Shown here: positions 1 through 64,000 of the stretch, piece by piece
Layout of the letters: every line of letters starts with the position of its first letter
How positions within the stretch are numbered: position 1 is the stretch's first letter
Source: an uncultured Acidobacteriota bacterium
GTDB taxonomy: Bacteria; Acidobacteriota; Polarisedimenticolia; J045
Assembly (NCBI GenBank): GCA_963702425.1
Contig: CAVPCQ010000032.1
Location: 1-64,000, forward strand
Direction: 5' to 3'
Length of the DNA: 64,000 bases
Made by a program: the position numbers and the translations under genes
Notes under the pieces: generated by a model
Told to the model about the DNA's origin: nothing
The model's database searches: none
What the model saw: the letters and a program-made list of their open reading frames with translations, nothing else

Positions 1-105
1 CCCAACGGAGGCGCCGTCGGCGACGATCTTCCCGTAGACCTCGCCGGCGGCGGCGAGCGTGGTGGCAACGAGAGCGACGGCCAGCAGGGCAATGAGCTTC
101 TTCAT
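1..105 (-). CDS. secreted protein, 5' part only (runs off window)
   Basis: ATG at 105 with GAAAGGA RBS; MKKLIALLAVALVATTLAAAG is a typical signal peptide. Confidence 0.7.
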   Translation of the reverse strand, partial: MKKLIALLAVALVATTLAAAGEVYGKIVADGASVG

Positions 106-241
106 GGCGTTTCCTTTCACCTCACGCGGACGGTTCGAGGCTATCGCAGATCGGACCGAACGGCCACGCGCCGAGACGCCGTCTCCTCCGGGGGAGCAAG
201 GGGGTTGCCCCCGACCCCGCGCGGGAGGAGGATCCGATCCG

Positions 242-1210
242 ATGCCCGCAAAGGCGGCGGCCCGGCTGATGATCCTGCTCGTGGCGATGACCGGTTGCGC
301 CGGTCCGGAGACTCTCTTCCCGGCGGACGTCGACGGCTGGAAGCCGGCGGGGCCGGAGGAGTCGTACACCGCCACGACGCTCCACCAGTACATCGACGGC
401 GCGGCGGAGGTCTACCTCGCGCTCGGCGTGACGGGGGCGCGGGCCATGAAATACGCGCGCCCGGATCGCCCCGAGCTGATCGCGGATGTCTTCGAGATGG
501 GGACGAGCGCGGGGGCCTACGGCGCGTTCCACCACGACGTGCGCAACGGGGCGCGCGTCGGGATCGGCGCCGAGTCGGACCAGGACGGCGGGGCGCTGGC
601 GTTCTGGAAGGGGCGGGCCTTCGTCTCGGTGATCGCGGTCGGCGACGGCGCAGGCGTGCCGGAGGCGGTGGCCGCGCTCGGCCGGCGGATCGCCGCCGCG
701 CTGCCCGACGGGGGCGGGCCCCCGGCGATCGCCGCGCGGCTGCCGGAATTGGGGCTCGATCGCTCGCGCGTCCACTACGCCACCAGCCACGTGCTCCTGA
801 ACCGGTATTTCTTCGTCGCCGACGGCGACCTGTTCGGCTTCGCGCCGGGGGTCGAGGGGATCGTGGCGGCCTATCGCGCGGGCGGCAGGGGCGATACCGG
901 CCGTGCGGGCGATGCGGGCGATGCAGCCGAAGCGGGCGGCGTAGCCGTTGCGGGCGACGCCGCCGAGCCGTACCGGCTGCTGCTGGTCTCGTACCCGGGC
1001 CCCGCGGGCGGGGAGGCGGCGGGCGCCGCGCTGGCGCGCTTCCGCGCCGGCTTCCTGGCGGAGGCCTCGCCGGACGGGACCTTGCGATTGGAGAACGGCC
1101 GCTGGACGGCGGCGCGGGCGATCGGCCCGCTGCTTGCCGTGGTGCTCGACGCGCCGTCGCGCGAGACGGCGATCGCCGCGCTGGATGCAGTGCAGGCTCG
1201 CGCCCGCTGA
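242..1210 (+). CDS. putative lipoprotein (DUF6599-like)
   Basis: GGAGGA upstream; lipobox-like AMTG-C; LHQYIDGAAEVY and AYGAF motifs. Confidence 0.65.
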   Translation: MPAKAAARLMILLVAMTGCAGPETLFPADVDGWKPAGPEESYTATTLHQYIDGAAEVYLALGVTGARAMKYARPDRPELIADVFEMGTSAGAYGAFHHDVRNGARVGIGAESDQDGGALAFWKGRAFVSVIAVGDGAGVPEAVAALGRRIAAALPDGGGPPAIAARLPELGLDRSRVHYATSHVLLNRYFFVADGDLFGFAPGVEGIVAAYRAGGRGDTGRAGDAGDAAEAGGVAVAGDAAEPYRLLLVSYPGPAGGEAAGAALARFRAGFLAEASPDGTLRLENGRWTAARAIGPLLAVVLDAPSRETAIAALDAVQARAR

Positions 1211-1229
1211 CGGGCGCACGGGAGGCTTC

Positions 1230-2168
1230 ATGGCCAACGGGGACCGGTTCCTGACGCGACGCGATTTCCTGCGCGGCACCGCGGGCGTCGCGATGGCGGG
1301 GGCGAGCGGTGCGCTCGGGGCGACGAGCCCGGCGGATTCGGCCGCGGGAACGCCGCTCCCCGCCCCGGCTGCCGCGAGCGCCGCCACGTCCTCTACGGTC
1401 GTGCTCGTGCGCGACGCCGCCGTGCTCGACGCAAACGGCCGCGTCGCGCCCGATGTGCTGGCCGCGATGCTCGATCGCGCGGTGTGCGAACTGGCCGGCA
1501 GCACCGCGCCCGCCGCCGCCTGGAAGTCGTTCGTCAGGCCGACCGACACGGTCGGGATCAAGACCAACGTCTGGCGCTTTCTCGGCACGCCGGCGCCGCT
1601 CGAGCAGGCGATCCGGCAGCGGGCGATCGACTGCGGCGTGCCGGCGACGAAGATCGCGATCGACGACCGCGGCGTGCTCGACAACCCGGTCTTCAAGGCG
1701 GCCACCGCGCTGATCAACGTCCGGCCGATGCGCACGCACCACTGGTCGGGGGTCGGCAGCCTGCTCAAGAACTACATCATGTTCTCGCCCAGCCCTCCCG
1801 ACTGGCACGGCGACTCGTGCGCCGACCTCGGCGGGCTGTGGAAGCTGCCGATCTGCGCCGGCAAGACGCGCCTCAATGTCCTGGTGATGCTGACGCCGCT
1901 CTTCCAGAGCGAGGGGCCGCACGACTTCAACGCCAAGTATACCTGGCCCTACAAGGGGCTGATCGTCTCGGCCGACCCGGTCGCGGCCGACGCCACCGGG
2001 CTGCGCATCCTCGAGGCCAAGCGCCGCGCCTTCTTCGGGACCGACCAGCCGTTCGAGGTCCCGCCCAAGCACATCCGGGTCGCCGCCGAGAAGTTCGGGA
2101 TCGGGGTGGCCGACCCGTCGCGGATCCAGTTGAAGAAGATGGGGTGGAGCGACGACGCGCTGATCTGA
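1230..2168 (+). CDS. Tat-exported DUF362 family protein
   Basis: GGAGG RBS; TRRDFL twin-arginine signal; VGIKTN, LKNY and SADPVAADA motifs of DUF362. Confidence 0.8.
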   Translation: MANGDRFLTRRDFLRGTAGVAMAGASGALGATSPADSAAGTPLPAPAAASAATSSTVVLVRDAAVLDANGRVAPDVLAAMLDRAVCELAGSTAPAAAWKSFVRPTDTVGIKTNVWRFLGTPAPLEQAIRQRAIDCGVPATKIAIDDRGVLDNPVFKAATALINVRPMRTHHWSGVGSLLKNYIMFSPSPPDWHGDSCADLGGLWKLPICAGKTRLNVLVMLTPLFQSEGPHDFNAKYTWPYKGLIVSADPVAADATGLRILEAKRRAFFGTDQPFEVPPKHIRVAAEKFGIGVADPSRIQLKKMGWSDDALI

Positions 2169-2187
2169 GGTGCGGGCCGGCGCGCCC

Positions 2188-4629
2188 TCAGCTCCCGGGG
2201 AAGTTCATCCGGCGCAGCAGCGCCTTGAACCGCGGCTCGTCGCGCAGGCCGTCGTACAGCGCGTCGATGTAGATCCCTGCCAGCTCGCCGTCGTGGAGCT
2301 CGTATCCCTTCTCGAGCCATTCGAGGGCGAGCTGGTTCTCTCCGGCCCCTGCGGCGCACCGCGCCGCCATGCCATACCCAATGAAGCCGGGAGCGCCCGG
2401 AGCCCTTCGCCCCATCCGCCAGCGCCAGAAGCCCTTCGGCCCGCCCTCCTCGTAGGCGCGACGCATCGCCCGGAGCTCCTCCCCGGTCCAGTACGGGAGC
2501 TTCTCCTGCACCGCCAGCGCCTCCTCAAGTCGGCCTTCCCGTTCCAGGGCGAATACGATCATGTCCTGCGCGCGTTCGAAGGTCGGATCGACCTCGAGGA
2601 TAGCCCGGGACTCGGCGATGGCGTCGTCGTAGCGCCGCGCGTCGGTCAGGAGCTCCGCACGGTGGGCTCTCACGATGAGCGACACCGGATCGAGCTGGAC
2701 GGCCCGATCTGCGTACGCGAGGGCCTCCTCGTGGCGACCCAGCCACGACAGCAGGTAACCGTACGCGACGTGTCCGTAGGCATAGCTCGGGTTGAGCTCC
2801 AGCGCGCGGCGGTGCGACGCTTCCGCCGCTGCCCAGTCGAAATCGTGAATCTGCTGAACGAAACCGAGCGTCGTGTAGGCCTCGGCCAGCCGGTCGTCGA
2901 GCTCGATCGCGCGCAGCGCCGCGGCCCGGCTGCAGCGCATCTGCTCCTGCATGTCGGTTCCGGCGAACGGCTGCCCGAGGAGGAAGCACGCATAGGAGAG
3001 AGCCGCCTGGGCCTCGGCGAAGGCGGGGTCGACCTTCAGCGCGGCCTCGAGCTGCGACCTGGCCTCTCGGGCGTCCTTCTCCGTGAACCGGGCCAGCTGA
3101 AAGCGCGCCTTGAGGTAAAGGTCGTGGGCCGCGGGATCGACGCGTCGGCTCGTCCGAAGCGCCGCCGCTTCGCCGGGCGTGACCACCGCGCTGACGCGGT
3201 CCGCTATGGCGCGTGCGATCTCGCCCTGGAGCTGCAGGACGTCGCGGACGTCCCGCTCGTAGCGTTCCGACCAGAGCTGCCGCTCGTCTGCGGCCCGGAT
3301 CAGCTGCGCGGTGATCCGCACCTGGTCGCCGAGCGCCGTGACCGAACCCACGACGAGGGCGTCCACCCGGAGCTGCCGGGCAACCTCTGCCAGCGAGAGG
3401 GTCGTGTCCTTGAAGCGCATCACCGAGGGGCGCGCGATGACCCTCAGCGCGCCGATCTTCCCCAAGTCCGTGATCAGCGCCTCGGTCATGCCGTCCGCGA
3501 CGTACTCCTGGCCTGCGTCGCCGGAGAGGTTGTCGAGCGGCAGGACAGCGAGCGACGCGATCCGCGCGCCACCGGCGCCGAGGAGACGCTCCCTCACGCC
3601 GCCGACGTCCAGCCCGATCAGGGCGACCGCGACGGCGAGCACGGCGATGACGCCGAGCGCGGCCCACTTCGGCCCGGAGCGTTGCCGTTTCGGAGCCGAC
3701 ACGGCCTGGCCCGCGGCGAGGCGCCGCAGGTCGGCGGCCAGGTCGCCGGCGGTCTGGTAGCGCTGCGCAGGGTCCTTCCGGGTGGCCTTCAGCACGATCC
3801 GCTCGAGGCCACCCGTGAGCGCGGGGTTGACCGCGCGGGGCGGCGTCGGCTCGCGGTGGAAGATCGCGTCGACGAGCGTGGGACCGGAGAGCGCCCCGTG
3901 GAGCCGCCGACCGGTCGCCAGCTCGTACAGCACGGCGCCGGCGGCGTAGATGTCCGTCCGGCCGTCGAGCGCGTCGCCGCGCAGCTGCTCCGGCGCCATG
4001 TAGGGCACCGTCCCGGCGAGGCCGGCGGTCTGGGTCGCCGTCGCCGTCTCCGTGCCGCCGTCCTCGGCCGGCGCGCGCAGCAGCTTCGCGACGCCGAAGT
4101 CGAGGATCTTCAGCCGTCCCTCGGGCGTGAGCTTGAGGTTGGCCGGCTTGAGATCGCGGTGGACGACGCCGCTCGCGTGCGCCGCGGCGAGGCCCTCCGC
4201 GAGCTGGATACCCCACTCGACGACGCGGGCCTCGGGCGCCGGTCGGTCGCCCGCCGCCTCGCTCAGCGTCCGCCCCGCGACCAGCTCCATGACCAGGAAA
4301 TCGACGCCCTCCTCGCTGTCGAAGTCGTGAACGGTGGCGATGTTCGGGTGGTTGAGTCGCGAGAGCGCCCGCGCCTCGTTGCGGAAGCGGCGGCGGGCGT
4401 CCTCGTCGGCCAGGGTGCCCGCGGGAAGCAGCTTGACGGCGACGTCGCGCTCGAGGTGCGCGTCCCAGGCCCGGAACACGACCCCCATCCCGCCGGCGCC
4501 GATCTCCTCGAGCAGCCGATAGTGGCCGAGCTGGCGCTGCGAGCCGTCACGCGGCCCCAGCTCCGCCTCCGGCGCACCGGCACGGGCACGCGTGACGTCG
4601 GGATCTTCGGACCGCTCGCGATCGGGCAT
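2188..4629 (-). CDS. Ser/Thr protein kinase with TM, TolB-like and TPR domains
   Basis: GAGGMG, VAVK, HRDLKPAN, DFG, YMAPE motifs; TM helix; SLAVLPLDNLSGD TolB-like segment; TPR helices. Confidence 0.95.
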   Translation of the reverse strand: MPDRERSEDPDVTRARAGAPEAELGPRDGSQRQLGHYRLLEEIGAGGMGVVFRAWDAHLERDVAVKLLPAGTLADEDARRRFRNEARALSRLNHPNIATVHDFDSEEGVDFLVMELVAGRTLSEAAGDRPAPEARVVEWGIQLAEGLAAAHASGVVHRDLKPANLKLTPEGRLKILDFGVAKLLRAPAEDGGTETATATQTAGLAGTVPYMAPEQLRGDALDGRTDIYAAGAVLYELATGRRLHGALSGPTLVDAIFHREPTPPRAVNPALTGGLERIVLKATRKDPAQRYQTAGDLAADLRRLAAGQAVSAPKRQRSGPKWAALGVIAVLAVAVALIGLDVGGVRERLLGAGGARIASLAVLPLDNLSGDAGQEYVADGMTEALITDLGKIGALRVIARPSVMRFKDTTLSLAEVARQLRVDALVVGSVTALGDQVRITAQLIRAADERQLWSERYERDVRDVLQLQGEIARAIADRVSAVVTPGEAAALRTSRRVDPAAHDLYLKARFQLARFTEKDAREARSQLEAALKVDPAFAEAQAALSYACFLLGQPFAGTDMQEQMRCSRAAALRAIELDDRLAEAYTTLGFVQQIHDFDWAAAEASHRRALELNPSYAYGHVAYGYLLSWLGRHEEALAYADRAVQLDPVSLIVRAHRAELLTDARRYDDAIAESRAILEVDPTFERAQDMIVFALEREGRLEEALAVQEKLPYWTGEELRAMRRAYEEGGPKGFWRWRMGRRAPGAPGFIGYGMAARCAAGAGENQLALEWLEKGYELHDGELAGIYIDALYDGLRDEPRFKALLRRMNFPGS

Positions 4630-4757
4630 GCTCGGCGCCGTCCGCGGGGAAGGATGGCAGAGCCGCAGCGCGGCGCGGGGTCAGAGTAGCACCGGGAGGG
4701 CTGGATGTGCGGAACGGCACGCTGCGCGGAGGCGAATCGCGACCCCCGAGCACCGGG

Positions 4758-5083
4758 TCACTCCCCGTTCGTCTCCGGACCCAGCAGCCGCAGCCCCGCG
4801 GGCGCGCGATCGCCTCGAAATCGCGGTCGAGCGTGAGCAGCGCCGCCCCGGTTTCGAGGCACGTCGCAGCGATGATGCAGTCGACCGCGCCGCGGACGGC
4901 GACGCCGCGTGCCCGGAGCATCCGGTAGAGCGCGGCGGCGCGGACGTGCGTCGCGAAGCCGGGCTCGAGCCGCGGCAGCCGGCGCAGCGCGAGGTGCACG
5001 ACTTCGCGCTTGGACCTCGCGCCGGTGATCTTCATCGCCCGGGCGACGAGTGTGTCGTCGAGCACGATGTTGGTGCGTCCCAT
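4758..5083 (-). pseudogene. collapsed vapB-vapC toxin-antitoxin pair (VapB N-terminus fused to VapC C-half)
   Basis: MGRTNIVLDDTLVARAMKITGARSKREVV is VapB-like and runs in frame into AAALYRMLRARG..VDCIIAATCLE..LLTLDRDF (PIN C-half); PIN N-terminus absent; probable frameshift near 4800. Confidence 0.75.
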
Positions 5084-5275
5084 GCGTCCTCCTTCGTCAT
5101 CAACACACAATTCACTCTTGTTTGGGTGTATGGCCGCAGGCCGCCGTCAGTCCCGCGAAATGCCCGAGCTCCGGGGGCCCTCGCCCGTCATTCCGCGGGT
5201 AATCCACCCCGGCGCGGGATGCGGGGTGCTTCACTTCCGGCCTCTGTTCAGGATCGGTGCTGATTGGTAATACGA

Positions 5276-5304
5276 TTGACAATTAGCCCCGAAAGGGCTA
5301 CCCT
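5276..5304 (+). promoter_or_regulatory. sigma70-type promoter, probably leaderless
   Basis: TTGACA (5276-5281), 17-bp spacer, TACCCT (5299-5304); GTG start 7 nt downstream with no SD. Confidence 0.65.
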
Positions 5305-5310
5305 CCCCTC

Positions 5311-6537
5311 GTGATCCAGCGCACCCTCGAGCCTCGGCTCCGGGCCCTGGCCCGGAAGTTCCCGATCGTGACCGTCACCGGACCGCGGCAGTCGGGCAAG
5401 ACCACGCTCTGCCGGGCCGCGTTCCCCGACATGCCCTACGTCTCGCTCGAAGCGCCGGACCTCCAAGCTTTTGCGCGCGAGGACCCCCGGGCATTCCTCT
5501 CCCGACACCGCGACGGAGCGATCCTCGACGAGATCCACCGCGTCCCGGAGCTATTGTCCTATCTCCAGGTCCTGGTGGACGAGCGGCCGGCGCGGGGTCG
5601 TTTCGTCCTCTCGGGGTCCGCGAACTTCGCGCTGCTCCAAACCCTCGGCCAGTCGCTCGCCGGGCGCACCGCGCTGCTCGAACTCCTGCCGCTCTCGCTG
5701 GAGGAGATCCGCCGCTTTCCCGACCCGCCGGACGAGTTGCTCGACCTGCTTTGGCGCGGCAGCTATCCCGCGGTCTACGACCGCCGGCTCGAGCCGGGCG
5801 ACTGGTACCCCAGCTACGTGGCGACCTACCTCGAGCGCGACGTGAGGACAATCCTGAAGGTCGGCGACCTGGTGGGGTTCCAGACCTTCCTGCGGCTCTG
5901 CGCCGGCCGCGTGGGCCAGCTCCTCAACCTCTCGGCACTGGGCGCCGACGCGGGGATCAACCACAACACGGCGAAGGCGTGGCTCTCGGTCCTCGAGGCC
6001 GGGTACGTCGCGTGGCGCCTTCCGCCGTTCCACGCCAACGTCACGAAGCGACTGATCAGGACGCCGAAGCTGCACCTGTTCGATACCGGTCTGGCCTGCT
6101 ACCTGCTCGGGATCCGCTCGGCCGATCAACTCCGCGATCACCCGCTCCGCGGCGCGATCTTCGAGACCTGGGTCGCGTCGGAGCTTCTGAAATCGCGCAG
6201 CCACCGGGGCCTGTCGTCGAACCTCTCCTTCTACCGCGACCGCAAGGGGGCGGAGGTCGACTTGCTGGTCGAACTCGGTCGCACGCTGCTCGCCGTCGAG
6301 GCCAAGTCCGGCCAGACCGTCGCGGCGGACTTTTTCGCCGGGCTGCGGGCCTTCGCGTCGCTGGTCAAGGAGGCGCGCCTGCGGCGCGCGGTCCGTAACT
6401 TCGTCGTTTTCGGCGGGGACGAGGCGCAGGAACGAAACGCCGGAACGGTCGTGCCCTGGTCGGAGCTCGACCGCTGCGCGTGGTGGGCCGATGAGGAGTG
6501 GTCGCCGCCTTCCTTGCGACGAGGTCGCCTATCCTAG
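5311..6537 (+). CDS. AAA_14 ATPase with DUF4143 domain
   Basis: GPRQSGKTT Walker A; ILDEIH Walker B; PKLHLFDTG; EVDLLV..VEAKSG nuclease-like end. Confidence 0.92.
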   Translation: MIQRTLEPRLRALARKFPIVTVTGPRQSGKTTLCRAAFPDMPYVSLEAPDLQAFAREDPRAFLSRHRDGAILDEIHRVPELLSYLQVLVDERPARGRFVLSGSANFALLQTLGQSLAGRTALLELLPLSLEEIRRFPDPPDELLDLLWRGSYPAVYDRRLEPGDWYPSYVATYLERDVRTILKVGDLVGFQTFLRLCAGRVGQLLNLSALGADAGINHNTAKAWLSVLEAGYVAWRLPPFHANVTKRLIRTPKLHLFDTGLACYLLGIRSADQLRDHPLRGAIFETWVASELLKSRSHRGLSSNLSFYRDRKGAEVDLLVELGRTLLAVEAKSGQTVAADFFAGLRAFASLVKEARLRRAVRNFVVFGGDEAQERNAGTVVPWSELDRCAWWADEEWSPPSLRRGRLS

Positions 6538-6551
6538 CCACGGGGGTCCCC

Positions 6552-8021
6552 ATGGTTGACACGCTCCTCACCTGGCTCCTCGCCCCGCCCGCCGCGGTCG
6601 GCCTGTTCTTCCTCGCGCGTTGGGCCTGGATCCGCTGGCTCGACGCGCGCCTCGACCGCGCCGTAGACGAGGCGGGCGTCGAGATTGCGAAGCTCGGGCC
6701 CTTCGCCGGCGTCTCGGCCGCCGAGATCGGAGCGGTCGGGGCCTACTCGGTCTACGACGCGATCCGGACGCTCGTCATGGTCGACGACCGTGTGCTCGAT
6801 GCGATCGACTTCTCGCGCGGCGGCGTCTCGGTCGGATTCCAGCGCGTCCAGGACCACCTCGCGACGCGCGTGGCCGGGATCGGCGAGGCCGGGCCGGCGC
6901 TGAAGGACAACCTGCTCGGCTTCTACGCCGACCAGGCGGCCGCCGCGCATCTGGCCGCGGAGGGGCACGTCGTCGAATTCGCACACGGGGCGGCCCCGGG
7001 CGCGGAGCTGCTTGTCAACGGTCACCCGTACCACGTCGAGATCGGGCTCGATCCGGCGGTCGTCAAGCAGCACCTGGCGCAGTTTCCGGATGTGACGGTG
7101 GTCGTCAACCAGGAGCTGGCGCCGCACCTCGAAGGCGTCGCGAATGTCCTCGTCGACCCGGCGCTGTCGCACGCCGACGCCGCGGACCACGTGCAGAAGA
7201 CGGTCGAGCGGGTCGGAGAGCTCGGCAAGCTCGACCTGCACTTCCCGTTCATCACCTTCACGATCGCGCTCTTCGCCTATGCACCGCTGGTCTTCAAGCG
7301 CCGCCTGTCGGTGCGGGATGCCGCACGCTTCACCGTGCTCGATACAGGCCTCATCGGCGGCGGCGCGATGGCGCTGGGCAAGGCCGGAGGCCTCGTCGGG
7401 CTCGGGCTGGGCCCGGTCGGCGCCGCGGCGGGAGGGATCCTCGGCGCGCTCGCCGGCGGCCTCGGCGGCGCAGCCGGGGCGAGCTGGCTCAAGGGGCGCG
7501 GGTACCGCGGCGCCGTCGGGGTCTTCCGGCAGGAACTGGAGGAGTTCGGCGCGGGACTACCGGACGCGCTGATCGAGAAGCGCCGCGCCGCGGACCGCAA
7601 GCAGCGCCGGGTGACCGAGCGCTTCCCGCACTCGTCGGCGGTCCGGGCGTGGCTCTGGCCGACGATGAATGACCGCATCTTCCGCCGCCTGGCGGCGGAC
7701 TTCGTCGCGCTCTTCGCGCGGATCGAAGAGCAGCTCGGTCGCGCGCGGGCGCTGCTCGTCGGCGAAGGACTCACCGACGCGTCGCCGGCGGCGTGCGCCG
7801 CCGCGGCCGGGCGCTACGGGCTGGAACTGGTCCAGGCGGGGGAAATCTGGACGCCGGAGGTCGCGCACCGGGTGCGGGCGATGGCGCGCGCCGCGGCCGA
7901 CGCCAACGCCGAGGCGGAGAAGCTGACGACGGCGCGGGAGGCGAAGCAGCGCGTCATCTCGGCGGTCACGTCGCCGATCCGGCGGGCCTTCGCGCGATGG
8001 AAGGGGTGGCTCGGGAGCTGA
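6552..8021 (+). CDS. membrane protein with glycine zipper
   Basis: N-terminal TM; GxxxG-rich hydrophobic stretch; helical C-terminus; GC-rich codon usage. Confidence 0.7.
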   Translation: MVDTLLTWLLAPPAAVGLFFLARWAWIRWLDARLDRAVDEAGVEIAKLGPFAGVSAAEIGAVGAYSVYDAIRTLVMVDDRVLDAIDFSRGGVSVGFQRVQDHLATRVAGIGEAGPALKDNLLGFYADQAAAAHLAAEGHVVEFAHGAAPGAELLVNGHPYHVEIGLDPAVVKQHLAQFPDVTVVVNQELAPHLEGVANVLVDPALSHADAADHVQKTVERVGELGKLDLHFPFITFTIALFAYAPLVFKRRLSVRDAARFTVLDTGLIGGGAMALGKAGGLVGLGLGPVGAAAGGILGALAGGLGGAAGASWLKGRGYRGAVGVFRQELEEFGAGLPDALIEKRRAADRKQRRVTERFPHSSAVRAWLWPTMNDRIFRRLAADFVALFARIEEQLGRARALLVGEGLTDASPAACAAAAGRYGLELVQAGEIWTPEVAHRVRAMARAAADANAEAEKLTTAREAKQRVISAVTSPIRRAFARWKGWLGS

Positions 8022-8110
8022 CGGAGCACGGCGTCGCTGAAGACGGAGGGCGTCGGCCGGCGAGCCCGGCGTAGTGGCGCGGTGGCGTGGCGGCGCGGTC
8101 CTGCAGGAAA

Positions 8111-8142
8111 GGAAAGGACCCGGCCGTAGCCGGGTCCTTTCC
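8111..8142 (-). terminator. intrinsic terminator hairpin
   Basis: 14-bp stem GGAAAGGACCCGGC / GCCGGGTCCTTTCC, loop TACG on the minus strand, then TTTCC; lies between convergent genes. Confidence 0.75.
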
Positions 8143-8191
8143 CCATCTCGCGAGCTTGGCTTCAGCCGGGCCGGCCTGTTCCTCTCCCCGT

Positions 8192-8560
8192 CTAGGGCTG
8201 GGAAGGAGAAACCTGGCAGGCCCGGTAGCAGTTCCACGCCACCGTGTTGGCGATGCTCTCGCAGCGACGGTAATCCTGGTTGGCGTTGTACCTCCTGATG
8301 TTGCCTTGGTTGATGCACTTCCCCTGGCACAAGAGGTCGGCCGGAGAGCAGCCGTTGATGCAGGCTTCCACCTGGGCGTCGACCTCGGCGAGGGTGGAGT
8401 TCAACGTATCCACGCAGGCCTGCCTTTCCACAAACCACTCGTCGGCACACGCCTGGATGCACTCCGCCTCGTCCGCGCTTGCCACCGGAATACCGAGCGC
8501 CGCCACCGCCATGAACAAGAGGGCGACGCGCACGAGCGTTGTCACAGGTTTCGCACGCAT
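8192..8560 (-). CDS. small secreted 10-Cys protein
   Basis: AAAGGAG RBS; signal peptide ending ASA; 10 cysteines; own terminator. Confidence 0.8.
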   Translation of the reverse strand: MRAKPVTTLVRVALLFMAVAALGIPVASADEAECIQACADEWFVERQACVDTLNSTLAEVDAQVEACINGCSPADLLCQGKCINQGNIRRYNANQDYRRCESIANTVAWNCYRACQVSPSQP

Positions 8561-9173
8561 GTATTCAACTCCTTTTCTCCAGGCGCAGAAGTGCTGGATT
8601 CGTTCGGGCTCCCGATCTTAGTCTGACTTTGATCCGTCCTTCGATCCTCTTGCGGATCGCTCAGCCGTTCGGGCAGCCGGCAGGCAGGAACAACGATGGG
8701 CTGCTCCTGCTCCACCGCGCCTGGCTCCAACGGCGATAAGAACCCCCCGCGCCTTTCCCCATGGGCGCGGCCTGGATGCCCCTGGAACCGCCCCTGGATG
8801 GCGGCCCGCAGGTTCGGGAAGGGCCGGGCAGCTCGGCCTCCCGGACGCGCGTGACCTCACATCCTGGCGGCGTGAATTGGACGCACATCCTCGCCTCCGC
8901 GCAAGCCAGAATGTGAGCCCCATTGGCCCTCCGGACTGCGACGTCCAACTAGTTGATTCTGATAGAGTTGCAGGTTTCTGCTGTGGGGAGCGCGGGTTAT
9001 CCTCCGCCACTTTCGCCCGGGCCGCCGCGCGCCGGCACCATGCACCCATCGGTCGACCGGCGCCGCGGTTCGTCGTATATGCACGGGCACGTCAGCGCCC
9101 GCGGGCTGGGCTCCCCCAGGGGCCGAGGTCCGCACCACCGTCACCGCGGGGGATACGGCCTCCGGGAGGGATC

Positions 9174-12100
9174 GTGCAACGGAGGTTCGGTCGTCGGTCC
9201 CTGGGCGTCATCGCAATCCGTTGGTCCGCAGCGTTGCTGTTGCTCGGCTCGACCGGCTCCGTGTTCGCGGGACCTCCCGCGCTCCGCAACCCCGACGTCC
9301 GCGTCGACACGGGTCGCGGCCTCTACGCGGCCTCCTCCGCCAGGAGGCCCCAGATTCTGCTCCAGGGCGACCGCGCCTACGCGGTCTACCTCGATCAGCG
9401 CTACTTCCTGGCGTTCGAGCCGTACATCAACGTGTCGGTCAATCAGGGCGGCACCTGGAACACGACTGACCGCCGGCTCAACAAGGACGGTGCCGGCGTG
9501 CCCGAGGGCGACACGGCCTACGTGTACCTCAGTAAGCCGGCCGACGCGTACGTCTTCGTTCTCTTCCTCAGCAACGACGGGCTGCAGTCGATCCCCTCGG
9601 TCGTCGCGTCGCCCGACGGTGGGGAGACCTGGAAGCCGCAGGTCGACCTTGCTTTCGCCGACTCCAACTCGCGTGAGGGTTTCTCCATCGCCTCGGCTGC
9701 CGGGGGCAAGGGTTATGTCCTGTGGAGCGACAACCGGCTCAACCTCAGCGGCGACAAGTCGGTCTGGCTCCGCCGGACCACCGACGGCGGTTCGACCTGG
9801 CTGACCGGACAGCAGGTCAACGTCAACGAAGCCAGCCCTCCGCCGTGCATCCTGGACAAGCACGAAGCGTCGACGCAGCCGGTCATGTGCACCGACGGGG
9901 GCAGCCGCCTTCTGGTCGCATGGCGCGACAAGCGAAGCGCAACCAATCCCTGCACCTACGTCACAGCACCGGGCCGGATCGTGCTGCGCTACTCGACCAA
10001 CGGCGGCACCACCTTCTTCCCTGCGTCCGAGACCCGGCTCGACCGCGCCGACGGGACTCCCGGCACCGAGTCCCAGCGTCCCGCGATCGCGTGTAACGCG
10101 AGCGAATTCGCCACGGTCGTCTGGGAGGATGCGCGGGCCGGCGCGACCAGCTGGAACATCTACGCCAACGTCTCGCAGGATGGGGGCGTGACGTGGCGCT
10201 CGGTCGACGTGCGCGTCAGCGGCGGCGGCCCCGCGGGCAAGCAGGCGCGGAATGCGAAGGTCGCCGTCGGCGCCGGCAACCCCGCGCCGATCTACGTCGC
10301 GTGGGAAGACAACCGCGATGGAGGAAAGGACCTCTACTTCTCGCACAGCGACGACGCAGGGCAGACCTGGGCGACGCCGCAGAGGCTGACCACCATCGCC
10401 AGCCCGACCGCGACGCCCCTCGAGAATTGGGACCTCTCCGCGGACGGAACGGCGGTCACCGTGGCCTGGAGCGCGGACAATCGCCCCGGACCACCGACGA
10501 CTCGGCGTTCGGACGTCTTCGAGGTTCACTCTACGGACGGCGGCGTGACCTTCCTGCCCGCCCAACGACTCGATCTCGGGACCGGGCCGAACGTCTTCGA
10601 CTCCGCAGAGCCGGACGGCGGCGCCGCGGGCACGGGGCACATCGCCATCTACGCCGACCTGCGCAACGACGTCGCCGCCGACCCGGACAGGCCGCGCCAC
10701 GACCTCTACAGCGGCGGCAGCGGGACGAGCGTCGACCCGAACGACGCCGATGCCGACGGACTTGCCCGGGCGAACGACAACTGCCCCGATTACCCGAACT
10801 TGGACCAGCGGGACCGTGATTCCGACGGGCGAGGGAACCTCTGCGATCCGCACCCGGACGATCCCGACAACGACCGCGACCTGGACGGGATCGCCTCCAA
10901 CCTGGACAACTGTCCGCTGAGGCACAATTCGAATCAGGACGACACCGACGCCGACGGGTGGGGCGACGCTTGCGACCTCTGCGCCGGGACGGCCGACCAG
11001 CTCCAGCGTGACCTCGACCGTGACGGGACGGGAGATGGCTGCGACGGCGACATCGACGGCGACGGCGTCGCCAACACAAGCGACGGCGACGACGACAGCG
11101 ACGGCTGGACCGACGCGTCCGAGAACTGCCCAACGGTCCCCAACCAGCGGCAGCAGGACGAGGATCACGACGGTCGGGGAGACGACTGTGATACCGACGA
11201 CCTGATCGTCTCGAACGTGAATATCCGGCCCGATGCGCTGCAGCCGCCGCGTATGGACTGGGACAAAGAGCCGGGCGCGTCGAGCTACAACGTGTACGTC
11301 GGCGTAGCCGATCGCCTCGCGACGGGCCACCCCGGGTTCTGCTACGCACCGTCCCTGAGTTTCTATGTCGCGCACCTGGCGGCGCAGCCCGACCCGGGTC
11401 AGATCCTCTGGTTCCTCGTCACGGCGAAGAACGGCAGCGGGACCGAGGGGAGCGCGGGAGCGCGCTCCGACGGCACGAAGCGGCCGAAACCGTCCCCCTG
11501 CGACGAGACGGCCGCTAGAGACTGGGATCTCGACGGCTTCATCAACGCGCGCGACAACTGCCGCTTCGATGCCAACGCCGACCAGACGGACCGGGACAAG
11601 GACGGCCCGGGGGACGTGTGCGACCGGTTCCCGGGCGATCCGCTCGACGACGAACCCGACCGGGACGGTGTCGGCTCCGACGTCGACAATTGTCCGTTCA
11701 TCGCCAATCGCGATCAGGCCGATGCCGATCTCGACAGGATCGGCGATTCCTGTGACGACTGCCCGACGGAATACGACCCGCTGCAGCGGGACTCCAGCGG
11801 CGACGGGATCGGCGATGCGTGTGATCCGGACAGCGACGGCGACGGCGTCCCGAACGCGATCGACGCGGACGACGACAACGACGGCGTCTCCGATGCGACC
11901 GACGACTGCGCGTTCACGGCCGACTCGTCGCAGTCCGACCAGGACCACGACGGGACCGGCGACGCCTGCGACGTCGACGACCGCGAGATCAACGACGTGG
12001 ACTTCTCACGCGGCAGCCGTGAGCGGATCGAGTGGACGCTGGAGCAGGGCGCAGCGTCGTACTCGGTCTACACGGACCTCGTTTCGAACATCAGGCCGGG

Positions 12101-12281
12101 AGGGCCCTACGGCTCCTGTTTCGTACCCGGAACGACCCTGTCCTGGGCCGAAGTCCCGGGTACTCCGGCGCCGGGGCAGGCGAGGTACTACCTCGTGACC
12201 GGCTGGTTCTCGGGAGCGCAGGGAACCGCTGGACGCGCTTCGGACGGTGGCGTGCGCACCGTCCCCTCCGGTTGCCAGTAG
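9174..12281 (+). CDS. large secreted protein: BNR/Asp-box propeller plus thrombospondin type-3 repeats
   Basis: GGGAGG then GTG; signal peptide; repeated SxDGGxTW Asp-boxes; many DxDxDGxGDxCD/DNCP repeats. Confidence 0.85.
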   Translation: MQRRFGRRSLGVIAIRWSAALLLLGSTGSVFAGPPALRNPDVRVDTGRGLYAASSARRPQILLQGDRAYAVYLDQRYFLAFEPYINVSVNQGGTWNTTDRRLNKDGAGVPEGDTAYVYLSKPADAYVFVLFLSNDGLQSIPSVVASPDGGETWKPQVDLAFADSNSREGFSIASAAGGKGYVLWSDNRLNLSGDKSVWLRRTTDGGSTWLTGQQVNVNEASPPPCILDKHEASTQPVMCTDGGSRLLVAWRDKRSATNPCTYVTAPGRIVLRYSTNGGTTFFPASETRLDRADGTPGTESQRPAIACNASEFATVVWEDARAGATSWNIYANVSQDGGVTWRSVDVRVSGGGPAGKQARNAKVAVGAGNPAPIYVAWEDNRDGGKDLYFSHSDDAGQTWATPQRLTTIASPTATPLENWDLSADGTAVTVAWSADNRPGPPTTRRSDVFEVHSTDGGVTFLPAQRLDLGTGPNVFDSAEPDGGAAGTGHIAIYADLRNDVAADPDRPRHDLYSGGSGTSVDPNDADADGLARANDNCPDYPNLDQRDRDSDGRGNLCDPHPDDPDNDRDLDGIASNLDNCPLRHNSNQDDTDADGWGDACDLCAGTADQLQRDLDRDGTGDGCDGDIDGDGVANTSDGDDDSDGWTDASENCPTVPNQRQQDEDHDGRGDDCDTDDLIVSNVNIRPDALQPPRMDWDKEPGASSYNVYVGVADRLATGHPGFCYAPSLSFYVAHLAAQPDPGQILWFLVTAKNGSGTEGSAGARSDGTKRPKPSPCDETAARDWDLDGFINARDNCRFDANADQTDRDKDGPGDVCDRFPGDPLDDEPDRDGVGSDVDNCPFIANRDQADADLDRIGDSCDDCPTEYDPLQRDSSGDGIGDACDPDSDGDGVPNAIDADDDNDGVSDATDDCAFTADSSQSDQDHDGTGDACDVDDREINDVDFSRGSRERIEWTLEQGAASYSVYTDLVSNIRPGGPYGSCFVPGTTLSWAEVPGTPAPGQARYYLVTGWFSGAQGTAGRASDGGVRTVPSGCQ

Positions 12282-12379
12282 GACGGGTCGCGAGAGCACG
12301 TCATCGGGACCACCACGGGGGAGCGGCAGGAGCGGTCGCGGACCGCGAGACCCCCCCGGGCGGCGCTGCGCAAGGTCGC

Positions 12380-12625
12380 TGACCATGGTTCCAGTCGCCC
12401 ACACCCTCGTCCACGGAGGCTTGGGCGGCGACGGCGAGGTCGAAGCCAATCGTCCACCATCCGGCACAACGGACGTTCGAAGTACGACACGAGCTGGCCG
12501 GCGTTGTGACCGGTGGCCCCGTGGGCGATGCGGTCGCGTTCCAGGAGGAGCACGTCGCGATCGGTGTCGCGCAGCAGGAACAACGCCGTCGCCGCGCCGG
12601 CCAACGGCGGGCCGAGCGGCCCGCG
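12380..12625 (-). pseudogene. fragment of FAD-dependent oxidoreductase (DAO-like)
   Basis: LAGAATALFL..VLLLERDRIAHGATGHNAG FAD-binding N-terminus; no intact start or C-terminus. Confidence 0.55.
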
Positions 12626-13173
12626 CTGTTCGAGCCACGGAGAGCGGGGGACCCGAGGCACATCGCGTGGACCCCAACATCGGCGCAGCGCCCACCACGA
12701 GCGGCCTCTGAGGGGACCACGTCGCGGCGGAGGGGCGGTCCTGCACGCGGTCCGCGATGCGGCTAGGGTGGCCGCGCGTCGGACGCTGGGCCGCCGGGAG
12801 TTGCTTGGCGCCCGCCACAGCCGCGGGACGAGTGACAACCGTTCGTCTCAGCGCCGAGCAATGTGATGCACTTCCCGGGTCGCGGCTCTCCGCGCGTTAC
12901 ATACTCATATGTTCGATAACGGGCCGTGCGGCGTCCGGCCACGGTGATGGCAGGCGACCGCCTGTGGCTCAACGGTCAGTGACGAGGCCCCGGTCCGTTC
13001 TCCAAGGGCCGATGTCGGAAGCTCCTCACTGACCCTCATGGGCCACGCACGCCGATCACGCATGCAATTCACTGGCAGATCTTGCGCCATCGTCGTACTT
13101 GAAGAGGCCGCTGCACACTTGCCGCAGGGTGTCGCCCCGCGCGATCCGTCACTGAGATCCAGGAGGCTCGTCG

Positions 13174-13719
13174 ATGCTGCGTGTGGCCTTGGTGCTGGCG
13201 GTGCTCTGGGCCTTGTCGATCACCGGCGGCTCCGCACAGACGAGCGCCAGCTACCGGCTCACCGAGGCCACGCTCAACGCCGGAGGAAACCCCTCACAGG
13301 GCTCGATCCTTGCGTCCGCGAGCTTCCGGATCCGTCTCGACGCGATCGGCGAAGCGGCGCTGCCGGGCCCGCAGTCGAGCGGCTCGTTCCGCGCCGACGG
13401 CGGCTTCGTCGGCACGTTCCGCCCGCCGGAGGAAGTGCGGGGACTGCGCTTCACGGACCTCTCGACCCTCGCGTGGGACCCCGAGCGTTCGATCGGAACC
13501 TACGCCGTCTACCGCGACGGGCTCGAGGCATTGCCCGCTTCGGGCGGCGCCTGCCGCTCGTCGGGGTTCGCAGCGTCGACATTCGTCGACCGCTCCGCCC
13601 CCAAAGAAGGCCGCGGCTGGTTCTACCTCGTCACCGCGCGCAACCGGCTGCGGGAGGAGGGAACGCGGGGAACGCGCAGCGACGGCGTCCCCCGCCCCGC
13701 CACCGCACCGTGCCCGTGA
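13174..13719 (+). CDS. secreted hypothetical protein
   Basis: AGGAGG RBS; signal peptide; C-terminal WFYLVTARN..EGTRG..SDG..R..C domain shared with 9174..12281. Confidence 0.8.
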   Translation: MLRVALVLAVLWALSITGGSAQTSASYRLTEATLNAGGNPSQGSILASASFRIRLDAIGEAALPGPQSSGSFRADGGFVGTFRPPEEVRGLRFTDLSTLAWDPERSIGTYAVYRDGLEALPASGGACRSSGFAASTFVDRSAPKEGRGWFYLVTARNRLREEGTRGTRSDGVPRPATAPCP

Positions 13720-13748
13720 AAACCAACCGAGCGAAGAAGGAGTCCGGC

Positions 13749-15903
13749 ATGTTCCCCCGTACACGAACGGTTCTCGTCCTGCTCGCGCTCGCTTCATTCG
13801 CCGGCAGTGCGCAGGCGACCGACCCGACGCCCCTCGTCAACTACCAGGGCGTCCTGCGCGATGCCGCCGACGCGCCATTGACTGGCTCGTTCGACATGAC
13901 GTTCCGCTTCTACGATGCGCCGACCGGAGGGAGCGAGATCCTCGTCGACGCGCACCGTGCGGGCAGCGGCGGCGCGGTGGCCGTGCAGGGCGGGTTGTTC
14001 AACGTGCTGCTCGGCCAGGGAACCGTGTCGGACGGCAGTGGACCGGGCGTGTACACGTCGCTCGACCAGGTCTTCGCCGGCTACGCCGACGTGTGGCTCG
14101 CGGTGCAGGTCGGCGGGGAGACGCTCGCCCCGCGGACCCGCGTCGTGTCAGCGGCGTCGGCGCTCAACGCGTCGCGCCTCGGCGGCCGTCCAGCGACGGG
14201 CTTCCTCACGACCGACCCCGGCGTCGCGACGTCGGACGGCTCGCTCCGGCTGCTCGGCAACGGGACGTTGGGCATGGAGTCGTACGGCCAGCTCTGGGGC
14301 GGCTTCTTCCAGGACGCGGACCAGCCGGACACGTTCGCGTACGCGGGCTCCGGCCACACCGGGCTGTGGGGCTACGGGGCGGGACGGGGCGGGACCTTCT
14401 TCAACCAGACGACGGGGGCCACGGCGTATCTCGCCGGGGCCGAGGACGTGTCGAACCCGCGATATGGCATCGAGGCGCTCGGTACACAGGACGTCAATGG
14501 GGTCGGTGGCGGCGGTCTGTTCCGCGACCTCTCGACGACTTCGCGCGTCCTGCTCGCCTCGGGCTACTTCCCGCTCGTCGCCACGACCGGTGATGGCGCG
14601 ACGGCGGGTCTCTTCTCGAGCTACGGTGCGTCCGCGTACCTGGCGAGCGGGAACGGCGGGGTCGGCGGCGAGTGCTGCTCGGCCGGCGTCGACGGCCGCG
14701 CCTACGGCGCCGGCGGTTACTTCGAGGACACCCTCGACGGCGCGTGGTCCTACGCCGCCCGCGATACCTACAAGGTCTACGGCAACGGCGGCGTCTCGTT
14801 CGTGCAGAACCACCCGTACGAGAAGAACCGAGTGATCGTGTACGGCGCACCGGAGGGGGACGAGTTCGCGGTCTACACCCGCGGCAGCGCGCGCCTCGTC
14901 AAGGGCGTCGCCCGCGTGACGCTCGGCGCGACCTTCCCGCTCGTCGCCAACCCGGACATCGGGCTCACCGTGCAGCTCACGCCGCGCGGCGCGACGCGCG
15001 GGCTGTACGTCGAGTCCGTGTCGACGACGGAGACTCGTGGTCCGCGAGCAGGACGGCGGAAGCGGCGACGTCGCGTTCGACTTCGTCGTGATGGGCCTCC
15101 GGATCGGCTTCGAAGAGGTCAGCATCGTCCAACCCAAGCGGAACGAGGCGAAGATCCCGTCGATGCGCGCGCACCGCGAGATCTTCGCCACCGACCCGCT
15201 GCTGCGGCGCGACACGTCGCTCGAGCGATTCGGCGCGATGCGCACGGGAATGGCCGTGACGAGCGCGGGGCAGGACGCGCCGCTCGACCTGTCGCGCGCC
15301 AACGCGCTCAAGCTTGCGATCGGCGAGTTCGACCCGGCGCGCGATGCCGCCGACGTGCGGGGACTCGGCGCGCCCGAGCTGCCGGCGGCGCTACGCGCGC
15401 GGCGCGAGGGCCAGGCGGCCGCCGCGCCGTCGCCTGTCACGCCGGCCGCGGCGCTCGCCTCACGCGGCGCAGCGACCGCGGGCCGGACGTCGCCCGACGC
15501 GAGGCTGGAGACGCCGGCGCGCGAGGCGATCGCGTTGGCTCCTGCTCTGCCGCAGTTCCCCGTTACTGGCCGCGTCGAGCCGGGCGATCTGCTCGCGCTC
15601 GACCCGTGGCGTGCCGGTCACGTCGTTCGAACGACCGAAATCGCCGACCCGCGCGTTCTCGGCGTCGCGGCCGAAGCGGCCGAGGACGGATCTCCAGTCG
15701 GCGTGCTGCTCACCGGGATCGCAACGGTGAAGGTCGACGCGACGACGCTTCCGATCGAGCCGGGGATGCTGCTCGTCGCGGGGCCGCTCGCGGGCCACGC
15801 GATGGCGGCGACCAACGCGCCCGGCGGCACCGTGGTCGGCAAGGCGATCGACCGCCTGGATGGCGGGACGGGGACGATCCGGGTGCTGCTGCTGGCGCGC
15901 TGA
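13749..15903 (+). CDS. secreted beta-rich surface/fibre-like protein, frameshifted near 15033
   Basis: AAGGAG RBS; signal peptide; NYQGVLRD..FRFYDAPTGG N-domain; Gly-rich repeats; removing one A at about 15033 joins STTE to LVVREQDGG of ORF 15037..15903. Confidence 0.75.
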
Positions 15904-16453
15904 GCCGACACACGCGGTCCTCCTCTGGCCTGTCCTTCGTCACAGGCCCGAGCGCCTGATTCCTCGGCACCTTGCGCGCTACGCCGTACGACCGCCGGGC
16001 GGTCCACGGGAGCGTCTTGGCGGCGGGTGCGACCCTCGAGTGCTGCCTCGGGTTGCCGACCCCGGCGACTCCGGCGGCCCCGGCGCAGCGCCGCCCTGAG
16101 GACGCCGCGCTCCCGGACCTCGATCTCGCTTCGGTCGAGTGGGAGGACCGACTATCGGGGGACGCGGCACGTGTCCCGGGCGGTCGGGGTGAGTCGCTTC
16201 GCGGGTCTTCCTGAAGCGACCGGACGCGACCTTCGCCTTGTCACTTGTCCCGCGACCGTCGCGAGCGCAGACCCGGATCCCGTGGACTCGCGCCCGGTCT
16301 CTGCCCTTGCCCCATCGCGGAGCGCGGGTAGGACCGCTTGTCGCCAAATCCACGGCAGCATCGCGTGATTGCAATTCCTCGGATACTGCGCTATACAGCA
16401 CCTCGTCTGCGACGATCGTGAGAAGCGCCAGCAGAGGAGCGTCTCAGCGGTCT

Positions 16454-17536
16454 ATGGAGAAGGTGATCGTTACGGCTGACGAGATATCGCTCGCTCAGCC
16501 GGAGGCGCAGTTTGACTCCAGCGCGGAGAAGCGGACGGCGTCCCCTGTACCGATGTGGACGAAGCTGATCCTCGCACCGCTAGTTCTTGCGCTCCCGCTG
16601 CTAGCCATCGTAACTGCGGTCCTGCGGACGGCAATTCGCAACCAGCCGCCACGCACCCGCCAAGCGATCACTTCGTACCTCTGCTCACTGTTGGTCGCGA
16701 GCGCGCTGCTGACATCGGCATCCACGGTCATTCTGCTTTTCATGCAGCCGAGCCGTTTTGTCATGAGCTCCGGACTGACCGATCTTGACGAGTGCGCTTC
16801 ATTCCCGCATCTGCCGAAGGAACACCCACTGACCGCATCCCAGATCGGCGAGATCTTCAAGCCCTTGGTCGTCGTCATCTCGCCGGAGAACAGCCTCTGG
16901 TTCGGCCGGGGCAGTGAGCCTTCGGACGCGCTCGGCTCCGGACTCCTGCTCTACGCCGGCGTCGACGGCTACCTGTTCGCGACGGCCAAGCACGTCATCG
17001 ACGCCTATTCGAAGGATGGAACCGGCGTGATGCTCCACACAGTGAACGGTGCGTGGGCCCGTGGAGTCGTCGTGGGGCGCCATCAGACAGCCGACGCCGC
17101 GCTGGTCTGGATGCGCCGTGTGATGGGCTCCGGACGATTCTGCCAGCCGGTCGCTTCCGACGAAGAAGTCGCGGTCGGCGACCCGGTCTTCGTCATCGGC
17201 CACCCCGTGGGACTCACGTTCGCGCTCTCAACAGGCATCGTGTCGCGGCTCGCGGACCCGCAGGTGCTCCAGATCAGCGCACCGATCAGCCCGGGCAACA
17301 GCGGCGGACCAGTCTATGACGACAGCGGGAGATTGGTGGGGATCGTCACCTCCATGTTCGACACTCGGCTCGAGTCCCACGCCCAGAATCTGAATTTCGC
17401 GTTGCGAGCGGATGTGCTGACCCAGCCGGCTGGCTGGAGGTTTACGGGCAACGGCGTGGACTCGTATGAGCAGTTCCTCAGTGAATGCCTCCCGCAGCAG
17501 AACAGCGCGGATGTTTCCGCAGGGGACCCCGGATAG
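16454..17536 (+). CDS. membrane-anchored trypsin-like (HtrA/S1C-like) serine protease
   Basis: two TM helices; TAKHV (His), ADAAL (Asp), ISPGNSGGP (Ser). Confidence 0.88.
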   Translation: MEKVIVTADEISLAQPEAQFDSSAEKRTASPVPMWTKLILAPLVLALPLLAIVTAVLRTAIRNQPPRTRQAITSYLCSLLVASALLTSASTVILLFMQPSRFVMSSGLTDLDECASFPHLPKEHPLTASQIGEIFKPLVVVISPENSLWFGRGSEPSDALGSGLLLYAGVDGYLFATAKHVIDAYSKDGTGVMLHTVNGAWARGVVVGRHQTADAALVWMRRVMGSGRFCQPVASDEEVAVGDPVFVIGHPVGLTFALSTGIVSRLADPQVLQISAPISPGNSGGPVYDDSGRLVGIVTSMFDTRLESHAQNLNFALRADVLTQPAGWRFTGNGVDSYEQFLSECLPQQNSADVSAGDPG

Positions 17537-17538
17537 CC

Positions 17539-17808
17539 ATGGCCATCATCAATGTCTTCGTTTACGATTCGACGGAGAACAAACGGGTTCCCGTTGAGTT
17601 GCCCGACGATGCCCCGGTCAACAAGATCATTGCCGTGTTGATCGACAAGCTGTTGCTGCCGAAGAATGGGCCCGACGGGGCACCGTTAAGCTACAAGTTC
17701 CATCATAAGAATTCCGGGCGCCAGGTCCAGGACGGACAGACACTCGCCCAGGCCGGCGTCCAGAGCGGCGACATCCTCCGATTGCAGCCCGAAATCACGG
17801 CGGGTTGA
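17539..17808 (+). CDS. ubiquitin-like protein (YukD/EsaB-like beta-grasp)
   Basis: 89 aa; TLAQAGVQSGDILRL ubiquitin-fold signature; ends EITAG with terminal Gly; directly upstream of E1. Confidence 0.88.
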   Translation: MAIINVFVYDSTENKRVPVELPDDAPVNKIIAVLIDKLLLPKNGPDGAPLSYKFHHKNSGRQVQDGQTLAQAGVQSGDILRLQPEITAG

Positions 17809-18987
17809 TTGAACGCGACGCGCGACCAGGACGTCGGTTCCCCGGACGACAGGTTCGGTCGTCTGCGCCTGATCCCGTGGTGGGACCAGGAGAAGCTCTC
17901 GAGCGCGCGCGTGCTGGTTGTCGGTTGCGGTGCGCTTGGCAACGAACTGCTCAAGAACCTGGCCCTCCTGGGAGTCGGTCGCTTCGTCATTGCTGATCTC
18001 GATACCGTCGAGCTGTCAAACCTCTCGCGCAGCGTGCTCTTCCGGACGGTCGACCTCGGCCGTGGAAAGGCCGAGGCCGCCGCTGGCGGCATCCAACAGC
18101 TCCTCCCCGGCGCGCGCGTGCAGCCCCTGCGAGCTGACATCGTGCACCAACTCGGGTTGGGTCTGTTCTACTGGGCGGACGTCGTTTTCGCCGGCGTTGA
18201 TAACCGCGAAGCGCGCCTCTGGATCAACCGCTCGGCCTGGAAGATGAACCGGCCGTGGGTAGACGGCGCGATCGAAGGCATCGATGGTGTGGTCCGCGTC
18301 TTTCTTCCCGGCCGCCCGCCCTGCTACGAGTGCACGATGGGCGAAATCGACTGGGCCATCCTGCAGAGGCGTATGTCCTGCAACCTCCTATTGCACGGAG
18401 ACCAGGAGCAGGGAAAGGTTCCAACCACGCCGACCATCGCGTCCATCATCGCGGGCATGCAGGTACAGGAAGCCGTCAAGCTGCTGCACGGCCTGCCCAC
18501 GCTTGCGGGCAAAGGTTTCGTGTTCGACGGCCTCAATCACAGCTCCTATGTAGTGGAATACACTGAGAATCTGGCTTGCCAGAGCCACTACACGCTCCAC
18601 ACTGTCCACGAACTGCCCCAGGCCTCACGGGAACTGACACTTTCCGAACTCCTGAAGATCGCGCGCGCGGATCTGGGCGAGCATGCCGCAATCGAATTCA
18701 GCCGTGACATCATCCGTCGCCTCGTCTGTCCCAGGTGCGGTGACGAGGAACTGCCGTTCGCGCCCGTCGGGAGCATTCCGTATGCCCGCGGTCACTGCCC
18801 TCAAGACGGAGCCATGCGCATCGTGGAAACCGTCCACGCCTACACCGGCCAGGAGGACTTCGGCACACGTAGGCTCGACGAGCTTGGCCTGCCGCTCTAC
18901 GACGTCTTTGTCGCCCGCTGCGGCGCGAGGGAGATCGGGTACATCCCCGCCGGCGACGCCCCTCTCGTGCTCGGCGCGGTGATGTGA
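17809..18987 (+). CDS. E1-like ubiquitin-activating enzyme (ThiF family)
   Basis: VLVVGCGALG, DLDTVELSNLSR, VDNREAR; CYEC zinc site; candidate catalytic Cys in RRMSC; C-terminal CPRC..CPQD. Confidence 0.92.
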   Translation: MNATRDQDVGSPDDRFGRLRLIPWWDQEKLSSARVLVVGCGALGNELLKNLALLGVGRFVIADLDTVELSNLSRSVLFRTVDLGRGKAEAAAGGIQQLLPGARVQPLRADIVHQLGLGLFYWADVVFAGVDNREARLWINRSAWKMNRPWVDGAIEGIDGVVRVFLPGRPPCYECTMGEIDWAILQRRMSCNLLLHGDQEQGKVPTTPTIASIIAGMQVQEAVKLLHGLPTLAGKGFVFDGLNHSSYVVEYTENLACQSHYTLHTVHELPQASRELTLSELLKIARADLGEHAAIEFSRDIIRRLVCPRCGDEELPFAPVGSIPYARGHCPQDGAMRIVETVHAYTGQEDFGTRRLDELGLPLYDVFVARCGAREIGYIPAGDAPLVLGAVM

Positions 18988-19772
18988 TGAGTAGGAAGGT
19001 CCCACCCGGGCGCGCCCGGGCACCAGAGGTGACACTCTGCGTCGACGTCCTGCGCAAGATCCGCCGGCACGCACGAGCGTCGCCGACGACGGAGGTCTGC
19101 GGCGTACTGATCGGAACCACAAGTGACGACGGGGTGGTCGTCGAAGAGTGCATCCAGGGCGTGAACGCCGCGCAAGGGAGCGCGCACGTCACATTCACGC
19201 AGGAGGCATGGGAGCATATCTACAGGATCAAGGACCGCGACTACCCCCATCTGCGGATAGTCGGCTGGTATCATTCGCACCCGGGCTTTGGCGTATTTCT
19301 CTCCGACCAGGACGTCTTCATCCAGAAGAACTTCTTTTCCGCCCCAACGCAGATTGCGTGGGTCTACGACCCGCACTCGGATGCTGAAGGCTGTTTCGGG
19401 TACGTCGATGGCGAGATCAAGCGGCTGCGGGACATGCGTGTCCGCGATGACGGGATGCGGGTCTCGACCGACGAGTCGGAGTTTGAGGACCCCGGAGACG
19501 CCGTCCGGCGTCTCGCGATAGACGAGCCTCCAGTCCACCGCCGGAAGGACCTACTCTTCACGGTGCTCTCCTATGTGGCCGCTGTGTTGCTGGGAGCGGC
19601 GCTAGCTCTTTACTTTCTGGGGCCGATGACAGTCGTTGTGCGGGTCCCGAAAGAACAGCATGAAGAGAGGATGCGTTCGCGTCCCGCGGATTCTGAAAAG
19701 CATGCCCCCGCCCGGAAGCCTGTCCCGGAACAGCGCACGGAGGGCACCAGACCCGGCGGAGATCGCAAATGA
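18984..19772 (+). CDS. JAB/MPN+ metalloisopeptidase with TM helix
   Basis: EVCG and GWYHSHPGFGVFLSDQD JAMM motif; hydrophobic helix near the C-terminus. Confidence 0.92.
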   Translation: MMSRKVPPGRARAPEVTLCVDVLRKIRRHARASPTTEVCGVLIGTTSDDGVVVEECIQGVNAAQGSAHVTFTQEAWEHIYRIKDRDYPHLRIVGWYHSHPGFGVFLSDQDVFIQKNFFSAPTQIAWVYDPHSDAEGCFGYVDGEIKRLRDMRVRDDGMRVSTDESEFEDPGDAVRRLAIDEPPVHRRKDLLFTVLSYVAAVLLGAALALYFLGPMTVVVRVPKEQHEERMRSRPADSEKHAPARKPVPEQRTEGTRPGGDRK

Positions 19773-20830
19773 GCGACGAACAGGAGGTCATCAAGATCAC
19801 TGCCGAGGAGCTGGCGGAGATCACGCCGGAAGCGCCCTCGAGCGTGGTTGCGCCGGTCTTCTCCCCTGCGGACCCAAAGGCGAAACACTACGGCAACATC
19901 AACGCCGAACCGGAATTGTCTGCCGTATCCGAGCGGCCCGGGAGCATCCTCTTGCAGGGCTGGTTCTACCTGGGTGTAGCGGGACTGCTGGGGGCCGCCA
20001 TCGGCTGGGGCGTGTGCGAACCGAGCTTCATGGACGGCCCGCAAGGGCACGCATGGGGCAATACCTGGATGATCCCCGCCCTGGTGACGATGATGTGCCT
20101 CGGATTCGCCATTGCCGAGAGCGTCGTCGAAAGGTCGATCCAGAAGGCGCTTGTCCGCTGTGCTCTGGCGGTTCCGCTGGGCGTGATCCTCGGCTTCTTT
20201 TTCGAAGTATTCGCGAATGTGATCTTCAGTATTGGGCTGGAGATTGCTTTTCAACTGGGAGTTCGCAGCGAGCACAACCCGATCTTCTGGATTGCGCGCG
20301 GACTCGCATGGACGGAAATCGGGGTTGTCGGAGGCCTTACCTACGGCGTAATTGGCCGATCAATGAAGAAGGCGAAGTACGGCATCCTGGGTGGCATGCT
20401 CGGGGCCGGCCTGGGCGGCATCATTTTCGATCCCATTGCCCTCGCCCTCAGCGGAGCCGCTCCCAGCAGGGCGGTCGGCTTTGGACTCCTTGGTCTGGCC
20501 ACCGGCGTCGCCATGGGCCTCGTGGAGAGCGCTCTGAAGGACCGCTGGCTGTACGTGTTCGGCGGCCCGCTCGCCGGCAAGCAGTTCATCCTGTACAAGA
20601 ACGTCACGACGATCGGAAGCCGCCAGCAGTGCGACATCTATCTTTTTAAGGACTCAAGCATCCTACCCGAGCACGCGTTCCTCGAAAGTCGCGGAAGCCG
20701 CATCCAGCTTCGCGCTGTCGGGCCGGTGCATCTGTCCGGGCAGCCTGTCCATCTGCGGGTCCTTCAGAATGGCGACCTCATCCAGATCGGCCGCTACTCG
20801 TTCCGCTACCAGGAGAAGCACCGGACGTGA
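19769..20830 (+). CDS. polytopic membrane protein with C-terminal FHA domain
   Basis: several Gly-rich TM helices; GPLAGKQFIL..TTIGS..CDI..H..LQNGDLIQIG FHA pattern; ATGA overlap with JAB gene. Confidence 0.85.
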   Translation: MSDEQEVIKITAEELAEITPEAPSSVVAPVFSPADPKAKHYGNINAEPELSAVSERPGSILLQGWFYLGVAGLLGAAIGWGVCEPSFMDGPQGHAWGNTWMIPALVTMMCLGFAIAESVVERSIQKALVRCALAVPLGVILGFFFEVFANVIFSIGLEIAFQLGVRSEHNPIFWIARGLAWTEIGVVGGLTYGVIGRSMKKAKYGILGGMLGAGLGGIIFDPIALALSGAAPSRAVGFGLLGLATGVAMGLVESALKDRWLYVFGGPLAGKQFILYKNVTTIGSRQQCDIYLFKDSSILPEHAFLESRGSRIQLRAVGPVHLSGQPVHLRVLQNGDLIQIGRYSFRYQEKHRT

Positions 20831-21456
20831 GCGATCCTCTCTGTCCCTACTGTCGCACGGAGATCGACCCGTCAGAGTGCGAGACGCATTACTGCCCTTC
20901 CTGCGGCGCGCCGCACCACCCCGACTGCTTCGAGGATAACCGCGGTTGTACCGTCTTCGGCTGTAGGTCTGCGCCGGTGGAGGAACCCAAGCTGCACATC
21001 TCCGCCGGTGAATTAGGGGCCTCCGACACACGGGCCGCGGTGCTTTCGGCGTCAGGCGCAGACGTTGCGCCCCCTCCCCCTCCGCCTCCCCCGCCGCCGG
21101 CACCGCGAAGTGGCGTTGCGGAACCTCCGCTGGGTTCGGGCCCCATCCCGCCGCCGGTTCCCGTCCCTGAGAAGGAGCTCTTCAGCAGCCTGGGATTCCG
21201 CGCGGCGGCGCCTAGTGCTTCGGCTCCGGCCCCAGCTCCGGATGCCAAGGACCGATTGACGTATGTTATGCTCGGGATCTTCTTGGGACCGTTCGGTGCT
21301 CACAGTTTTTACGCCGGCTTCATCAGCAGAGGGCTGGCGCAGCTGGCGATCACGGTCCTCACTCTCGGGTTCGGCGCGCTGATCGCCTGGGTCTGGGCCG
21401 TCGTGGAGGTTTGCACGATCGAGAAGGACAGTCGCGGCATGCAAATGAGGACATAG
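20827..21456 (+). CDS. prokaryotic RING finger (Prok-RING_1-like) plus TM2/NINE domain; putative E3
   Basis: CPYC..CPSC-GAPHHPDC..C-TVFG-C; poly-Pro linker; LGIFLGPFGAHSFYAG TM2 motif; GTGA overlap. Confidence 0.85.
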   Translation: MSDPLCPYCRTEIDPSECETHYCPSCGAPHHPDCFEDNRGCTVFGCRSAPVEEPKLHISAGELGASDTRAAVLSASGADVAPPPPPPPPPPAPRSGVAEPPLGSGPIPPPVPVPEKELFSSLGFRAAAPSASAPAPAPDAKDRLTYVMLGIFLGPFGAHSFYAGFISRGLAQLAITVLTLGFGALIAWVWAVVEVCTIEKDSRGMQMRT

Positions 21457-21465
21457 GAGACGCAG

Positions 21466-22098
21466 ATGAACTACTTCGTCAAACGTGGTGAGGACCGATT
21501 CGGCCCCTACTCCCTGGCTGACCTTCAGCATTACGTTCAAACCGGCAGCGTTGCGCTCGAGGACCTCGCCCAGAGCGAAGGCATGACCGATTGGGTCCCG
21601 GTGTCCCAGGTGATCGGCGATATTCCCGTTCCGGCCACCGTCGAAGGACCGGGAACAGTCGCTGCACCGGTGGCGGAGCCGAGCGTCCCCCTGCCGCCCA
21701 ATCTCAACTGGTCGATCGTCCTGCTGCTTACATTCGTAACCTGTGGTCTGTTCAGCATCGTCTGGGGGTTCATTCTGGCGACCTGGGCGAAGAAATTGGA
21801 TCGTGACAACCGCTCGGTCGTTTTCATGTTGATCTACGCCGTACTCTCCATTCTGGCGGTCGGCATTGAGGTGAGCGGGGAGCAGCCCGGACTCAGCCTG
21901 TTCGCGCGACTGGGCGGCGCCGTCTGCTACCTGGTCTCGGTGTTCGGGATCAGGTCTTCGATGGAAAGGTACTATACCAGTACAGAAGATATAGGCCTGA
22001 GCCTGAACGGTACCATGACGTTCTTCTTCAACATTTTCTACTTCCAATACCACGTCAATCGCCTCCACCGCTGGAAGCAGACAGGTGTCCTGTCGTAG
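21466..22098 (+). CDS. GYF_2 domain membrane protein (DUF4234-like TM region)
   Basis: YFVKRGEDRFGPYS..EGMTDWVPV GYF_2 pattern; LLTFVTCGLF and YFQYHVN TM region. Confidence 0.8.
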   Translation: MNYFVKRGEDRFGPYSLADLQHYVQTGSVALEDLAQSEGMTDWVPVSQVIGDIPVPATVEGPGTVAAPVAEPSVPLPPNLNWSIVLLLTFVTCGLFSIVWGFILATWAKKLDRDNRSVVFMLIYAVLSILAVGIEVSGEQPGLSLFARLGGAVCYLVSVFGIRSSMERYYTSTEDIGLSLNGTMTFFFNIFYFQYHVNRLHRWKQTGVLS

Positions 22099-22188
22099 TC
22101 CGATGAATCGGTTCGGACAGGTGCGGGCGCACTCCTGCCTGGGAATCGTTCCAGGTCGCCTCGGACTCATGTCCGATCGGGAACGCTG

Positions 22189-22791
22189 ATGATCTCGCCA
22201 CGTGTTCGTCGTCTGCAGCACGATTTTGAAATCCTGCGCCGACGTCTCGACAATTGGCCGCTGATCAAGATCACCGGCACTGCCGGGCTGCCGCCCGAGA
22301 TGTACCGTTTCACATATTACGTTCGCGGCCTTTATGTCGATCCTGGTGGCGACATTCTGGAGCGCGAGACTCACGTGCTCGAAGTGAATCTCTCACTCGG
22401 ATACCCGCGCCGTGCGCCCCAGTGCAGGATGTTGACCCCCGTCTTTCATCCCAACTTCGATGAAGCCACGGTCTGTGTAGGGGACTTCTGGGCCGCCTCG
22501 GAAGGTCTCGATGATCTGGTGATACGAATCGGCTACATGATCGCTTACCAGGAGTACAACACCAAGAGCCCTCTGAACGGCCTGGCGGCAAGATGGGCTG
22601 CGCAGAACATCCATCTCCTGCCGGTCGATGCCCGGACCATCGCGCCGCCGCAGCCCGAGCCGCAGAGTTTCGCGGACGCTGACCAGACCGAGCCGGAGAG
22701 CTCCGCACAGCAGGCCGCGAAGCCGGCCCCGGAAACCCCGGACTCACGTCCCTCGACCGCTCCCTGGTCAGAGAAGATCGTTATCCGCTAG
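22189..22791 (+). CDS. E2 ubiquitin-conjugating enzyme
   Basis: YPRRAP..TPVFHPNF..VC (HPN plus catalytic Cys); SPLNGLAA. Confidence 0.92.
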   Translation: MISPRVRRLQHDFEILRRRLDNWPLIKITGTAGLPPEMYRFTYYVRGLYVDPGGDILERETHVLEVNLSLGYPRRAPQCRMLTPVFHPNFDEATVCVGDFWAASEGLDDLVIRIGYMIAYQEYNTKSPLNGLAARWAAQNIHLLPVDARTIAPPQPEPQSFADADQTEPESSAQQAAKPAPETPDSRPSTAPWSEKIVIR

Positions 22792-23088
22792 CCGGATCTC
22801 GCCAGTCCTGGGCGTCAGCGAACACTCGGGTTCGCCCACCGTGAACGTCACGTCCGTCCTGCTCACGCGCTCTCCACAGGCAACCGCTCCCCCACAAGGC
22901 GCACCCCCCGGCCCGTGGCTTCCACCGGGATGTCGGCGATGTGCATCGGGATGGTGTCCGACAGCGGGAAAGGGCGATTCCGCTCGTGTTCCGTGACGGG
23001 AACCGAGCAGCACCATCGAGCCCCAAGGGGCCGCGGCCCCGAGGCCGCGCCGCCGTCATCAGGGTCCGAAATCGCTTCGCTCCCTCAC

Positions 23089-25005
23089 TCACGCCAGAAT
23101 CTGCGCTTCCATCGGCGCGAGGTCCACGAACAGCGCTGCCAGTTCGCCGGCTGCCACCACCGCATCGTTGCGAAAGACGCGCCCATCCGTGATGAGTTGG
23201 ACCGTATCGCCGCCCCGCGTGCCGCGGTTGCTGAAGCACACCGACATCGGTCGCGGCTGCCGGTTGAGATCCGCGTCCACCAGCACGAACCCCTTGAAGC
23301 GCTGGGTCGTACTCGTATTGGCCACCACCAGCACCTCGGCATCCGAGAGGATACGGCTGAAGGCGACGACGCCGCCCAAGCCCCCGCCGTGCCCGAAGTC
23401 GCGGCCGTTCCCCGAGACCTCGCGGAAGTACAACCGGCCGTACCGCAAGGCCGGGCGCTCCCGGCGGCATCGGCTGAGATCCCGGATCGCGGTGTAGATG
23501 GGGGCGTTTCGGTCGAATGCGCCCGGCTTGCCCCAGAGCGCTTCCCGTGACGACTCGTTGGACGTCAGGTCGGGATTCCCGTTGGCGTCCTTCGTCCCGT
23601 CGAGACCCTGTTCGTCGCCGTAGTAGACCGACGGGATGCCCTGCAGCCCGAACATCAACGAGTAGCCGAGCGTAATCTGGTCGGCGTACGACTGGGGGTG
23701 GTTGAAACGCCGCTTCTGGTCATGGTTGTCGAGGAAGCTGACGAAGTAGCGCCCGGCCTCGCCGTGCGTGCTGAGCAGTTCCTTTTCCACCGCCTTGCGG
23801 TCCTCAAACACCCGGCGCAGCGTTTCGACCGGCTCCATGCTCTTCGCCACCGCCGGCAGTTTGTAGAACAGGGGGAAGTCGAGCGCCGCGTCCACCCCGA
23901 AACTGCCCGCCTCCGACGTGTTGCGCCCCACGAACGCGGCAATCGCCTGCTCGTCGTCGTAGACCTCCGCAAAGGTGAAGAAGTTCTTCTTGCCGATGCT
24001 CAGCGCGAACTCGCGGGTGGCGTTGCCGAAGTACTCGATCATCTGCGGGTGGACGTACTTCACCGTGTCGATTCGGAACCCGTCGAACCCGTATCGCGCC
24101 AGAAGGTACGAGTAGGCCCCGACGAGCGCTGACAGCACGGGGTGCCGACCGAGCGCCCTGCGCACCGCCTCCTGCCCCGCGACCGCCGCGTCGTACTCGA
24201 CGACGAGCTGGCGCATCGTGTCGAAGTCGCCGCGAACGAACGTGTCCGGCAGCACCTGGCCGCCGGGCTCGCGCGGCACGTCGTCGGTCAGCTTCGAACC
24301 GCGCCGGCGAAAGAACAGGTGCGACCGCAGCTCCTCAGGGTACACCGCATCGTCGGCCGAGATGGCGGTGTTGGGCGGAAAGCCGTCCTCCCAGTCCGCG
24401 CGGGGGAACCCCAGGCCGTTCAGCCAGCGGACGGACGGCTCGGCGCCCAGCGCAGCGTTCATGACGCCGTGATCGGCGACCACCGCACGGCCCTCGCCGT
24501 CGACCACGTAGTCGAACACGCGGCCCGCGTGGTTGAGAACGATGTCGAGCACGACGTAGATGCCGCGGGCGTGTGCCGCGTCAACGAGCTCGAGCAGCTC
24601 GGCTTCGGCCGTCTGACGGGTGCCGTCCGAGGCGAAGCGCTCGTCGATGTTGAGGAAGTCCTGCGTCGCGTAGCCGTGGTAGTTGAACTCCCAATCGTCG
24701 GGCCGCGGGTTCTTGACGACCGGGCTCAACCAGACCGCGCCGCAGCCGAGCTCGCGGAGGTAGTCGAGCTGGGCCGTGACGCCCTTGAACGTCCCGCCCT
24801 GGCGCCTCGAATAGGCGCGATCCCACGTGCAGGCGGGCGCGACGTCCGTGTTGTTGAACCGGTCGATGAAGACGAAGTAGATCCACACGTCGCGCCAGTC
24901 GGCCGGGGATGGGTGGGTGTGCCCCGCGAGCGCCGCCGCCCGCGCATCGGCGATGGCCTGCCGGATCGAGGGATCGTCGAGTCGCGTGATCTCTGTGTGG
25001 CTCAT
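23089..25005 (-). CDS. alpha-amylase family GH13 glycosidase
   Basis: YHGY, DIVLNH, GFRIDTVKY, AEVY, FLDNHD, GIPSVYYGDEQ. Confidence 0.93.
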   Translation of the reverse strand: MSHTEITRLDDPSIRQAIADARAAALAGHTHPSPADWRDVWIYFVFIDRFNNTDVAPACTWDRAYSRRQGGTFKGVTAQLDYLRELGCGAVWLSPVVKNPRPDDWEFNYHGYATQDFLNIDERFASDGTRQTAEAELLELVDAAHARGIYVVLDIVLNHAGRVFDYVVDGEGRAVVADHGVMNAALGAEPSVRWLNGLGFPRADWEDGFPPNTAISADDAVYPEELRSHLFFRRRGSKLTDDVPREPGGQVLPDTFVRGDFDTMRQLVVEYDAAVAGQEAVRRALGRHPVLSALVGAYSYLLARYGFDGFRIDTVKYVHPQMIEYFGNATREFALSIGKKNFFTFAEVYDDEQAIAAFVGRNTSEAGSFGVDAALDFPLFYKLPAVAKSMEPVETLRRVFEDRKAVEKELLSTHGEAGRYFVSFLDNHDQKRRFNHPQSYADQITLGYSLMFGLQGIPSVYYGDEQGLDGTKDANGNPDLTSNESSREALWGKPGAFDRNAPIYTAIRDLSRCRRERPALRYGRLYFREVSGNGRDFGHGGGLGGVVAFSRILSDAEVLVVANTSTTQRFKGFVLVDADLNRQPRPMSVCFSNRGTRGGDTVQLITDGRVFRNDAVVAAGELAALFVDLAPMEAQILA

Positions 25006-25369
25006 GGAGTTCCTTCACCCTTCGGAGTCTGAGATCGAACCGGCAGCCGGCGTTCCGAATCCGGCCTGTCCCCAGCCGCGGTTGTCGGGGACGTCCGCCC
25101 AGGAGTGGGTCTCATGGCGCGGCTCGACGGGGTGGATTCCGCACGTCCGGCCCGTCCGGCACGACTCAACGGCGTTGACGGTGAACTCGTACCGCCTGGA
25201 CGCAGCGCAACCGGGTCCGGATTTCACTGCCCATGAAAGGACCATACGCGAGGATTGAAACGCTGTCTATGAACCGGCCAAGTCCGCCGTGCATTCGCGC
25301 ACGCGGCGAGCCGACCGCCGACCCGGGTGATCTGCAACGGGATGAGAACGCCCTCGGGCGTCACGCCTT

Positions 25370-25790
25370 GGTGAACCCACGGCGCGTCGTTCTTCACCGG
25401 CGGCGGCCCCTCGCTGTCGTCGGCCGCCGAAGCGGACGCCAGCCACCCGGCGATCTGTGGATCGCTCTTCGACACCCCACCCTGCGCATTGCACTCGAGC
25501 GAAACGGGGGCCGGGGCTCTCACCGTCGGCGGCGTGGTGTCATGGACCGTGACATCGGCTGAGCAGCTCACCGCTTGTTCGTCGCGTCCTCGGGGGTTGA
25601 GGAGACACCGGTCGTCCCGACCGGGAATCGCGCCAGCGCGTCGTCCGACTCCGTGGGCGGGTCCGTACACTCGTCCGGCGCCGTGAAGTCCTCGAAGAAC
25701 GCCACCAGCCGAGAATCGCCGAACGGCGTGCGTTTTCGGTCCGATCACGACGTCGTCGCGGCGGCGTTGAAGCTGCCTTCGTAGTGCTGT
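25370..25790 (-). pseudogene. HYR-like repeat protein remnant
   Basis: CSADVTVHDTTPPTVRAPAPVSLEC..NDAP and FPVGTT fall in different frames; no start. Confidence 0.5.
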
Positions 25791-26042
25791 CCACCGCGGT
25801 TGCCCACCGTCGCGGCGTAGAAGATCCCGGCGTTCACCGCGTTGCGCTTCGCTCCCGCCACTGGCCCGTCCTCGAACAGCGATTCCTGCCCTGCATCAGG
25901 TCATCGGTGATCGCGCTCATCCCGCGGGATAGCCGCGAGCGTGTTGATCGCGTTGATCATCGCGGCCGCGCTGCCGCCGCAGAGCGCCAGCCCTGCCCCG
26001 GTGCCTCGAGGGTGCCTGCGCCGCCGCCCGCGCCGCAGCGCC

Positions 26043-27902
26043 CTACCCAGCATCGCGACGCCGCAGCTCGGATGCCATCGCCTCCCAACGCCCGCGCTCC
26101 GCGGCGCCGGCCTTCGCGGCTTCGGCCGATCCGATCGCTCTTTCCAGGCCCTCCGTGAGCTCACGGCGCCGCCCGTCGTTCGGCAGTTCCTCATGGAGAG
26201 CACGGAGCACCTCGATCGACTCGGCGCGGCTCGCGATCGCCTCGTCGAGGGCACCTTCGGAGGCCTGGACGGCCGCCAGCTGCTCGAGCGCTGAAGCGGT
26301 CCATCGACGGTACTCGGGCTCCTCCGGATCGTTGGTCGCTGCTTCCCGAACCAGCGACAGCGCGGCTTCCGCATACGGGCGCGCGCGATCCGGCGCAGCG
26401 CCGGCGTGGTAGTAGTGCGCGAGATTGCCAGCGGCCCAGTAGGCCATGCCCACGTCGTCGATCGAAAGCTCCGCGGCGATCAGCGGCCCCAGCAGACGGC
26501 AAACGGCGCGGCATTCGGTGATCGCCCGCAGGTGGAGTTCCTGTCTCGCCGGGCCCGGTGGAGGGGGGCTCCCGAAGACGCGGAACATCTCGACTTGCGC
26601 CCGGCCGAAGCGAAGCGTCGCGACCCACCGTCGCTCTTCGGGTGACAGCTCGTCCTCGGTCTTGTCGACGAGCGCATGAACGGCGCGTCGTCTCTCGGCG
26701 CGTTCCGACGCCTCGAGGTCGGCCGTGCGCGGGTAGAGCCCGAGGATCGCCTCGCGCTCGATCTGGCTCTCGCGCTGGCCGAGGTAGGACCCCTTCAGGA
26801 TCGCCCGTTCGGTCGGGCTGTGCGCACTGCGGAAGATCGTCACGGCGAGGCCGGACTCGAAGGCCGCGACGATGCGCACGTCAAGGTCGTTCTCTTCAGG
26901 GGTCACGACCTGCGCAGCGTCGCGCTCCTGCCCGACGAGCGAAATCCCGAACGTCGCTCCCTTCCTAATGAGCGTCGCGAGCGGCGGGATCTCCAACTTC
27001 TGTTCGAGGTGCGGAACGGTCGGTCCTCCTTGATACGACGACACCGCGCCCTGCGGCTGCCAGCTCTCCCCGCTGAACTCGAAGTCGAATGTCGCGGGCA
27101 GGTCGCGCAGATCCGTTCCGTCGTGCTGTGCGGAAAGCCGTTCCACGCGACCGAACCACTGGAAGCGTCCGTCGACGCGTTTCCCGTCGGATCGGATCAA
27201 GTCATGGTCGAGCTCTTCGACTCCCATCCAGGCGGGCCAGGTGTGTTCCTCGCGGTAATGCGCGAACAGGAACCACATCGGCTGCGAGAACAGGCGGTCG
27301 AACTCGAGGCCGATCGCAAGGACCTTGCCCCGCGGCAGGGCCATGTGGCGGAACGAGATCTGGATTCTCCGGATCGGTTCCTCGCGCACCTCGCCGAGGG
27401 ACCCCGCAAGTTCCGGAAGGACCTGGGCGGCCTCCATCTCGCTCTGCCGGGCGGCGAGCGCCTCTTGCAGGGCCGCGTCGAGCTCGACGTCACCGAGGGC
27501 CTCCTTTCCCACGATGGCGCGCACGAGCCGGGCACTCACGTCGGGCGAGGCGATACCGGCCGTGGCGTCGAGCATCACCAGTCCCAGCAGTTCGTCCGGT
27601 GGCCGGCAGGGCCGAAGCAGGACCGGCACGATGCGCAGTCCTCGTTTGGCGGCCTCTTCCTTTCCGCGGGCAATCTCCTCGGCGACCCAGCGCGAGGCGA
27701 CCGACGAGGGAGAGAGCAGCAAGCACAGCACGTCGGCCCCTGCGATGCCGCCGCCGAGTTCGCGCTTCAGATCCGCCGAGACCCGGATGTCGAAGACATC
27801 GAGCCACACGGTGCATCCCGAGCGGGCCAGAATGTTCCGTACCGCTCGGGCCTCCATCCTGTCCGCCGAGGAGTACGAGATGAACACGGTGAGATCTGCC
27901 AT
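26043..27902 (-). CDS. TIR domain protein with C-terminal TPR-like helices
   Basis: VFISYSSAD..VWLD..LLSPSSVASRWVAEEI TIR_2 pattern with catalytic-position Glu. Confidence 0.85.
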   Translation of the reverse strand: MADLTVFISYSSADRMEARAVRNILARSGCTVWLDVFDIRVSADLKRELGGGIAGADVLCLLLSPSSVASRWVAEEIARGKEEAAKRGLRIVPVLLRPCRPPDELLGLVMLDATAGIASPDVSARLVRAIVGKEALGDVELDAALQEALAARQSEMEAAQVLPELAGSLGEVREEPIRRIQISFRHMALPRGKVLAIGLEFDRLFSQPMWFLFAHYREEHTWPAWMGVEELDHDLIRSDGKRVDGRFQWFGRVERLSAQHDGTDLRDLPATFDFEFSGESWQPQGAVSSYQGGPTVPHLEQKLEIPPLATLIRKGATFGISLVGQERDAAQVVTPEENDLDVRIVAAFESGLAVTIFRSAHSPTERAILKGSYLGQRESQIEREAILGLYPRTADLEASERAERRRAVHALVDKTEDELSPEERRWVATLRFGRAQVEMFRVFGSPPPPGPARQELHLRAITECRAVCRLLGPLIAAELSIDDVGMAYWAAGNLAHYYHAGAAPDRARPYAEAALSLVREAATNDPEEPEYRRWTASALEQLAAVQASEGALDEAIASRAESIEVLRALHEELPNDGRRRELTEGLERAIGSAEAAKAGAAERGRWEAMASELRRRDAG

Positions 27903-28240
27903 GAGCGGCTCCCGGGGCGTGCCCGATGGGAACGGGTCCAGTTCCGACGCCCGCTCGGCCGGCTAGTCTAGCGCTGATGGGGACCGGGCGAGAACCAGCG
28001 CCAATCACGACACGCTGCGCAGCACGAACGCCGCAGGCCTCGGCACCGTACAGCGGGCGCTGCCGTCCCCGAGCGATTGAGGAGCGCGGGCCCCCCGGTC
28101 CCGCCCAGCCGTGGGGAATCCGGGACCGGCCGCGGCATCGGCTCCGCACGTTCTCCCCTCCCGGCAGCTCGCACCGGGTCCGGTTCGCCTACGTTGTCCA
28201 CGCCGTGCGGTATGTCTCAGGACGGCGGGCAGGAGGCCCG

Positions 28241-30118
28241 ATGCGCTCTGTCTCCCGACCGGCCGGCGCGTGCGTCGCGGTGGTGGCGACGATGGCGCTC
28301 CTCGCACACGTCGCTGCGGAGCCGCCGGACCCTCCGCCTCCGGTCGGCACCGTGTCGCCTACCGACAGCGGCCTCGTCGAACGGGTCGAGGTGCACGAGG
28401 TGCAGGTCTTCGTCACCGCGTGGCCGAAGGACGGGGACGCCGCTCGCTGCGCGACTCTGACGAGGGAGGACTTCACGCTCGACGTCGACGGCAAGCCGAC
28501 GCCGATCGTATCGTTCCTCCCCTACGAGGAGGTCGCCACCGAGGTCCCGGTCGTCGGGGCCGAGTCCACGACCTGGCGGGAGCCGCCGCTGTCGATCGTG
28601 ATCCTGATCGACGAGTTTCACCACAGTTGCCCAGCTTGCGCGGGCCGCGTGAGGTGCTGCGGCGAGGGCTTGGGGGTCGACGGGTTTCCGATCCTGCGGC
28701 ACGCTGCCTACGAATCGGCGCGGCGGATGCTGCGGGAGTCGTTCCGACCCGGCGATCGCGTGCTCGTGGCGACCTTTGCCTTCTGGCCGCAGGCCGAGAC
28801 CGGTTGGCTGGAGGATCCCGCGGTTGCGCTGGCCCGGCTCGACGAACTCGAGCGGGGCATGCGCTGGGTGCGGTGGGAGCAGGCCGCGTCGCACGTCGAC
28901 AACTGGTACTCGGGAATGATCAGCTTCTTCCGGGCGCTCGGCCGGGTCGACGGCCCCAAGGAAGTGATCTTCCCGACCTGCCATTTCCAGCTCGGGGCGG
29001 AAGCAGCCGAGGAGATCCGCGAACTCGGCACCGTTGCCCAGGAGAACGATGTCGTTCTGCACACCGTCGATCTCATGCTCTGCTCGTTGCGACCGTGCGG
29101 CGGAGATTGCTGCACGTTGTACGAGTTCATCGGTCCACTGGCGGCCAACCTGGGCGGGCGGCGATTCTCGAAGGGCCAGGGGGCGGCCGGCGCGGTGACG
29201 GCGCTGCGGCGCGTGGCCGGCTGTCGATTCCTGATCACCTTCAAGCCGAAGGTGGGCCGGCGGGGGCGAATCGGACACAGCGTCAGCCTGTCGACGCGCC
29301 GCACCGCGGAGTTCGATCTTCGCACGCCGTCGACCTTCGCTGATCCAGGGACTCGCGCCAGTGGACAGGCCATACGGGAGGCCATGTTCCTGATGCCCGA
29401 CCTGCGCCAGGGCTACCTCGCGGAGGCCAGTATCTGGCCGCTGCGCCGGGCGAACCGCAAGGAGTGGGAGAGCCTCGTCATCGTCCACATCGAGCGGCAG
29501 CCTGGTCCCCCGCTGACTGAGCCTCCCAAGGAACTCGTCGTCGACGTCGTCGCGTGGCTCGATGGCAAGAGAGCGGAGGCGCGAGAGCTGCAAGTCCGCG
29601 GCGGAACGCTTGCTTCCCTGCTCGCCAGCCCGACGGGGCAGACCTTCGCGGTCCCTCTCCGCGTGAGGCCGGGCGAGAACAACGTCTCGGTGGTCGTCCA
29701 CGATCCCGCGAGCGAGGAGGGAGCGGCGCGGCGCCGCCGCGTCGTGGTTCCGCCCCTCTCGCTCGCCGAACGCGGTGGGTGGTGGATCGCGGCCGGCCGC
29801 GACGCGCGGCTCGACGGTGCGGTGATCCCGACGCCGGCCAGGGGCGGCGTCTTCAGAACCGCGGACGCGCCGCGCCTGCTCGGCCTCGAGTGCGGTGCCG
29901 AGAGAACAGCGGCGGATCGGGAGCGGCGCTGTGTCGACGAGGGATCCGAGACGAGCGTCCCGCTCGTGGTGCGCGCCCTCAGCACGACCGTACCTCGCCT
30001 CGCTCCTCCCCCGAACTGCCGGTGGCTGGTGGCCGAGCCGCTCGCACCGCTGCCGCCGGGACGCTGGTCCTGCGGCGAGGGGACGCCGATCCTCGAGGTT
30101 GTCGATTCCCCGCTCTGA
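28241..30118 (+). CDS. secreted VWFA-related (acidobacterial-type) protein
   Basis: AGGAGG RBS; signal peptide; ERVEV..LTREDFTLDVDGK..IVILID pattern. Confidence 0.7.
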   Translation: MRSVSRPAGACVAVVATMALLAHVAAEPPDPPPPVGTVSPTDSGLVERVEVHEVQVFVTAWPKDGDAARCATLTREDFTLDVDGKPTPIVSFLPYEEVATEVPVVGAESTTWREPPLSIVILIDEFHHSCPACAGRVRCCGEGLGVDGFPILRHAAYESARRMLRESFRPGDRVLVATFAFWPQAETGWLEDPAVALARLDELERGMRWVRWEQAASHVDNWYSGMISFFRALGRVDGPKEVIFPTCHFQLGAEAAEEIRELGTVAQENDVVLHTVDLMLCSLRPCGGDCCTLYEFIGPLAANLGGRRFSKGQGAAGAVTALRRVAGCRFLITFKPKVGRRGRIGHSVSLSTRRTAEFDLRTPSTFADPGTRASGQAIREAMFLMPDLRQGYLAEASIWPLRRANRKEWESLVIVHIERQPGPPLTEPPKELVVDVVAWLDGKRAEARELQVRGGTLASLLASPTGQTFAVPLRVRPGENNVSVVVHDPASEEGAARRRRVVVPPLSLAERGGWWIAAGRDARLDGAVIPTPARGGVFRTADAPRLLGLECGAERTAADRERRCVDEGSETSVPLVVRALSTTVPRLAPPPNCRWLVAEPLAPLPPGRWSCGEGTPILEVVDSPL

Positions 30119-30313
30119 GGTGCAGGCGTCGCAACGGACGTCGGAGGCGAGGACGCGGGATCATGGTCGACGTCAGGGACGTTCGCGAACGAGGCACCGA
30201 TGCGTCCCGCGAGTTCGTCGGAGGCCCGTTGCTCTCTGCGGCAGCAACCCCTCGACGATCCTGTCAGCTCAGTGCGGCTGAAGTTGCCTGATGGATCCTC
30301 GCGGACAGTCGCA

Positions 30314-31843
30314 CTAGCTCCCGGACAGCCGCCTTCCAAGGAAGGCACCGAGCAAGCCCACGCCCGCTCCGATCGCTGCGCCGATCAGAGCACCGAATCC
30401 ACCGCCGGCCAGCCCGCCGATGAGCGCGCCGAGTGCGGCTCCGCCGAGCGCTGCCAGGATGTACGGCGCCGCGCGCGTAAGTGCCCTGCCGATGACGGTG
30501 CCCACCTTGATCATGCCGTTCGCGATCCAGCGGCCTGCCTTGGCGAAGAAATGGCCCACCGATTTGGCGAGCTCTGCGATCGCTTCAAACGTCAATGTGA
30601 CGCTGACGCCGATCTTCTTCTCGTCCTTGCTTGCCGGATCGGACTCGCCCCGCGCGAGCTGGCGCAGGAGCGGCGGCAGATCCGAGGCACGCCCGCTGTA
30701 TTCGAACTTCAACTTGATCCCTTCCCCCAGGGGAATCTCCGGCACGGACGGCAGCTTCGGATCGTTCGCCGCCACGAAAGTCAGCACGCCGCCCACGACG
30801 AGAATCACCAGGGGAATGCCCTCCTTGCTGAACACATAGGACTTGACCTTCCCTTCCAGTTCCTTGCCAATCTTGGTCTTGCGAAACTCCTCGAAGGCTG
30901 CCTTGAGTGCTTCCTGCATCGCCTCTTCTTCGCCTTTGCCCTTCTCCGGCTCCTTGCGCGGATCGGGCGGCGGCTTGAGTTCGGGCGCGGGCGTCGGGAA
31001 TCTCGGCTCGGCAGCGTCACCTTCAGCCTTGGGCAGATCGGTCAGCGGCTTCTCCTTGGCCGGCAATCGGTCGAGCACCGGCACGACGATCGGATCGACC
31101 GTCGTGGGCAGTCGCGGTCGCAGCAGCACCATCACGTCGGCGGTGGAGGAATGAATCGTGTAGCGCAGGTTCGGCATGCCCATGGGAAAGACCGCGCGCA
31201 GTCCTTCCAGGACCCCGGGCGTGATGCGGAACGGCTGTCGCCTTTCGGACTGCGCGGCCCACATCTGATTGAGAAAGCTCTCGACAATGAGCTCCGCTTG
31301 CGATTGTGTCGGCGCGACGGTTGGTGCGGCGGCGCCGAGCTGTCGGTGCACCCGGAGCGCGTCCGCCGACCCGACAGGGATCCGTCGCTCGCGCCAAACG
31401 GTTGCGGCCGAACGATCTGCCGCTCGTTCGGAGTGCTCCTCTGGAGCGCTGACACGCGTCGGGGCCTCCGGCGACGGTTCGGATTGCTGCGCGACGTGAG
31501 CCAGTTCGTGCGCGAGCAGATGTTGGCCTCGGCCCGTCTCGGGCGCGTATTGGTTCGCGCCGAACACGATGTCCCGTCCCACCGTGTAGGCGCGCGCATC
31601 GAACTGCTGCGCCGAGCGAGCGGCGGCTTCATCGGTATGCACACGCACGCGGCTGAAGTCGTGGCCGAAGCGCGGCTCCATGAAGGCTCGCGTCGCCGGG
31701 TCGAGCTGCTGGCTCGGCGTGCGCAGCCCTTCCTGCACGTCCGGCATCAAAGCACGGTGCGGCGCGGGATGGATCGCGGCGCGATTCCCTTTCGCGCGCT
31801 GCGTCGTCACTTCCGTCTGGGGTGCCCGCCGTTGCTCGCGCAT
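30314..31843 (-). CDS. DUF4157 (eCIS core) domain protein with C-terminal glycine zipper
   Basis: MEPRFGHDFSRVRVHTD..ARAYTVGRDIVFG..LLAHELAHVAQQ; start codon uncertain (31748 possible). Confidence 0.85.
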   Translation of the reverse strand: MREQRRAPQTEVTTQRAKGNRAAIHPAPHRALMPDVQEGLRTPSQQLDPATRAFMEPRFGHDFSRVRVHTDEAAARSAQQFDARAYTVGRDIVFGANQYAPETGRGQHLLAHELAHVAQQSEPSPEAPTRVSAPEEHSERAADRSAATVWRERRIPVGSADALRVHRQLGAAAPTVAPTQSQAELIVESFLNQMWAAQSERRQPFRITPGVLEGLRAVFPMGMPNLRYTIHSSTADVMVLLRPRLPTTVDPIVVPVLDRLPAKEKPLTDLPKAEGDAAEPRFPTPAPELKPPPDPRKEPEKGKGEEEAMQEALKAAFEEFRKTKIGKELEGKVKSYVFSKEGIPLVILVVGGVLTFVAANDPKLPSVPEIPLGEGIKLKFEYSGRASDLPPLLRQLARGESDPASKDEKKIGVSVTLTFEAIAELAKSVGHFFAKAGRWIANGMIKVGTVIGRALTRAAPYILAALGGAALGALIGGLAGGGFGALIGAAIGAGVGLLGAFLGRRLSGS

Positions 31844-32009
31844 GCTGTCTCCAGAGACACGGGCCGTGGCGCTTCTGCAGGTTCCTGGCCGCTTCGAGCG
31901 GTTGCTCCGAAACACCTCGGCCCATGCCCGTCGTGTTGGAGATGGTCGAGCCTGCCACCACCTTGCCGGGAGCAGACGGGCGGTCTGCCCCGCGTTCCAC
32001 CGCGCCGCA

Positions 32010-32019
32010 AGGGTAGCAC
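32010..32019 (-). promoter_or_regulatory. extended -10 motif GTGCTACCCT
   Basis: TGnTACCCT; same 10-mer on the plus strand at 36871, 40226 and 54535, upstream of other units. Confidence 0.45.
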
Positions 32020-32187
32020 CGGGCACGGGCGGGAGGCATGCAGGACTCGAGCTCGCGTCCCCGGGGGCGGTGCGGCCGACATGGAGTCGCGAGATTTCCT
32101 TTGACTCGGAAAGTCGTCAGGGGATAGCCTGCACGGCGCAGGTTCCTCGTTCTCCGGAACAGGGACCTGACCGCGCAGGAGGTCCGC

Positions 32188-33102
32188 ATGATCGAGCTGA
32201 AGTCGGTTTCGAATCCCCAGCCGAAGGCCGCGCTCGAGGGCGCTTTCACCGAGGCGGTCCCGACTCGAGCGGTGACCGAAGGGCGGGCCGGCTCGGCCAG
32301 TGCCGACACCTCGCGCTCCTTGAAGCACCTGGCCGCCAAGGGCCGCGGCGAGCCGCTGCGGAAGCGCTCCGCGCCGTCTGCTCTCGAGAGCATCATCGGC
32401 CCGACGGACGACCGCGTCCGCATCCTCGACACCGATCTCACACCGTGGCGCATGGTCTGCGCGCTCCGAATGCGCGGTCCTTCGGGATCCGCGATCGGCA
32501 CCGGGTGGTTCGTGGGACCGAAGACGCTGCTCACCGCGGGCCACTGCGTCTACTCCACGAGCTTCTTCGGCGGCTGGGCTTCGGAGATCGAGGTCAGCCC
32601 GGGGCGCAACGGAAACGAGTTCCCGTTCAGGACGGTGAAGAGCCGCCGCTTCAGCTCGATCGATCGCTGGATCAACTCGGAGGACCCGGACTTCGACATG
32701 GGGTGCATCCACCTGGACGAGCCGCTCGGCAGCGAGGTCGGCTGGTTCGCGGTGGGAGCGCTTCCCCCGGGTGACCTCGAGGGCTACCTGGTCAACGTGT
32801 CGGGATACCCGGGAGACCGGGGAATGGGTACCGAGCAGTATCATCACAAGAACCGGGTGCTGCAGGTCACGGACCGGCGCCTCTTCTACGACGTCGACAC
32901 GTTCGGCGGGCAGAGCGGGGCTCCCGTCTGGATCCACGAGACCGAGACCGCGCCACCGCTCGCGGTCGGCATTCACGCCTACGGCACCGGCGGCTCGCCC
33001 ACGGGGCTCGAAGCGAACTCGGCGCCGCGGATCATCCCGGAAGTGCTGGACCAGATCCGAGGCTGGGTGGAGGCAGACGGAGGGTGGCCCAAGAAGGCGT
33101 AG
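32188..33102 (+). CDS. V8/glutamyl-endopeptidase-like serine protease
   Basis: AGGAGG RBS; ALE|SIIG activation-like site; TAGHC, DFD, DTFGGQSG, GIH (Thr190/His213 S1 pattern). Confidence 0.9.
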   Translation: MIELKSVSNPQPKAALEGAFTEAVPTRAVTEGRAGSASADTSRSLKHLAAKGRGEPLRKRSAPSALESIIGPTDDRVRILDTDLTPWRMVCALRMRGPSGSAIGTGWFVGPKTLLTAGHCVYSTSFFGGWASEIEVSPGRNGNEFPFRTVKSRRFSSIDRWINSEDPDFDMGCIHLDEPLGSEVGWFAVGALPPGDLEGYLVNVSGYPGDRGMGTEQYHHKNRVLQVTDRRLFYDVDTFGGQSGAPVWIHETETAPPLAVGIHAYGTGGSPTGLEANSAPRIIPEVLDQIRGWVEADGGWPKKA

Positions 33103-33356
33103 CCCGGACCCGACATCGCATCGTCGTCCTCGACGAGGGCGGCCATCCCGTCGCCGACGCCGTGGTCGCCCTCGCCCGCAGCAGCGTGCCGTTCCCGGAG
33201 ATCGCGCTGCTGACGGACGACAAGGGCGCGGTCGAGTTGCAGCTTCCGCCCGGCGTCTTTGCCTTCCGGGCGCGCGGACCGGGGGACACTGCGGGTGACA
33301 CGGAGGTGACGAGTCCCGGTCCAACCGAAAGTGTCGTGCGCTTGAAGGCGCGCTGA
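33084..33356 (+). CDS. small carboxypeptidase-regulatory-like beta domain protein
   Basis: VLDEGGHPVADAVV..TDDKG..LPPG pattern; sits between two protease genes. Confidence 0.65.
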   Translation: MAQEGVARTRHRIVVLDEGGHPVADAVVALARSSVPFPEIALLTDDKGAVELQLPPGVFAFRARGPGDTAGDTEVTSPGPTESVVRLKAR

Positions 33357-33369
33357 AGGGAGGCTTCCC

Positions 33370-35008
33370 GTGGCCATTCTTCCCCAGGCATCCGGCGGGC
33401 TGATCGTCGCCCTCTCCGATTCGGCCGCACTCGAAGCGGCTTCGACCGGCTCGCGGCGGGCGGGACCCAGATTGCGGCCGCTGATTCCTGATCAGCCGCT
33501 CGAGGGAGCCCGAATGGAGGCGGGGCCGGCACCGCTCTTCGTCGGGACCCCGATCGCGGAGGCGGGCGGACTGCACCCGTGGGATACCGCCCACGAGGCG
33601 GTCCGTAACGCCAGGATCCTCGAATCGGCCGTCCCGATCGAGTACGCCGAGCCCGACCTGCTGCAGGCGTTCCCGTTCCAGCGCCCCCACGACGTGGGCC
33701 TCGAAACCAGGCGGGAGCCGTGCACCATCGATCCGATGGACGACGACTGGCCGCCGGACGTCGTGCAGTTCGGGTGGCATCTCGACGACGTGCACTCCGG
33801 GCTTCGGGCCGCGCGCAGACTTCGTCGGCGACCCGGGCGATGCGCGGCTGCGCATCGGCATCCTCGACACCGGCTACGATCCCGCCCACGCGACCGCTCC
33901 GCTGCACGTCTCCAAGGGGCTTCAGCGCAACTTCGTCGAGAAGGACCGGCCCCACGACGCGGCCGATCCGGGGGTGCACTTCCCCGGTGCCCAGCCGGGA
34001 CACGGCACCGCCACCATCGCTCTGCTCGCCGGCAACCGGGTGAAGCCGCCGCTGGTGCCCCGCGGGTTCGACGACTTCCTGGGCGGAGCCCCGTTCGCGG
34101 AGGTCGTCCCGATTCGCATCGCCAGCTCGGTCATCCACTTCTACACCAGCGCGATGGCCATGGGCATCGACTACGCCGTGGACGCGGGCTGTCACGTGGT
34201 GTCGATCAGCATGGGGGGCGTCCCCTCGCGCGCCTGGGCCCGGGCCGTGAACCGGGCCTACGAGCGGGGGATGACGATCGTCGCGGCGGCCGGCAACAAC
34301 ATCGCCGGTCTCCCGACCACAGCCCTCGTTTACCCGGCGCGCTTCTACCGCGTGATCGCGGCGTGCGGGGCCACGTTCGACAAGACGCCGTACTTCAAGC
34401 GCGGCCACCTGGGCATGATGGGCAACTTCGGCCCCCCGGGGAAGATGGAAACGGCGATGGCCGCCTACACGCCCAACATCCCGTGGGCCGAGATGGGCTG
34501 CCGCGACGTCGTCAGCCTGAGCGGCGGCGGCACCTCGTCTGCCACGCCACAGGTCGCGGCGGCGGCGGCCCTCTGGCTACAGCGCCAGGCCCCCACTCAC
34601 AGCGCGCAGCCGTGGCGGCGGGTCGAGGCGGTGCGGCACGCGCTATTCGAGACCGCGGATGCCCGGAAGCCGAAGTACTTCGGCCACGGGCTCCTTCGTG
34701 CCCGTCAAGCGCTGGACGTCGCGCCGGCTCTCGGGTTGAAGAAGGCGCCCGAGGACAAGGTGAGCTTCCCCTGGATCCGGATGCTGCTGAAGCTCGAGGC
34801 GGCACCCTCGGGCCGGCTCGAGATGTACGAGCTGGAGGCGCTGCAGCTCTTCCTCAGCTCGCCCCGCCTGCAGCGGATCGTTCAGGGAGCCGATCCGGAC
34901 ATCGACAAGCTGTCGGCCGCCGAGCGGAAGAAGCTGTTCGATGCGCTGAAGTCACACCCGGCCGCGTCACGGGCCCTGCGATCGTTCGTGGAAACGGGAA
35001 AGCTGTAG
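33370..35008 (+). CDS. S8 subtilase, frameshifted near 33817
   Basis: YAEPDL prodomain end; after removing one base the frame gives ILDTG, HGT, AAAGN and GGTSSATP. Confidence 0.85.
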
Positions 35009-35109
35009 CGCCTGAGGGCGGTGGTGGCGATGGTCCGCCCGCCGCTCGAAGGTGCGGGCGCTCGCCCGGTACAGGCCCCGGAAACGCGGAGGTCCGGGGA
35101 ACTCCGCTC

Positions 35110-36685
35110 CTACACCGCCTGAATCGTACGCATCAGGTCCACCAGACCGTGGCCCTGGAAGTAGCGCTCGCGGCCGAGATCGGTCGCATGGGCCAGGAAG
35201 ATCTCCTTGACCCGCTCCGGACGGGTCTGGAACTCTCCCCGGAGGGACAGGAACGCGGCAATGCACCCGGACACGTGGGGCGCAGCCATGCTCGTCCCGC
35301 TCTGTTCGATGAACTCGTAGGTCTTCCCCGTCACGGCGGCAAGACGATCGCACTCCTTCGCGAACTCGCCGACGGCGCAGGACAGGATCTTCTCGCCCGG
35401 TGCCACCAGATCGGGCTTGAGCCGGCCGTCCGCGGTAGGGCCCTTCCCCGAGAAGTACGACACGCCGTACTCGTGCGGCATGTAACCATGCGTCGCCCCG
35501 ACCGTGAGTGCGAGCGGGGCGTTGCCGGGGTCACGGATGCTCAACGGCAGCCCGGCGCTGACCGTTCCCTTGAACTGGGTGTGTCTGGGGCCGTAGCCTG
35601 CGTTGCCCGCCGCGACGACGACCACGACGCCGGACTTGACCAGCCCATCGACTGCCCGGCACAGCGGACTGGAACCGCATGCGAACCAGAGCGGGTCGAA
35701 GTCGTACCCGAGACTGATGTTCACGCCGTGGATGCGTGGGACCAGCCCGTCACCGTTGACGTCCCGCACGTATGCGAGCGCCGCAATCAGATCGCGTCGT
35801 CCGGTCCACCTTCAGGCTCACGATCTTGCATTGCGGCGCCACCCCGCGGAGCTCCCGCGCGGTTCGTTCCTGGACCGATCTGTTTCCCAATTCATCGGCC
35901 ACATAGGCGACGCCGCGTACCACCTCCTCGTCCGATCTCGGGGACGTCTCGCCGGCGATGATGCCGGCCACGTGTGTCCCATGACCGATCTCGTCACGGA
36001 GTTCTTCCGGATTCAGAGGTTTGGGCTCGGGAAGCGAGAAGTCCATGTGCTGAAGGCCCAGCCTGTCCAGGTCGAGGTTCTGGTACTTCTCGAAGTGCCT
36101 GTGCTGCTGGACGCCGGAGTCCAGGACCGCCCACACGATGCCCTCTCCCGTGGCACCGAACGCCACGCGCGCGGCATCCGCCTTGACGGTGCTGACGGAG
36201 CGATCCAGGTACAGCTCCAGCTTGAAATCCTCCCAGATCTTGTAGATCGGCTGTTGCGGCTGGCCGGCGCCACGGGAGCCCGCGCCGCCGCGCAGCGGCT
36301 TTCCCGGTTCCCGATTCCATCTCGCCAGCTCGCGGATCTGGGCTGTCGTGAGATCCGCGAACACGTAGTGCCCGCCCAGTTCGCTCTTGCGTTGGAAGAG
36401 GTACGGTTTCCCTGCCTGGTAGTCGGCGGCACCTCCGGCATTCAGGCCCAGGATCGACTTCAGGTGGTCCATGACATGCTGCTTCGTCGCGCGCGGACCG
36501 TCACTGTGTCGGAGGTTCACCTCGACGACCACGGAGTGCACGGACGAGCCTTTCCTGTCCCTTTTCATGTGCTGCCGCAGCGGGTTCGTGATGACCGTCG
36601 TGTCCAGGTCCTGCAGTGCCGCGTCCTCGTCCGGCGACTTGACCGAGTCACTGTCACGGGGATCTTCGTTGGGGTTCTTCGTCAT
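35110..36685 (-). CDS. S8 subtilase, broken near 35800
   Basis: VLDSG and GHGTHVAG in one frame; [12 protein letters not shown] and [12 protein letters not shown] in the next; a few codons appear missing at the junction. Confidence 0.85.
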
Positions 36686-36949
36686 GAGCGCTCTCCCCTC
36701 GCCGCATCTTCCCCGGAACCGCCCCCGGAATGCCAGGCAGCGGGTTCGTTGCGCTCCACCACCGCGGGAGGCTCTGCTGGCTCCGATGATAGCGCCCCTC
36801 GGGATCATCGAGAGCCTTCGGGTCGCTCTGGAAGAAACGGAGCGGTAATTGGCACCGCCGCCCGGCCCCGGTGCTACCCTTGCCGCATTGGCGGGACGCG
36901 GGCCGGGCCGCTCATCGGCACGCCTCACGCCCCGGACTGGAGGGATACC

Positions 36950-37769
36950 ATGGCGCTCGCCTTCGATCCCGGTTACGGCAAGGAGCCGTTTCGGACCCTT
37001 TGTCAGAACTACCCCGGTGCGGACGTCTATCCGGCCGGGGATTTCCGCCTCGAGTGGGGACCGATCTTTCACCGGGGGCGACTCGACGGCAGCGCCCGCG
37101 TGCTGGTGATCGGGCAGGACCCGGGTCAGCACGAGGCGATCGCCCGTCGCATTCTCGTCGGCGAAGCCGGTCAGCGCGTGCAAGGCCTGCTGGCGAAGCT
37201 CGGCATCGAGTCGAGCTACGTGATGATCAACGCGTTCCTCTACAGCGTCTATGGCCAAGGGGGCGGCAACCGCCACAAGGGCGATCCCGCGATCACTCAG
37301 TACCGGAATCAATGGCTCGACGCGCTGCTGCTCAAGCGCAGGGTAGAGGCGGTCATCGCGTTCGGCTTGCTGGCCGACGGGGCGTTCAAGCAGTGGCGGC
37401 AGACAGCGTCCGGTCAGAAGTTCAAGGGCGCCTACCAGGCGCTGATCCATCCGACCTATCCCGACAGCTCATCGAAGGGCGACGCGACCAAACGGGCCGA
37501 GGCGATGGCGAAGATGCTTGCGGGTTGGAATGCGGGCCTGCAGGCCCTCTCGCCGGCGATCAAGCACCCCGATGTGCAACGACCGTTGAACGCTCTACGG
37601 AACCGCGCTGAAGGACTCCGATCTGACGGTCATTCCGGCGGCCGATCTGCCGGCCGGTCTGCCCGAGTGGATGCGCTCGCTCGATACCTGGGCCGAGCGG
37701 GAGGGAACCACGGCCCCGTTGAAGCGCGCGACGATCGTGGTCACGGTTCCCAAAGCCTTTCGCCCCTGA
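36950..37769 (+). CDS. uracil-DNA glycosylase superfamily protein, frameshifted near 37588
   Basis: GGAGG RBS; [19 protein letters not shown] motifs; C-terminus continues YGTALK..KAFRP* in the shifted frame. Confidence 0.8.
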
Positions 37770-37784
37770 CGATCGGAGACGCTC

Positions 37785-39194
37785 ATGTCGACATCGCACC
37801 GAGATCATGGCCGAGACCACTTCGAGGAAGCCTATATGGAGGGGATCTTCGAGGAGATCCCCGAGGCTCCAGCGCCACACCGGCCCGGTCGCGCACCGAC
37901 GGAGGCGGCCACCGCCCCCGGTGTCGCCTGGGCGCTGAAAGGCTGCATCCTGACGCCGGACGACGCGATCGAAAACGGCTTCGTCGAGATTCTCGCCGAT
38001 CGCATCGTCCGGGTTGGAACCGCCGCGCCAGCGGCTGGAACGCCGACCATAGAGACCGAAGGAGTGATTCTCCCGGGTTTGATCGATCTGCACGGTCATC
38101 CCGAGTTCAACATCTTCGCCGCCTGGGAACCGCCCAAGCTCTACGCCAATCGCGGTCGCTGGCGGGACAGCAAGGAGTACGCCGCGCTCGTTCGCGGACC
38201 GATGAACAAGCTCAAGGAGGTTGCGGGCATCGGACCGGTTCTGACCCGCTATGCCGAATCCCGGGCGCTCGTCGGGGGCGTCACCGCGATTCAGGGAGGG
38301 AGCGCGAGGTACGCCAACAAAGAGGAATCGCTGGTACGCAACGTCGACTTGCGGATCTTCGGCGCCCACAAGGCGCGGGCGATCATCGACCTCGACGACC
38401 GGCAGCGCGATCGCTATCCGCAGCTCCGCAAGCAAATCGACGACGGTGAGGTCGCCGCGCTCTATGTCCACCTCGCCGAGGGTGTCGACGACACGTCGAG
38501 GCGCGAGCTGGCCAAGCTGGAGGGCTACAATCTTCTGACAGCGGCGACGGTGCTCATCCACGGTACGGCGCTGACGCCGGATCAACTGGGTGACGTCAAG
38601 GATGCCGGGGCCAAGCTGGTCTGGTCGCCGCAAAGCAATCTCCGGCTGTATGGCCAGACAACCAACGTGGCCGAGGCGATCAAGCTGGGCATTCCGCTCG
38701 GTTTGGGCGCCGATTGGCTGCCCAGCGGAAGTCCAAGCCTGCTGGCTGAGCTGAAGATCGCGCGCCGGACACTGGCGTTGCAGGGTGCGCCGGACGATCC
38801 GAAGCGTCTGGTCAGGATGGTCACCTCGACCGCGGCGATGATCGCCGGCCTCTCCGACCACCTCGGCACGATCGCCGTCGACCGCCCGGCCGACTTGCTC
38901 GTGCTGGAGCGGCACTACGACGACCCTTGGGAGAACGTACTCGCGGCCGATCCGGCCTGGGTGGACCTGGTCACCATCGGCGGCGACCTGGCCTATGGTC
39001 GCGAAGCGTGGATTCGCAAAGTTGCCGACCCGAACGCGGTCGGGGCGCTGGAGAAGGTGCTGGCCTGGGGCAAGCCGATGGTGGTCGATACCAGCTATTC
39101 GGTGCTGAAGACCGCGTCGGCCCCGCCCCGATTGGCCGATCTCCGCAAGACGCTGATCGACAATTACCCGGGGGTCGGTCCGATCTTCACCTGA
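37785..39194 (+). CDS. amidohydrolase/deaminase family protein
   Basis: [29 protein letters not shown] metal-binding motifs. Confidence 0.9.
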
Positions 39195-39214
39195 GCGAGG
39201 GGGGTGCGGGTTGA

Positions 39215-40215
39215 CGTATGGCGACTCGTCAATGACGGCCTCCAACAGGGCGCTGTCGTAGGAGTCGCCGACGTTGCCCACGGACGGGTCGATCCGACCG
39301 TCGTCGCCTCGTTATCGCATCCCTCTCCTGCATTGAGGTGTTGCAATGACCGATTGAAACCAGCCTGCGATCCGCGGCCACTGTGGTGGATCAGTTTGGG
39401 GGAGCAGGGACGTGGCCACAAAGCTCGCTCGAGGGCATCGAGGACCGGATCTGTCCGCATCGAGGTCGACGCACGCCAGCCTACGATGTGACGACCGGAG
39501 ACATTGACCACGCAGACGAAGTAGACAAGGCCGGACCAGGAGGCCAGGTAGGTAAAGGCGGCATCGCACGGGTCGTTCGGACGGAGGGCCTTGAGGCGAC
39601 GATCGACGAGGTCCGGCGGACGGCTTCTGCCGTGCTCGGGCATGGTGGTGATCGCATTCCGGCTGCGTACAACGCCCCTGAGGCTCATCAGTCGCATCAG
39701 GTGCTCGACCGTGCACCGGGCCACGTCGACCTGCTCGCGGTCCGGCTGGCGTTAGATCTTCCGGCCACCGTAGACCTTGAAGCTCCTGTGCCAGACACGC
39801 TCGATCTGTTCGTGAGGCTTGGCGTCACGCTTCAGTTGCTCCGGCAGGAGCATCAGATCCTGCTGGCGGGCCTTCAGCTCGTAGTATGTGGACGGGGCGA
39901 TCGGCGGCATGCTGCAGATCGACTCGACCCCGTACGATTCGCGCTGGCGTCGATCAGCAAGAGCATCATCTCGGTCGACGATCGAGCTCCACCTAGGCCA
40001 CAACTGGCCGACGCCTTCCACAGAAGCCGATTCGCCCGCAGGAGCTCCCCGGTCACCTGCGCCAGCTCGGCCAGCCGCTCCCGCTCGTCAGGCCCGGCCG
40101 CCGGCCCAGATCCCGTTCGCCGGGCGGACCCTCTGACGAGGAGCCGCAGCCGAACAGCCGATCTTGGCGGTGCTCGACCCGAACGCCACCCACTGGGACT
40201 CATGCTCGGCCTGGT
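39215..40215 (-). mobile_element. degenerate IS3-family element
   Basis: OrfA-like ESQW..AKIGC; OrfB-like YGVESIC..IAPSTYY, VYGGRK, IVGWRAS..LDALE, HSGRGSQ, VGDSYD; several stops and shifts. Confidence 0.85.
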
Positions 40216-40304
40216 GCCCGCCTCGGTGCTACCCTTGCCGTGTCGTGAAGCCCACGCCGGAGCGTCTGTCCGCGGCGCCCATCGACGGGTGAGAGGAGGT
40301 AGCG

Positions 40305-41468
40305 ATGTCAGTTTCCGACCAGAGGAGCCCTGCGGCACGCTTCCTGCGAAAGCTGTCGCACGGCGTCGCCGGTGCCCGCACGGGGGCGGTGGAGGCGGCG
40401 ACCTCGGAGGCGCTCTCCGCCGAGCACGCGGACGAAGCGCTCGAGCGAACCATCCAGACGATCGAGCGCGAGTCCGGGGCGAAGCTGGACCCGACGTCGC
40501 GGGCGGAGCTGGAGAGACTCTTCCGCGAGGACGCCAAGCGCGCCATCGAGCAGCTCAAGAAGGAGGGCGTGAAGGCCGAGCTCGACGCCCGGCAGGAGGC
40601 CGCGCTCGAGGCCATCGTGGAAGTCGACGGCTCGCGGCCGACGCTCGCCGTCTCGGCCGAGGACTGGATCGACCTCGACGACCAGACGCTCGGTCAGTGG
40701 CGTGGGGTGGCGAAGAAGTTCGCCGAGCAGATCTCGGCGGTCGCCACCGCCGTCGGTCGGATCGATCTGGACGGGAGACACAAGGGGACGGGCTTCGTGG
40801 TGAAGGGGGGGCTCATCCTCACGAACCGACACGTCCTTCAGGAGCTCGCCCATCAGCGCAGCTCCGGAGAGTGGGAGTTCAAGGGGGAGCCGACGATCAC
40901 CTTCGACGCGAACCCGGAGAAGAGCCGTAGCCGTCAGTTCAAGATTCGGCCGAAGGTGATCCTGGCCGGACCGGACGTCATCGATCCTGCGGCCGTCGAC
41001 TACAACAAGCTGGACTTCGCGATCCTCGAGTGCGAGCCGACCGGCGGGCAGACCTTCCCGGCGCCGCTGTCGCTCGAGAGCGACGCCGACAAGATCGCCG
41101 AGGGGAGGCCCATCTTCGCCATCGGCTACCCGGCCCATCCGGGCTACGACACCTATGAGAGCAACGTGCTCGACAGGCTGTTCCGGTACCGCTACGGCGT
41201 GAAGCGCTTCTCACCCGGCGAGATCGATCGCGGCCTGGGAAGCGCCACCGACGGGACAGGCGAAGCGGTCTTCGCTCACGACGCGACGACCCTCGGGGGG
41301 AACTCCGGCTCCTGTGTGGTCGACCTCGGAAACGACGGGCAGTTGGTGGTGGGACTGCACTTCGCAGGGGTTCCCAAGCAGGCGAACTACGCTCACTCGA
41401 ACGCCCGGCTCCGCGACCGGCTCGCGGACCTCGGACTCAGCTGGAAAGAGTGGATCCCGGTGAGGTGA
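40305..41468 (+). CDS. trypsin-like (V8-type) serine protease
   Basis: GAGGAGG RBS; ALE|AIV..RP; GTGF, TNRHV, LDFA, TLGGNSGS, GLHF. Confidence 0.9.
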   Translation: MSVSDQRSPAARFLRKLSHGVAGARTGAVEAATSEALSAEHADEALERTIQTIERESGAKLDPTSRAELERLFREDAKRAIEQLKKEGVKAELDARQEAALEAIVEVDGSRPTLAVSAEDWIDLDDQTLGQWRGVAKKFAEQISAVATAVGRIDLDGRHKGTGFVVKGGLILTNRHVLQELAHQRSSGEWEFKGEPTITFDANPEKSRSRQFKIRPKVILAGPDVIDPAAVDYNKLDFAILECEPTGGQTFPAPLSLESDADKIAEGRPIFAIGYPAHPGYDTYESNVLDRLFRYRYGVKRFSPGEIDRGLGSATDGTGEAVFAHDATTLGGNSGSCVVDLGNDGQLVVGLHFAGVPKQANYAHSNARLRDRLADLGLSWKEWIPVR

Positions 41469-41471
41469 TAG

Positions 41472-43148
41472 ATGAAGGCACAGGCCGACGCTCTGCTGAA
41501 AGCCCTGGCCGAGTCGGGATGCCAGGGGGCGCGAGACCGGATGTCGGACCTCGTCGACGCGATTCGGGCCCCGATCGACGGCGATGTGACGCGCGCCGTG
41601 CTCGACACGCTTCGGAGCTACCGATGCTTCGCGCTCATGCAGACCTTCGCCACCGAAGCGGCGAAAGTCGCGCAAGGCAATCTCCTGATCTACGTGAAGC
41701 GGCAGCTGGCCCAGGCCAAGATCGAGCTCGGCCATCTCGACGAGGCCGTCACCCTCCTCGAAGCTCTCGCGCAGGACGTCGAGCATGGTGGCTCTGCCAA
41801 GGAGCGGAGCGAGGTCACCGGCCTGTTGGGCCGGACGCACAAGCAGCGCTTCGTCGAGGCGGTTGCCGGGGGAGCGAAGGGAGAGGACGAGCTACGGGCC
41901 GCCGTGCGGGCCTACGGCCAGGTCTTCGACCTGGACCGGGCGTGGCACGGCGCCAACATCGTGGCTCTGGTGGCGAGGGCGGAGAGGGAGGGTCTCTCGG
42001 CGGGCACCGACAACGCGGAGACTTGGGCGCGACGCCTTCTCGATGCGCTCCAGGAGAAGGCCCGTCCCGAGTGGAGTCCCTGGGACTATGCCTCGGCGGG
42101 GGAAGCGTATCTCGCTCTCGGCGACAAAGAGAACGTCGCCGGCTGCTTTGCCCACTACTGGAACATGGCGAACGCGGACGCGTTCGCTCTCGCGGGCACT
42201 GAACGGCAGCTGAGGGAGATCTGGCAGATCACGAGCGAGTCCGCTGACAAGCTGCTGGCCTCTCTCCTCGTGCACCTCGAAGCCAGGAAGTTGGCCGCTC
42301 CAGGGGGCGGCGCACGTTACACCGCGGCCGATCTCCAGACGCTGGCGACGCAGCTCCAAGCGGCAACGGGAAAGGCCGAGGCTACCTTCGGAGCCGGGAG
42401 CGGCATCCCCCTCGGCAGAGTGCTCCGTATTCTCGACAGGGCGAAGTCCATCTGCCGGATCGCAGACATCCACGATCCAAAGAGAGCTGGTACCGGGTTC
42501 CTCGTGAACGGGCCGGACCTGAGTCCTCCCGTCGATGGGGTGTTCGTTCTCACAAACCACCATGTGCTCCACGGAGACGAAGCGGGCGATGCGCTCCTGG
42601 CGAGCGAGGACTACCGGGCTTCGATCGACGTCCAGCGGGCGCAGGCGGAGTTCCACTACTGGGAAGGACTCCCCAAGTCCCGGACGATCAAGCTCGGGAA
42701 GGTGATTCGCTCGTCACCGAGGTGTGAGGCGGATTTCGCCTTGGCTTCCCTCTCGGAAGCGGTCCCCGCGAACCTCGCGCTCCCCTTGTCGCGAACGCTG
42801 AAGCCCCTCGGGTCCCGCAACTTCACGGATCCGAAACGGCGGGCCAAGGTCTTCGTCGTCGGCCATCCGCAGGGGGGCGATCTCAGCTTCAGCCTCAGCG
42901 ACAACGAGGTCGTCGACCACGAGCTGGACGACAATCCCTGCGGTCATCCCCGGCGCATCCACTACCGCACCCCCACCGAGCCTGGAAGCTCGGGGAGCCC
43001 CGTGTTCGAAAGCGAGACGCTCGAGGTGGTCGGCCTGCATCGATCGGGGCGAGCGGATCCGCTGCGCCCCGATTGGCCGCGCACCAAGAGCGACGAGGTC
43101 TACGAGGCCAACGAGGCCGTCTCCATGCGGTCGCTGCTGGGCCTCTGA
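41472..43148 (+). CDS. TPR-S-like helical domain plus trypsin-like protease
   Basis: GLLGRTHKQ..AY..W.YASAGEA helical sensor-like region; GTGF, TNHHV, ADFA, TEPGSSGSP, GLH. Confidence 0.85.
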   Translation: MKAQADALLKALAESGCQGARDRMSDLVDAIRAPIDGDVTRAVLDTLRSYRCFALMQTFATEAAKVAQGNLLIYVKRQLAQAKIELGHLDEAVTLLEALAQDVEHGGSAKERSEVTGLLGRTHKQRFVEAVAGGAKGEDELRAAVRAYGQVFDLDRAWHGANIVALVARAEREGLSAGTDNAETWARRLLDALQEKARPEWSPWDYASAGEAYLALGDKENVAGCFAHYWNMANADAFALAGTERQLREIWQITSESADKLLASLLVHLEARKLAAPGGGARYTAADLQTLATQLQAATGKAEATFGAGSGIPLGRVLRILDRAKSICRIADIHDPKRAGTGFLVNGPDLSPPVDGVFVLTNHHVLHGDEAGDALLASEDYRASIDVQRAQAEFHYWEGLPKSRTIKLGKVIRSSPRCEADFALASLSEAVPANLALPLSRTLKPLGSRNFTDPKRRAKVFVVGHPQGGDLSFSLSDNEVVDHELDDNPCGHPRRIHYRTPTEPGSSGSPVFESETLEVVGLHRSGRADPLRPDWPRTKSDEVYEANEAVSMRSLLGL

Positions 43149-43168
43149 GGCCCTCCGGGGAGGACGAC

Positions 43169-46100
43169 CTGCCGCAGCCGGCGACATTCCGCGTGTTCAT
43201 TTCGGCCGTCAGCGGCGAGTTGGGGAGTTGGCGTCGCGAGGTCGCTCGCGCCCTTCGCCGGAAGGGGCTGGAGGTCCGGGACCAGGAGCACTTCCGCCAG
43301 GGAGGGGGGACGCTTCTCGAGAGTCTGAGGGACTACATCCAGAAGTGCGATGCCGTGATCCTGCTCGTCGGCGAGCGCTGCGGGGCCTTCCCGACCGAGG
43401 AGCACGCTCGCGCGCTCGGGGTGGTTCCGGCCTTCGAGGACTATCGGAGTGCCAAGGGGCAGTCGGATGCGTCCTACACCCAGTGGGAACTCCTCCTCGC
43501 GCGGCACTACGGCAGGAAGACCTACGCCTTCGTGACCGAGGCCGGTTTCACGCCCGACAAGCCGAACGACGAGCCCGCTGAGCTTCGAGCGCGCCAGCAG
43601 ACCTACCGGGAGTGGATCGATCAGACGGGCCTGCATCGCGGACCCCTCACCACGGTCGAGAAGCTGATCGAGGACGTGCTCGTCCTGGACTTTCCCGACC
43701 TGGGTCGGCCAGCGCCCGTCTCCCTCCCCTACCCGAGCCTGGGCACCCTCTTCAAGGGGCGGAGGGGCTTTCTCGAGCAGCTACGGACGAGCCTGGAACG
43801 GCTGGGCGAGGGCCAGGCGACGGCGATCGTGGGCCGGGCGCTCCACGGGCTGGGCGGGGTCGGCAAGACCCGTCTGGCCGTCGAGTACGCCTGGCAGCAC
43901 CGGGAGGACTACACCGCCCTTCTCTTCGTTGCGGCCCAGACGCCCGAGGACCTTCGGCGCAACGTGGCAGCGCTGTGCGGCCCGCTGATCCTGGACCTGC
44001 CGGAGAAGGACGCCGCAGAGGAGGAGACGCGCGTGGCCGCGGCGTTGCGGTGGCTCGCCGAGCATCCGCGCTGGTTCCTCATCCTGGACAACCTCGACAC
44101 GAAGGCGGCGGCGGAGGGTGCCGAGGAGCTCATGGCGCAGCTCCAGGGCGGGCACGTCGTCCTGACGAGCCGGCTGAGCGAGTGGAGCGGAAGCGTCGAA
44201 CCCCTGGAGCTGGACGTGCTGGCGAAGGAGGATGCGGCGGCCTTCCTGCTGGAGCGGACGGAGCGTGCCCGGCGGCGGCGACGCACGGACGCGGCCGACG
44301 CCAGAGAGCTCGCCGCGGAACTCGACGGCCTCGCCCTGGCCTTGGAGCAGGCAGGGGCCTACATCGTCCAGCGCAAGCTCAGCCTGGCGGACTACCGGTC
44401 GAAGTGGCACGACCAGGAGTCCGGGGTGAAGGAGTGGCACGACGATCGGGTGATGAAGTACCCGCGCAGCGTGGCGGTGACGTGGCAGACGACGATCGAG
44501 CAACTGGGCCCTGGAGAAGTGGCGCTCCTCGGGCTGCTCGCGTGGATGGCGCCGGAGCCGCTGCCTCTCTTCGTCCTGGAGGCAGCGGGAGCGGAGACGC
44601 TGTGGCAGGAAGCCGTGGGGCTCCTGGGTGCCGGGAATCTGCCGTCCGGTCCGCTCCTCGACGAGCTGGCGACGCTCTCGAACTACTCCATGGTCCGCTG
44701 GGACGCCGAAGGCGAGAGCGTGTCCGTGCACCGGGTCGTCCAGGAGATCCTGCGCACGCGGGTCCCGGAGGCCCAGCGGAGGGCCTGGTTGACCCTCAGC
44801 TTGCGCTTGCTAGCCGGCGCGCGTCCAGGCGACCCGACGGATGTGCGGACCTGGCCACGCTGGGACCTGCTGCGGTCGCACGTGGCTCTGACCGTTGCGC
44901 GGGCCGAGGAGGCGGGCAATCCCGATCCGACGGCGTTGCTGCTCGGCGAGCTCGGGCTGCTCCTGTCCGAGAAAGCTCTCCACGCGCAGGCGGAGCCGCT
45001 GCTGCGGCGGGCGCTGTCGATCGACGAGGCGAGCTACGGCCCCGAGCATCCCAACGTCGCGAGGCACCTCAACAACCTGGCCTGCTGCTTCAGGCGACGA
45101 ACCGTCTGGGGGAGGCAGAGCCGCTGATGCGGCGGGCACTGTCGATCGACGAGGCGAGCTACGGCCCCGAGCACCCCAACGTCGCGATCCGCCTCAACAA
45201 CCTGGCCTCGCTGCTTCAGGAGACGAATCGACCGGGGGAGGCGGAGCCGCTGATGCGGCGGGCGCTGTCGATCGACGAAGCGAGCTACGGCCCCGAGCAT
45301 CCCAATGTCGCGATCCGCCTCAACAACCTGGCCTCGCTGCTTCAGGCGACGAACCGTCTGGGGGAGGCGGAGCCGCTGATGCGGCGGGCGCTGTCGATCG
45401 ACGAGGCGAGCTACGGCCCCGAGCATCCCAACGTCGCGATCCGCCTCAACAACCTGGCCTCGCTGCTTCAGGCGACGAACCGTCTGGGGGAGGCGGAGCC
45501 GCTGATGCGGCGGGCGCTGTCGATCGACGAGGCGAGCTACGGTCCCGAGCATCCCAACGTCGCGATCCGCCTCAACAACCTGGCCTCGCTGCTTCAGGAG
45601 ACGAACCGCCTGGGGGAGGCGGAGCCGCTGATACGGCGGGCGCTGTCGATCGACGAGGCGAGCTACGGCCCCGAGCATCCCACCGTCGCGAGGGACCTCA
45701 ACAACCTGGCCTCGCTGCTTCAGGATACGAACCGTCTGGGGGAGGCGGAGCCGCTGCTGCGGCGGGCGCTGTCGATCAACGAGGCGAGCTACGGCCCCGA
45801 GCATCCCAACGTCGCGATCTGCCTCAACAACCTGGCCTCGCTGCTTCAGGCGACGAACCGTCTGGGGGAGGCGGAGCCGCTGATGCGGCGGGCACTGTCG
45901 ATCGACGAGGCGAGCTACGGTCCCGAGCATCCCAACGTCGCGATCCACCTGAACAACCTTGGCTTCCTGCTTCTGGATTCGAACCGTCTGAGGGAAGCGG
46001 AGCCGCTGATGCGGCGGGGCATCGAGATCCTGGCGCATTTCACACGGCGGACGGGACACCCGCATCCTCATCTCGAGGCCGCGCTTTCGAACTACGTCGG

Positions 46101-46176
46101 TCTCCTCAAGGGGCTGGGCCACGGTGAGGCGGAAATCCAGAAGAAGCTGAACGCCGTCATGAGTTTCGGCGCGTGA
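43169..46176 (+). CDS. NLR-like protein: DUF4062/TIR-like, NB-ARC and TPR array; frameshift near 45083
   Basis: VFISAVSGEL N-domain; GLGGVGKT and LILDN; 42-aa TPRs; first repeat lacks one C relative to sister repeats; start codon (CTG) uncertain. Confidence 0.85.
44990..46015 (+). repeat. about 8 tandem 126-bp TPR-coding repeats
   Basis: GC(G/A)GAGCCGCTG recurs at about 44990, 45115, 45241, 45367, 45493, 45619, 45745, 45871, 45997. Confidence 0.92.
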
Positions 46177-46214
46177 CGCGCGGGCGACCGCCGGCCGGGC
46201 TTTCTTCCCCTCCG

Positions 46215-47711
46215 CTACTTGTACGTCACCCAGGAGATCCCGAGGTTGGTGCCGTAGGTGTTGACCTTCATCTTCGCGTAGCGGCCGGCGCTGGTCTTGA
46301 TCGCGATCACCGTGCCGGGCTTGAGCTTGTTGGCCGGCTTGTTGCTGCCATCGATCGGGTTCGCCGTGTAGGGCTGGGCCGCCAGGGTCTGGAGCGAGAT
46401 GGCCTCGAAGTCGGGCTTGCCCATATGGGCCAGCATGGCTCCGCTCTGGGGCATGAGGTACCGGGTCACGGAGTTGACCTGCTGCCACCAGATGTCCGCC
46501 CCGCCGTCAGGGCCCGCGACCCCGGCATCGAAGTCGAACGTCCAGGTCCCCTTCAGCGTGGTGGTTCCCCTCGACTGCACCGCGAGCTCGTTCCAGCCCA
46601 GGTGGCCTCGGGTGAAATCGCAGACCGCCGGCGTGTTCTGGCACATCAGGCACGGTACGAAGTGCTCGGCGCAGGACTCGCAGTTGCCGTTCGCGATCCG
46701 GTAGCGCCCGAAGCGCGACGTGCAGTCGCACTCGCTCGAGGCGTACTCGTCGGGGCAGCCGAAGACATGTCCGGTCTCGTGGGCGAGGACGAGATTGAAG
46801 TTGTCGATTCCCCAGCCGTCCACCTTGAAGTCCATCACCAGGTGGTTGCCCCACTCGTACCCGAACCACACGACGGGGTGTTTGGTGACGAAGATGGCGT
46901 ACGCGTGCTGAGCGTCGTACTTGGCCTTGATGTCCGCGATGAACTTCCTCATGCCGGTCATGCTTTGCGCATACCCCAGCGCGCCCATGGCCGCGTCGCG
47001 CCAGGTGTCCTCCCAGGCTTCCTTCTCGGCGGCCGGGAAGTCCGACTTCTTCAGCGAGATCTTGGGACACCGGACGTCGTAGAACCACTGGATCCCCGCG
47101 CGCGGCTCGAAGCCGCCCAGCATGTTCAGCCCCTCCGCGGTCTCCGAGATCACCTTGAGCTTCTCGGCGGCGGTGATCGCGTACGAGGAGACCGTGGAGT
47201 CCACGAAGACGAGGCCCACGCCGATCCGACCGACGAGCACCGGGATGCTCATGGCCGGAGCGCCTTCGAGCAGGGCTCCCGCTTCCGGAGCGTGCCGCGC
47301 CTCCCAGCCTCGAATGAGGCTCTGGATCTCAGCGGGCGGATGAGGGGGCTGCCGGCCCTCGGCGTCCCAGTTCACACCGGCGGCCTCGCGCGTCAGGAAG
47401 GACTCGAGCCTCGCGGCGCTCACATGGTCGTTCCACGCCCGGGCCGCGTACGCCACGAGAGGCGAGGCCCGCCTGAGCACCGACGCCTTCACCGCGCCGG
47501 TGCTTGCGGACGCAATCCCGGGGAGCTTCGCGATGCTCGCCACCCGCGCTGCCGGCAGCGAGACCACAATCACCTCGGGCGGACAGGCATGGAGAACCCG
47601 ACCGCCCGCCTTCTCGATCGCCCGGATCGTCCGCTCCGTCCCCTTCAGGTCCTTCGCCTCGAGCTGAAGGAAGACCTCTTGCATCCCACCGACCTGCTTT
47701 CTCTGCGGCAT
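46215..47711 (-). CDS. zinc metalloprotease with N-terminal prodomain
   Basis: AAGGAGG RBS; LAHETGHVFGCPDEY zinc motif; Cys cluster and CLM Met-turn-like; C-terminal beta domain. Confidence 0.85.
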   Translation of the reverse strand: MPQRKQVGGMQEVFLQLEAKDLKGTERTIRAIEKAGGRVLHACPPEVIVVSLPAARVASIAKLPGIASASTGAVKASVLRRASPLVAYAARAWNDHVSAARLESFLTREAAGVNWDAEGRQPPHPPAEIQSLIRGWEARHAPEAGALLEGAPAMSIPVLVGRIGVGLVFVDSTVSSYAITAAEKLKVISETAEGLNMLGGFEPRAGIQWFYDVRCPKISLKKSDFPAAEKEAWEDTWRDAAMGALGYAQSMTGMRKFIADIKAKYDAQHAYAIFVTKHPVVWFGYEWGNHLVMDFKVDGWGIDNFNLVLAHETGHVFGCPDEYASSECDCTSRFGRYRIANGNCESCAEHFVPCLMCQNTPAVCDFTRGHLGWNELAVQSRGTTTLKGTWTFDFDAGVAGPDGGADIWWQQVNSVTRYLMPQSGAMLAHMGKPDFEAISLQTLAAQPYTANPIDGSNKPANKLKPGTVIAIKTSAGRYAKMKVNTYGTNLGISWVTYK

Positions 47712-47761
47712 GTCCGGCCTCCTTCTGCGCACGCTGACTCGCGCGTCCGCCACTCCCCTCT

Positions 47762-48220
47762 CTATGCCCCGTCCAGTTTGTCGCTCTTGCCCGATCTGGG
47801 CTTGCGGGACGGGTCACTTGCAGCCTCGGCCTCCCGCCGGCGCAGATACTCGCGAACGGATGCCGGCGGGTCGGGCGGGAGAAACCCGGGCGCATCCCAG
47901 CTCTCACCGCGTCCCTTCACGCGCCCTCCCTCGGCCTTCGATCGGAGGCGCTCGTTCCACGCTGCGGCGGCGAGGCGGAGTGGCTCGGGCAGAGCGGCGA
48001 GTTCGGAATCGGGAAGCTGGTCCGCAATCACCCGCACTCCAGGGAGACAGCGGATGGAGTCGAAGTCGGCACGGCGAAGCGCGGCGATGACGCACCAGGG
48101 AGGAAACGAGTGGGCTGGCGCGATGCCATGCTCCTTCAGGGACCGCGCGAGCGCGGCCCAGCCCGCATCGCTTGCCGCCACGATCAGGGCATCGAGGCGA
48201 TCCCCTTCTCCCTCCGGCAA
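47762..48220 (-). CDS. stand-alone paralogue of the metalloprotease prodomain
   Basis: HSFPP..LPGV..AAAAWN..WDAPGFLPPDPPA matches HACPP..LPGI..AARAWN..WDAEGRQPPHPPA of the next gene; TTG start. Confidence 0.75.
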   Translation of the reverse strand: MPEGEGDRLDALIVAASDAGWAALARSLKEHGIAPAHSFPPWCVIAALRRADFDSIRCLPGVRVIADQLPDSELAALPEPLRLAAAAWNERLRSKAEGGRVKGRGESWDAPGFLPPDPPASVREYLRRREAEAASDPSRKPRSGKSDKLDGA

Positions 48221-48535
48221 TTCCGATTCTCCAAGGCCAAAGCGGTGGCCGCGCGGTGGGCGCCCGCCGACAGCTCAGCGCGCGAAGAGCGCGAACAGCG
48301 CGAAGTGCCCACGTCGACAGGCGCCAACGTCCAGCTCCGCCTCCGGCGCGGCTTCGATCGAGCGAATCGTAGCTCCCGGGCGGAGAGGCGGTCAATGACT
48401 TTCGCTGAGTCCAGTCGCAGACGCTGAGCGAGCGACTTCCGATCAGCGGATTACTTACGAGTTGCTCCGCGAAGCCCGTCTCGTCTCGGGGGCAAGTCCC
48501 TCGCCTTCACGCCCCGGTGCTTGTAGGATACGCGG

Positions 48536-49159
48536 ATGCCATCCCCTGCCTTTCTGGCCTCGCTCCCCTTCATCCTCCGCTGGGAGGGCGGCTACGTGGA
48601 CCACCCCGCCGACCCCGGCGGACGCACGAACAAGGGGGTCACGCAGGGCGTGTACGACCGCTGGCGTGTGGCGCAGGGCCTGTCCGCGCGTCACGTCAGG
48701 TTGATCGACGACGCCGAGGTCGCGGCGATCTACGAGAGCGGGTATTGGATCCCGCCGCGGTGCGACCGCCTGCGCCGCCGGCTCGACCTCCTGCACTTCG
48801 ACACCGCGGTGAACATGGGGCCCGGCCGCGCCGTCCGCTTCCTACAGGGGGCGCTCAACTGCTCCGTCGACGGCGCGTTCGGCTCCGGTACGGAACGAGC
48901 GGCCGCCGAATGCGAGCTCCTGCCGACCATCGAGGCGTATTGCGAGGCGCGGCTGAACTACTATCGCCGCCTGACCGACCAGCGGCCCGAGCTTCGCGTC
49001 TTCCTGAAAGGCTGGACCAACCGGGTCAATGCGCTCAAGTCCGAGATCGGCCTCGGGGGGCCCGAGGCGACGCTCGAGGTCAACTTCGGCGAATCCGGTT
49101 ACATCGCCCGGATCCCCGACCTGGGGATCGATCCGGCCTACGACCTCGACGAGCCCTGA
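48536..49159 (+). CDS. GH108 lysozyme with peptidoglycan-binding region and acidic tail
   Basis: WEGGYVDHPADPGGRTNKGVT, FDTAVNMG, FLKGWTNR; TAGGAT -10 ends 7 nt before the ATG. Confidence 0.9.
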   Translation: MPSPAFLASLPFILRWEGGYVDHPADPGGRTNKGVTQGVYDRWRVAQGLSARHVRLIDDAEVAAIYESGYWIPPRCDRLRRRLDLLHFDTAVNMGPGRAVRFLQGALNCSVDGAFGSGTERAAAECELLPTIEAYCEARLNYYRRLTDQRPELRVFLKGWTNRVNALKSEIGLGGPEATLEVNFGESGYIARIPDLGIDPAYDLDEP

Positions 49160-49195
49160 CCAGGGCTCCTCGGCTCCCGGCTGATGCGCCTCGCG

Positions 49196-49765
49196 TCAGT
49201 CGAGAATCTCGTACGTGCAGGCGAAGGCCGCGGCGGCAACGCGGTAGGTGTCCGCCGGATCCTTCGGGTCCTGGACGATCGCATCGCCCGGCTTCGCGAT
49301 CATGCGCTCGCCCCACGGGGCGGTGAACGCAAACTCGCCTTGCTCCGGCTTCAGGACGAAGAACCGCATGATCTTGCCGAGCGGCTTGTACTCCTGCCAT
49401 CCGGCCGCTTGCCCGGGCTTGCCGGTGCTCTCGTAGCGCTCCTTGAACTTGTCCGCGGCGACGAGGTACTCCTCGTTCCCCGTGGCCTCGCACCGGTTTC
49501 GGACGACCCAGTCGCCACTCGCTGCGGGGCGACTCGTGGTCTCCTTGCCCTCCCCGGCAAGCACCGTCACGATCACCTCGCCGGGCTTCGCCGGCCGCAC
49601 ATCGACGGGCTTCGTCTTCCGGGCCTCGTGCACGAGGCCGCGCGCTTCGGCTTCCTTCATCAGGCCGCGCACCTGGTCGAGGGTCCAATCTCCGCCAAAG
49701 GATGGGGTCGGTTGGCTCATCAGGAGGACTCCTAGTCCGAGGAGCAGCACTGCAGTCTTCAGCAT
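49196..49765 (-). CDS. secreted PGDYG-like protein
   Basis: signal peptide; ARKT..ET..GDWVV..EEY..KF..Y and APWGE..KPGDAIV..Y..AF..TY duplicated motif. Confidence 0.7.
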   Translation of the reverse strand: MLKTAVLLLGLGVLLMSQPTPSFGGDWTLDQVRGLMKEAEARGLVHEARKTKPVDVRPAKPGEVIVTVLAGEGKETTSRPAASGDWVVRNRCEATGNEEYLVAADKFKERYESTGKPGQAAGWQEYKPLGKIMRFFVLKPEQGEFAFTAPWGERMIAKPGDAIVQDPKDPADTYRVAAAAFACTYEILD

Positions 49766-49823
49766 GGATCCCTCAACTCAATTCGAACCCGCCGTGGACG
49801 CTCCACGAATGCTCGCACGAGCG

Positions 49824-50549
49824 CTAGGGCAACCGGTTCCCCGCGTCGGCCAGGATTGCGGCGATCAAGAAACCCTGGTTACGGTAGTACCGCTCAGGGT
49901 GCTTCGGGTCGGGGACCCGCTGGTTGTGCAGGGCCACCACGTTGAACCGATCGTCGAGGACCGGCGAGCCCGAGGTCCCGTAGTCGGTGTCCGTCTGGTA
50001 CTGGACGAAGTTGTCCTTGACCGCGCGCACCTTGTTGTCGCGGAACGCGATCTCCTGGTGGCGCCCCTGCGGGTACTGGATGATGTTCACCCGTTCGTTG
50101 AAGCGGATCCTCTCGCCGTGGCGCGGGTTGAAGAAGCCCCACACCTCAGCCGCCTTCTTCCCGCCCTTGGGTTTGACCTTCACGATCGAATAGTCGAGGG
50201 CGGGGTTCGTGTAGAAAAGCGCGTCCGGATCGCAGGTCCATTCGTCGACCGGGGCGTCCGTGCCGTCGGCGAGCTTGCGGTAGTTGAACTGGAGCTTCGC
50301 GGTCCGAGCGTCGGCGGCGTTCTCGAATACATGATTGTTAGTCATGAAGGTGTCGGGGCCGACGAGAAAGCCGGTCGCGGAACCGCCTTGCAGGACCACT
50401 CGGGCGACCGAGCGTGCCGCCCGGACGGCGCCCTCGAGCCACCACACGGCCGTGAAGTTGGGCTCTCCGATGACTGCTTCGAGGCCTCCGGGCTCTTCCT
50501 TCCATTCGAATCCCGGCCCCAGGCCCGTCGTCAACCAGTTAGACTTCAT
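49824..50549 (-). CDS. trypsin-like (V8-type) serine protease
   Basis: short N-terminal segment ending GGLE|AVIG; ATGF, TNNHV, LDYS, TDYGTSGSP, ALH. Confidence 0.9.
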   Translation of the reverse strand: MKSNWLTTGLGPGFEWKEEPGGLEAVIGEPNFTAVWWLEGAVRAARSVARVVLQGGSATGFLVGPDTFMTNNHVFENAADARTAKLQFNYRKLADGTDAPVDEWTCDPDALFYTNPALDYSIVKVKPKGGKKAAEVWGFFNPRHGERIRFNERVNIIQYPQGRHQEIAFRDNKVRAVKDNFVQYQTDTDYGTSGSPVLDDRFNVVALHNQRVPDPKHPERYYRNQGFLIAAILADAGNRLP

Positions 50550-50764
50550 GTCGCACCCCCTTTCGGTCGCGGCAACGCACAACGCGATTGCGGTGCCGGA
50601 CCGACGGTACATGCTCGCGATGGCGATCCGGCGGACCGCGGCGAGACCACTTTTGAGGCGGCGTGGCGGTGGTCAGTATATGCTGATGGCGCGCGCCGCG
50701 AGTGGCTCCTTGATCGATCCAAGCGGTGACGGGGGATTCCAGACGTAACAGGGGAGGACAAGAC

Positions 50765-51541
50765 ATGAGCTGCAATGATCCGTACCTCAAGGAACTTCGT
50801 AGCAAGGGCTACAACGTCGTTCGTTTGCCGAAGGCCGACATCCGGCCCCTGCAACTGCTCACCAAACGAGGCGATACGCTCGATCGAATCGGAGAGTTGG
50901 CGACGGTCCTTCCGGCCAGCAACGTGCCGATGCCTCCCGTCACGGCGGACACGCGCGTCGCGAGCCTCTCCGGTGTGCGCTCGGGCGAACTCAGCCTCGG
51001 ATTCGGGCTTTCGATTCTGGGGAGCATCATCGGGGCGATGGGCGGCTCCAAGCTGGGCCTCGATCTCACCTACAAGAGCGCCAAGAGCGTCACCTTCGAG
51101 TTCGTCGACGTTCTCGAGGATCGGATCGAGATCGCGAAGCTCGACCAGTATCTGACGAGCGCCGACGTCAGCCCCTTCTCTTCCTTCGTCGCGAAGCTGC
51201 TCGAAGCCGACCAGCTCTTCGTCACCACCGCCACCGTGAAGAGCAACAAGATCTCGGTGGAGTCCAACGGCGCGGGCAACGCCGGAGTGGACGTGAGCAT
51301 CCCCGAGATCAAGCAGGTCGTGGGGGCGAACGTCAAGGTCGGCGGCGGCTCCGACAGGTCGTCCAAGGTCACGTTCGAGGGCCCGATGCCCCTGGTCTTC
51401 GGCTTCCAGGCGGTGCGTCTCTTCTACGAGGGGGGGCGGTACCAGCGCTTCAAGGTCCTGAGCGGCGGCGCCGCGCTCGAGGCGGTCGCGGCGCCCGAAC
51501 TCCTGAGCGAGGGCGCCTTCGTGAGAATGCTCGACGTGTGA
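50765..51541 (+). CDS. bacterial gasdermin
   Basis: GGAGGA RBS; 258 aa; MSCNDP with N-terminal Cys, GYNVVRLP..IRPLQL, VTFEF, PLVFGFQ; closely follows the known bGSDM pattern. Confidence 0.93.
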   Translation: MSCNDPYLKELRSKGYNVVRLPKADIRPLQLLTKRGDTLDRIGELATVLPASNVPMPPVTADTRVASLSGVRSGELSLGFGLSILGSIIGAMGGSKLGLDLTYKSAKSVTFEFVDVLEDRIEIAKLDQYLTSADVSPFSSFVAKLLEADQLFVTTATVKSNKISVESNGAGNAGVDVSIPEIKQVVGANVKVGGGSDRSSKVTFEGPMPLVFGFQAVRLFYEGGRYQRFKVLSGGAALEAVAAPELLSEGAFVRMLDV

Positions 51542-51580
51542 CGCGTCGGCGGCCAGGCGAAGCCGGCCGCTGGCTCGGCT

Positions 51581-52780
51581 TTATTCCGCCATCTCCAGGA
51601 ACCGCGTCGCGACCCGCGTCGCCTGATCCTGCACCATCGCGGCCTCCTCCGGGGAACGAACCGCCTCGAGGCCGCCACCCCGGCGCAGATGCGTGATCAT
51701 CGCCTGCCGGCCCGCCGCGACCAGTGCGGCGCGGCGCTCGTCGGTCATGGCGAACTCGGTCGTTCCGTAGCCGTGCGCCGGCATCCGAACGACGAGGTTA
51801 CGCAGCGACTCGATGATCTCCTTGTCGTGCGCGGCGGTGATCGTGTCGACCAACCGCTTGACGCGCGCGATCGTCTTCAGGCGGCCGAGTGCGGAGGGGG
51901 ACCCCTCCTCCGGATTCGGGGGCGCGTTCGGGACCTCGAGGGTCTCGTCGATCAGCAGCCCCATCACGTTCTGGCTCCGCTTCGTGCCCATGATGTCCGT
52001 CACGTACTGCTCGCTCGAGACGAAGAGCTCGAGCGGGAAGTTCGACAGCACACCCCCGTCGACGACCATGTGCCCCGCGATGTCGCGCCCGCGGTAGGCG
52101 CCCCAGTCGGGCGACCACTCGACTTCCTGCCAGACGAACGGGATGCTCATCGACATCCGGGCCGCCCAGACGACCGGGCAACCGGGCGCGGTCCGGTGGT
52201 TGAGGACGAGGATCCTCTGGGCCGAGGTGTCGGCGGCGACGAGCGACAGCTCGCGACCCGTGGCCGCGTGGAACTCCCCCAGGGTCATGCTCCCGAAGCG
52301 CCGGGGATTCCCCGCGACCGTCCCGCTGTCGAGCTTCTGGGAGAGCCACGACCGGAAGCGCTCGGCCGCGTACCAGCCCCCGCGTTCGACGAAGGAGAAG
52401 AGGTGCCGGTACTTCTCGCTCCGGGCCAGGAGCTGGACGAGCGCCCCGTCGAACCTGCGCTCGAGGAACTCGGGAACGAGCGGAAGGTCGATGGCGCGCA
52501 GGAAGTCCATGATGGCGCTGTCGGAGACTTCCTTCTCGGTGAAGGGCCCGGGCACCCCCATGAAGCCCACGAAGACGGGCTTGCCGTGCTCCGTTTCGTT
52601 CAGCGCGGCCATCATCTCGTCGGACGTGTATCCGGCCGCCAGCAGGGTCGCGGTGATCGCCCCGGCGGAGGTTCCGAGCAGGCGGTCGGCCCGGTGGCCC
52701 TTCGCCTCGAACTCCTGCATTGCGCCGACGAAGACGATGCCCTTGGCACCGCCGCCTTCGAAGACCAGATCGAACTCCAT
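51581..52780 (-). CDS. patatin-like phospholipase
   Basis: FEGGGAKG, GTSAG, SMSIP, VDGG motifs. Confidence 0.93.
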   Translation of the reverse strand: MEFDLVFEGGGAKGIVFVGAMQEFEAKGHRADRLLGTSAGAITATLLAAGYTSDEMMAALNETEHGKPVFVGFMGVPGPFTEKEVSDSAIMDFLRAIDLPLVPEFLERRFDGALVQLLARSEKYRHLFSFVERGGWYAAERFRSWLSQKLDSGTVAGNPRRFGSMTLGEFHAATGRELSLVAADTSAQRILVLNHRTAPGCPVVWAARMSMSIPFVWQEVEWSPDWGAYRGRDIAGHMVVDGGVLSNFPLELFVSSEQYVTDIMGTKRSQNVMGLLIDETLEVPNAPPNPEEGSPSALGRLKTIARVKRLVDTITAAHDKEIIESLRNLVVRMPAHGYGTTEFAMTDERRAALVAAGRQAMITHLRRGGGLEAVRSPEEAAMVQDQATRVATRFLEMAE

Positions 52781-52871
52781 GGGTCACCTCCGGAATGAGC
52801 GGTCGAGATGCGGGATCACTGGCAGTTCAGGCACTCGCGTCGAAGCGCGGGATGGGCTCCCGAGTCCGGTC

Positions 52872-53603
52872 TCACTTCTCGTCGGGGAAGAAGGCGTCGT
52901 TCACTCGGCCGAGCGACGGCATCGTGACGGCGTCGAGGTCCTCCTCGGACCCCAGCGCCACGGCCGCGAAGTCGGCGAGGGCGCGGGGCGCTGTACCGCC
53001 TCCCACGACGATCGGGATGATCGGCTTGCCGCGCTCGGCGGCAAAGCTGATTTCCTCTTCGGCCCAGCCCCGAAGCTCGCCGTGAGTGACCACGGCGACG
53101 ACGTCGGCCTTCTGGACGGCCTCTCCGACGGAGCGCGCGACCGACTCGAGGGGCGGAATCGTGTCCGAGGAGGTCACCTCGATGCCGTGGCTCTTCAGGC
53201 GTTCCATGAGCGGCGCGATCAGGGGCCGGTCGAGACCGGAATAGGAGATGAAGAGACGTGGACGGGCCTGCGCACCGGCTTCGGGGCTATCGCCTCCGGG
53301 CGCTCCGAGAGTCAGCCACCGCTCGAGCGGAATGTCGGCGCCGTCACTCATCGTGACGGTGGCGCCGATCGCGAATTCGCCCCAACCCTGCGCCTCGAGC
53401 CTGAAGTTCGAGGACCTCTCGGTCACCGTTTGCACCGGGTTCGGGAAGCTGGGGTGCAACGCATACCGCACCGAGCGAACCTGGTCCAGAACCTCCGGGC
53501 TGCCTTCGAGCCAGACCGCCCAGTTCCACCACTGAGCACCCTGAGGCTTGGCGCGGCACTGGAGGCGCAGCCCCCGTCGGTCGATCTTCTGCAGCTCTTC
53601 CAT
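52872..53603 (-). CDS. pYEATS-TIR fusion protein
   Basis: VRYALHPSFPNP..NFRLEAQGWGEF (prokaryotic YEATS); LFISYS..WAEEEI (TIR). Confidence 0.85.
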   Translation of the reverse strand: MEELQKIDRRGLRLQCRAKPQGAQWWNWAVWLEGSPEVLDQVRSVRYALHPSFPNPVQTVTERSSNFRLEAQGWGEFAIGATVTMSDGADIPLERWLTLGAPGGDSPEAGAQARPRLFISYSGLDRPLIAPLMERLKSHGIEVTSSDTIPPLESVARSVGEAVQKADVVAVVTHGELRGWAEEEISFAAERGKPIIPIVVGGGTAPRALADFAAVALGSEEDLDAVTMPSLGRVNDAFFPDEK

Positions 53604-53613
53604 GCTTCACCCC

Positions 53614-54297
53614 TCAGTCTGTCAGGCTCACTGGAACCTGGAGCGGCACGAACCCGGACGCTCGCCGCTGGCCAGGCTCTTCCACGCGCACGTCGATCAG
53701 TGTCGTGTCCTCCTGGATCCGGACGAGGAGGAACACGCCCTGCCCCTCTCGTCTCGGCTCTACCTCCGTCCAATCCGAGTCACGAAAGCCGTTCGAGATG
53801 CGATACTCCCACTTGCATCCCTTGCCCTTGCCGTAGAGCTCCTGGGTCAGCGGAACGGGCAGCACCTGAACCCGCTGGATGCGCCCACCGCGCCGCTTCC
53901 AGTGCCAGAGGGTCCGGGAGAGCTGGAGGAACGCGGGCAGGGGATCGGCGTGCGAAAAGCCGATGTACTCGTGCTCCTGGAACATGCCGCCGTTCTTGAC
54001 GCCATCCTCCAGGAGCGCGATCGCCGGTTTGTCCTTGCTCCGCGCGTGCTTCAGCTCGTCGAGACAGAACGGGTGCGTGGTCCAGCCCCCGCCCGCCAGC
54101 TCGTCCCGGCGCGTCAGGAGGGCCACGAGGCCGTCGGCCTCCTCGATCTGGCGCAGCAGCTCGGGAGTGACGGCCTCGCCCCCGAGCACGTCGCCGGTGA
54201 CCGCCCTCAGGCTGTGGCTCTCGAGCAGCGCCTCTGCCTTACGAGCCAGTTCTTTGTTGGCGTCGTCGTAGCGATACGACAGGAAGACGTCACGCAC
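53614..54297 (-). CDS. TIR-like domain protein
   Basis: VFLSYR..IEEADGLVALLT..CLDEL..KPAIAL; beta-rich C-terminal domain. Confidence 0.75.
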   Translation of the reverse strand: MRDVFLSYRYDDANKELARKAEALLESHSLRAVTGDVLGGEAVTPELLRQIEEADGLVALLTRRDELAGGGWTTHPFCLDELKHARSKDKPAIALLEDGVKNGGMFQEHEYIGFSHADPLPAFLQLSRTLWHWKRRGGRIQRVQVLPVPLTQELYGKGKGCKWEYRISNGFRDSDWTEVEPRREGQGVFLLVRIQEDTTLIDVRVEEPGQRRASGFVPLQVPVSLTD

Positions 54298-54593
54298 GAG
54301 CCGACCCTCCTCTGTTGATCCTGACCGGGGACCGATTCATGCCGAAAAGCCCTCTCGATGACCGCGCGGGAGCAAGACGCGTCGGCGACACGGAGGACGA
54401 GCCGCCACGCGTCGACGCGGATGACGCAGCCAACTCTCGACGCGGCTTCTTGCGGTGGAGTATACCCCCGCGGACGGGCGCGGGCGCCGGCGGGGTCGCA
54501 GCGACCCTCCGGGGCCGCTGCACCTCGTGCCACCGTGCTACCCTCGCCGTGCCGAGGCGGGATTCAACTTCCTGTCGGCGGAGTCAATTCCCG

Positions 54594-55583
54594 ATGACCG
54601 AGAAGCTGAGGGTCTTCGTCGCGTCTTCGTCCGAGCAGCTCGGGGTCGCCGCCGAGATCGCGCAGTCGATCAACCGGTCGAAGGCGTTCCACGCCCAGCC
54701 CTGGGACAAGGAGGTCTTCGAGTTCAGCAAGGCCTACATCGAATCGCTCGAGCAGGAGCTCGATCGCGCGGACTTCGCCATCGTCGTACTGACCGCCGAC
54801 GACGCGGGCAACGTCCGGGGGCGCAAGGTGAGCCTGCCGCGCGACAACGTGATCTTCGAGCTGGGGTTGTTCGCCGGCTGCCTCGGCCGGAGCCGTTGCT
54901 TTTTCTTCGTCGATGCGGACTCAGCCACGAAGATCGCATCCGATCTGTCCGGCGTGGAGCCGGTCACGTTCCGGCGCGGCAGGCCATCGGGAGGGGTGGA
55001 CCTGAAGACCCGGATTGGCCAGGTCGCCGAGCAGATGAAGAAGGCCGGGCCGCGGTCGAAGCCCTCGCGGGCGGCACGCGAGGCGCGGGAGTCGCTGTGG
55101 CGGTTCTCGACCCGGTTCTCGGGCCATTGGTGGGAGCGGATCCGCAGCGGCGAGGACGACAGGTCCGCCCTGAGCTATCTCACCGTCACCGTCGACGAGC
55201 TGACGAACACGCCGAAGATCAGCGGCAAGGTCTTCGGCCTCGTCGGCGAACGGCTGGCGGACTGGTCGACGGTGACTTCGGGCGTGTTGCTGTCGGAACA
55301 GCCAGCACAGGTGCATTACCGATGGGAGGGCGAGCACCAGGATGCCCACGGGCAGACCTACGGCGGCCACGGCATCATCATCCTCGAGGATGACGAGCTG
55401 ACACGGGGCGAAGGGTGGTTCTTCGACACGAACTTCGCACGGGTCTCGCAGAACGCCGTCACGCGCGTCAAGCACTTTCGCGTGTATCGCTGCTCGCCCG
55501 GCGAGGTAGAAACCATGATGGATACCACGTCGGACGCCGCCCGTTCGCTGATCGCGGACCGGCTGCAGAAGCTGCGGGGCTAG
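54594..55583 (+). CDS. Cap12/Pycsar-type TIR domain plus beta-rich C-terminal domain
   Basis: VFVASSSE, DFAIVVLTADD, PRDNVIFELGLF, SDLSGV. Confidence 0.85.
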   Translation: MTEKLRVFVASSSEQLGVAAEIAQSINRSKAFHAQPWDKEVFEFSKAYIESLEQELDRADFAIVVLTADDAGNVRGRKVSLPRDNVIFELGLFAGCLGRSRCFFFVDADSATKIASDLSGVEPVTFRRGRPSGGVDLKTRIGQVAEQMKKAGPRSKPSRAAREARESLWRFSTRFSGHWWERIRSGEDDRSALSYLTVTVDELTNTPKISGKVFGLVGERLADWSTVTSGVLLSEQPAQVHYRWEGEHQDAHGQTYGGHGIIILEDDELTRGEGWFFDTNFARVSQNAVTRVKHFRVYRCSPGEVETMMDTTSDAARSLIADRLQKLRG

Positions 55584-56983
55584 CGTCCCGCCTGCGCCGC
55601 GAGCCGCTCCGCCTTCGCCGCCCGCTCCGTGTCGCCGGTGCTGCGGAACAGGACCGCGATGTTGTTCATGAGCTCGGGATTCCGCGGGTCCAGGAGGGCG
55701 GCGTCGACCAGCTCCTGCGCGATCGACCGAAGGGCTGCCTGCTCGAGCGGGATCCGGTCGTAGATCAGCCCGACGTCGATCGGCGCGAGACCGCGCGGCC
55801 CCGCCTCGACGAACGCCTCCGGTCCGTCGGGCACGCCGGCCGGGCGCTTGATACGCCCCTCCCGCACCCCCTGGCGGAGGGAGTTCAGCTCGGGCCGCGT
55901 GCTCTCGTAGGCGGCAGTGAAGCCCTCCATGAGCAGGCCGGAGACCTGCGCCATCGCCTGGGCATTGGCGGCCGCGGCACCGCCCGGCGGGAGACCGGAG
56001 CCCTGAGAAACGCTGCCTGCGGAAGGCCTCGTCCTGCGGGCGGACCAGCGCCGCGTGAGGTCCAGCGAGTACCCGACTCGCTCCGGGTCGCCGAGCGCAT
56101 CGAGCGCCAGCAACTGATCCCGCACCGCCAGCGCTTCCGGCGTGAGGCTTGGTCGCTCGGCCGGAACCACACCCCGCGCCATGTACCCGATCAGGCCGCC
56201 GGCGAACGCGGCCGCGTCGAGCAGGCGGTCGCACTCCCCCGGGCAGGAGGGGCTCCGCACCCAGCCGCCCGGTCCGCCCCGCACCTGGAGGAAGACCCAG
56301 TCGCCCTGGTGCCGGACGACGGTGTACACCTGCTCCTTCGGGAGGCGGCCGACGACGGCTGCGGCTTCGTCCGGCGAGCCGCGCAACTCATCGAGGCGCT
56401 GGGCCGCGCGGCGGATCGTATCGACCGCCCGCGGCGGCAACTGCAGTCGTTGGATGGCGAAGCGGTTCGGCCGGAGCCGCGCCAGGAGCGGCGCGCCCCC
56501 CATGTCCTGGGGCAGCCGCAGCCGCCACGTGAAGCGGGACTCCACCGTCTTGGGCGGAACCTGGGCATAGGTGTCGACGACCAGCTCGCCGCGCGAGCGG
56601 GAGATCCGCCCCCAGACCGCGAGGGCCACGTCCTGACTGGCCACCACCCGTTCCACCTTGTCGAAGTAGCCGAGGTCTCCGGGCTTCTTCGGCGACAGGT
56701 CGCCCTCGTAGCGCAGGACACCGAGCGACGACGCACTGTTGCTGGTGAGAATCGTCCGCTCGACGAGGGCAGCCACCTGATCGCCCAGGCCGGTCCGGTC
56801 GGGATCCTCGTAGGCGAACACCGCCACCCGGAAGGCCGCCCCGGGGATGTGCCGTGGGGGAGTCTGTCCCAGCTCGAGCAGCTTCAACTCGGCGTTGGCG
56901 TCCACGCGCATCCCCGCCTCGACGGGAGCGGCGGCACCGAGGCCGACCAGGAGGGCCGCCGACAGCGCGAGCGCCCGTCGCAC
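55580..56983 (-). CDS. secreted protein with SH3-like domain
   Basis: GTG start; signal peptide; ELRGSP..VVGRL..QGDWVFLQV..GWV SH3 pattern. Confidence 0.7.
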   Translation of the reverse strand: MRRALALSAALLVGLGAAAPVEAGMRVDANAELKLLELGQTPPRHIPGAAFRVAVFAYEDPDRTGLGDQVAALVERTILTSNSASSLGVLRYEGDLSPKKPGDLGYFDKVERVVASQDVALAVWGRISRSRGELVVDTYAQVPPKTVESRFTWRLRLPQDMGGAPLLARLRPNRFAIQRLQLPPRAVDTIRRAAQRLDELRGSPDEAAAVVGRLPKEQVYTVVRHQGDWVFLQVRGGPGGWVRSPSCPGECDRLLDAAAFAGGLIGYMARGVVPAERPSLTPEALAVRDQLLALDALGDPERVGYSLDLTRRWSARRTRPSAGSVSQGSGLPPGGAAAANAQAMAQVSGLLMEGFTAAYESTRPELNSLRQGVREGRIKRPAGVPDGPEAFVEAGPRGLAPIDVGLIYDRIPLEQAALRSIAQELVDAALLDPRNPELMNNIAVLFRSTGDTERAAKAERLAAQAGR

Positions 56984-56984
56984 G

Positions 56985-58211
56985 TCAGCGTCCCCCGCGC
57001 AGGTCGGCGATGCCGGTGCCGGCCTGGCAGCGTGCCAATGTCTGATCGAGGGCCGGGGTCGGGGTGCCGATGAGACGCTGGGCGACCACGGCGACGTCGA
57101 CACACTCGCGGAACATCTTCCGCTGCTCGAAGCCCCGGGCGACGGCGGTCAGGATCGCCCCGTGCATCTCCGGTGCCAGGCGCGCGACAGCCGGATCGTT
57201 CAGGGCAACGCCCGAGGTCGTCGAGGGGCGCGGCGGCTTGAAGAGCTGGAACGCGTCCCCGACGAACGCCCGCACGTCGTACGCCCCGCCGGCCGGCTCG
57301 ACGCTTCCCAGGAGGAACGCATCGGCGCCGAGCGCCCGGGCGTACCCCGCGGCGAACTCCACCGAGCGGGGTCGCGCCTCGTCGCACGCGACGAACCACG
57401 GCTGGAACTCGGGCGGGAGGTTCAGCGTCTGGAGGACGGTGCCCACGTCGTAGGTGAGCGCGTCCGCGATGCGCCCCGTGAGGTCGGCCTCGCCCCCCGA
57501 TCCCGAAAGCGGGGGACGGAAGTGGCCCACCACCACGCCTCGGGCGTTCTTGAGGACGCACGCTCCGAGCGCCTTCGGCAGGAGAGGAAGCGGGATCTCC
57601 TCCCCGCCCTCCGGCAGGGCCTGCGAGTGCTCGGTGTAGCCCTCGTGCTTCACCAGGACGGTCGCGGGCTCCCGGCAGGGCGCAAAGGCCAGGTCGAACC
57701 GTCCGGACGCGTCGCTCGCGCCGTTGGCGACCGAATTGGATCCGCAGCGAATGTCGATCGTCGCGCCGGCGATCGGCGCTTCCGTCGTGAGGTCGGTGAG
57801 CACGCCTCGCGCGTGCCGCGAGGCCGCGGGACCGGGTCCCCACAAGCGCCAGGCGGCGATCGCGCCGGCGACGGCCAGCAGCAGCGCGACCGCCACGGCC
57901 GCCCGGCGGGCGCCGCTCGAGCCTCTTCCAGGAAGCTTGATCGAGGACTCCGCGGGCCAGGATGCGGCGATCGCGCGGACCTCCTCGACATACGCCGGGC
58001 GCTCGCGCTCGAGGATCGGCCAGAGGCGATCGATCTGCCCACGGTCCTGGAGCAGCCCGATGAAAGCGTCGGCCTGCGCGAGCAGCGGCTCCTGCCAGGG
58101 GATCTCCGGCTTCAGTTCCTCGAAGTCGTCCGTGACGAGACGCTCGAGCGCGTCGCCTTCCTGGAATCGCTCGACGAGGAACTCGCGGAGCTTCCGGTGC
58201 GCTTCACCCAT
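56985..58211 (-). CDS. EAD/death-like N-domain, TM, and extracytoplasmic carboxypeptidase-regulatory-like domain
   Basis: LREFLVERF..LERLV..LQDRGQIDRLW..ERP helical adaptor; TM; GVLTD..PIAGATI..SDASGRF. Confidence 0.7.
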   Translation of the reverse strand: MGEAHRKLREFLVERFQEGDALERLVTDDFEELKPEIPWQEPLLAQADAFIGLLQDRGQIDRLWPILERERPAYVEEVRAIAASWPAESSIKLPGRGSSGARRAAVAVALLLAVAGAIAAWRLWGPGPAASRHARGVLTDLTTEAPIAGATIDIRCGSNSVANGASDASGRFDLAFAPCREPATVLVKHEGYTEHSQALPEGGEEIPLPLLPKALGACVLKNARGVVVGHFRPPLSGSGGEADLTGRIADALTYDVGTVLQTLNLPPEFQPWFVACDEARPRSVEFAAGYARALGADAFLLGSVEPAGGAYDVRAFVGDAFQLFKPPRPSTTSGVALNDPAVARLAPEMHGAILTAVARGFEQRKMFRECVDVAVVAQRLIGTPTPALDQTLARCQAGTGIADLRGGR

Positions 58212-58226
58212 GGCCGGCCCCCGGCC

Positions 58227-64000: not shown

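Follow-up and report, generated by a model that had tools for sequence, protein, structure and literature searches.

A single operon within the window (the entire 64-kb stretch of DNA that was analysed) likely encodes a complete ubiquitin-like (Ubl) conjugation and deconjugation system of the archaeal/eukaryotic type, which, going by homology and predicted membrane segments, would work on the cytoplasmic side of the inner membrane. The operon occupies positions 16454-22791 of the forward strand and comprises eight intact, co-oriented genes that abut, overlap or are closely spaced:

16454..17536, + strand: trypsin-like (HtrA/DegS-like) serine protease, 360 aa, two transmembrane (TM) helices (Pfam Trypsin_2 4.5e-21)
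17539..17808, + strand: Ubl, 89 aa, YukD-like beta-grasp (Pfam YukD 3.1e-13)
17809..18987, + strand: E1-like activating enzyme, 392 aa, with a ThiF adenylation domain (Pfam ThiF 7.2e-53)
18984..19772, + strand: Rpn11-like JAB/JAMM metallopeptidase, 262 aa (JAB 1e-15, Prok-JAB 4.4e-12)
19769..20830, + strand: six-helix TM-FHA protein, 353 aa (Pfam FHA 3.5e-6, Yop-YscD_cpl 3.3e-10)
20827..21456, + strand: candidate E3, RING + TM2, 209 aa (Pfam TM2 1.5e-8, Prok-RING_1 1.5e-4)
21466..22098, + strand: GYF membrane protein, 210 aa (GYF_2 1e-9; DUF4234 weak, below its cut-off)
22189..22791, + strand: E2 conjugating enzyme, UBC fold, 200 aa (Pfam UQ_con 1.5e-7)

The starts of the protease gene (16454) and the Ubl gene (17539) were chosen by orthologue alignments, and 2 nt separate the two genes. 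The Ubl and E1 genes abut, 4-nt overlaps join E1 to JAB, JAB to TM-FHA and TM-FHA to RING, and the GYF and E2 genes follow after gaps of 9 nt and 90 nt, respectively. An earlier sequence-only reading had called eight tightly packed, co-oriented genes with intact motifs and five TM products. All of this holds: the ORFs are where it placed them and its gene list is correct, 19-22 orthologues share every catalytic and metal-binding residue, and hydrophobic helices occur in the protease, JAB, TM-FHA, RING and GYF proteins. Kinase, unfoldase and proteasome genes were not detected in the cassette with Pfam and NCBIfam.

All eight genes recur in the same order in 70 of the 71 distinct related loci whose sequence extends 6.7 kb or more upstream of the E2 gene, and hence the arrangement exceeds chance by far. 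In a set of 22 loci, the eight genes were recovered in order at 19, the other three being cut by a contig end. The membrane genes thus travel with the core elsewhere, which answers the concern raised in the same reading that the two might not be conserved together. A more distant variant (L024; E2 51% and Ubl 53% identical) combines a Ubl, an E1, a TM-JAB, a TM-FHA, two RING-TM proteins, a TM-protease and an E2, and has no GYF gene.

The modifier and the soluble and tail-anchored enzymes

The Ubl ends in LRLQPEITAG followed directly by the stop codon, a tail that is invariant among orthologues and closes with Ala-Gly rather than Gly-Gly; in 6 of 20 Ubls, 2-6 extra residues lie past the final Gly. 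It is unusually conserved, with 59 of 89 columns invariant across 20 sequences, which are 81-88% identical to the window's copy; across phyla the identity is 80-88%. In Pfam, YukD is the best match, and the Rad60-SLD and ubiquitin families match weakly; to our knowledge, the known YukD members are not conjugated. A profile search of 1.84 billion representatives recovered 878 clusters (E<=1e-3). We also observed one Ubl relative fused to a TIR domain (L029) and another sitting between CHAT and HINT domains (P0118).

In the E1, the motifs GxGxxGNE, SNLSR, DNRE, C172xxC175 and RMSC190N are invariant (19 sequences), with Cys190 located in the crossover loop; the protein also has a Cys/His metal site. 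Among solved structures, it comes closest to the active adenylation domains of UBA7, UBA1 and UBA3 (2.9e-27 to 1e-23). The C-terminal domain of ~130 aa, which bears a CxxC...C motif, yielded no PDB sequence match when searched alone. The E2 consists of a UBC core (residues 1-150) with invariant H87-P88-N89, C96 and C79 (22 sequences), followed by a variable acidic/proline tail that ends in PWSEKIVIR; in the PDB, it is most similar to human UBE2C (1.7e-6), UBE2A/B and UBE2N. The JAB retains E37, H96-x-H98 (HSH), S106 and D109 in all 20 sequences, and carries a single C-terminal TM helix (~190-208 in a hydropathy scan) and then a variable tail. It is closest in the PDB to the Caldiarchaeum Rpn11-like protein 6fjv (3.2e-12), and next to the yeast and human Rpn11.

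Membrane components and a shared terminal motif

The RING protein combines an N-terminal C4HC3 finger (residues 6-46), a proline-rich linker and a C-terminal two-helix TM2 anchor. The eight metal ligands (C6, C9, C23, C26, H30/H31, C34, C41 and C46) are invariant in 21 sequences, and an excerpt of PMC11354881 names C4HC3 as the pattern of prokaryotic RINGs. The window's copy scores 22.1 bits against Prok-RING_1, under the Pfam cut-off of 29.1 bits, which is passed by the homologues from related operons in L024 (40.0 bits) and L022 (38.7 bits). The GYF gene, present in order in related loci, encodes an N-terminal GYF domain and then three to four hydrophobic helices (hydropathy scan); in L022, RING and GYF form one fused membrane protein. 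The proline tract of the RING linker is a candidate GYF ligand; it is absent in L001 despite the GYF gene, and present in L024, which has none.

The TM-FHA protein has a disordered acidic N-terminus with a VIKITAEEL motif, six helices and a C-terminal FHA domain, which is predicted to be cytoplasmic; its AlphaFold2 model (pLDDT 79) shows six long helices and then the FHA domain. The FHA domain has the fold of GarA/OdhI (Foldseek 1.9e-8; VIA Z 17.9, 1.0 A over 93 residues). The GR and SRRH of GarA align with GS and LPEH in the cassette's FHA domain, which lacks the phosphothreonine-contact Arg and Ser and therefore probably binds without phosphate. The six-helix domain modelled alone (pLDDT 84.7) gave no convincing fold match in structure comparisons, with a best VIA Z of 6.9, under the noise level for helical bundles. 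In L022, the E2 is fused to an FHA domain.

The protease begins with a MEKVIVT..DE motif, followed by two TM helices (~38-56 and ~79-97) and a protease domain with no PDZ domain. All 19 sequences keep the His, Asp and GNSGG Ser, and the protease matches the NCBIfam HtrA/DegS/DegP models only below their cut-offs. Two features pull its predicted topology in opposite directions: a Lys/Arg-rich loop between the helices, found in 19/19 sequences, would put the catalytic domain on the periplasmic side, apart from the Ubl, whereas the N-terminal motif shared with other components argues for the reverse. The proposed coupling of the conjugation system to a protease is seen as gene linkage only.

The shared motif, a short one of the form [ED]-K-I-V-I-[ST] or I-K-I-T-L-E-D-L, is found at the N-termini of the protease and the TM-FHA protein and at the C-terminus of the E2. 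A strict pattern fits 52/65, 68/75 and 65/90 of these termini, respectively, whereas eleven other termini give 0-1 hits in 73-90 sequences and shuffled 25-residue windows give 30 in 6205; the counts, being taken on related sequences, show conservation and not independent recurrence.

Proposed mechanism

From homology and the invariant residues, we propose that the E1 would adenylate the terminal Gly89 of the Ubl, take the Ubl onto Cys190 and hand it to Cys96 of the soluble E2. The membrane-anchored C4HC3 RING would be the E3, recruiting the charged E2 to the membrane and promoting transfer of the Ubl onto lysines of membrane-proximal targets, from which the tail-anchored Rpn11-like JAB would take it off again. 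The same peptidase might also trim the Ubl precursor in those relatives with extra C-terminal residues. The remaining parts are placed by context: the GYF and six-helix FHA proteins might be ligase adaptor, scaffold or reader subunits, the short terminal strand motif could hold parts of the assembly together, the FHA ligand might be this motif or the Ubl itself, and the tethered trypsin-like protease may be a coupled effector or regulator.

Distribution and biological role

A close E2 occurs in 8 of 400 other sampled genomes (~2%) of the class holding Edaphobacter, in a patchy manner, and in 0 of 60 relatives of the window's genome; outliers in other phyla, by record title, are Verrucomicrobiia, Spartobacteria, Dongiaceae, Eisenbacteria and Limnocylindrales. 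Edaphobacter aggregans DSM 19364 is among the carriers. The cassette looks acquired in the window's genome, given its GC3 of 0.72-0.79 versus 0.85-0.93 in the neighbouring genes. Elsewhere in the window there are four TIR proteins, a patatin, a STAND NTPase and eCIS genes. As to what the system does, an accessory conflict or defence module is possible and slightly favoured, a part in the quality control or turnover of membrane proteins is nearly as likely, and something else altogether has a smaller chance.

A conflict role, which would be a rival on function and not on the chemistry, deserves tentative credence. Here, infection would trigger Ubl conjugation at the membrane, either tagging invader proteins, as in Bil, or switching on a membrane or protease effector in an abortive infection. 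The patchy, phylum-crossing distribution and the deviant composition of the operon are consistent with this, as are the abundance of TIR, patatin, STAND and eCIS genes in the window and the fusion or proximity of Ubl relatives to TIR, CHAT and HINT domains. Excerpts of PMC11601603 ascribe antiphage immunity to some bacterial ubiquitination-related pathways, and those of PMC7159879 describe a prokaryotic RING/E1/JAB/Ubl-E2 set within conflict systems. However, the flanks of the 22 related loci are mostly housekeeping and not conserved, with no gene family common to more than four loci, and defence-like neighbours are seen only at L018 (a TIR gene directly after the E2) and L021 (Fic, TOTE primase and integrase). 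PADLOC returned generic E1 and JAB matches only and no match for the Ubl, E2, RING, FHA or GYF. Likewise, the cassette was absent from 43 candidate viral stretches and had no match in phage records, and among plasmids only a distant E2 (32% identical) on one plasmid was recovered. The identity of the Ubl across phyla is also unlike that of fast-evolving defence parts.

That same conservation would fit a tag with many reading partners, such as one serving a membrane proteostasis machine analogous to ER-associated degradation. Its TM subunits would recognise damaged or surplus membrane proteins, the E2 and RING would tag them and pass them to the tethered serine protease, and the JAB would recycle the tag. 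Five of the eight products are membrane proteins, whose ligase, reader and peptidase domains are predicted to lie on cytoplasmic ends; the rearranged L024 still keeps the protease alongside the core; and the neighbours of several loci include genes for membrane housekeeping (SPFH/Band 7 and MacB/FtsX, for example). We nevertheless hold this specific form to be rather unlikely: carriage by only ~2% of the sampled genomes of one class is odd for a general function, the L022 protease gene is a 123-residue stub devoid of the protease domain, the protease domain may be periplasmic, and the six-helix domain shows no significant likeness to Hrd1 (VIA Z 5.5, also under the noise level), derlin or other translocation folds.

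Alternatives to conjugation

The Ubl might instead be an unconjugated structural subunit linking FHA-bearing membrane proteins, in the manner of YukD in type VII secretion, with the E1, E2 and JAB homologues having other or lost functions. A YukD-like Ubl and a membrane FHA protein do occur together in the cassette, EccD is the sole, weak NCBIfam match for the Ubl, and YukD binds FHA domains of the type VIIb secretion membrane ATPase without conjugation (excerpts of bioRxiv 10.1101/2025.01.24.634720). This is nonetheless improbable, as the terminal Gly and the whole Ubl tail are invariant, with removable extensions in some relatives; so are all the adenylation, Cys, HPN and JAMM residues; the nearest solved relatives of the enzymes are true ubiquitin enzymes; and Pfam detects no FtsK/EssC ATPase or WXG100 gene in the cassette. 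Close to refuted is a sulfur-carrier or cofactor-biosynthesis pair like ThiF/ThiS or MoeB/MoaD, set among unrelated genes: ThiF and MoeB structures (4e-22 and 1.4e-19) match the E1 behind UBA7, UBA1 and UBA3, the corresponding NCBIfam models score far below their cut-offs, Pfam does not place the Ubl with ThiS or MoaD, E2, RING and JAB genes always accompany the E1/Ubl pair, and no thiamine or molybdopterin genes were found in the cassette with Pfam.

Comparison with known systems

The closest characterised relative of the system favoured here, a conjugating and deconjugating one, is the archaeal E1/E2/RING/Rpn11 system of Caldiarchaeum and not Bil, Bub or CBASS. According to excerpts of PMC5654768, the Caldiarchaeum cascade of Ub, E1, E2, small RING and Rpn11 has been reconstituted and works, and its Rpn11 trims a pro-Ub. 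The absence of a RING E3 from characterised systems, as put forward in the sequence-only reading, therefore applies only to the bacterial Bil, Bub and CBASS. Complete RING-bearing bacterial operons, including some from Acidobacteria, were already predicted by comparative genomics (in excerpts of PMC4197634 and PMC5654768), and thus the core is known. For the membrane architecture of the cassette, our literature search found no published description in the accessible papers. New here are the terminal motif shared by the protease, TM-FHA and E2, the RING+GYF and E2+FHA fusions in one relative, the FHA domain with no phosphothreonine-contact residues and the unusual conservation of the Ubl.

Gene content of the cassette and its predicted active sites

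The locus had been taken, in a sequence-only reading, for a complete membrane-tethered protease-Ubl-E1-JAB-FHA-RING-GYF-E2 pathway, and profile searches recovered the corresponding domains in all eight products, the RING with a score short of its cut-off (Table). The eight ORFs share one orientation (window 16454-22791, +), with the starts of the protease (16454) and Ubl (17539) genes placed by orthologue alignments. The protease and Ubl genes are spaced by 2 nt, the Ubl gene directly abuts the E1 gene, 4-nt overlaps join E1 to JAB, JAB to TM-FHA and TM-FHA to RING, and the GYF and E2 genes follow after gaps of 9 nt and 90 nt, respectively.

Table. Products of the cassette in gene order, with Pfam matches and median identity of orthologues to the window
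Protease: Trypsin_2, 4.5e-21; identity 44%
Ubl (ubiquitin-like modifier, 89 aa): YukD, 3.1e-13, with weak matches to Rad60-SLD and ubiquitin; identity 84%
E1: ThiF, 7.2e-53; identity 63%
JAB: JAB, 1e-15; identity 50%
TM-FHA (six-helix membrane protein with C-terminal FHA domain): FHA, 3.5e-6, and Yop-YscD_cpl, 3.3e-10; identity 58%
RING-TM2: TM2, 1.5e-8, and Prok-RING_1, 1.5e-4 (22.1 bits, below the 29.1-bit cut-off); identity 40%
GYF-TM: GYF_2, 1e-9; identity 45%
E2: UQ_con, 1.5e-7 (31.5 bits against a 27-bit cut-off); identity 66%

None of the eight products scores above the cut-off of any NCBIfam model. When PADLOC was run on the cassette, the Ubl, E2, RING, FHA and GYF components were left without a match, and only generic E1-E2 and JAB matches and weak BilD matches were returned; a promoter and terminator scan of this GC-rich DNA gave nothing useful.

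Residue conservation was judged in alignments of 19-22 orthologues, in which the functional residues never vary. All 20 aligned Ubls share the C-terminus ...LRLQPEITAG, with a terminal Gly89 (20/20) and Ala, rather than Gly, in the penultimate position; 59 of the 89 columns are invariant, identity to the window's Ubl is 81-88%, and six of the 20 orthologues carry 2-6 extra residues beyond the last Gly. The Ubl is thus predicted to be a beta-grasp modifier with an exposed C-terminal glycine. In the E1 (19 sequences), the GxGxxGNE, SNLSR and DNRE motifs, C172xxC175 and RMSC190N are invariant, and its position makes Cys190 the candidate catalytic residue; a PDB sequence search with the C-terminal domain of the E1 gave no match. 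The E2 has H87-P88-N89 and C96 in 22/22 sequences, with the HPN and the Cys in register in the alignment to human UBE2C. The JAB protein (20 sequences) retains E37, H96-S-H98, S106 and D109, which constitute the JAMM pattern E...HxH...S..D, and the protease (19 sequences) retains the His, the Asp and the Ser of GNSGG that make up a trypsin-fold catalytic triad. For the RING, C6, C9, C23, C26, H30/H31, C34, C41 and C46 are invariant in 21/21 sequences. This is a C4HC3 pattern, which the available excerpts of a review give as typical of prokaryotic RINGs (PMC11354881). Homologues of the RING from a more distant variant operon (L024) and from a locus titled Spartobacteria (L022) score 40.0 and 38.7 bits against Prok-RING_1, both above the 29.1-bit cut-off.

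The best PDB relatives of the E1 are UBA7, UBA1 and UBA3 (2.9e-27 to 1e-23), with ThiF and MoeB ranking behind them; those of the E2 are UBE2C, UBE2A/B and UBE2N; and that of the JAB protein is the Caldiarchaeum Rpn11-like protein (3.2e-12), followed by yeast and human Rpn11. The Ubl profile reaches Caldiarchaeum ubiquitin-like protein chains only at E ~0.3-0.6. By sequence comparison, then, the nearest solved relatives of the enzymes are ubiquitin enzymes and not bacterial sulfur-transfer or defence proteins.

Conservation of the cassette as a unit

A scan with peptide patterns derived from the E2 retrieved 22 loci, mostly titled Acidobacteriota and two Verrucomicrobiota. The eight genes occur in the same order in 19 of these, the remaining three ending at a contig edge; in L022 the protease and GYF matches are weak and partial. 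A second scan, with an E2 alignment, matched 259 stretches, 218 of which encode a relative, and the best 80 of the 218 were analysed: nearly all of these 80 are titled Terriglobia-type Acidobacteriota, with single records from Dongiaceae, Eisenbacteria and Limnocylindrales. Pooling the two scans, with seven repeats of first-scan contigs taken out, yielded 92 distinct loci. Where at least 6.7 kb lie upstream of the E2 gene, the eight genes are present in order at 70 of 71 loci. Of the 21 shorter loci, three are complete, 15 are ended by a contig edge with their remaining genes in order, and one (L092) has all eight genes with the RING gene inverted and downstream of the E2 gene. No flanking family is common to more than four loci, so that conservation stops at the borders of the cassette, and the median identities of its products to those of the window range from 84% for the Ubl to 40% for the RING protein (Table).

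Three loci depart from this organization in that a close E2 orthologue is present but the seven further genes are missing upstream of it: L096, the one exception among the longer loci, where the E2 stands alone, and L035 and L104, two shorter loci where it lacks the expected neighbours. At L097 and L110 the E2 reading frame is extended to 718-728 residues, which is either a real fusion or an extension artefact.

Membrane anchoring, fusions and a shared terminal motif

A hydropathy scan found helices in five of the products: two strong ones in the protease (19/19 orthologues), a single hydrophobic helix close to the C-terminus of the JAB protein, the two-helix TM2 domain at the C-terminus of the RING protein, three to four helices in the GYF protein, and those of TM-FHA. 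In an AlphaFold2 model of the last, an acidic, disordered N-terminus leads into six long helices and then the FHA domain (full-length pLDDT 79; helical part modelled alone, pLDDT 84.7 and pTM 0.79), and with an even number of helices both termini would lie on one side of the membrane. As the RING, GYF and JAB domains lie on the N-terminal ends of their proteins, the domains for ligation, reading and peptidase activity are all expected to be cytoplasmic. The six-helix domain found no Foldseek match at E<=0.001; by VIA, its best Z scores were 6.9 (CyuA), 6.4 (NDUFA11), 5.5 (Hrd1) and 5.3 (TIM23), all below the chance level for helical bundles, and its best score in a protein atlas, 0.82, is uninformative.

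Two kinds of clue suggest how the subunits go together. First, L022 encodes a single membrane protein combining RING (38.7 bits) and GYF (39.4 bits) domains, and also an E2 to whose C-terminus an FHA domain (52.4 bits) is joined, which speaks for a functional pairing of RING with GYF and of E2 with FHA. Second, a short motif is common to the N-termini of the protease and TM-FHA and the C-terminus of the E2:

Protease N-terminus: M-[ED]-K-[IV]-[IV]-I-[ST]..[DE]-[LV]
TM-FHA N-terminus: I-K-I-T-L-[ED]-D-L
E2 C-terminus: DPW-x-[EQD]-[KR]-I-V-I in 14/22; [IL]-[ST]-I-[TS]-P-D-[DE]-L in 4/22

Counted with a strict pattern over the 92 loci, the motif occurs at 52 of 65 protease N-termini, 68 of 75 TM-FHA N-termini and 65 of 90 E2 C-termini, most of the E2 misses being near-variants such as KKIVIS, as against 0-1 of 73-90 at each of eleven other termini and 30 of 6205 shuffled control windows; as the sequences are related, these counts measure conservation and not independent recurrence.

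The motif also bears on the topology of the protease. In 19/19 orthologues the loop joining its two helices contains 3-5 Lys/Arg against 0-1 Asp/Glu, and the flank beyond helix 2 is acidic, a positive-inside count that mildly favors a periplasmic catalytic domain. Against that speaks the N-terminal motif, which the protease shares with the cytoplasmic E2 tail. L024 keeps the terminal motif, and in its protease the motif is placed after a Zn ribbon, so that this region should be cytoplasmic.

The beta-sandwich fold of the FHA domain is certain at the level of the model, which superimposes on GarA with a Foldseek E-value of 1.9e-8 and a TM-score of 0.89 (VIA Z 17.9 at 1.0 A over 93 residues). 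The residues at the phosphate-binding positions differ, however: the GR of GarA aligns to GS and its SRRH to LPEH in the cassette protein, and the pattern across 20 orthologues is G-s-x-Q ... x-P-x-H-A. In FHA domains the phosphate is contacted by a conserved Arg (of GR) and a Ser (of SxxH); lacking both, the FHA domain of the cassette is probably phosphate-blind, and the cassette contains no kinase. The available parts of a recent preprint on type VIIb secretion describe a YukD Ubl that is not conjugated but binds a membrane ATPase at the latter's FHA domains (bioRxiv 10.1101/2025.01.24.634720). Taking this precedent together with the fusions, the shared motif and the altered phosphate site, we infer that the shared terminal motif or the Ubl is the candidate ligand of the FHA domain.

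Related and variant operons

L024, from a genome of the window's phylum, retains the Ubl (with the ...LPEITAG end), E1, TM-JAB and TM-FHA genes, has two RING-TM proteins (one being the 40.0-bit Prok-RING_1 match) and no GYF gene, and encodes a protease of Zn-ribbon-TM-trypsin architecture. Its E2 (8938-9741, -) has a C-terminal extension packed with CxxC, amounting to at least a dozen Cys pairs, and may be an E2-zinc finger fusion. Among more distant relatives, three loci (L026-L028) have minimal sets with only E1, YukD-Ubl, E2 and JAB. A distant operon from a genome of the window's phylum (L029:5477-9991) combines a Prok-RING_1 protein, an E1, a YukD-like Ubl with an N-terminally fused TIR domain and an E2, the last with a possible N-terminal Ubl-like stretch (weak Rad60-SLD match). 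At L031:5367-11354, a 713-residue AAA ATPase with proteasomal-ATPase OB domains adjoins the Ubl, E2 and E1 genes, which hints at an unfoldase-coupled version of the system. The window genome has one PF00227 match, which is uninformative regarding a 20S proteasome since this profile also matches in the E. coli and B. subtilis controls.

The Ubl family is large; a search of 1.84 billion representatives yielded 878 clusters at E<=1e-3. Among its members (P0118, P0114, P0105, P0031 and P0054, proteins matched by the Ubl profile) are tandem Ubls and fusions to C-terminal DUF4190 membrane domains and to zinc ribbons; in the 1052-residue P0118 the Ubl relative is flanked by a CHAT protease domain on one side and a HINT domain on the other.

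Distribution, origin and genomic surroundings

At least 218 matched stretches in a one-genome-per-species collection encode a relative of the E2, which is single-copy in the window genome. A close orthologue was found in none of 60 relatives of that genome, among them four congeners and 18 other members of its family; three of the 60 have E2s at 29-32% identity. Across a 400-genome sample of the phylum some E2 relative occurs in 24, the best only 42-51% identical, and in the class holding Edaphobacter aggregans a close E2 (E<=1e-40) occurs in 8 of 400 other genomes. By RpoB, among the matches listed, the window genome groups with the Acidobacteriota on a long branch outside the Terriglobia rows. 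The GC content of the operon is 0.62-0.64 against 0.69-0.73 alongside, and its GC3 is 0.72-0.79 against 0.85-0.93. This patchy spread, together with the deviant GC and GC3, points to the cassette being an accessory module acquired by transfer in the window genome. Its borders show no meaningful flanking repeats and no integrase, and the window holds no tRNA gene. A plasmid search returned one distant E2, which is annotated as ubiquitin-conjugating enzyme E2, is encoded on NC_019754.1 (40587-41045) from Crinalium epipsammum PCC 9333, a cyanobacterium, and shares 32% identity with the E2 of the window.

The surroundings of the cassette have the look of a conflict island. Their features are (window coordinates):

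26043-27902 (-), 43073-45127 (+), 52872-53603 (-), 54315-55583 (+), 51581-52780 (-), 30314-32026 (-): four TIR-domain proteins, a patatin phospholipase and an eCIS-core protein
32188-33102 (+), 40305-41468 (+), 49824-50612 (-): three more trypsin-like peptidase genes outside the cassette
35110-35769 (-), 35750-37450 (-): overlapping neighbor ORFs, each matching part of the subtilase profile
13038-15959 (+): ambiguous gene calls immediately before the cassette, where long ORFs overlap in several frames

The four TIR proteins are, in architecture, a TIR_2 protein, a DUF4062/TIR + NB-ARC + TPR STAND protein, a prokaryotic YEATS + TIR protein and a CAP12/Pycsar-type TIR protein. In the subtilase pair, the C-terminal end of the upstream ORF matches Peptidase_S8 positions 1-89 and the downstream ORF matches positions 126-288, so that the pair looks like a single gene broken by a frameshift or an assembly error. 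Among the ambiguous calls upstream of the cassette, ORF 15037-15903 has a borderline Phage_cement_2 match (23.9 bits against a cut-off of 24).

Proposed mechanism and biological role

We propose that the E1 would adenylate the Ubl, which would then pass as a thioester from E1 to E2; the RING protein would promote its transfer onto a target lysine at the membrane, and the JAB peptidase would reverse the conjugation and trim Ubl precursors. This predicted chemistry is the best-supported part of the scheme, given the homology to an archaeal system whose reconstitution is described in the accessible parts of PMC5654768, and the invariant residues.

As to what the chemistry serves, the cassette may be a conflict or defence module. 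Its patchy, cross-phylum spread and deviant composition are in keeping with such a role, as are the four TIR proteins, patatin, STAND NTPase and eCIS-core protein that the window itself holds, a TIR gene directly 3' of the E2 gene at a related locus (L018), and the conflict-type fusions in relatives; moreover, available excerpts of two papers report antiphage function or context for other bacterial ubiquitination-like operons (PMC11601603, PMC11601596). However, the flanks are mostly housekeeping in the 22 loci of the first scan (130 ORFs), PADLOC gives no specific match, the cassette was present in none of 43 candidate stretches from viral contigs and matched nothing in phage records, and the Ubl is very conserved. 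A role as a membrane-proteostasis machine, on the other hand, fits the architecture of the cassette itself, with the 2% prevalence, and the fact that L022 has lost its protease domain, weighing against it.

A more far-reaching reading, to which we assign a low likelihood, is a self-contained, proteasome-independent ubiquitin-protease machine at the membrane. In it, the EKIVIS / IKITLEDL docking strand would assemble a RING/GYF/FHA receptor, the near-invariant Ubl would serve as tag, the phosphate-blind FHA domain would read the Ubl, and the tethered protease would destroy the tagged proteins. Were it true, bacteria would possess an equivalent of ER-associated degradation, and the cassette would show a way of coupling tag, ligase, reader and protease without a proteasome.

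Whichever role applies, the cassette is compact and sharply bounded, and its presence in the cultured Edaphobacter aggregans DSM 19364 (L021) opens the system to direct study. Bench tests would show how a membrane-anchored E3, a deubiquitinase and putative readers operate, which targets the bacterial Ubl has, and whether there is any coupling to a dedicated protease; and specific, cheap hypotheses on the assembly of the complex follow from the terminal motif, from the fusions of RING with GYF and of E2 with FHA, and from the phosphate-blind FHA domain. The existence of such a cassette will not surprise a specialist, yet it is worth testing.

Comparison with known systems

Several known systems share part of this gene set. 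Membership of the cassette in the Bil, Bub and CBASS systems was rejected, their defining features being absent by PADLOC, Pfam and residue comparisons. Bil (BilABCD), as described in the excerpts at hand (PMC11601603), likewise has separate genes for Ubl, E2, JAB peptidase and E1, with thioester chemistry expected, but is presented there without a RING or membrane subunits; of the PADLOC Bil models only BilD matches, weakly and partially on the E1 (1.3e-7), with none for BilA, BilB or BilC and only the generic JAB model for the peptidase. Bub, according to the accessible portions of PMC11601596, also unites a Ubl, an E1, an E2 and a serine protease within one operon, but its intermediates are oxyesters, formed on a Tyr of the E1 and a Ser of the E2, its proteins are fused, and its protease is a Ser-His enzyme of the DUF6527 type. 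The cassette, in contrast, has an invariant E2 Cys96 past the HPN, unfused genes and a trypsin-fold His-Asp-Ser protease, and none of its products matches DUF6527 in Pfam. The type II CBASS Cap2/Cap3 proteins are homologues of the E1, E2 and JAB components, and the PADLOC E1-E2 and JAB models match the cassette E1 and JAB proteins, the E1-E2 matches being confined to the adenylation part of the E1 (residues ~15-178). The cassette differs in its unfused E1 and E2 and in having a free Ubl and a candidate RING, and its eight products include no CD-NTase/nucleotidyltransferase domain or effector gene. The protease agrees with the HtrA/DegS/DegP group in its trypsin-fold triad, but has no PDZ match and only 30-64 bits on the HtrA, DegS, DegP and DegQ NCBIfam models against cut-offs of 408-800.

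Type VIIb YukD/YukB resembles the cassette in combining a YukD-family Ubl with an FHA domain on a membrane protein, and provides, in the available part of the preprint, a precedent for phosphate-independent Ubl-FHA contact (bioRxiv 10.1101/2025.01.24.634720). However, the cassette has no secretion ATPase, pseudokinase or WXG100 substrate (FtsK/EssC ATPase and WXG100 are absent among its eight products), and its Ubl, with a C-terminal Gly that never varies, comes with an E1, an E2 and a JAB of its own.

The closest characterized system is archaeal. The Caldiarchaeum subterraneum operon for Ub, an E1-like protein, an E2-like protein, a small RING finger protein and Rpn11 was reconstituted in vitro, according to excerpts of two papers (PMC5654768, PMC6043591). 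As far as these go, it has the same five core parts, counting the candidate RING of the cassette, with a compact single-chain E1, a UBC E2 with Cys and a small RING, some of its modifiers are precursors with a short C-terminal extension, and no counterpart appears in them to the trypsin-like protease, the six-helix FHA protein and the GYF protein of the cassette. The cassette, for its part, is bacterial, its Ubl is YukD-like with an Ala-Gly end, and its RING and JAB proteins are membrane-anchored.

The 2011 work of Burroughs and colleagues is said to have proposed that YukD-like Ubls are conjugated and reportedly defined the Prok-RING families. Passages of PMC4197634, PMC5654768 and PMC7159879 credit it (Burroughs, Iyer and Aravind 2011, Mol Biosyst 7:2261) with predicting bacterial Ubl/E1/E2/RING/JAB operons by comparative genomics, and the same passages mention related operons in Actinobacteria, Planctomycetes and Acidobacteria, with complete operons in some bacteria. 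The literature treats the existence of a bacterial E1-E2-RING cascade unevenly: a survey, in its available part, reports a complete Ub toolkit in none of the bacterial genomes that it analysed (PMC4327156), and other papers, in theirs, cite complete bacterial operons (PMC4197634, PMC5654768). Our literature search turned up neither a bench experiment on a bacterial RING-bearing system nor any account of the membrane architecture with its eight genes, of the shared motif, of the fusions or of the phosphate-blind FHA domain, an earlier description in Burroughs et al. 2011 being possible. The core is already known from these sources, which in the parts available describe an archaeal member as reconstituted and bacterial RING-bearing operons as reported from genomics (PMC5654768, PMC4197634, PMC7159879), and the cassette very probably belongs to the family that Burroughs et al. 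(2011) are there credited with predicting.

Follow-up and report, generated by a model that had tools for sequence, protein, structure and literature searches.

Introduction

Burroughs, Iyer and Aravind reportedly predicted (Mol Biosyst 2011), by domains and gene neighbourhoods, operons in which a YukD-like ubiquitin-like protein (Ubl) is encoded together with E1, E2, JAB and Prok-RING_1 proteins. Short peptide motifs that bind a Ubl are familiar from other systems. In the Atg8 system, the LIR/AIM motif ([W/F/Y]-x-x-[L/I/V]) occurs on Atg3, Atg4 and receptors. In the SUMO pathway, according to a 2025 review, SIMs are located in flexible extensions of the E1 subunit SAE2 and of the SENP proteases, and those of E3 enzymes place SUMO on the E2; the same review states that no known prokaryotic system shares the SIM-binding groove (PMC12687455).

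The 64,000-nucleotide stretch of DNA analyzed here (the window) contains an eight-gene operon which, by its shared domains, is a member of the YukD-like Ubl/E1/E2/JAB/Prok-RING_1 class and has the same kind of membrane-associated partners. Pfam assignments identified a protease, the Ubl, E1, a JAB peptidase, an FHA protein, a RING protein, a GYF_2 protein and E2. Here, we describe a short peptide shared by several of these proteins and weigh what it might bind.

Results

All genes and peptides described below lie on the forward strand. The operon starts with a membrane-anchored, trypsin-like serine protease of 360 aa (16454..17536; Trypsin_2, E 4.5e-21), composed of an N-terminal tail, two hydrophobic helices (34-60 and 66-97 in the AF2 model; mean pLDDT, 85) and a protease domain in which H180, D214 and S283 were invariant across 54 sequences. 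The YukD-like Ubl (89 aa; 17539..17808; YukD, E 3.1e-13) ends in LRLQPEITAG and exceeded all other operon proteins in conservation, with a mean column identity of 92% in 49 sequences. It is followed by a ThiF-family E1 of 392 aa (17809..18987; ThiF, E 7.2e-53), a JAB/MPN+ peptidase with a membrane helix at its C-terminus (18984..19772; JAB, E 1e-15) and a six-helix membrane protein of 353 aa with a C-terminal FHA-fold domain (19769..20830; FHA and Yop-YscD_cpl), which is the core scaffold of this operon class and was modeled by AF2 as a beta-sandwich plus six long helices. The next protein (209 aa; 20827..21456) consists of a RING-like zinc finger, a poly-proline linker and a C-terminal TM2 membrane domain (TM2, E 1.5e-8); its match to Prok-RING_1 (E 1.5e-4, 22.1 bits) is under the Pfam cut-off of 29.1, and the Cys/His pattern is kept in orthologues. 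A GYF_2 domain membrane protein (21466..22098; GYF_2, E 1e-9) and an E2 with an HPN...C active site and a long, variable C-terminal tail (22189..22791; UQ_con, E 1.5e-7) complete the operon.

Three of these proteins carry similar peptides: EKVIVTADEI at the very start of the protease (16457..16486), EVIKITAEEL in the N-tail of the FHA membrane protein (19784..19813) and PKLHISAGEL immediately past the RING finger (20986..21015). The C-terminus of the E2 bears a half copy, PWSEKIVIR (22762..22788), within 22759-22791, which translates as APWSEKIVIR and a stop codon. The four peptides, of which the first-pass annotation had proposed the three full ones as a shared SIM-like motif and had noted the E2 ending beside them, are exact translations at these places. 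No copy was found in E1, the Ubl, the JAB peptidase or the GYF_2 protein of the window.

In about 75 orthologous eight-gene operons with the same gene order, each of the four copies formed a conserved island within a variable segment, with variable sequence on its flanks and in the linker after the RING copy. The shared consensus is [DE]-[KR]-h-x-h-[ST]-x-x-[DE]-h (h, I/L/V), of which the E2 tail matches the first half only. The protease columns read [ED]-[KR]-[IV]-[VI]-[IV]-[STG]-x-x-E-[VIL] in 69 orthologues, with E at +3 from [ST] in 68, and the RING columns read E-P-K(67/73)-[LIV]-x-[VIL]-[ST]-x-x-[DE](73/73)-L(59/73). In the FHA protein, T was present in 76/79 orthologues, and I10 and T11 each reached 90% conservation or more across 49 sequences. 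The E2 tail was missing in 11-14 of 74 orthologues; 51-58 kept the pattern D-P-W-x-x-[KR]-I-[VS]-I, with W retained in 57 and I in 58. Since synonymous codons vary freely across the motif columns, selection acts on the peptide.

A lack of conservation in orthologues, which would have counted against the first-pass proposal, is thus clearly contradicted, and the motif extended well beyond these operons. Among 127 diverse full-length representatives of the FHA membrane family (clusters at 50% identity), the motif was present within the first 80 residues in 80 under a strict definition (near residue 4-12) and in 105 under a relaxed one, and its first residue mostly fell within residues 1-15. In shuffled N-termini, matches averaged 2.4 and never exceeded 7 of 127. 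Its density was 0.0083 per residue in the first 80 residues and 0.00012 elsewhere. Two strict copies were present in four representatives, and inspection by eye indicated two tag-like copies in about ten. The motif also persists where the FHA protein shares no more than 31-34% identity (PIRITREDL, KIRITTDEL and, on a Zn-ribbon protease, EKLVVTRADI).

In a survey of 43 diverse metagenomic loci, in which the strict motif was counted outside the aligned domain only, it was detected on the FHA protein (32/44), the protease (10/15), E1 (5/29), E2 (4/34) and RING proteins (4/38), and in none of the homologues of the Ubl (0/26) or the GYF protein (0/5). The sole matches in JAB homologues (17/35) were the JAMM active-site sequence F-L-S-x-x-D-[LV], which is not a tag. 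In most diverse operons, a strict copy was missing from the RING protein (34/38) and the E2 (30/34), so that not every enzyme needs the tag. Some lineages carry it on the N-termini of E1 and E2 (for acidobacterial E1, strict in 2/71 and relaxed in 22/71), and RING-protease fusions in other lineages have it at the same place as the RING copy of the window.

Window sequences alone would not have established this likeness. When matrices derived from each copy were compared with 2000 composition-matched shuffles, the resemblance was only marginally above chance: the score of the protease matrix was reached by 142 shuffles at the RING site and by 197 at the FHA site, and the score at the protease site was reached by 54 for the RING matrix and by 587 for the FHA matrix. 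The protease 5-mer EKIVI at the E2 C-terminus was matched by 2/2000. In per-locus scans of 60 loci, the protease N-terminus was the top non-self match of the RING matrix in 43 and the top match of the E2 5-mer in 42, and the protease 5-mer found the E2 C-terminus first in 37; for the FHA matrix of the window clade, these scans found no consistent partner. Within this clade, the FHA copy shows only slight similarity to those of the RING protein and the protease, and its kinship becomes clear only in the wider family, with the consensus D-[DE]-K-I-[RKV]-I-[ST]-x-[DE]-[DE]-[LVI]. The pattern is also not specific by itself, as it matched internal strand-to-helix junctions of unrelated proteins in the same genome. 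It is conservation, rather than the window-only statistics, that makes the shared motif convincing, and on this basis we are highly confident that it is real.

The two available AF2 models suggest what form the peptide may take. The N-tail of the protease (pLDDT, 61-64) has a helix at 8-13 that begins directly after T7, and the N-tail of the FHA protein (pLDDT, 50-60, versus 36-42 in the next linker) has a helix at 12-16 directly after T11; both tails are unpacked against their own proteins. These pLDDT values support, for the two tails, the proposal that all copies lie in disordered segments; for the RING and E2 copies the indication is their variable flanks. In both models, [ST] takes the N-cap position of a short helix, and the motif can therefore be read as a short strand plus a capped helix. 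The peptide would form a short beta-strand running straight into an N-capped amphipathic helix turn, in which [ST] would be the N-cap, [DE] its capping-box partner and the two flanking hydrophobics a staple. The second half agrees at every residue with h-[S/T/D/N/G]-x-x-[E/D]-h, the known helix capping box that includes a hydrophobic staple, and the residues tolerated at the N-cap position (S, T, G, D, N, A) are the ones that helices prefer there. However, a capping box signals local folding in proteins generally and leaves the conserved strand half, the terminal position and the sharing among operon proteins unexplained.

Discussion

Our data point to a docking tag for one common partner, a reading to which we assign a probability of roughly 0.7. 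The common docking function put forward by the first-pass annotation is favoured by the spread of the motif over the FHA scaffold, protease, RING protein and E2, elsewhere over E1, and never over the Ubl; the motif is not a plain SIM, however, because its second half is a helix N-capping box with a hydrophobic staple. The tag is placed on flexible ends, namely the N-tails of the scaffold and protease, the post-RING linker, the E2 C-terminus (half copy) and, in other lineages, the N-termini of E1 and E2, from which every copy would bind one site on a single shared partner. Such a partner would gather soluble enzymes and membrane components at the membrane.

The Ubl is, tentatively, our leading candidate for this partner, mainly by analogy: the strand of the tag would join the Ubl beta-sheet at its edge, the way SIMs bind SUMO and LIRs bind Atg8. 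Its 92% column identity fits a hub with many binding partners. As in the SIM networks of eukaryotes (SIMs on SAE2, SENPs, PIAS-type and other E3s), the tag comprises a short hydrophobic strand, [VIL]-x-[VIL], that has acidic or Ser/Thr residues beside it and lies in flexible extensions; it is repeated on E1, on E3 (beside the RING), on a protease and on other partners of one Ubl pathway, and sometimes arrayed in two copies. Unlike SIMs, it is bacterial, has a conserved basic residue before the strand and possesses an obligatory helix N-cap half, h-[ST]-x-x-[DE]-h, with the strand-only form confined to the E2 copy; binding to the Ubl is a proposal here. The LIR/AIM offers a second parallel, as one Ubl-binding strand motif common to E2, protease and adaptors, and the E2 copy has a conserved Trp (D-P-W) ahead of its strand. 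However, the protease, FHA and RING copies of the window clade have no aromatic residue, and the E2 tail, spaced W-x-x-K-I, departs from W-x-x-h. If the Ubl were the receptor, each of E1, E2, E3, the protease and the scaffold could hold it, or proteins modified with it, without a covalent bond. Covariation of the tag (MI-APC) with the Ubl, E1, JAB, E2 and the FHA domain gave similar top scores (0.20-0.28, about 5 SD each) and singled out none of these five. The loop between the two hydrophobic helices of the protease contains four Arg, so that, by the positive-inside rule, its N-tail could be periplasmic and beyond the reach of a cytoplasmic Ubl; its topology is ambiguous from the sequence.

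The FHA-fold domain of the six-helix scaffold, acting in a phospho-independent manner, would be the next receptor to consider, and we regard it as rather unlikely. The scaffold N-tail would bind its own or a neighbouring FHA domain, resulting in autoinhibition or daisy-chain oligomers, and the protease, RING protein, E2 and E1 would dock onto the scaffold through the same tag. Consistent with this, it is the FHA membrane protein, a core component, that bears the tag most universally, and the one FHA-less E1-E2-JAB operon examined (n = 1) has no tag. In the type VIIb secretion system, a YukD Ubl packs non-covalently onto FHA domains (PMC12637312), implying that FHA domains of such systems can be protein-docking modules. 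GarA/OdhI and Bdellovibrio DgcB (PDB 2kb3, 6hc0, 6hc1) were among the best structural matches of the modeled FHA domain (TM about 0.9 with GarA/OdhI) and share the arrangement of a conserved [ST] peptide at the N-terminus and an FHA domain at the C-terminus; going by their entry titles, these solved structures have the FHA domain bound to the N-terminal tail of its own protein. However, those tails bind as phospho-Thr peptides, whereas the canonical phosphopeptide pocket is gone here (compared with GarA, the phosphate-binding GR is GS, SRxH is LPEH and NGT is a gap). Canonical FHA binding needs pThr, but Ser is as common as Thr (42 vs 38 of the 80 motif-bearing FHA representatives), G, D, N and A are tolerated, and other proteins are tagged as well. 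FHA domains also bind extended peptides via loops, not as strand plus helix, which counts against this receptor, and in the AF2 model the N-tail is not docked on the FHA domain of its own chain.

The JAB peptidase, or the catalytic body of E1 or E2, is an improbable receptor. The tag could, for example, be a handle that recruits substrates and enzymes to a membrane-anchored deconjugase; JAB is universal in these operons, is never tagged outside its active site and is membrane-anchored, as are tagged partners. The top covariation score of JAB (0.28 vs 0.20-0.23) does not favour it beyond the others, and E1 and E2 are themselves tagged in some lineages.

It is more improbable still that the copies have no common partner and are independent, convergent strand-to-capped-helix junctions. 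The pattern does recur in folded cores, both in JAB (at the JAMM site and in its first strand and helix) and in unrelated proteins, and the marginal window-only statistics agree with such a scenario. Convergence, however, leaves unexplained the placement on termini and linkers amid variable sequence, the near-identity of the strand half (E-K-I-V-I) at the start of the protease and at the end of the E2 (2/2000; 37-42/60 loci), the hopping between E1, E2, RING and protease across lineages, and the duplication in some tails.

A SUMO-consensus-like conjugation site around an acceptor Lys, with the carriers as auto-modified substrates, has slightly less still to recommend it. The strand half has a conserved basic residue and acidic neighbours, and all carriers are operon proteins within reach of a membrane E2/RING pair; nevertheless, the core Lys (present in 53/80 FHA representatives, 54/69 proteases, 67/73 RING proteins and 46/60 E2 tails) is replaceable, mostly by Arg, and the hydrophobics, N-cap and acid are the more invariant positions.

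Least probable of all is that the trypsin-like protease recognizes or cleaves the motif, in which case its own copy would be a pseudo-substrate: HtrA-type proteases do prefer aliphatic strands resembling K-I-V-I-S, but AF2 leaves the N-tail outside the active site, and the FHA-protein tag is kept in 10 of the 11 complete diverse operons that have no protease homologue. Likewise, GYF is absent from 16 of 20 complete diverse operons and the FHA-protein tag is kept in all 16; as the tag persists without either protein, neither the protease nor the GYF protein can be its general receptor.

Conservation of the tag in the window and in close orthologues

The tag lies within an operon of eight genes on one strand (16454-22791), which encode, in order, a membrane-anchored trypsin-like protease, a YukD-like Ubl with the C-terminus ...LRLQPEITAG, a ThiF-type E1, a JAB peptidase with a C-terminal membrane helix, a six-helix membrane protein with an FHA fold at its end (FHA protein), a protein with a RING-like finger, a poly-proline linker and a TM2 membrane domain (RING protein), a GYF_2 membrane protein, and a UQ_con E2. 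Pfam matches and the co-linear genes place the operon in the YukD-Ubl/E1/E2/JAB/Prok-RING class, the Prok-RING_1 match lying below the curated Pfam cut-off, and the co-linear order is also present in diverse metagenomic loci. The four peptides described in the first-pass annotation (EKVIVTADEI in the protease, EVIKITAEEL in the FHA protein, PKLHISAGEL in the RING protein, and the E2 C-terminus EKIVIR) were found exactly at its positions. Judged from the window's sequences alone, the similarity among the tags rose only marginally above composition-matched shuffles of the operon proteins: the score of the protease matrix was reached in 142/2000 shuffles at the RING site and 197/2000 at the FHA site, and that of the RING and FHA matrices at the protease site in 54/2000 and 587/2000, respectively. 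The exception was the EKIVI strand common to the protease N-terminus and the E2 C-terminus (2/2000). Against an alternative background, made from every long ORF in the genome, the per-position values were smaller (about 2e-5); the shuffles were trusted over it because of its many spurious high-GC frames.

With the FHA protein as query, species-representative genomes yielded 272 related stretches, and homologues of the eight proteins occurred in 74 to 80 of the best 80 taken from these, with identical gene order in the 25 loci listed. Carriers in culture include Edaphobacter aggregans DSM 19364 and Acidobacteriaceae ZG23-2 (L069 and L037). Conservation in orthologous operons, on which the first-pass proposal of a shared motif depended, was observed in each family, where the peptide forms an island within a variable tail or linker. 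The conserved columns read [ED]-[KR]-[IV]-[VI]-[IV]-[S48 T9 G8]-x-x-E68-[VIL] in the protease (n=69), E-P-K67-[LIV]-x-[VIL]-[S50 T11]-x-x-[D41 E32]-L59 in the RING protein (n=73; A6 and G3 also occur at the [ST] position), [IL]-[K60 R18]-I70-T76-x-[ED]-D70-L72-A64 in the FHA protein (n=79), and D52-P55-W57-x-x-[K46 R10]-I58-[V40 S11]-I51, followed by the end or a few residues, in the E2 (n=74; tail absent in 11-14). Codons of the motif columns vary synonymously, so that the constraint acts on the peptide. When 60 complete loci were each scanned with matrices derived from the rest, the best non-self match of the RING matrix was the protease N-terminus in 43/60, as it was for the E2 5-mer in 42/60; the protease 5-mer found the E2 C-terminus in 37/60 loci and the protease 9-mer the RING site in 23/60. 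The FHA matrix of the window's clade had no consistent partner across these 60 scans. A combined-matrix scan of all ORFs of at least 100 aa in this genome returned, besides the operon, only internal segments of unrelated ORFs, the best being in a secreted protein on contig C15.

Distribution of the tag in distant lineages

Searching 1.84 billion cluster representatives with a profile gave 409 proteins of the wide FHA family at E 1e-30 or better, and the best 150, after 23 shorter than 300 residues were left out, provided 127 representatives. The strict pattern h-x-h-[ST]-x-x-[DE]-h (h = I/L/V) occurred within the first 80 residues of 80/127, beginning within the first 15 residues in 74 of these 80, and a relaxed form occurred in 105/127; shuffles of the first 80 residues averaged 2.4 and never exceeded 7 of 127. 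Tag density in these N-termini was about 70 times that of the remaining protein, and four of the 127 carried two strict copies, with about ten showing two tag-like copies by eye. The kinship of the FHA copy is clear in this wider family, whose consensus D-[DE]-[KR]-I-[RKV]-I-[ST]-x-[DE]-[DE]-[LVI] is the pattern of the protease and RING copies. The tag was also kept in two divergent operons of the window's phylum, whose FHA proteins are 31-34% identical, and in one of them a Zn-ribbon protease has a copy as well, placed between its ribbon and its membrane helices.

Of 80 metagenomic loci obtained from a diverse alignment, 37 shorter than 5 kb were left out; the remaining 43 include some near-duplicates (L141/L142, L146/L147, L186/L190), and counts refer to the strict motif outside the aligned domain. 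The tag was found in 32/44 FHA proteins, 10/15 proteases, 5/29 E1s (immediately ahead of the conserved DDRFxR), 4/38 RING proteins and 4/34 E2s, three of the last in N-terminal extensions (two of these from near-duplicate loci) and one with two tag-like copies. It was absent from the Ubl (0/26) and the GYF proteins (0/5) of these loci. The JAB homologues matched the pattern only at their JAMM active site (17/35), so the bare pattern is not specific. In RING-protease fusions, the tag stands directly behind the RING, like in the window's RING protein. Among 20 diverse operons spanning Ubl to E2, 11 had no protease homologue and 16 no GYF protein, and the FHA-protein tag was present in all 20 (18 by rule; L180 and L191 on inspection), so that neither the protease nor the GYF protein is needed for the tag to be kept.

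Some other lineages (L141 9030-9876, L120 9987-10800, L177 8228-9062, L186 7742-9002) have an E2 with an N-terminal zinc-ribbon extension and a protease fused to a RING finger, and the tag, when present in these proteins, comes after the zinc module.

Form of the tag

Each copy has an aliphatic core of three to four residues fit for one beta-strand (K-I-V-I in the protease and E2, K-L-S-V in the RING protein, I-K-I in the FHA protein). The acidic and Ser/Thr residues that flank this core are a [DE] ahead of the basic residue and, behind the strand, [ST]-x-x-[DE] or [ST]-x-[DE]-[DE]. The [ST] position tolerates S, T, G, D, N and A, residues favored at helix N-caps, and h-[ST]-x-x-[DE]-h corresponds to a capping box with a hydrophobic staple. 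In whole-protein AF2 models of the FHA protein (mean pLDDT, 79.5) and the protease (85.1), the tagged tails were unpacked (pLDDT, 50-64), and a short helix of modest pLDDT followed the [ST] residue immediately (residues 12-16 after T11 and 8-13 after T7, respectively). The residue spectrum and the models thus agree with a capping box and hydrophobic staple of the type h-[S/T/D/N/G]-x-x-[E/D]-h with a helix after the cap, and the tag is read as a short strand running into a capped helix turn, with the strand alone in the E2 tail. The first-pass placement of all copies in probably disordered segments was supported for the unpacked tails of the protease and the FHA protein; for the RING and E2 copies, flexibility was judged from their variable flanks.

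Candidate receptors

Our data suggest that the tag is most likely a docking tag for one shared partner, expected to be a universal, untagged component of the system. Such an element would belong to a known kind, the short linear motifs that serve docking in Ubl pathways. The first choice for the partner, at somewhat under even odds, would be the Ubl, which is preferred because it is never tagged, because its conservation (92% mean column identity) far exceeds that of every other operon protein, and because the arrangement mirrors that of SUMO. According to the sections of a review drawn on here, the SUMO E1 subunit SAE2 and the SENP proteases have flexible extensions that contain SIMs, and SUMO is positioned by the SIMs of E3s (PMC12687455). 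We give a probability of about 0.35 to a bacterial SIM/LIR-type reading, in which one strand-plus-capped-helix peptide, placed in varying combinations on the E1, E2, RING E3, protease and membrane scaffold, would bind the YukD-like Ubl non-covalently and organize the whole conjugation machine at the membrane.

A less probable receptor, and the main rival, would be the scaffold's own degenerate FHA domain (20531-20827). Precedents come from GarA/OdhI and DgcB, whose own N-tails are bound by their FHA domains according to structure entry titles, and from the type VIIb secretion core, in which, as stated in the portion of the source used here, a YukD Ubl packs non-covalently on FHA domains (PMC12637312). 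One operon lacking the FHA protein was found (L201) and had no tag, a single case being too few to separate the Ubl from the FHA domain. Covariation (mutual information with APC) of 12 FHA-protein tag columns with the Ubl, E1, JAB, E2 and FHA body over 96-108 loci gave similar top values for all five. Three differences, namely Ubl V19A/R39Q, I-to-V changes in the tags of the protease and the FHA protein, and a lost E2 tail, fall together in one clade and were set aside as a single event.

Docking of a phosphorylated tag as a canonical FHA ligand (pT-x-x-[D/I/L]) was rejected, since Thr is not obligatory at the cap (in the wide FHA family, S in 42 and T in 38 of 80; S48, T9, G8 in the protease; S50, T11, A6, G3 in the RING protein), and the phosphate-holding Arg, Ser and Asn are missing from the partner FHA domain, where GR, SRRH and NGT of GarA correspond to GS, LPEH and a gap. 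The same pocket loss is seen in the wide-family consensus (IGSSP and V-x-P-x-HA). Docking in cis was likewise dismissed, with the AF2 tails of the FHA protein and protease unpacked and no sign of the tag as a structural part of its own protein. A SUMO-type acceptor site would call for an invariant lysine, which is absent from 8 to 34% of copies and replaced mostly by Arg (present in 53/80 of the wide FHA family, 54/69 protease and 67/73 RING copies and, in further counts, 62/78 and, for the E2, 46/60). A LIR/AIM motif (aromatic residue with L/I/V at +3) does not fit, the protease, RING and FHA copies of the window's clade having no aromatic residue and the E2 having W-x-x-[KR]-I. Mimicry of the Ubl tail, based on the ISAG of the RING copy resembling the C-terminal ITAG, fails as the A-G is not conserved among orthologues.

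Novelty and significance

This operon class is the bacterial system nearest to eukaryotic ubiquitination in make-up (Ubl, E1, E2, RING, JAB) and was reportedly predicted from genomes by Burroughs et al. in 2011. That prediction is cited in the excerpt of PMC3417536 used here. In the literature searched, to which neither the 2011 paper nor any supplements belonged, no experimental study of the class and no description of the tag were found, and RING, FHA and YukD were absent from the text of a bioRxiv paper on bacterial Ubl structures. In the sections of the 2025 review consulted, a prokaryotic SIM-like reading is not yet known (PMC12687455).

The significance of a docking motif hinges on the identity of its receptor. 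If this is the Ubl, the tag would be, within the scope of those review sections, the first prokaryotic SIM-like reading, and peptide-motif reading of Ubls would be older than eukaryotes, giving direct access to the question of how SUMO and ubiquitin came to split; if it is the degenerate FHA domain, a phospho-independent mode of FHA docking would be defined. In practical terms, the tag offers a concrete and cheap entry point, through 10-20-residue peptides for receptor fishing and point mutations for membrane-assembly tests, and its consensus provides a marker for further components and possible clients of such systems in genomes.

Origin of the operon

The operon is probably a horizontally acquired island, as suggested by its lower G+C content (0.62-0.64 in 16000-24000 vs mostly 0.67-0.73 around), the lack of any E2 match among the 22 same-family genomes searched, the recovery, in a search of 401 genomes from the phylum, of only three further true matches to the FHA membrane protein, which come from two other genomes, and nearest relatives, also Acidobacteriota, of about 60% identity. 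E2 matches within the window's own class (L002-L004, L086) were set aside as part of another Ubl system. In L086, from a genome of that class (G031:C4:51000-69000, minus strand, ~2500-10400), this different system comprises an E1, an E2-like protein, an unknown of 400 aa, a Ubl with the C-terminus ...IDAGGAGA, a JAB peptidase, an AAA+ ATPase-like ORF and an ORF of 600 aa. FHA and RING proteins are missing from it, and inspection by eye showed no tag.

Protease topology and further short motifs

The Ubl (17539-17811) has the invariant end LRLQPEITAG, which is Ala-Gly and not Gly-Gly, and some orthologues extend 1-10 residues beyond ITAG, so that processing would be required. The E1 is in frame with the Ubl, its TTG start following immediately on the Ubl stop codon. 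Protease residues 36-97 (16559-16750) form two hydrophobic helices, the first with three conserved prolines, joined by a loop with four arginines; this strongly basic loop suggests that the protease N-tail might be periplasmic.

A second class of conserved short motif is proline-rich and occurs at protease residues 25-35 (16526-16558), E2 residues 143-154 (22615-22650) and RING residues 82-91 (21070-21099). Protease orthologues have E-P-K-L-P-P-x-[VI]-P-W-W ahead of the first membrane helix, a motif degenerate in the window, E2 orthologues have L-L-P-[IV]-D-x-R-x-[IV]-A-P-P behind the E2 core, and the RING linker of orthologues contains a poly-proline run. Since GYF domains bind proline-rich peptides and the operon encodes a GYF_2 protein, these motifs may be its ligands. 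Around JAB residues 213-226 (19620-19660), just behind the membrane helix, orthologues share P-R-[IV]-x-[LV]-[VM]-P-V-P-V-D-P-x-T-G, which would come to lie at the opposite face of the membrane; the window copy, MTVVVRVPKEQ, is degenerate.

Follow-up and report, generated by a model that had tools for sequence, protein, structure and literature searches.

The locus analysed here lies in a 64,000-nt stretch of DNA (the window) and comprises three neighboring genes, for a small serine protease, a bacterial gasdermin and a patatin-like phospholipase, each of which contains the tetrapeptide LEAV. The features are as follows, where the slash marks the proposed cut:

49824..50612, minus strand: protease, a small cytoplasmic chymotrypsin-fold (S1B, V8-like) serine protease; ORF of 262 aa
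50472..50483, minus strand: LEAV of the protease, at the junction between prosegment and protease domain; proposed maturation site E/A
50550..50764, no strand assigned: divergent intergenic region common to the protease and gasdermin genes
50765..51541, plus strand: bacterial gasdermin of 258 aa, MSC start (Cys3), with a GGAGG ribosome-binding site upstream
51476..51487, plus strand: LEAV of the gasdermin, in the loop before a 19-aa C-terminal peptide; proposed activating cut E/A
51581..52780, minus strand: patatin-like phospholipase of 399 aa, convergent with the gasdermin and separated from it by 39 nt
51659..51670, minus strand: LEAV of the patatin (aa 371-374); candidate cut E/A (E372)
41472-43148: TPR-S-trypsin, another protease of the island, fused to a sensor and putatively of the Glu type
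58227-59351: EAD1-trypsin, a further sensor-fused island protease, also putatively of the Glu type

The gene identities given by the initial annotation hold, as shown by the profile matches to Trypsin_2 (5.9e-22) for the protease, PADLOC bGSDM (3.8e-79) for the gasdermin and Patatin (PF01734, 7.1e-29) for the phospholipase. Upstream of the patatin gene, at a distance of 91 nt and in the same orientation, are a pYEATS-TIR gene and a TIR gene, and no CARD domain or ATPase was seen beside the trio. A scan for promoters and terminators gave nothing above shuffled sequences, and 49000-54500 contained no sigma-70-like site, a negative result of little weight in this organism.

The gasdermin matched the PDB sequences 7n51 (9.9e-39, aligned residues 3-244) and 8sl0 (7.6e-38). 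Its homologues open with MSC, MGC or MxC, and it shares with them the N-terminal Cys, which in Bradyrhizobium is the palmitoylation site (C3). The LEAV occupies residues 251-254 of the 271-aa ORF, or 238-241 of the 258-aa form starting at MSC, and what follows the loop is a short C-terminal peptide of about 20 aa, as in bGSDM, whose ending (...EGAFVRMLDV) is conserved in homologues and which is a putative inhibitory peptide. In Runella, the gasdermin is cut after L247 and 21 aa are left (Johnson preprint, 10.1101/2021.06.07.447441). The site of our gasdermin has the corresponding position, in the pre-tail loop, and we counted it in favor of gasdermin cleavage; the alignment with 7n51 likewise places the LE in the expected loop. 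An x(L/F)E motif at this loop was present in 43 of the 119 classified homologues, and 7 more have it with an added K/R motif; 120 homologues were listed, from which P0240, a 224-aa protein with an unrelated C-terminus, was omitted. This motif classification was used in place of a count of the P1 column in a MAFFT alignment, which was discarded because the loop was misaligned between subgroups. The close homologues retain LE, and one gasdermin, in G343, has AGLEAA and lies beside a TPR-S-trypsin protease.

The protease most likely starts at M22 (nt 50549), which gives a protein of 241 aa identical to a database protein (P0241). The closest PDB sequences were SplB, V8, exfoliative toxins and glutamyl endopeptidases. 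The AF2 model (pLDDT 87.9) retrieved with Foldseek FAM111A in first place and then Esp, V8 and exfoliative toxins, the fold matches having TM values of 0.60-0.68 at a sequence identity of only ~20%. For the conservation analysis, alignments A1 and A2 were built with 86 and 87 of 120 listed matches, near-duplicates and truncated or over-long forms having been dropped by eye. Among 88 protease-family sequences there is no variation in the catalytic triad (H73, D119 and S193) or in the S1 residues T188 and H208, and conservation of R211 reaches 90% or more. T188 and H208 align with the Thr and His of V8 and are the equivalents of Thr190 and His213, while R211 corresponds to position 216. As stated in a review (PMC5508998), His213 together with Ser/Thr190 is mandatory in glutamyl endopeptidases, the exfoliative toxins use Lys216 as charge partner, and the Gln-specific 3C proteases carry the same 190/213 pair; for this last reason the pair alone does not settle between Glu and Gln. 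From R211 and from the conserved Glu of the junction, we infer that the protease would prefer Glu at P1. By its S1B relatives and its residues at positions 190, 213 and 216, the protease looks Glu-specific.

It had also been proposed that LE/AV lies at the activation position of the protease. The motif corresponds to residues 44-47 of the 262-aa ORF (23-26 of the 241-aa form). Residues 1-30 of the shorter form were modelled as coil with a pLDDT of 55-66, and residue 1 of V8 falls near the LE/AV site, by offset in the V8 alignment. In Glu-SGP, autocatalytic processing takes place at Glu(-1)-Val1 (PMC5508998), and in the 88 sequences of alignment A2 conservation of the Glu at the junction is 90% or more. 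These points are consistent with the proposed position. The N-terminus (MKSNWLTTGLGPGFEW) has no hydrophobic signal as judged by eye, the signal peptide and long propeptide of a secreted form are lacking, and the small protease has no sensor domain. On the other hand, the motif belongs to the whole family as a general domain-start motif, which three further trypsin-fold ORFs of the window carry as well, and therefore its sharing need not mean a common switch.

In the patatin, G9-G11, S38 and D241-G243 are invariant (87 sequences), and the protein has the GGGxKG oxyanion motif, the GxSxG Ser and the DGG Asp. Its AF2 model (pLDDT 87.9) matched VipD, CapV, PlpD, CapE and ExoU in Foldseek, and the PADLOC matches to phospholipase effectors span residues 5-70 only. 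According to the model, the LEAV is situated in a 10-residue loop (367-376) between a helix (347-366) and the terminal helix (377-398). Within the patatin clade LE is invariant in 19 of the 19 unique sequences while the rest of the linker varies, the next invariant residue being the Gln that opens the terminal helix. Against cleavage counts the loop itself, which is short and modelled fairly confidently (pLDDT ~75-90), unlike a floppy cleavage loop. Moreover, conservation of the terminal helix extends over the 120 listed homologues, which belong to several phyla; this weakens the idea that the tail is a special inhibitory element, the helix being an element of the whole family. With regard to gating of the HamM type, LE is invariant in the clade and the terminal helix is family-wide. 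Some homologues (G016, L002) have housekeeping neighbors and neither protease nor gasdermin adjoining. The predicted complex of the mature protease (25-241, A2) with the full patatin (A1) scored 0.00 and 0.01, where the mark was 0.32, and counts neither way.

The occurrence of LEAV in the three proteins was confirmed at the positions reported in the initial annotation, as were the tails after the Glu, of 19 aa in the gasdermin and 27 aa in the patatin. The likeness extends to a hexamer, GGLEAV, common to protease and patatin, and to a LEAVxxPE resemblance between the gasdermin and patatin sites. Gene conversion between these two sites was considered and rejected: their 12 nt differ at 1 position, and codon bias is sufficient. 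When the residues were shuffled, some 4-mer was common to all three proteins in 239 of 20000 shuffles (~1.2%), and some 6-mer was common to any pair of them in 332 of 20000. The dipeptide LE is frequent and occurs 2, 3 and 5 times in the respective proteins.

The most informative related locus is L019, in which protease, gasdermin and patatin are kept with 84.9% identity over 2976 nt. The homology with the window stops 11 nt upstream of the patatin start, where L019 presents a different 118-aa gene in place of the TIR genes, and the remaining sequence of L019 had no match in window positions 46001-54500. The trio moves into this second context as a single block of 2.96 kb. Whether linked homologues keep LEAV had been set beforehand as the check that could overturn the reading, and it came out mixed: the sites of this full triad are LEAV, LEKA and LESA, so that only LE is common to them, which counts against the shared switch. 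Other loci count against a fixed trio. The gasdermin of L022, which is 97% identical, comes straight after the GH108 gene, with no protease between them, the protease and a PGDYG-like gene forming a 1584-nt indel that is absent there. In L018, L020 and a run X1 contig, a two-TIR gene is located between gasdermin and patatin. The patatin clade is represented in three loci (the window, L019 and L020); the protease is beside the gasdermin in the window and in L019, and L020 starts inside the gasdermin.

In a genome of the same genus (G313), homologues of the gasdermin and patatin families were absent and there was only a distant trypsin-domain match (E 2e-4), which we counted in favor of a module. 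Of 401 genomes sampled from the phylum, 4 (G000 among them) had a gasdermin match, and one of these matches was weak (E 9.7e-5, two TGA stops). The patatin was found in 1 of 119 genomes of the class at E<=1e-40 (G000 only) and in 2 of 401 of the phylum. For the protease, 5 of 400 other genomes gave matches, all of them domain matches of 33-41% within larger ORFs; in the phylum of G481, where none of 401 genomes matched at E<=1e-40, its search was uninformative. Among plasmids, 24 records matched the protease, none of them reaching 60% identity and many being fusions with endonucleases, the two Nostoc contexts being uninformative; the patatin had no plasmid match. The search for loci in genome contigs with the patatin had 62 pattern matches and yielded a single locus (L002, at 61% identity and in a housekeeping context), and that in metagenome contigs with the gasdermin yielded 5 loci from 215 pattern matches.

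Taken together, we lean slightly towards a three-gene, co-inherited cell-suicide (abortive-infection) module of the gasdermin type, in which the protease would activate the gasdermin and the patatin might be a second effector. In such a module, the small protease, a cytoplasmic relative of V8, would be made with an N-terminal prosegment of ~24 residues. Either this protease or a second Glu-specific enzyme of the island would cut after the Glu of GGLE/AVIG and so generate the required new N-terminus. The active protease would then cut the gasdermin after the Glu of AALE/AV and take off the 19-residue inhibitory peptide, and the freed pore domain, bearing Cys3, would assemble in the membrane. 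What the genes are, where the motifs lie, how they are conserved and that the genes are co-inherited is shown; Glu specificity, self-maturation and gasdermin cleavage are, in our estimation, rather likely. The patatin would probably serve the module as another membrane effector, and its GGLE/AV, in the loop before the last helix, may be cut by the same protease, a step that we advance tentatively and would sooner doubt than expect. Of the single switch for three proteins that was originally proposed, inference gives good support to the protease-gasdermin half, and the patatin half is only suggestive.

A serious competitor, to which we grant somewhat less than an even chance, is that protease and gasdermin alone make up the system, the patatin acting independently, either by itself or with the two TIR genes upstream, and its LE being a structural element of the linker with a chance likeness to the gasdermin site. 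The close, same-strand arrangement of these TIR genes agrees with it, and so does the two-TIR gene that adjoins the patatin in L020. The family-wide helix, the fairly confidently modelled loop, the homologues without any protease, the frequency of LE and a 4-mer coincidence that is not negligible over many windows point in the same direction. Nevertheless, in L019 the TIR genes are replaced and protease and gasdermin remain with the patatin, LE is the sole invariant pair of an otherwise variable linker, and L021 has another patatin, unrelated to this one, immediately after a gasdermin.

It seems unlikely that the small protease is not the (sole) activator of the gasdermin, the LE sites being cut by TPR-S-trypsin or EAD1-trypsin and the small protease being a link in the cascade or a recent insertion. 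The indel missing in L022, together with the gasdermins of the same variant in L018 and L020, which keep LEAV, speaks for this possibility, as do the x-E-x junction motif common to four trypsin-fold ORFs of the window, the pairing of an LE-tailed gasdermin with a TPR-S-trypsin fusion in G343, the separate TPR-S gene after the small protease in L019 and the lack of a sensor domain. Against it, protease and gasdermin are divergent neighbors not only in the window but also in L019 and an X1 contig, and P0244 and P0152 are probably on one 19908-nt contig, to judge only from equal sizes. Finally, pure coincidence in a proteome rich in Ala, Leu, Glu and Val, with no cleavage site in any of the proteins, is very improbable: the genome has a G+C content of 66-73% and the shuffle rates are not extreme for many windows, but all three sites have functionally meaningful locations and are conserved while their surroundings vary, and the S1 residues of the protease suit an acidic P1.

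A wider version of the favored module, which we consider doubtful, is that a code of LE followed by a small residue, present at the prosegment junctions of several proteases of the island, also gates the gasdermin, the patatin and perhaps GH108. A signal-less GH108 muramidase with a TLE/ tail would then be a possible further substrate. If true, one proteolytic signal would lead to membrane pores, lipid degradation and access of lysozyme to the wall, that is, to a bacterial executioner-protease program with several substrates.

To our knowledge, the bacterial gasdermin systems have one protease and one substrate, and the gasdermin-activating proteases studied to date either resemble caspases or are trypsin-like enzymes that bear sensor or CARD domains. 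With a minimal protease of the V8 type and a Glu site that can be read from the sequence, cleavage could be predicted by a simple, testable rule throughout a gasdermin clade. If the patatin is also a substrate, no earlier case known to us would show a protease-gated phospholipase at work beside a gasdermin; it would extend the recently described pro-nuclease principle to lipases and it would parallel the eukaryotic executioner proteases with several death substrates. In the literature searched we found no description of a patatin cleaved by a trypsin-like protease in a defense system, no work linking bacterial gasdermins with a glutamyl endopeptidase and, judging by titles and abstracts, no anti-phage pair of gasdermin and patatin of this type.

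With the gasdermin-protease systems of Runella, Bradyrhizobium, Vitiosangium and Lysobacter (Johnson et al., 10.1101/2021.06.07.447441), our locus shares the N-terminal Cys, the short C-terminal peptide after a loop and the adjoining protease gene, and the logic proposed here, death by proteolytic release of the tail, is the same. It differs from them in that the protease is a minimal 241-aa V8-like enzyme without NACHT, repeat or CARD domain, encoded divergently and not in one operon, in the co-inherited patatin, and in the predicted P1, which is Glu here and Leu in Runella. As in the CARD-protease defense of Wein et al. (PMC10312443, preprint), trypsin-like proteases are linked to gasdermin or phospholipase-type death effectors; in those systems a phospholipase or an endonuclease substitutes for the gasdermin, whereas here gasdermin and lipase occur together with a motif in common, and the examined text of that preprint has no mention of proteolytic cleavage of the phospholipase. 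The precedent for the proposed pro-patatin comes from the pro-nucleases (HamM with protease-HamA, AVAST and canu; Tuck et al. 2025, PMC12799240), where the effector is inactive until a trypsin-like partner cuts at conserved residues; however, the effector there is a nuclease of the MBL type, in which the cut follows an Ile within insertions obstructing the active site, and the candidate site here is a C-terminal linker of a patatin. With the glutamyl endopeptidases (Glu-SGP, V8, Esp, BIGEP and the exfoliative toxins; PMC5508998), the protease shares the fold, the Thr190/His213 pair and the role of the new N-terminus, having a basic residue 216 like the exfoliative toxins and a Glu at the propeptide junction like Glu-SGP; unlike those secreted enzymes, it has no signal peptide, lies in a defense island and is only ~20% identical. 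The pairing of gasdermin and protease is already known, and what is new, with cleavage predicted from sequence, is the minimal, putatively Glu-type protease and the possible second protease-gated effector.

The G+C content varies from 62 to 74% along the 64-kb window, whose source assembly consists of 5.1 Mb in 42 contigs. The finding concerns the first three of the following genes:

49824-50612, minus strand: protease with a Trypsin_2 domain (5.9e-22)
50765-51541, plus strand: bacterial gasdermin (PADLOC bGSDM, 3.8e-79; PDB 7n51, 9.9e-39)
51581-52780, minus strand: patatin-like phospholipase (7.1e-29)
32128-33102, 41472-43148 and 58227-59351: other trypsin-fold proteases, one fused to TPR-S and one to EAD1

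Protease and gasdermin are divergent, and gasdermin and patatin converge with a 39-nt gap. The trio is placed in a defence-island setting (43073-46176 and 52872-55583), where genes for DUF4062/TIR-like-NB-ARC-TPR, pYEATS-TIR, TIR and CAP12-type TIR proteins adjoin it.

The initial annotation had claimed an LEAV motif in each of the three proteins, and all three copies were found (LE at 50483-50478, 51476-51481 and 51670-51665), with tails after the Glu of 19 residues in the gasdermin and 27 in the patatin, as it had proposed. Protease and patatin have GGLEAV in common. When residues were shuffled (20000 trials), a 4-mer shared by all three proteins turned up 239 times and a 6-mer shared by any two of them 332 times. 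The LE dipeptide alone is frequent (2, 3 and 5 copies in the three proteins), so the meaning of the motif, if any, rests on its position and context. The expected conservation in linked homologues held in part: in L019, a metagenome locus with the full triad, the sites read LEAV, LEKA and LESA, so that LE is kept in all and the complete LEAV is not.

The closest solved sequences to the protease were SplB, V8 glutamyl endopeptidase, exfoliative toxins and other glutamyl endopeptidases (32 chains, E<=0.01). The fold matches of its AF2 model (pLDDT 87.9) were headed by FAM111A, followed by Esp, pro-Esp, V8, exfoliative toxins and the Bacillus intermedius enzyme. In a family alignment of 88 members (the window protein and 87 of the 120 matches listed), the H73/D119/S193 triad, T188 and H208 were invariant, and R211 was at least 90% conserved. 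A HMMER alignment to V8 placed T188, H208 and R211 at chymotrypsin positions 190, 213 and 216. According to PMC5508998, every glutamyl endopeptidase requires His213 and Ser/Thr190, and in exfoliative toxins Lys216 acts as the charge partner; the same source reports His213/Thr190 in Gln-specific 3C proteases, so these residues would also fit a preference for Gln.

A database protein identical to the protease is a 241-aa form with its start at M22. In this form the junction Glu, E24, is at least 90% conserved, and AVIGEPNF after it is conserved too; residues 1-30 are a low-confidence coil in the model, and mature residue 1 of V8 falls near the LE|AV site. From the conserved E24, the modelled coil and the V8 offset we can reasonably infer self-maturation at LE|AV. 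For Glu-SGP, maturation by an autocatalytic cut of the Glu(-1)-Val1 bond is described (PMC5508998). It should be noted that the window's other three trypsin-fold domains are preceded by motifs of this kind (ALESIIG, AEATFG and TLEKVVS), which makes the junction motif a trait of the superfamily and no mark peculiar to the trio.

The gasdermin begins with MSC, downstream of a GGAGG site. Its alignment to Vitiosangium bGSDM (7n51) extends to residue 244, and LE falls past the last strand. The Johnson preprint (10.1101/2021.06.07.447441) describes a cut after L247 of the Runella gasdermin, in a loop of about 12 residues, which leaves 21 residues, and reports about 20 residues as enough for inhibition. 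Among 120 homologues listed, 119 were sorted by their loop: x[LF]E was present in 43, [ML][KR] in 43, MVRG in 10, both motifs in 7 and neither in 16. Such differences among subgroups are expected if the loop is matched to different proteases. Genome G343 has a gasdermin of 54% identity that carries AGLEAA; behind it lies a TPR-S-trypsin protease in which the Thr/His pattern is that of the window's protease. At another locus (L007 of genome G015, 5992-10396), a gasdermin with a tail unlike that of its relatives precedes a protease-endonuclease gene split by a transposase-like ORF (7730-8476).

We consider it probable that a Glu-specific zymogen protease would mature at LE|A and then remove the 19-residue gasdermin tail at LE|A, and that the tail-less gasdermin would form pores leading to cell death. 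The small protease lacks a sensor domain, and a partner may therefore act upstream of it: a protein like the TPR-S one of L019, or a different protease of the island.

The best evidence for the three genes as one unit is L019, where protease, gasdermin and patatin (86, 85 and 82% identity) are arranged as in the window. Nucleotide homology covers window 49834-52791 (84.9% over 2976 nt), and the rest of L019 had no matching sequence in window 46001-54500. On the downstream side of the protease, L019 has a TPR-S gene where the window has the PGDYG-like one, and upstream of the patatin the TIR genes give way to a gene for 118 aa. This TPR-S protein (3-929, minus strand), of the sensor-repeat kind, is free-standing, and its pair with the small protease resembles a split TPR-S-trypsin fusion. 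The 118-aa protein (3964-4320, minus strand) had no Pfam match; a similar 126-aa form (2386-2766, minus strand) is beside the patatin of L021.

Three observations count against a fixed three-gene unit. In L022, a 97%-identical gasdermin lies about 30 nt past a GH108 gene, so that 1584 nt with the protease are absent there; this indel (window 49160-50743 versus L022 1670-1678) comprises the protease and a signal-peptide PGDYG-like gene (49196-49765). In closely related strains, a two-TIR gene (389 aa) separates gasdermin and patatin: L018 (888-2003) and L020 (752-1921) have it, with LEAV in both neighbouring proteins. A contig of sequencing run X1 has the same insert (1263 nt) between window 51553 and 51582, and a second X1 contig joins protease to gasdermin. 

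In L021, an MVRG-type gasdermin (412-1200) and an unrelated patatin of 368 aa (1203-2309) lie in tandem, with the patatin second and 3 nt between them; the 2.9-kb contig has no protease. This pair hints that gasdermin-patatin pairing is recurrent. In G313, a genome of the same genus, no gasdermin or patatin-family homologue was found, and the protease search gave only a distant trypsin-domain match.

The patatin family is large (4943 matches among 8000 scored candidates) and spans several phyla, yet it is patchy: the window's genome was alone among 119 in the class sample, and one other genome of 400 had it in the phylum sample. GGG, GxSxG Ser38 and DGG Asp241 showed no variation across 87 aligned sequences, and all 120 patatins listed have a conserved terminal helix (consensus ADRIAxRIL) behind a variable linker. 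The nearest clade (window, L019 and P0001-P0017; 19 unique sequences, 67-90% identity) has 178 of 404 columns invariant; in its linker, L and E are the sole invariant residues before the Gln that opens the helix, and three members have a double GLES or ELES with copies 8 residues apart. Many patatins outside this clade (P0045-P0117) have a conserved h-S-F-G-h at the same position. In the AF2 model (pLDDT 87.9, pTM 0.89), which matched VipD, CapV, PlpD, CapE and ExoU, LE lies in a 10-residue loop (367-376, pLDDT ~75-90) between helices 347-366 and 377-398. The homologues of G016 (55%) and L002 (61%) lie amid housekeeping genes, with no protease or gasdermin alongside, which argues that the terminal helix is no device evolved for gating, though the linker may have been co-opted for this role. 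A role of the co-inherited patatin as second protease substrate is a tentative proposal, which we hold somewhat less likely than not; otherwise, the patatin would be an independent effector, perhaps tied to the TIR genes.

The GH108 and PG_binding_3 lysozyme of the window (48536-49159, plus strand) has no signal peptide, and beyond EATLE|VN it continues into an extra tail. A copy with 86% identity in L022 (1046-1669) has GGLEATLE|AD and precedes the gasdermin by about 30 nt in the same orientation. Possibly the lysozyme is the third lytic enzyme with an LE tail, and it could exit through gasdermin pores.

The gasdermin-protease logic is established in the Johnson preprint (10.1101/2021.06.07.447441). 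CARD-protease systems with phospholipase or nuclease effectors in place of the gasdermin (PMC10312443) and pro-nucleases gated by proteases (PMC12799240) are also described. What would be new, if true, is gasdermin activation by a minimal V8-type protease at a Glu site, and the joint gating of a lipase with the gasdermin.
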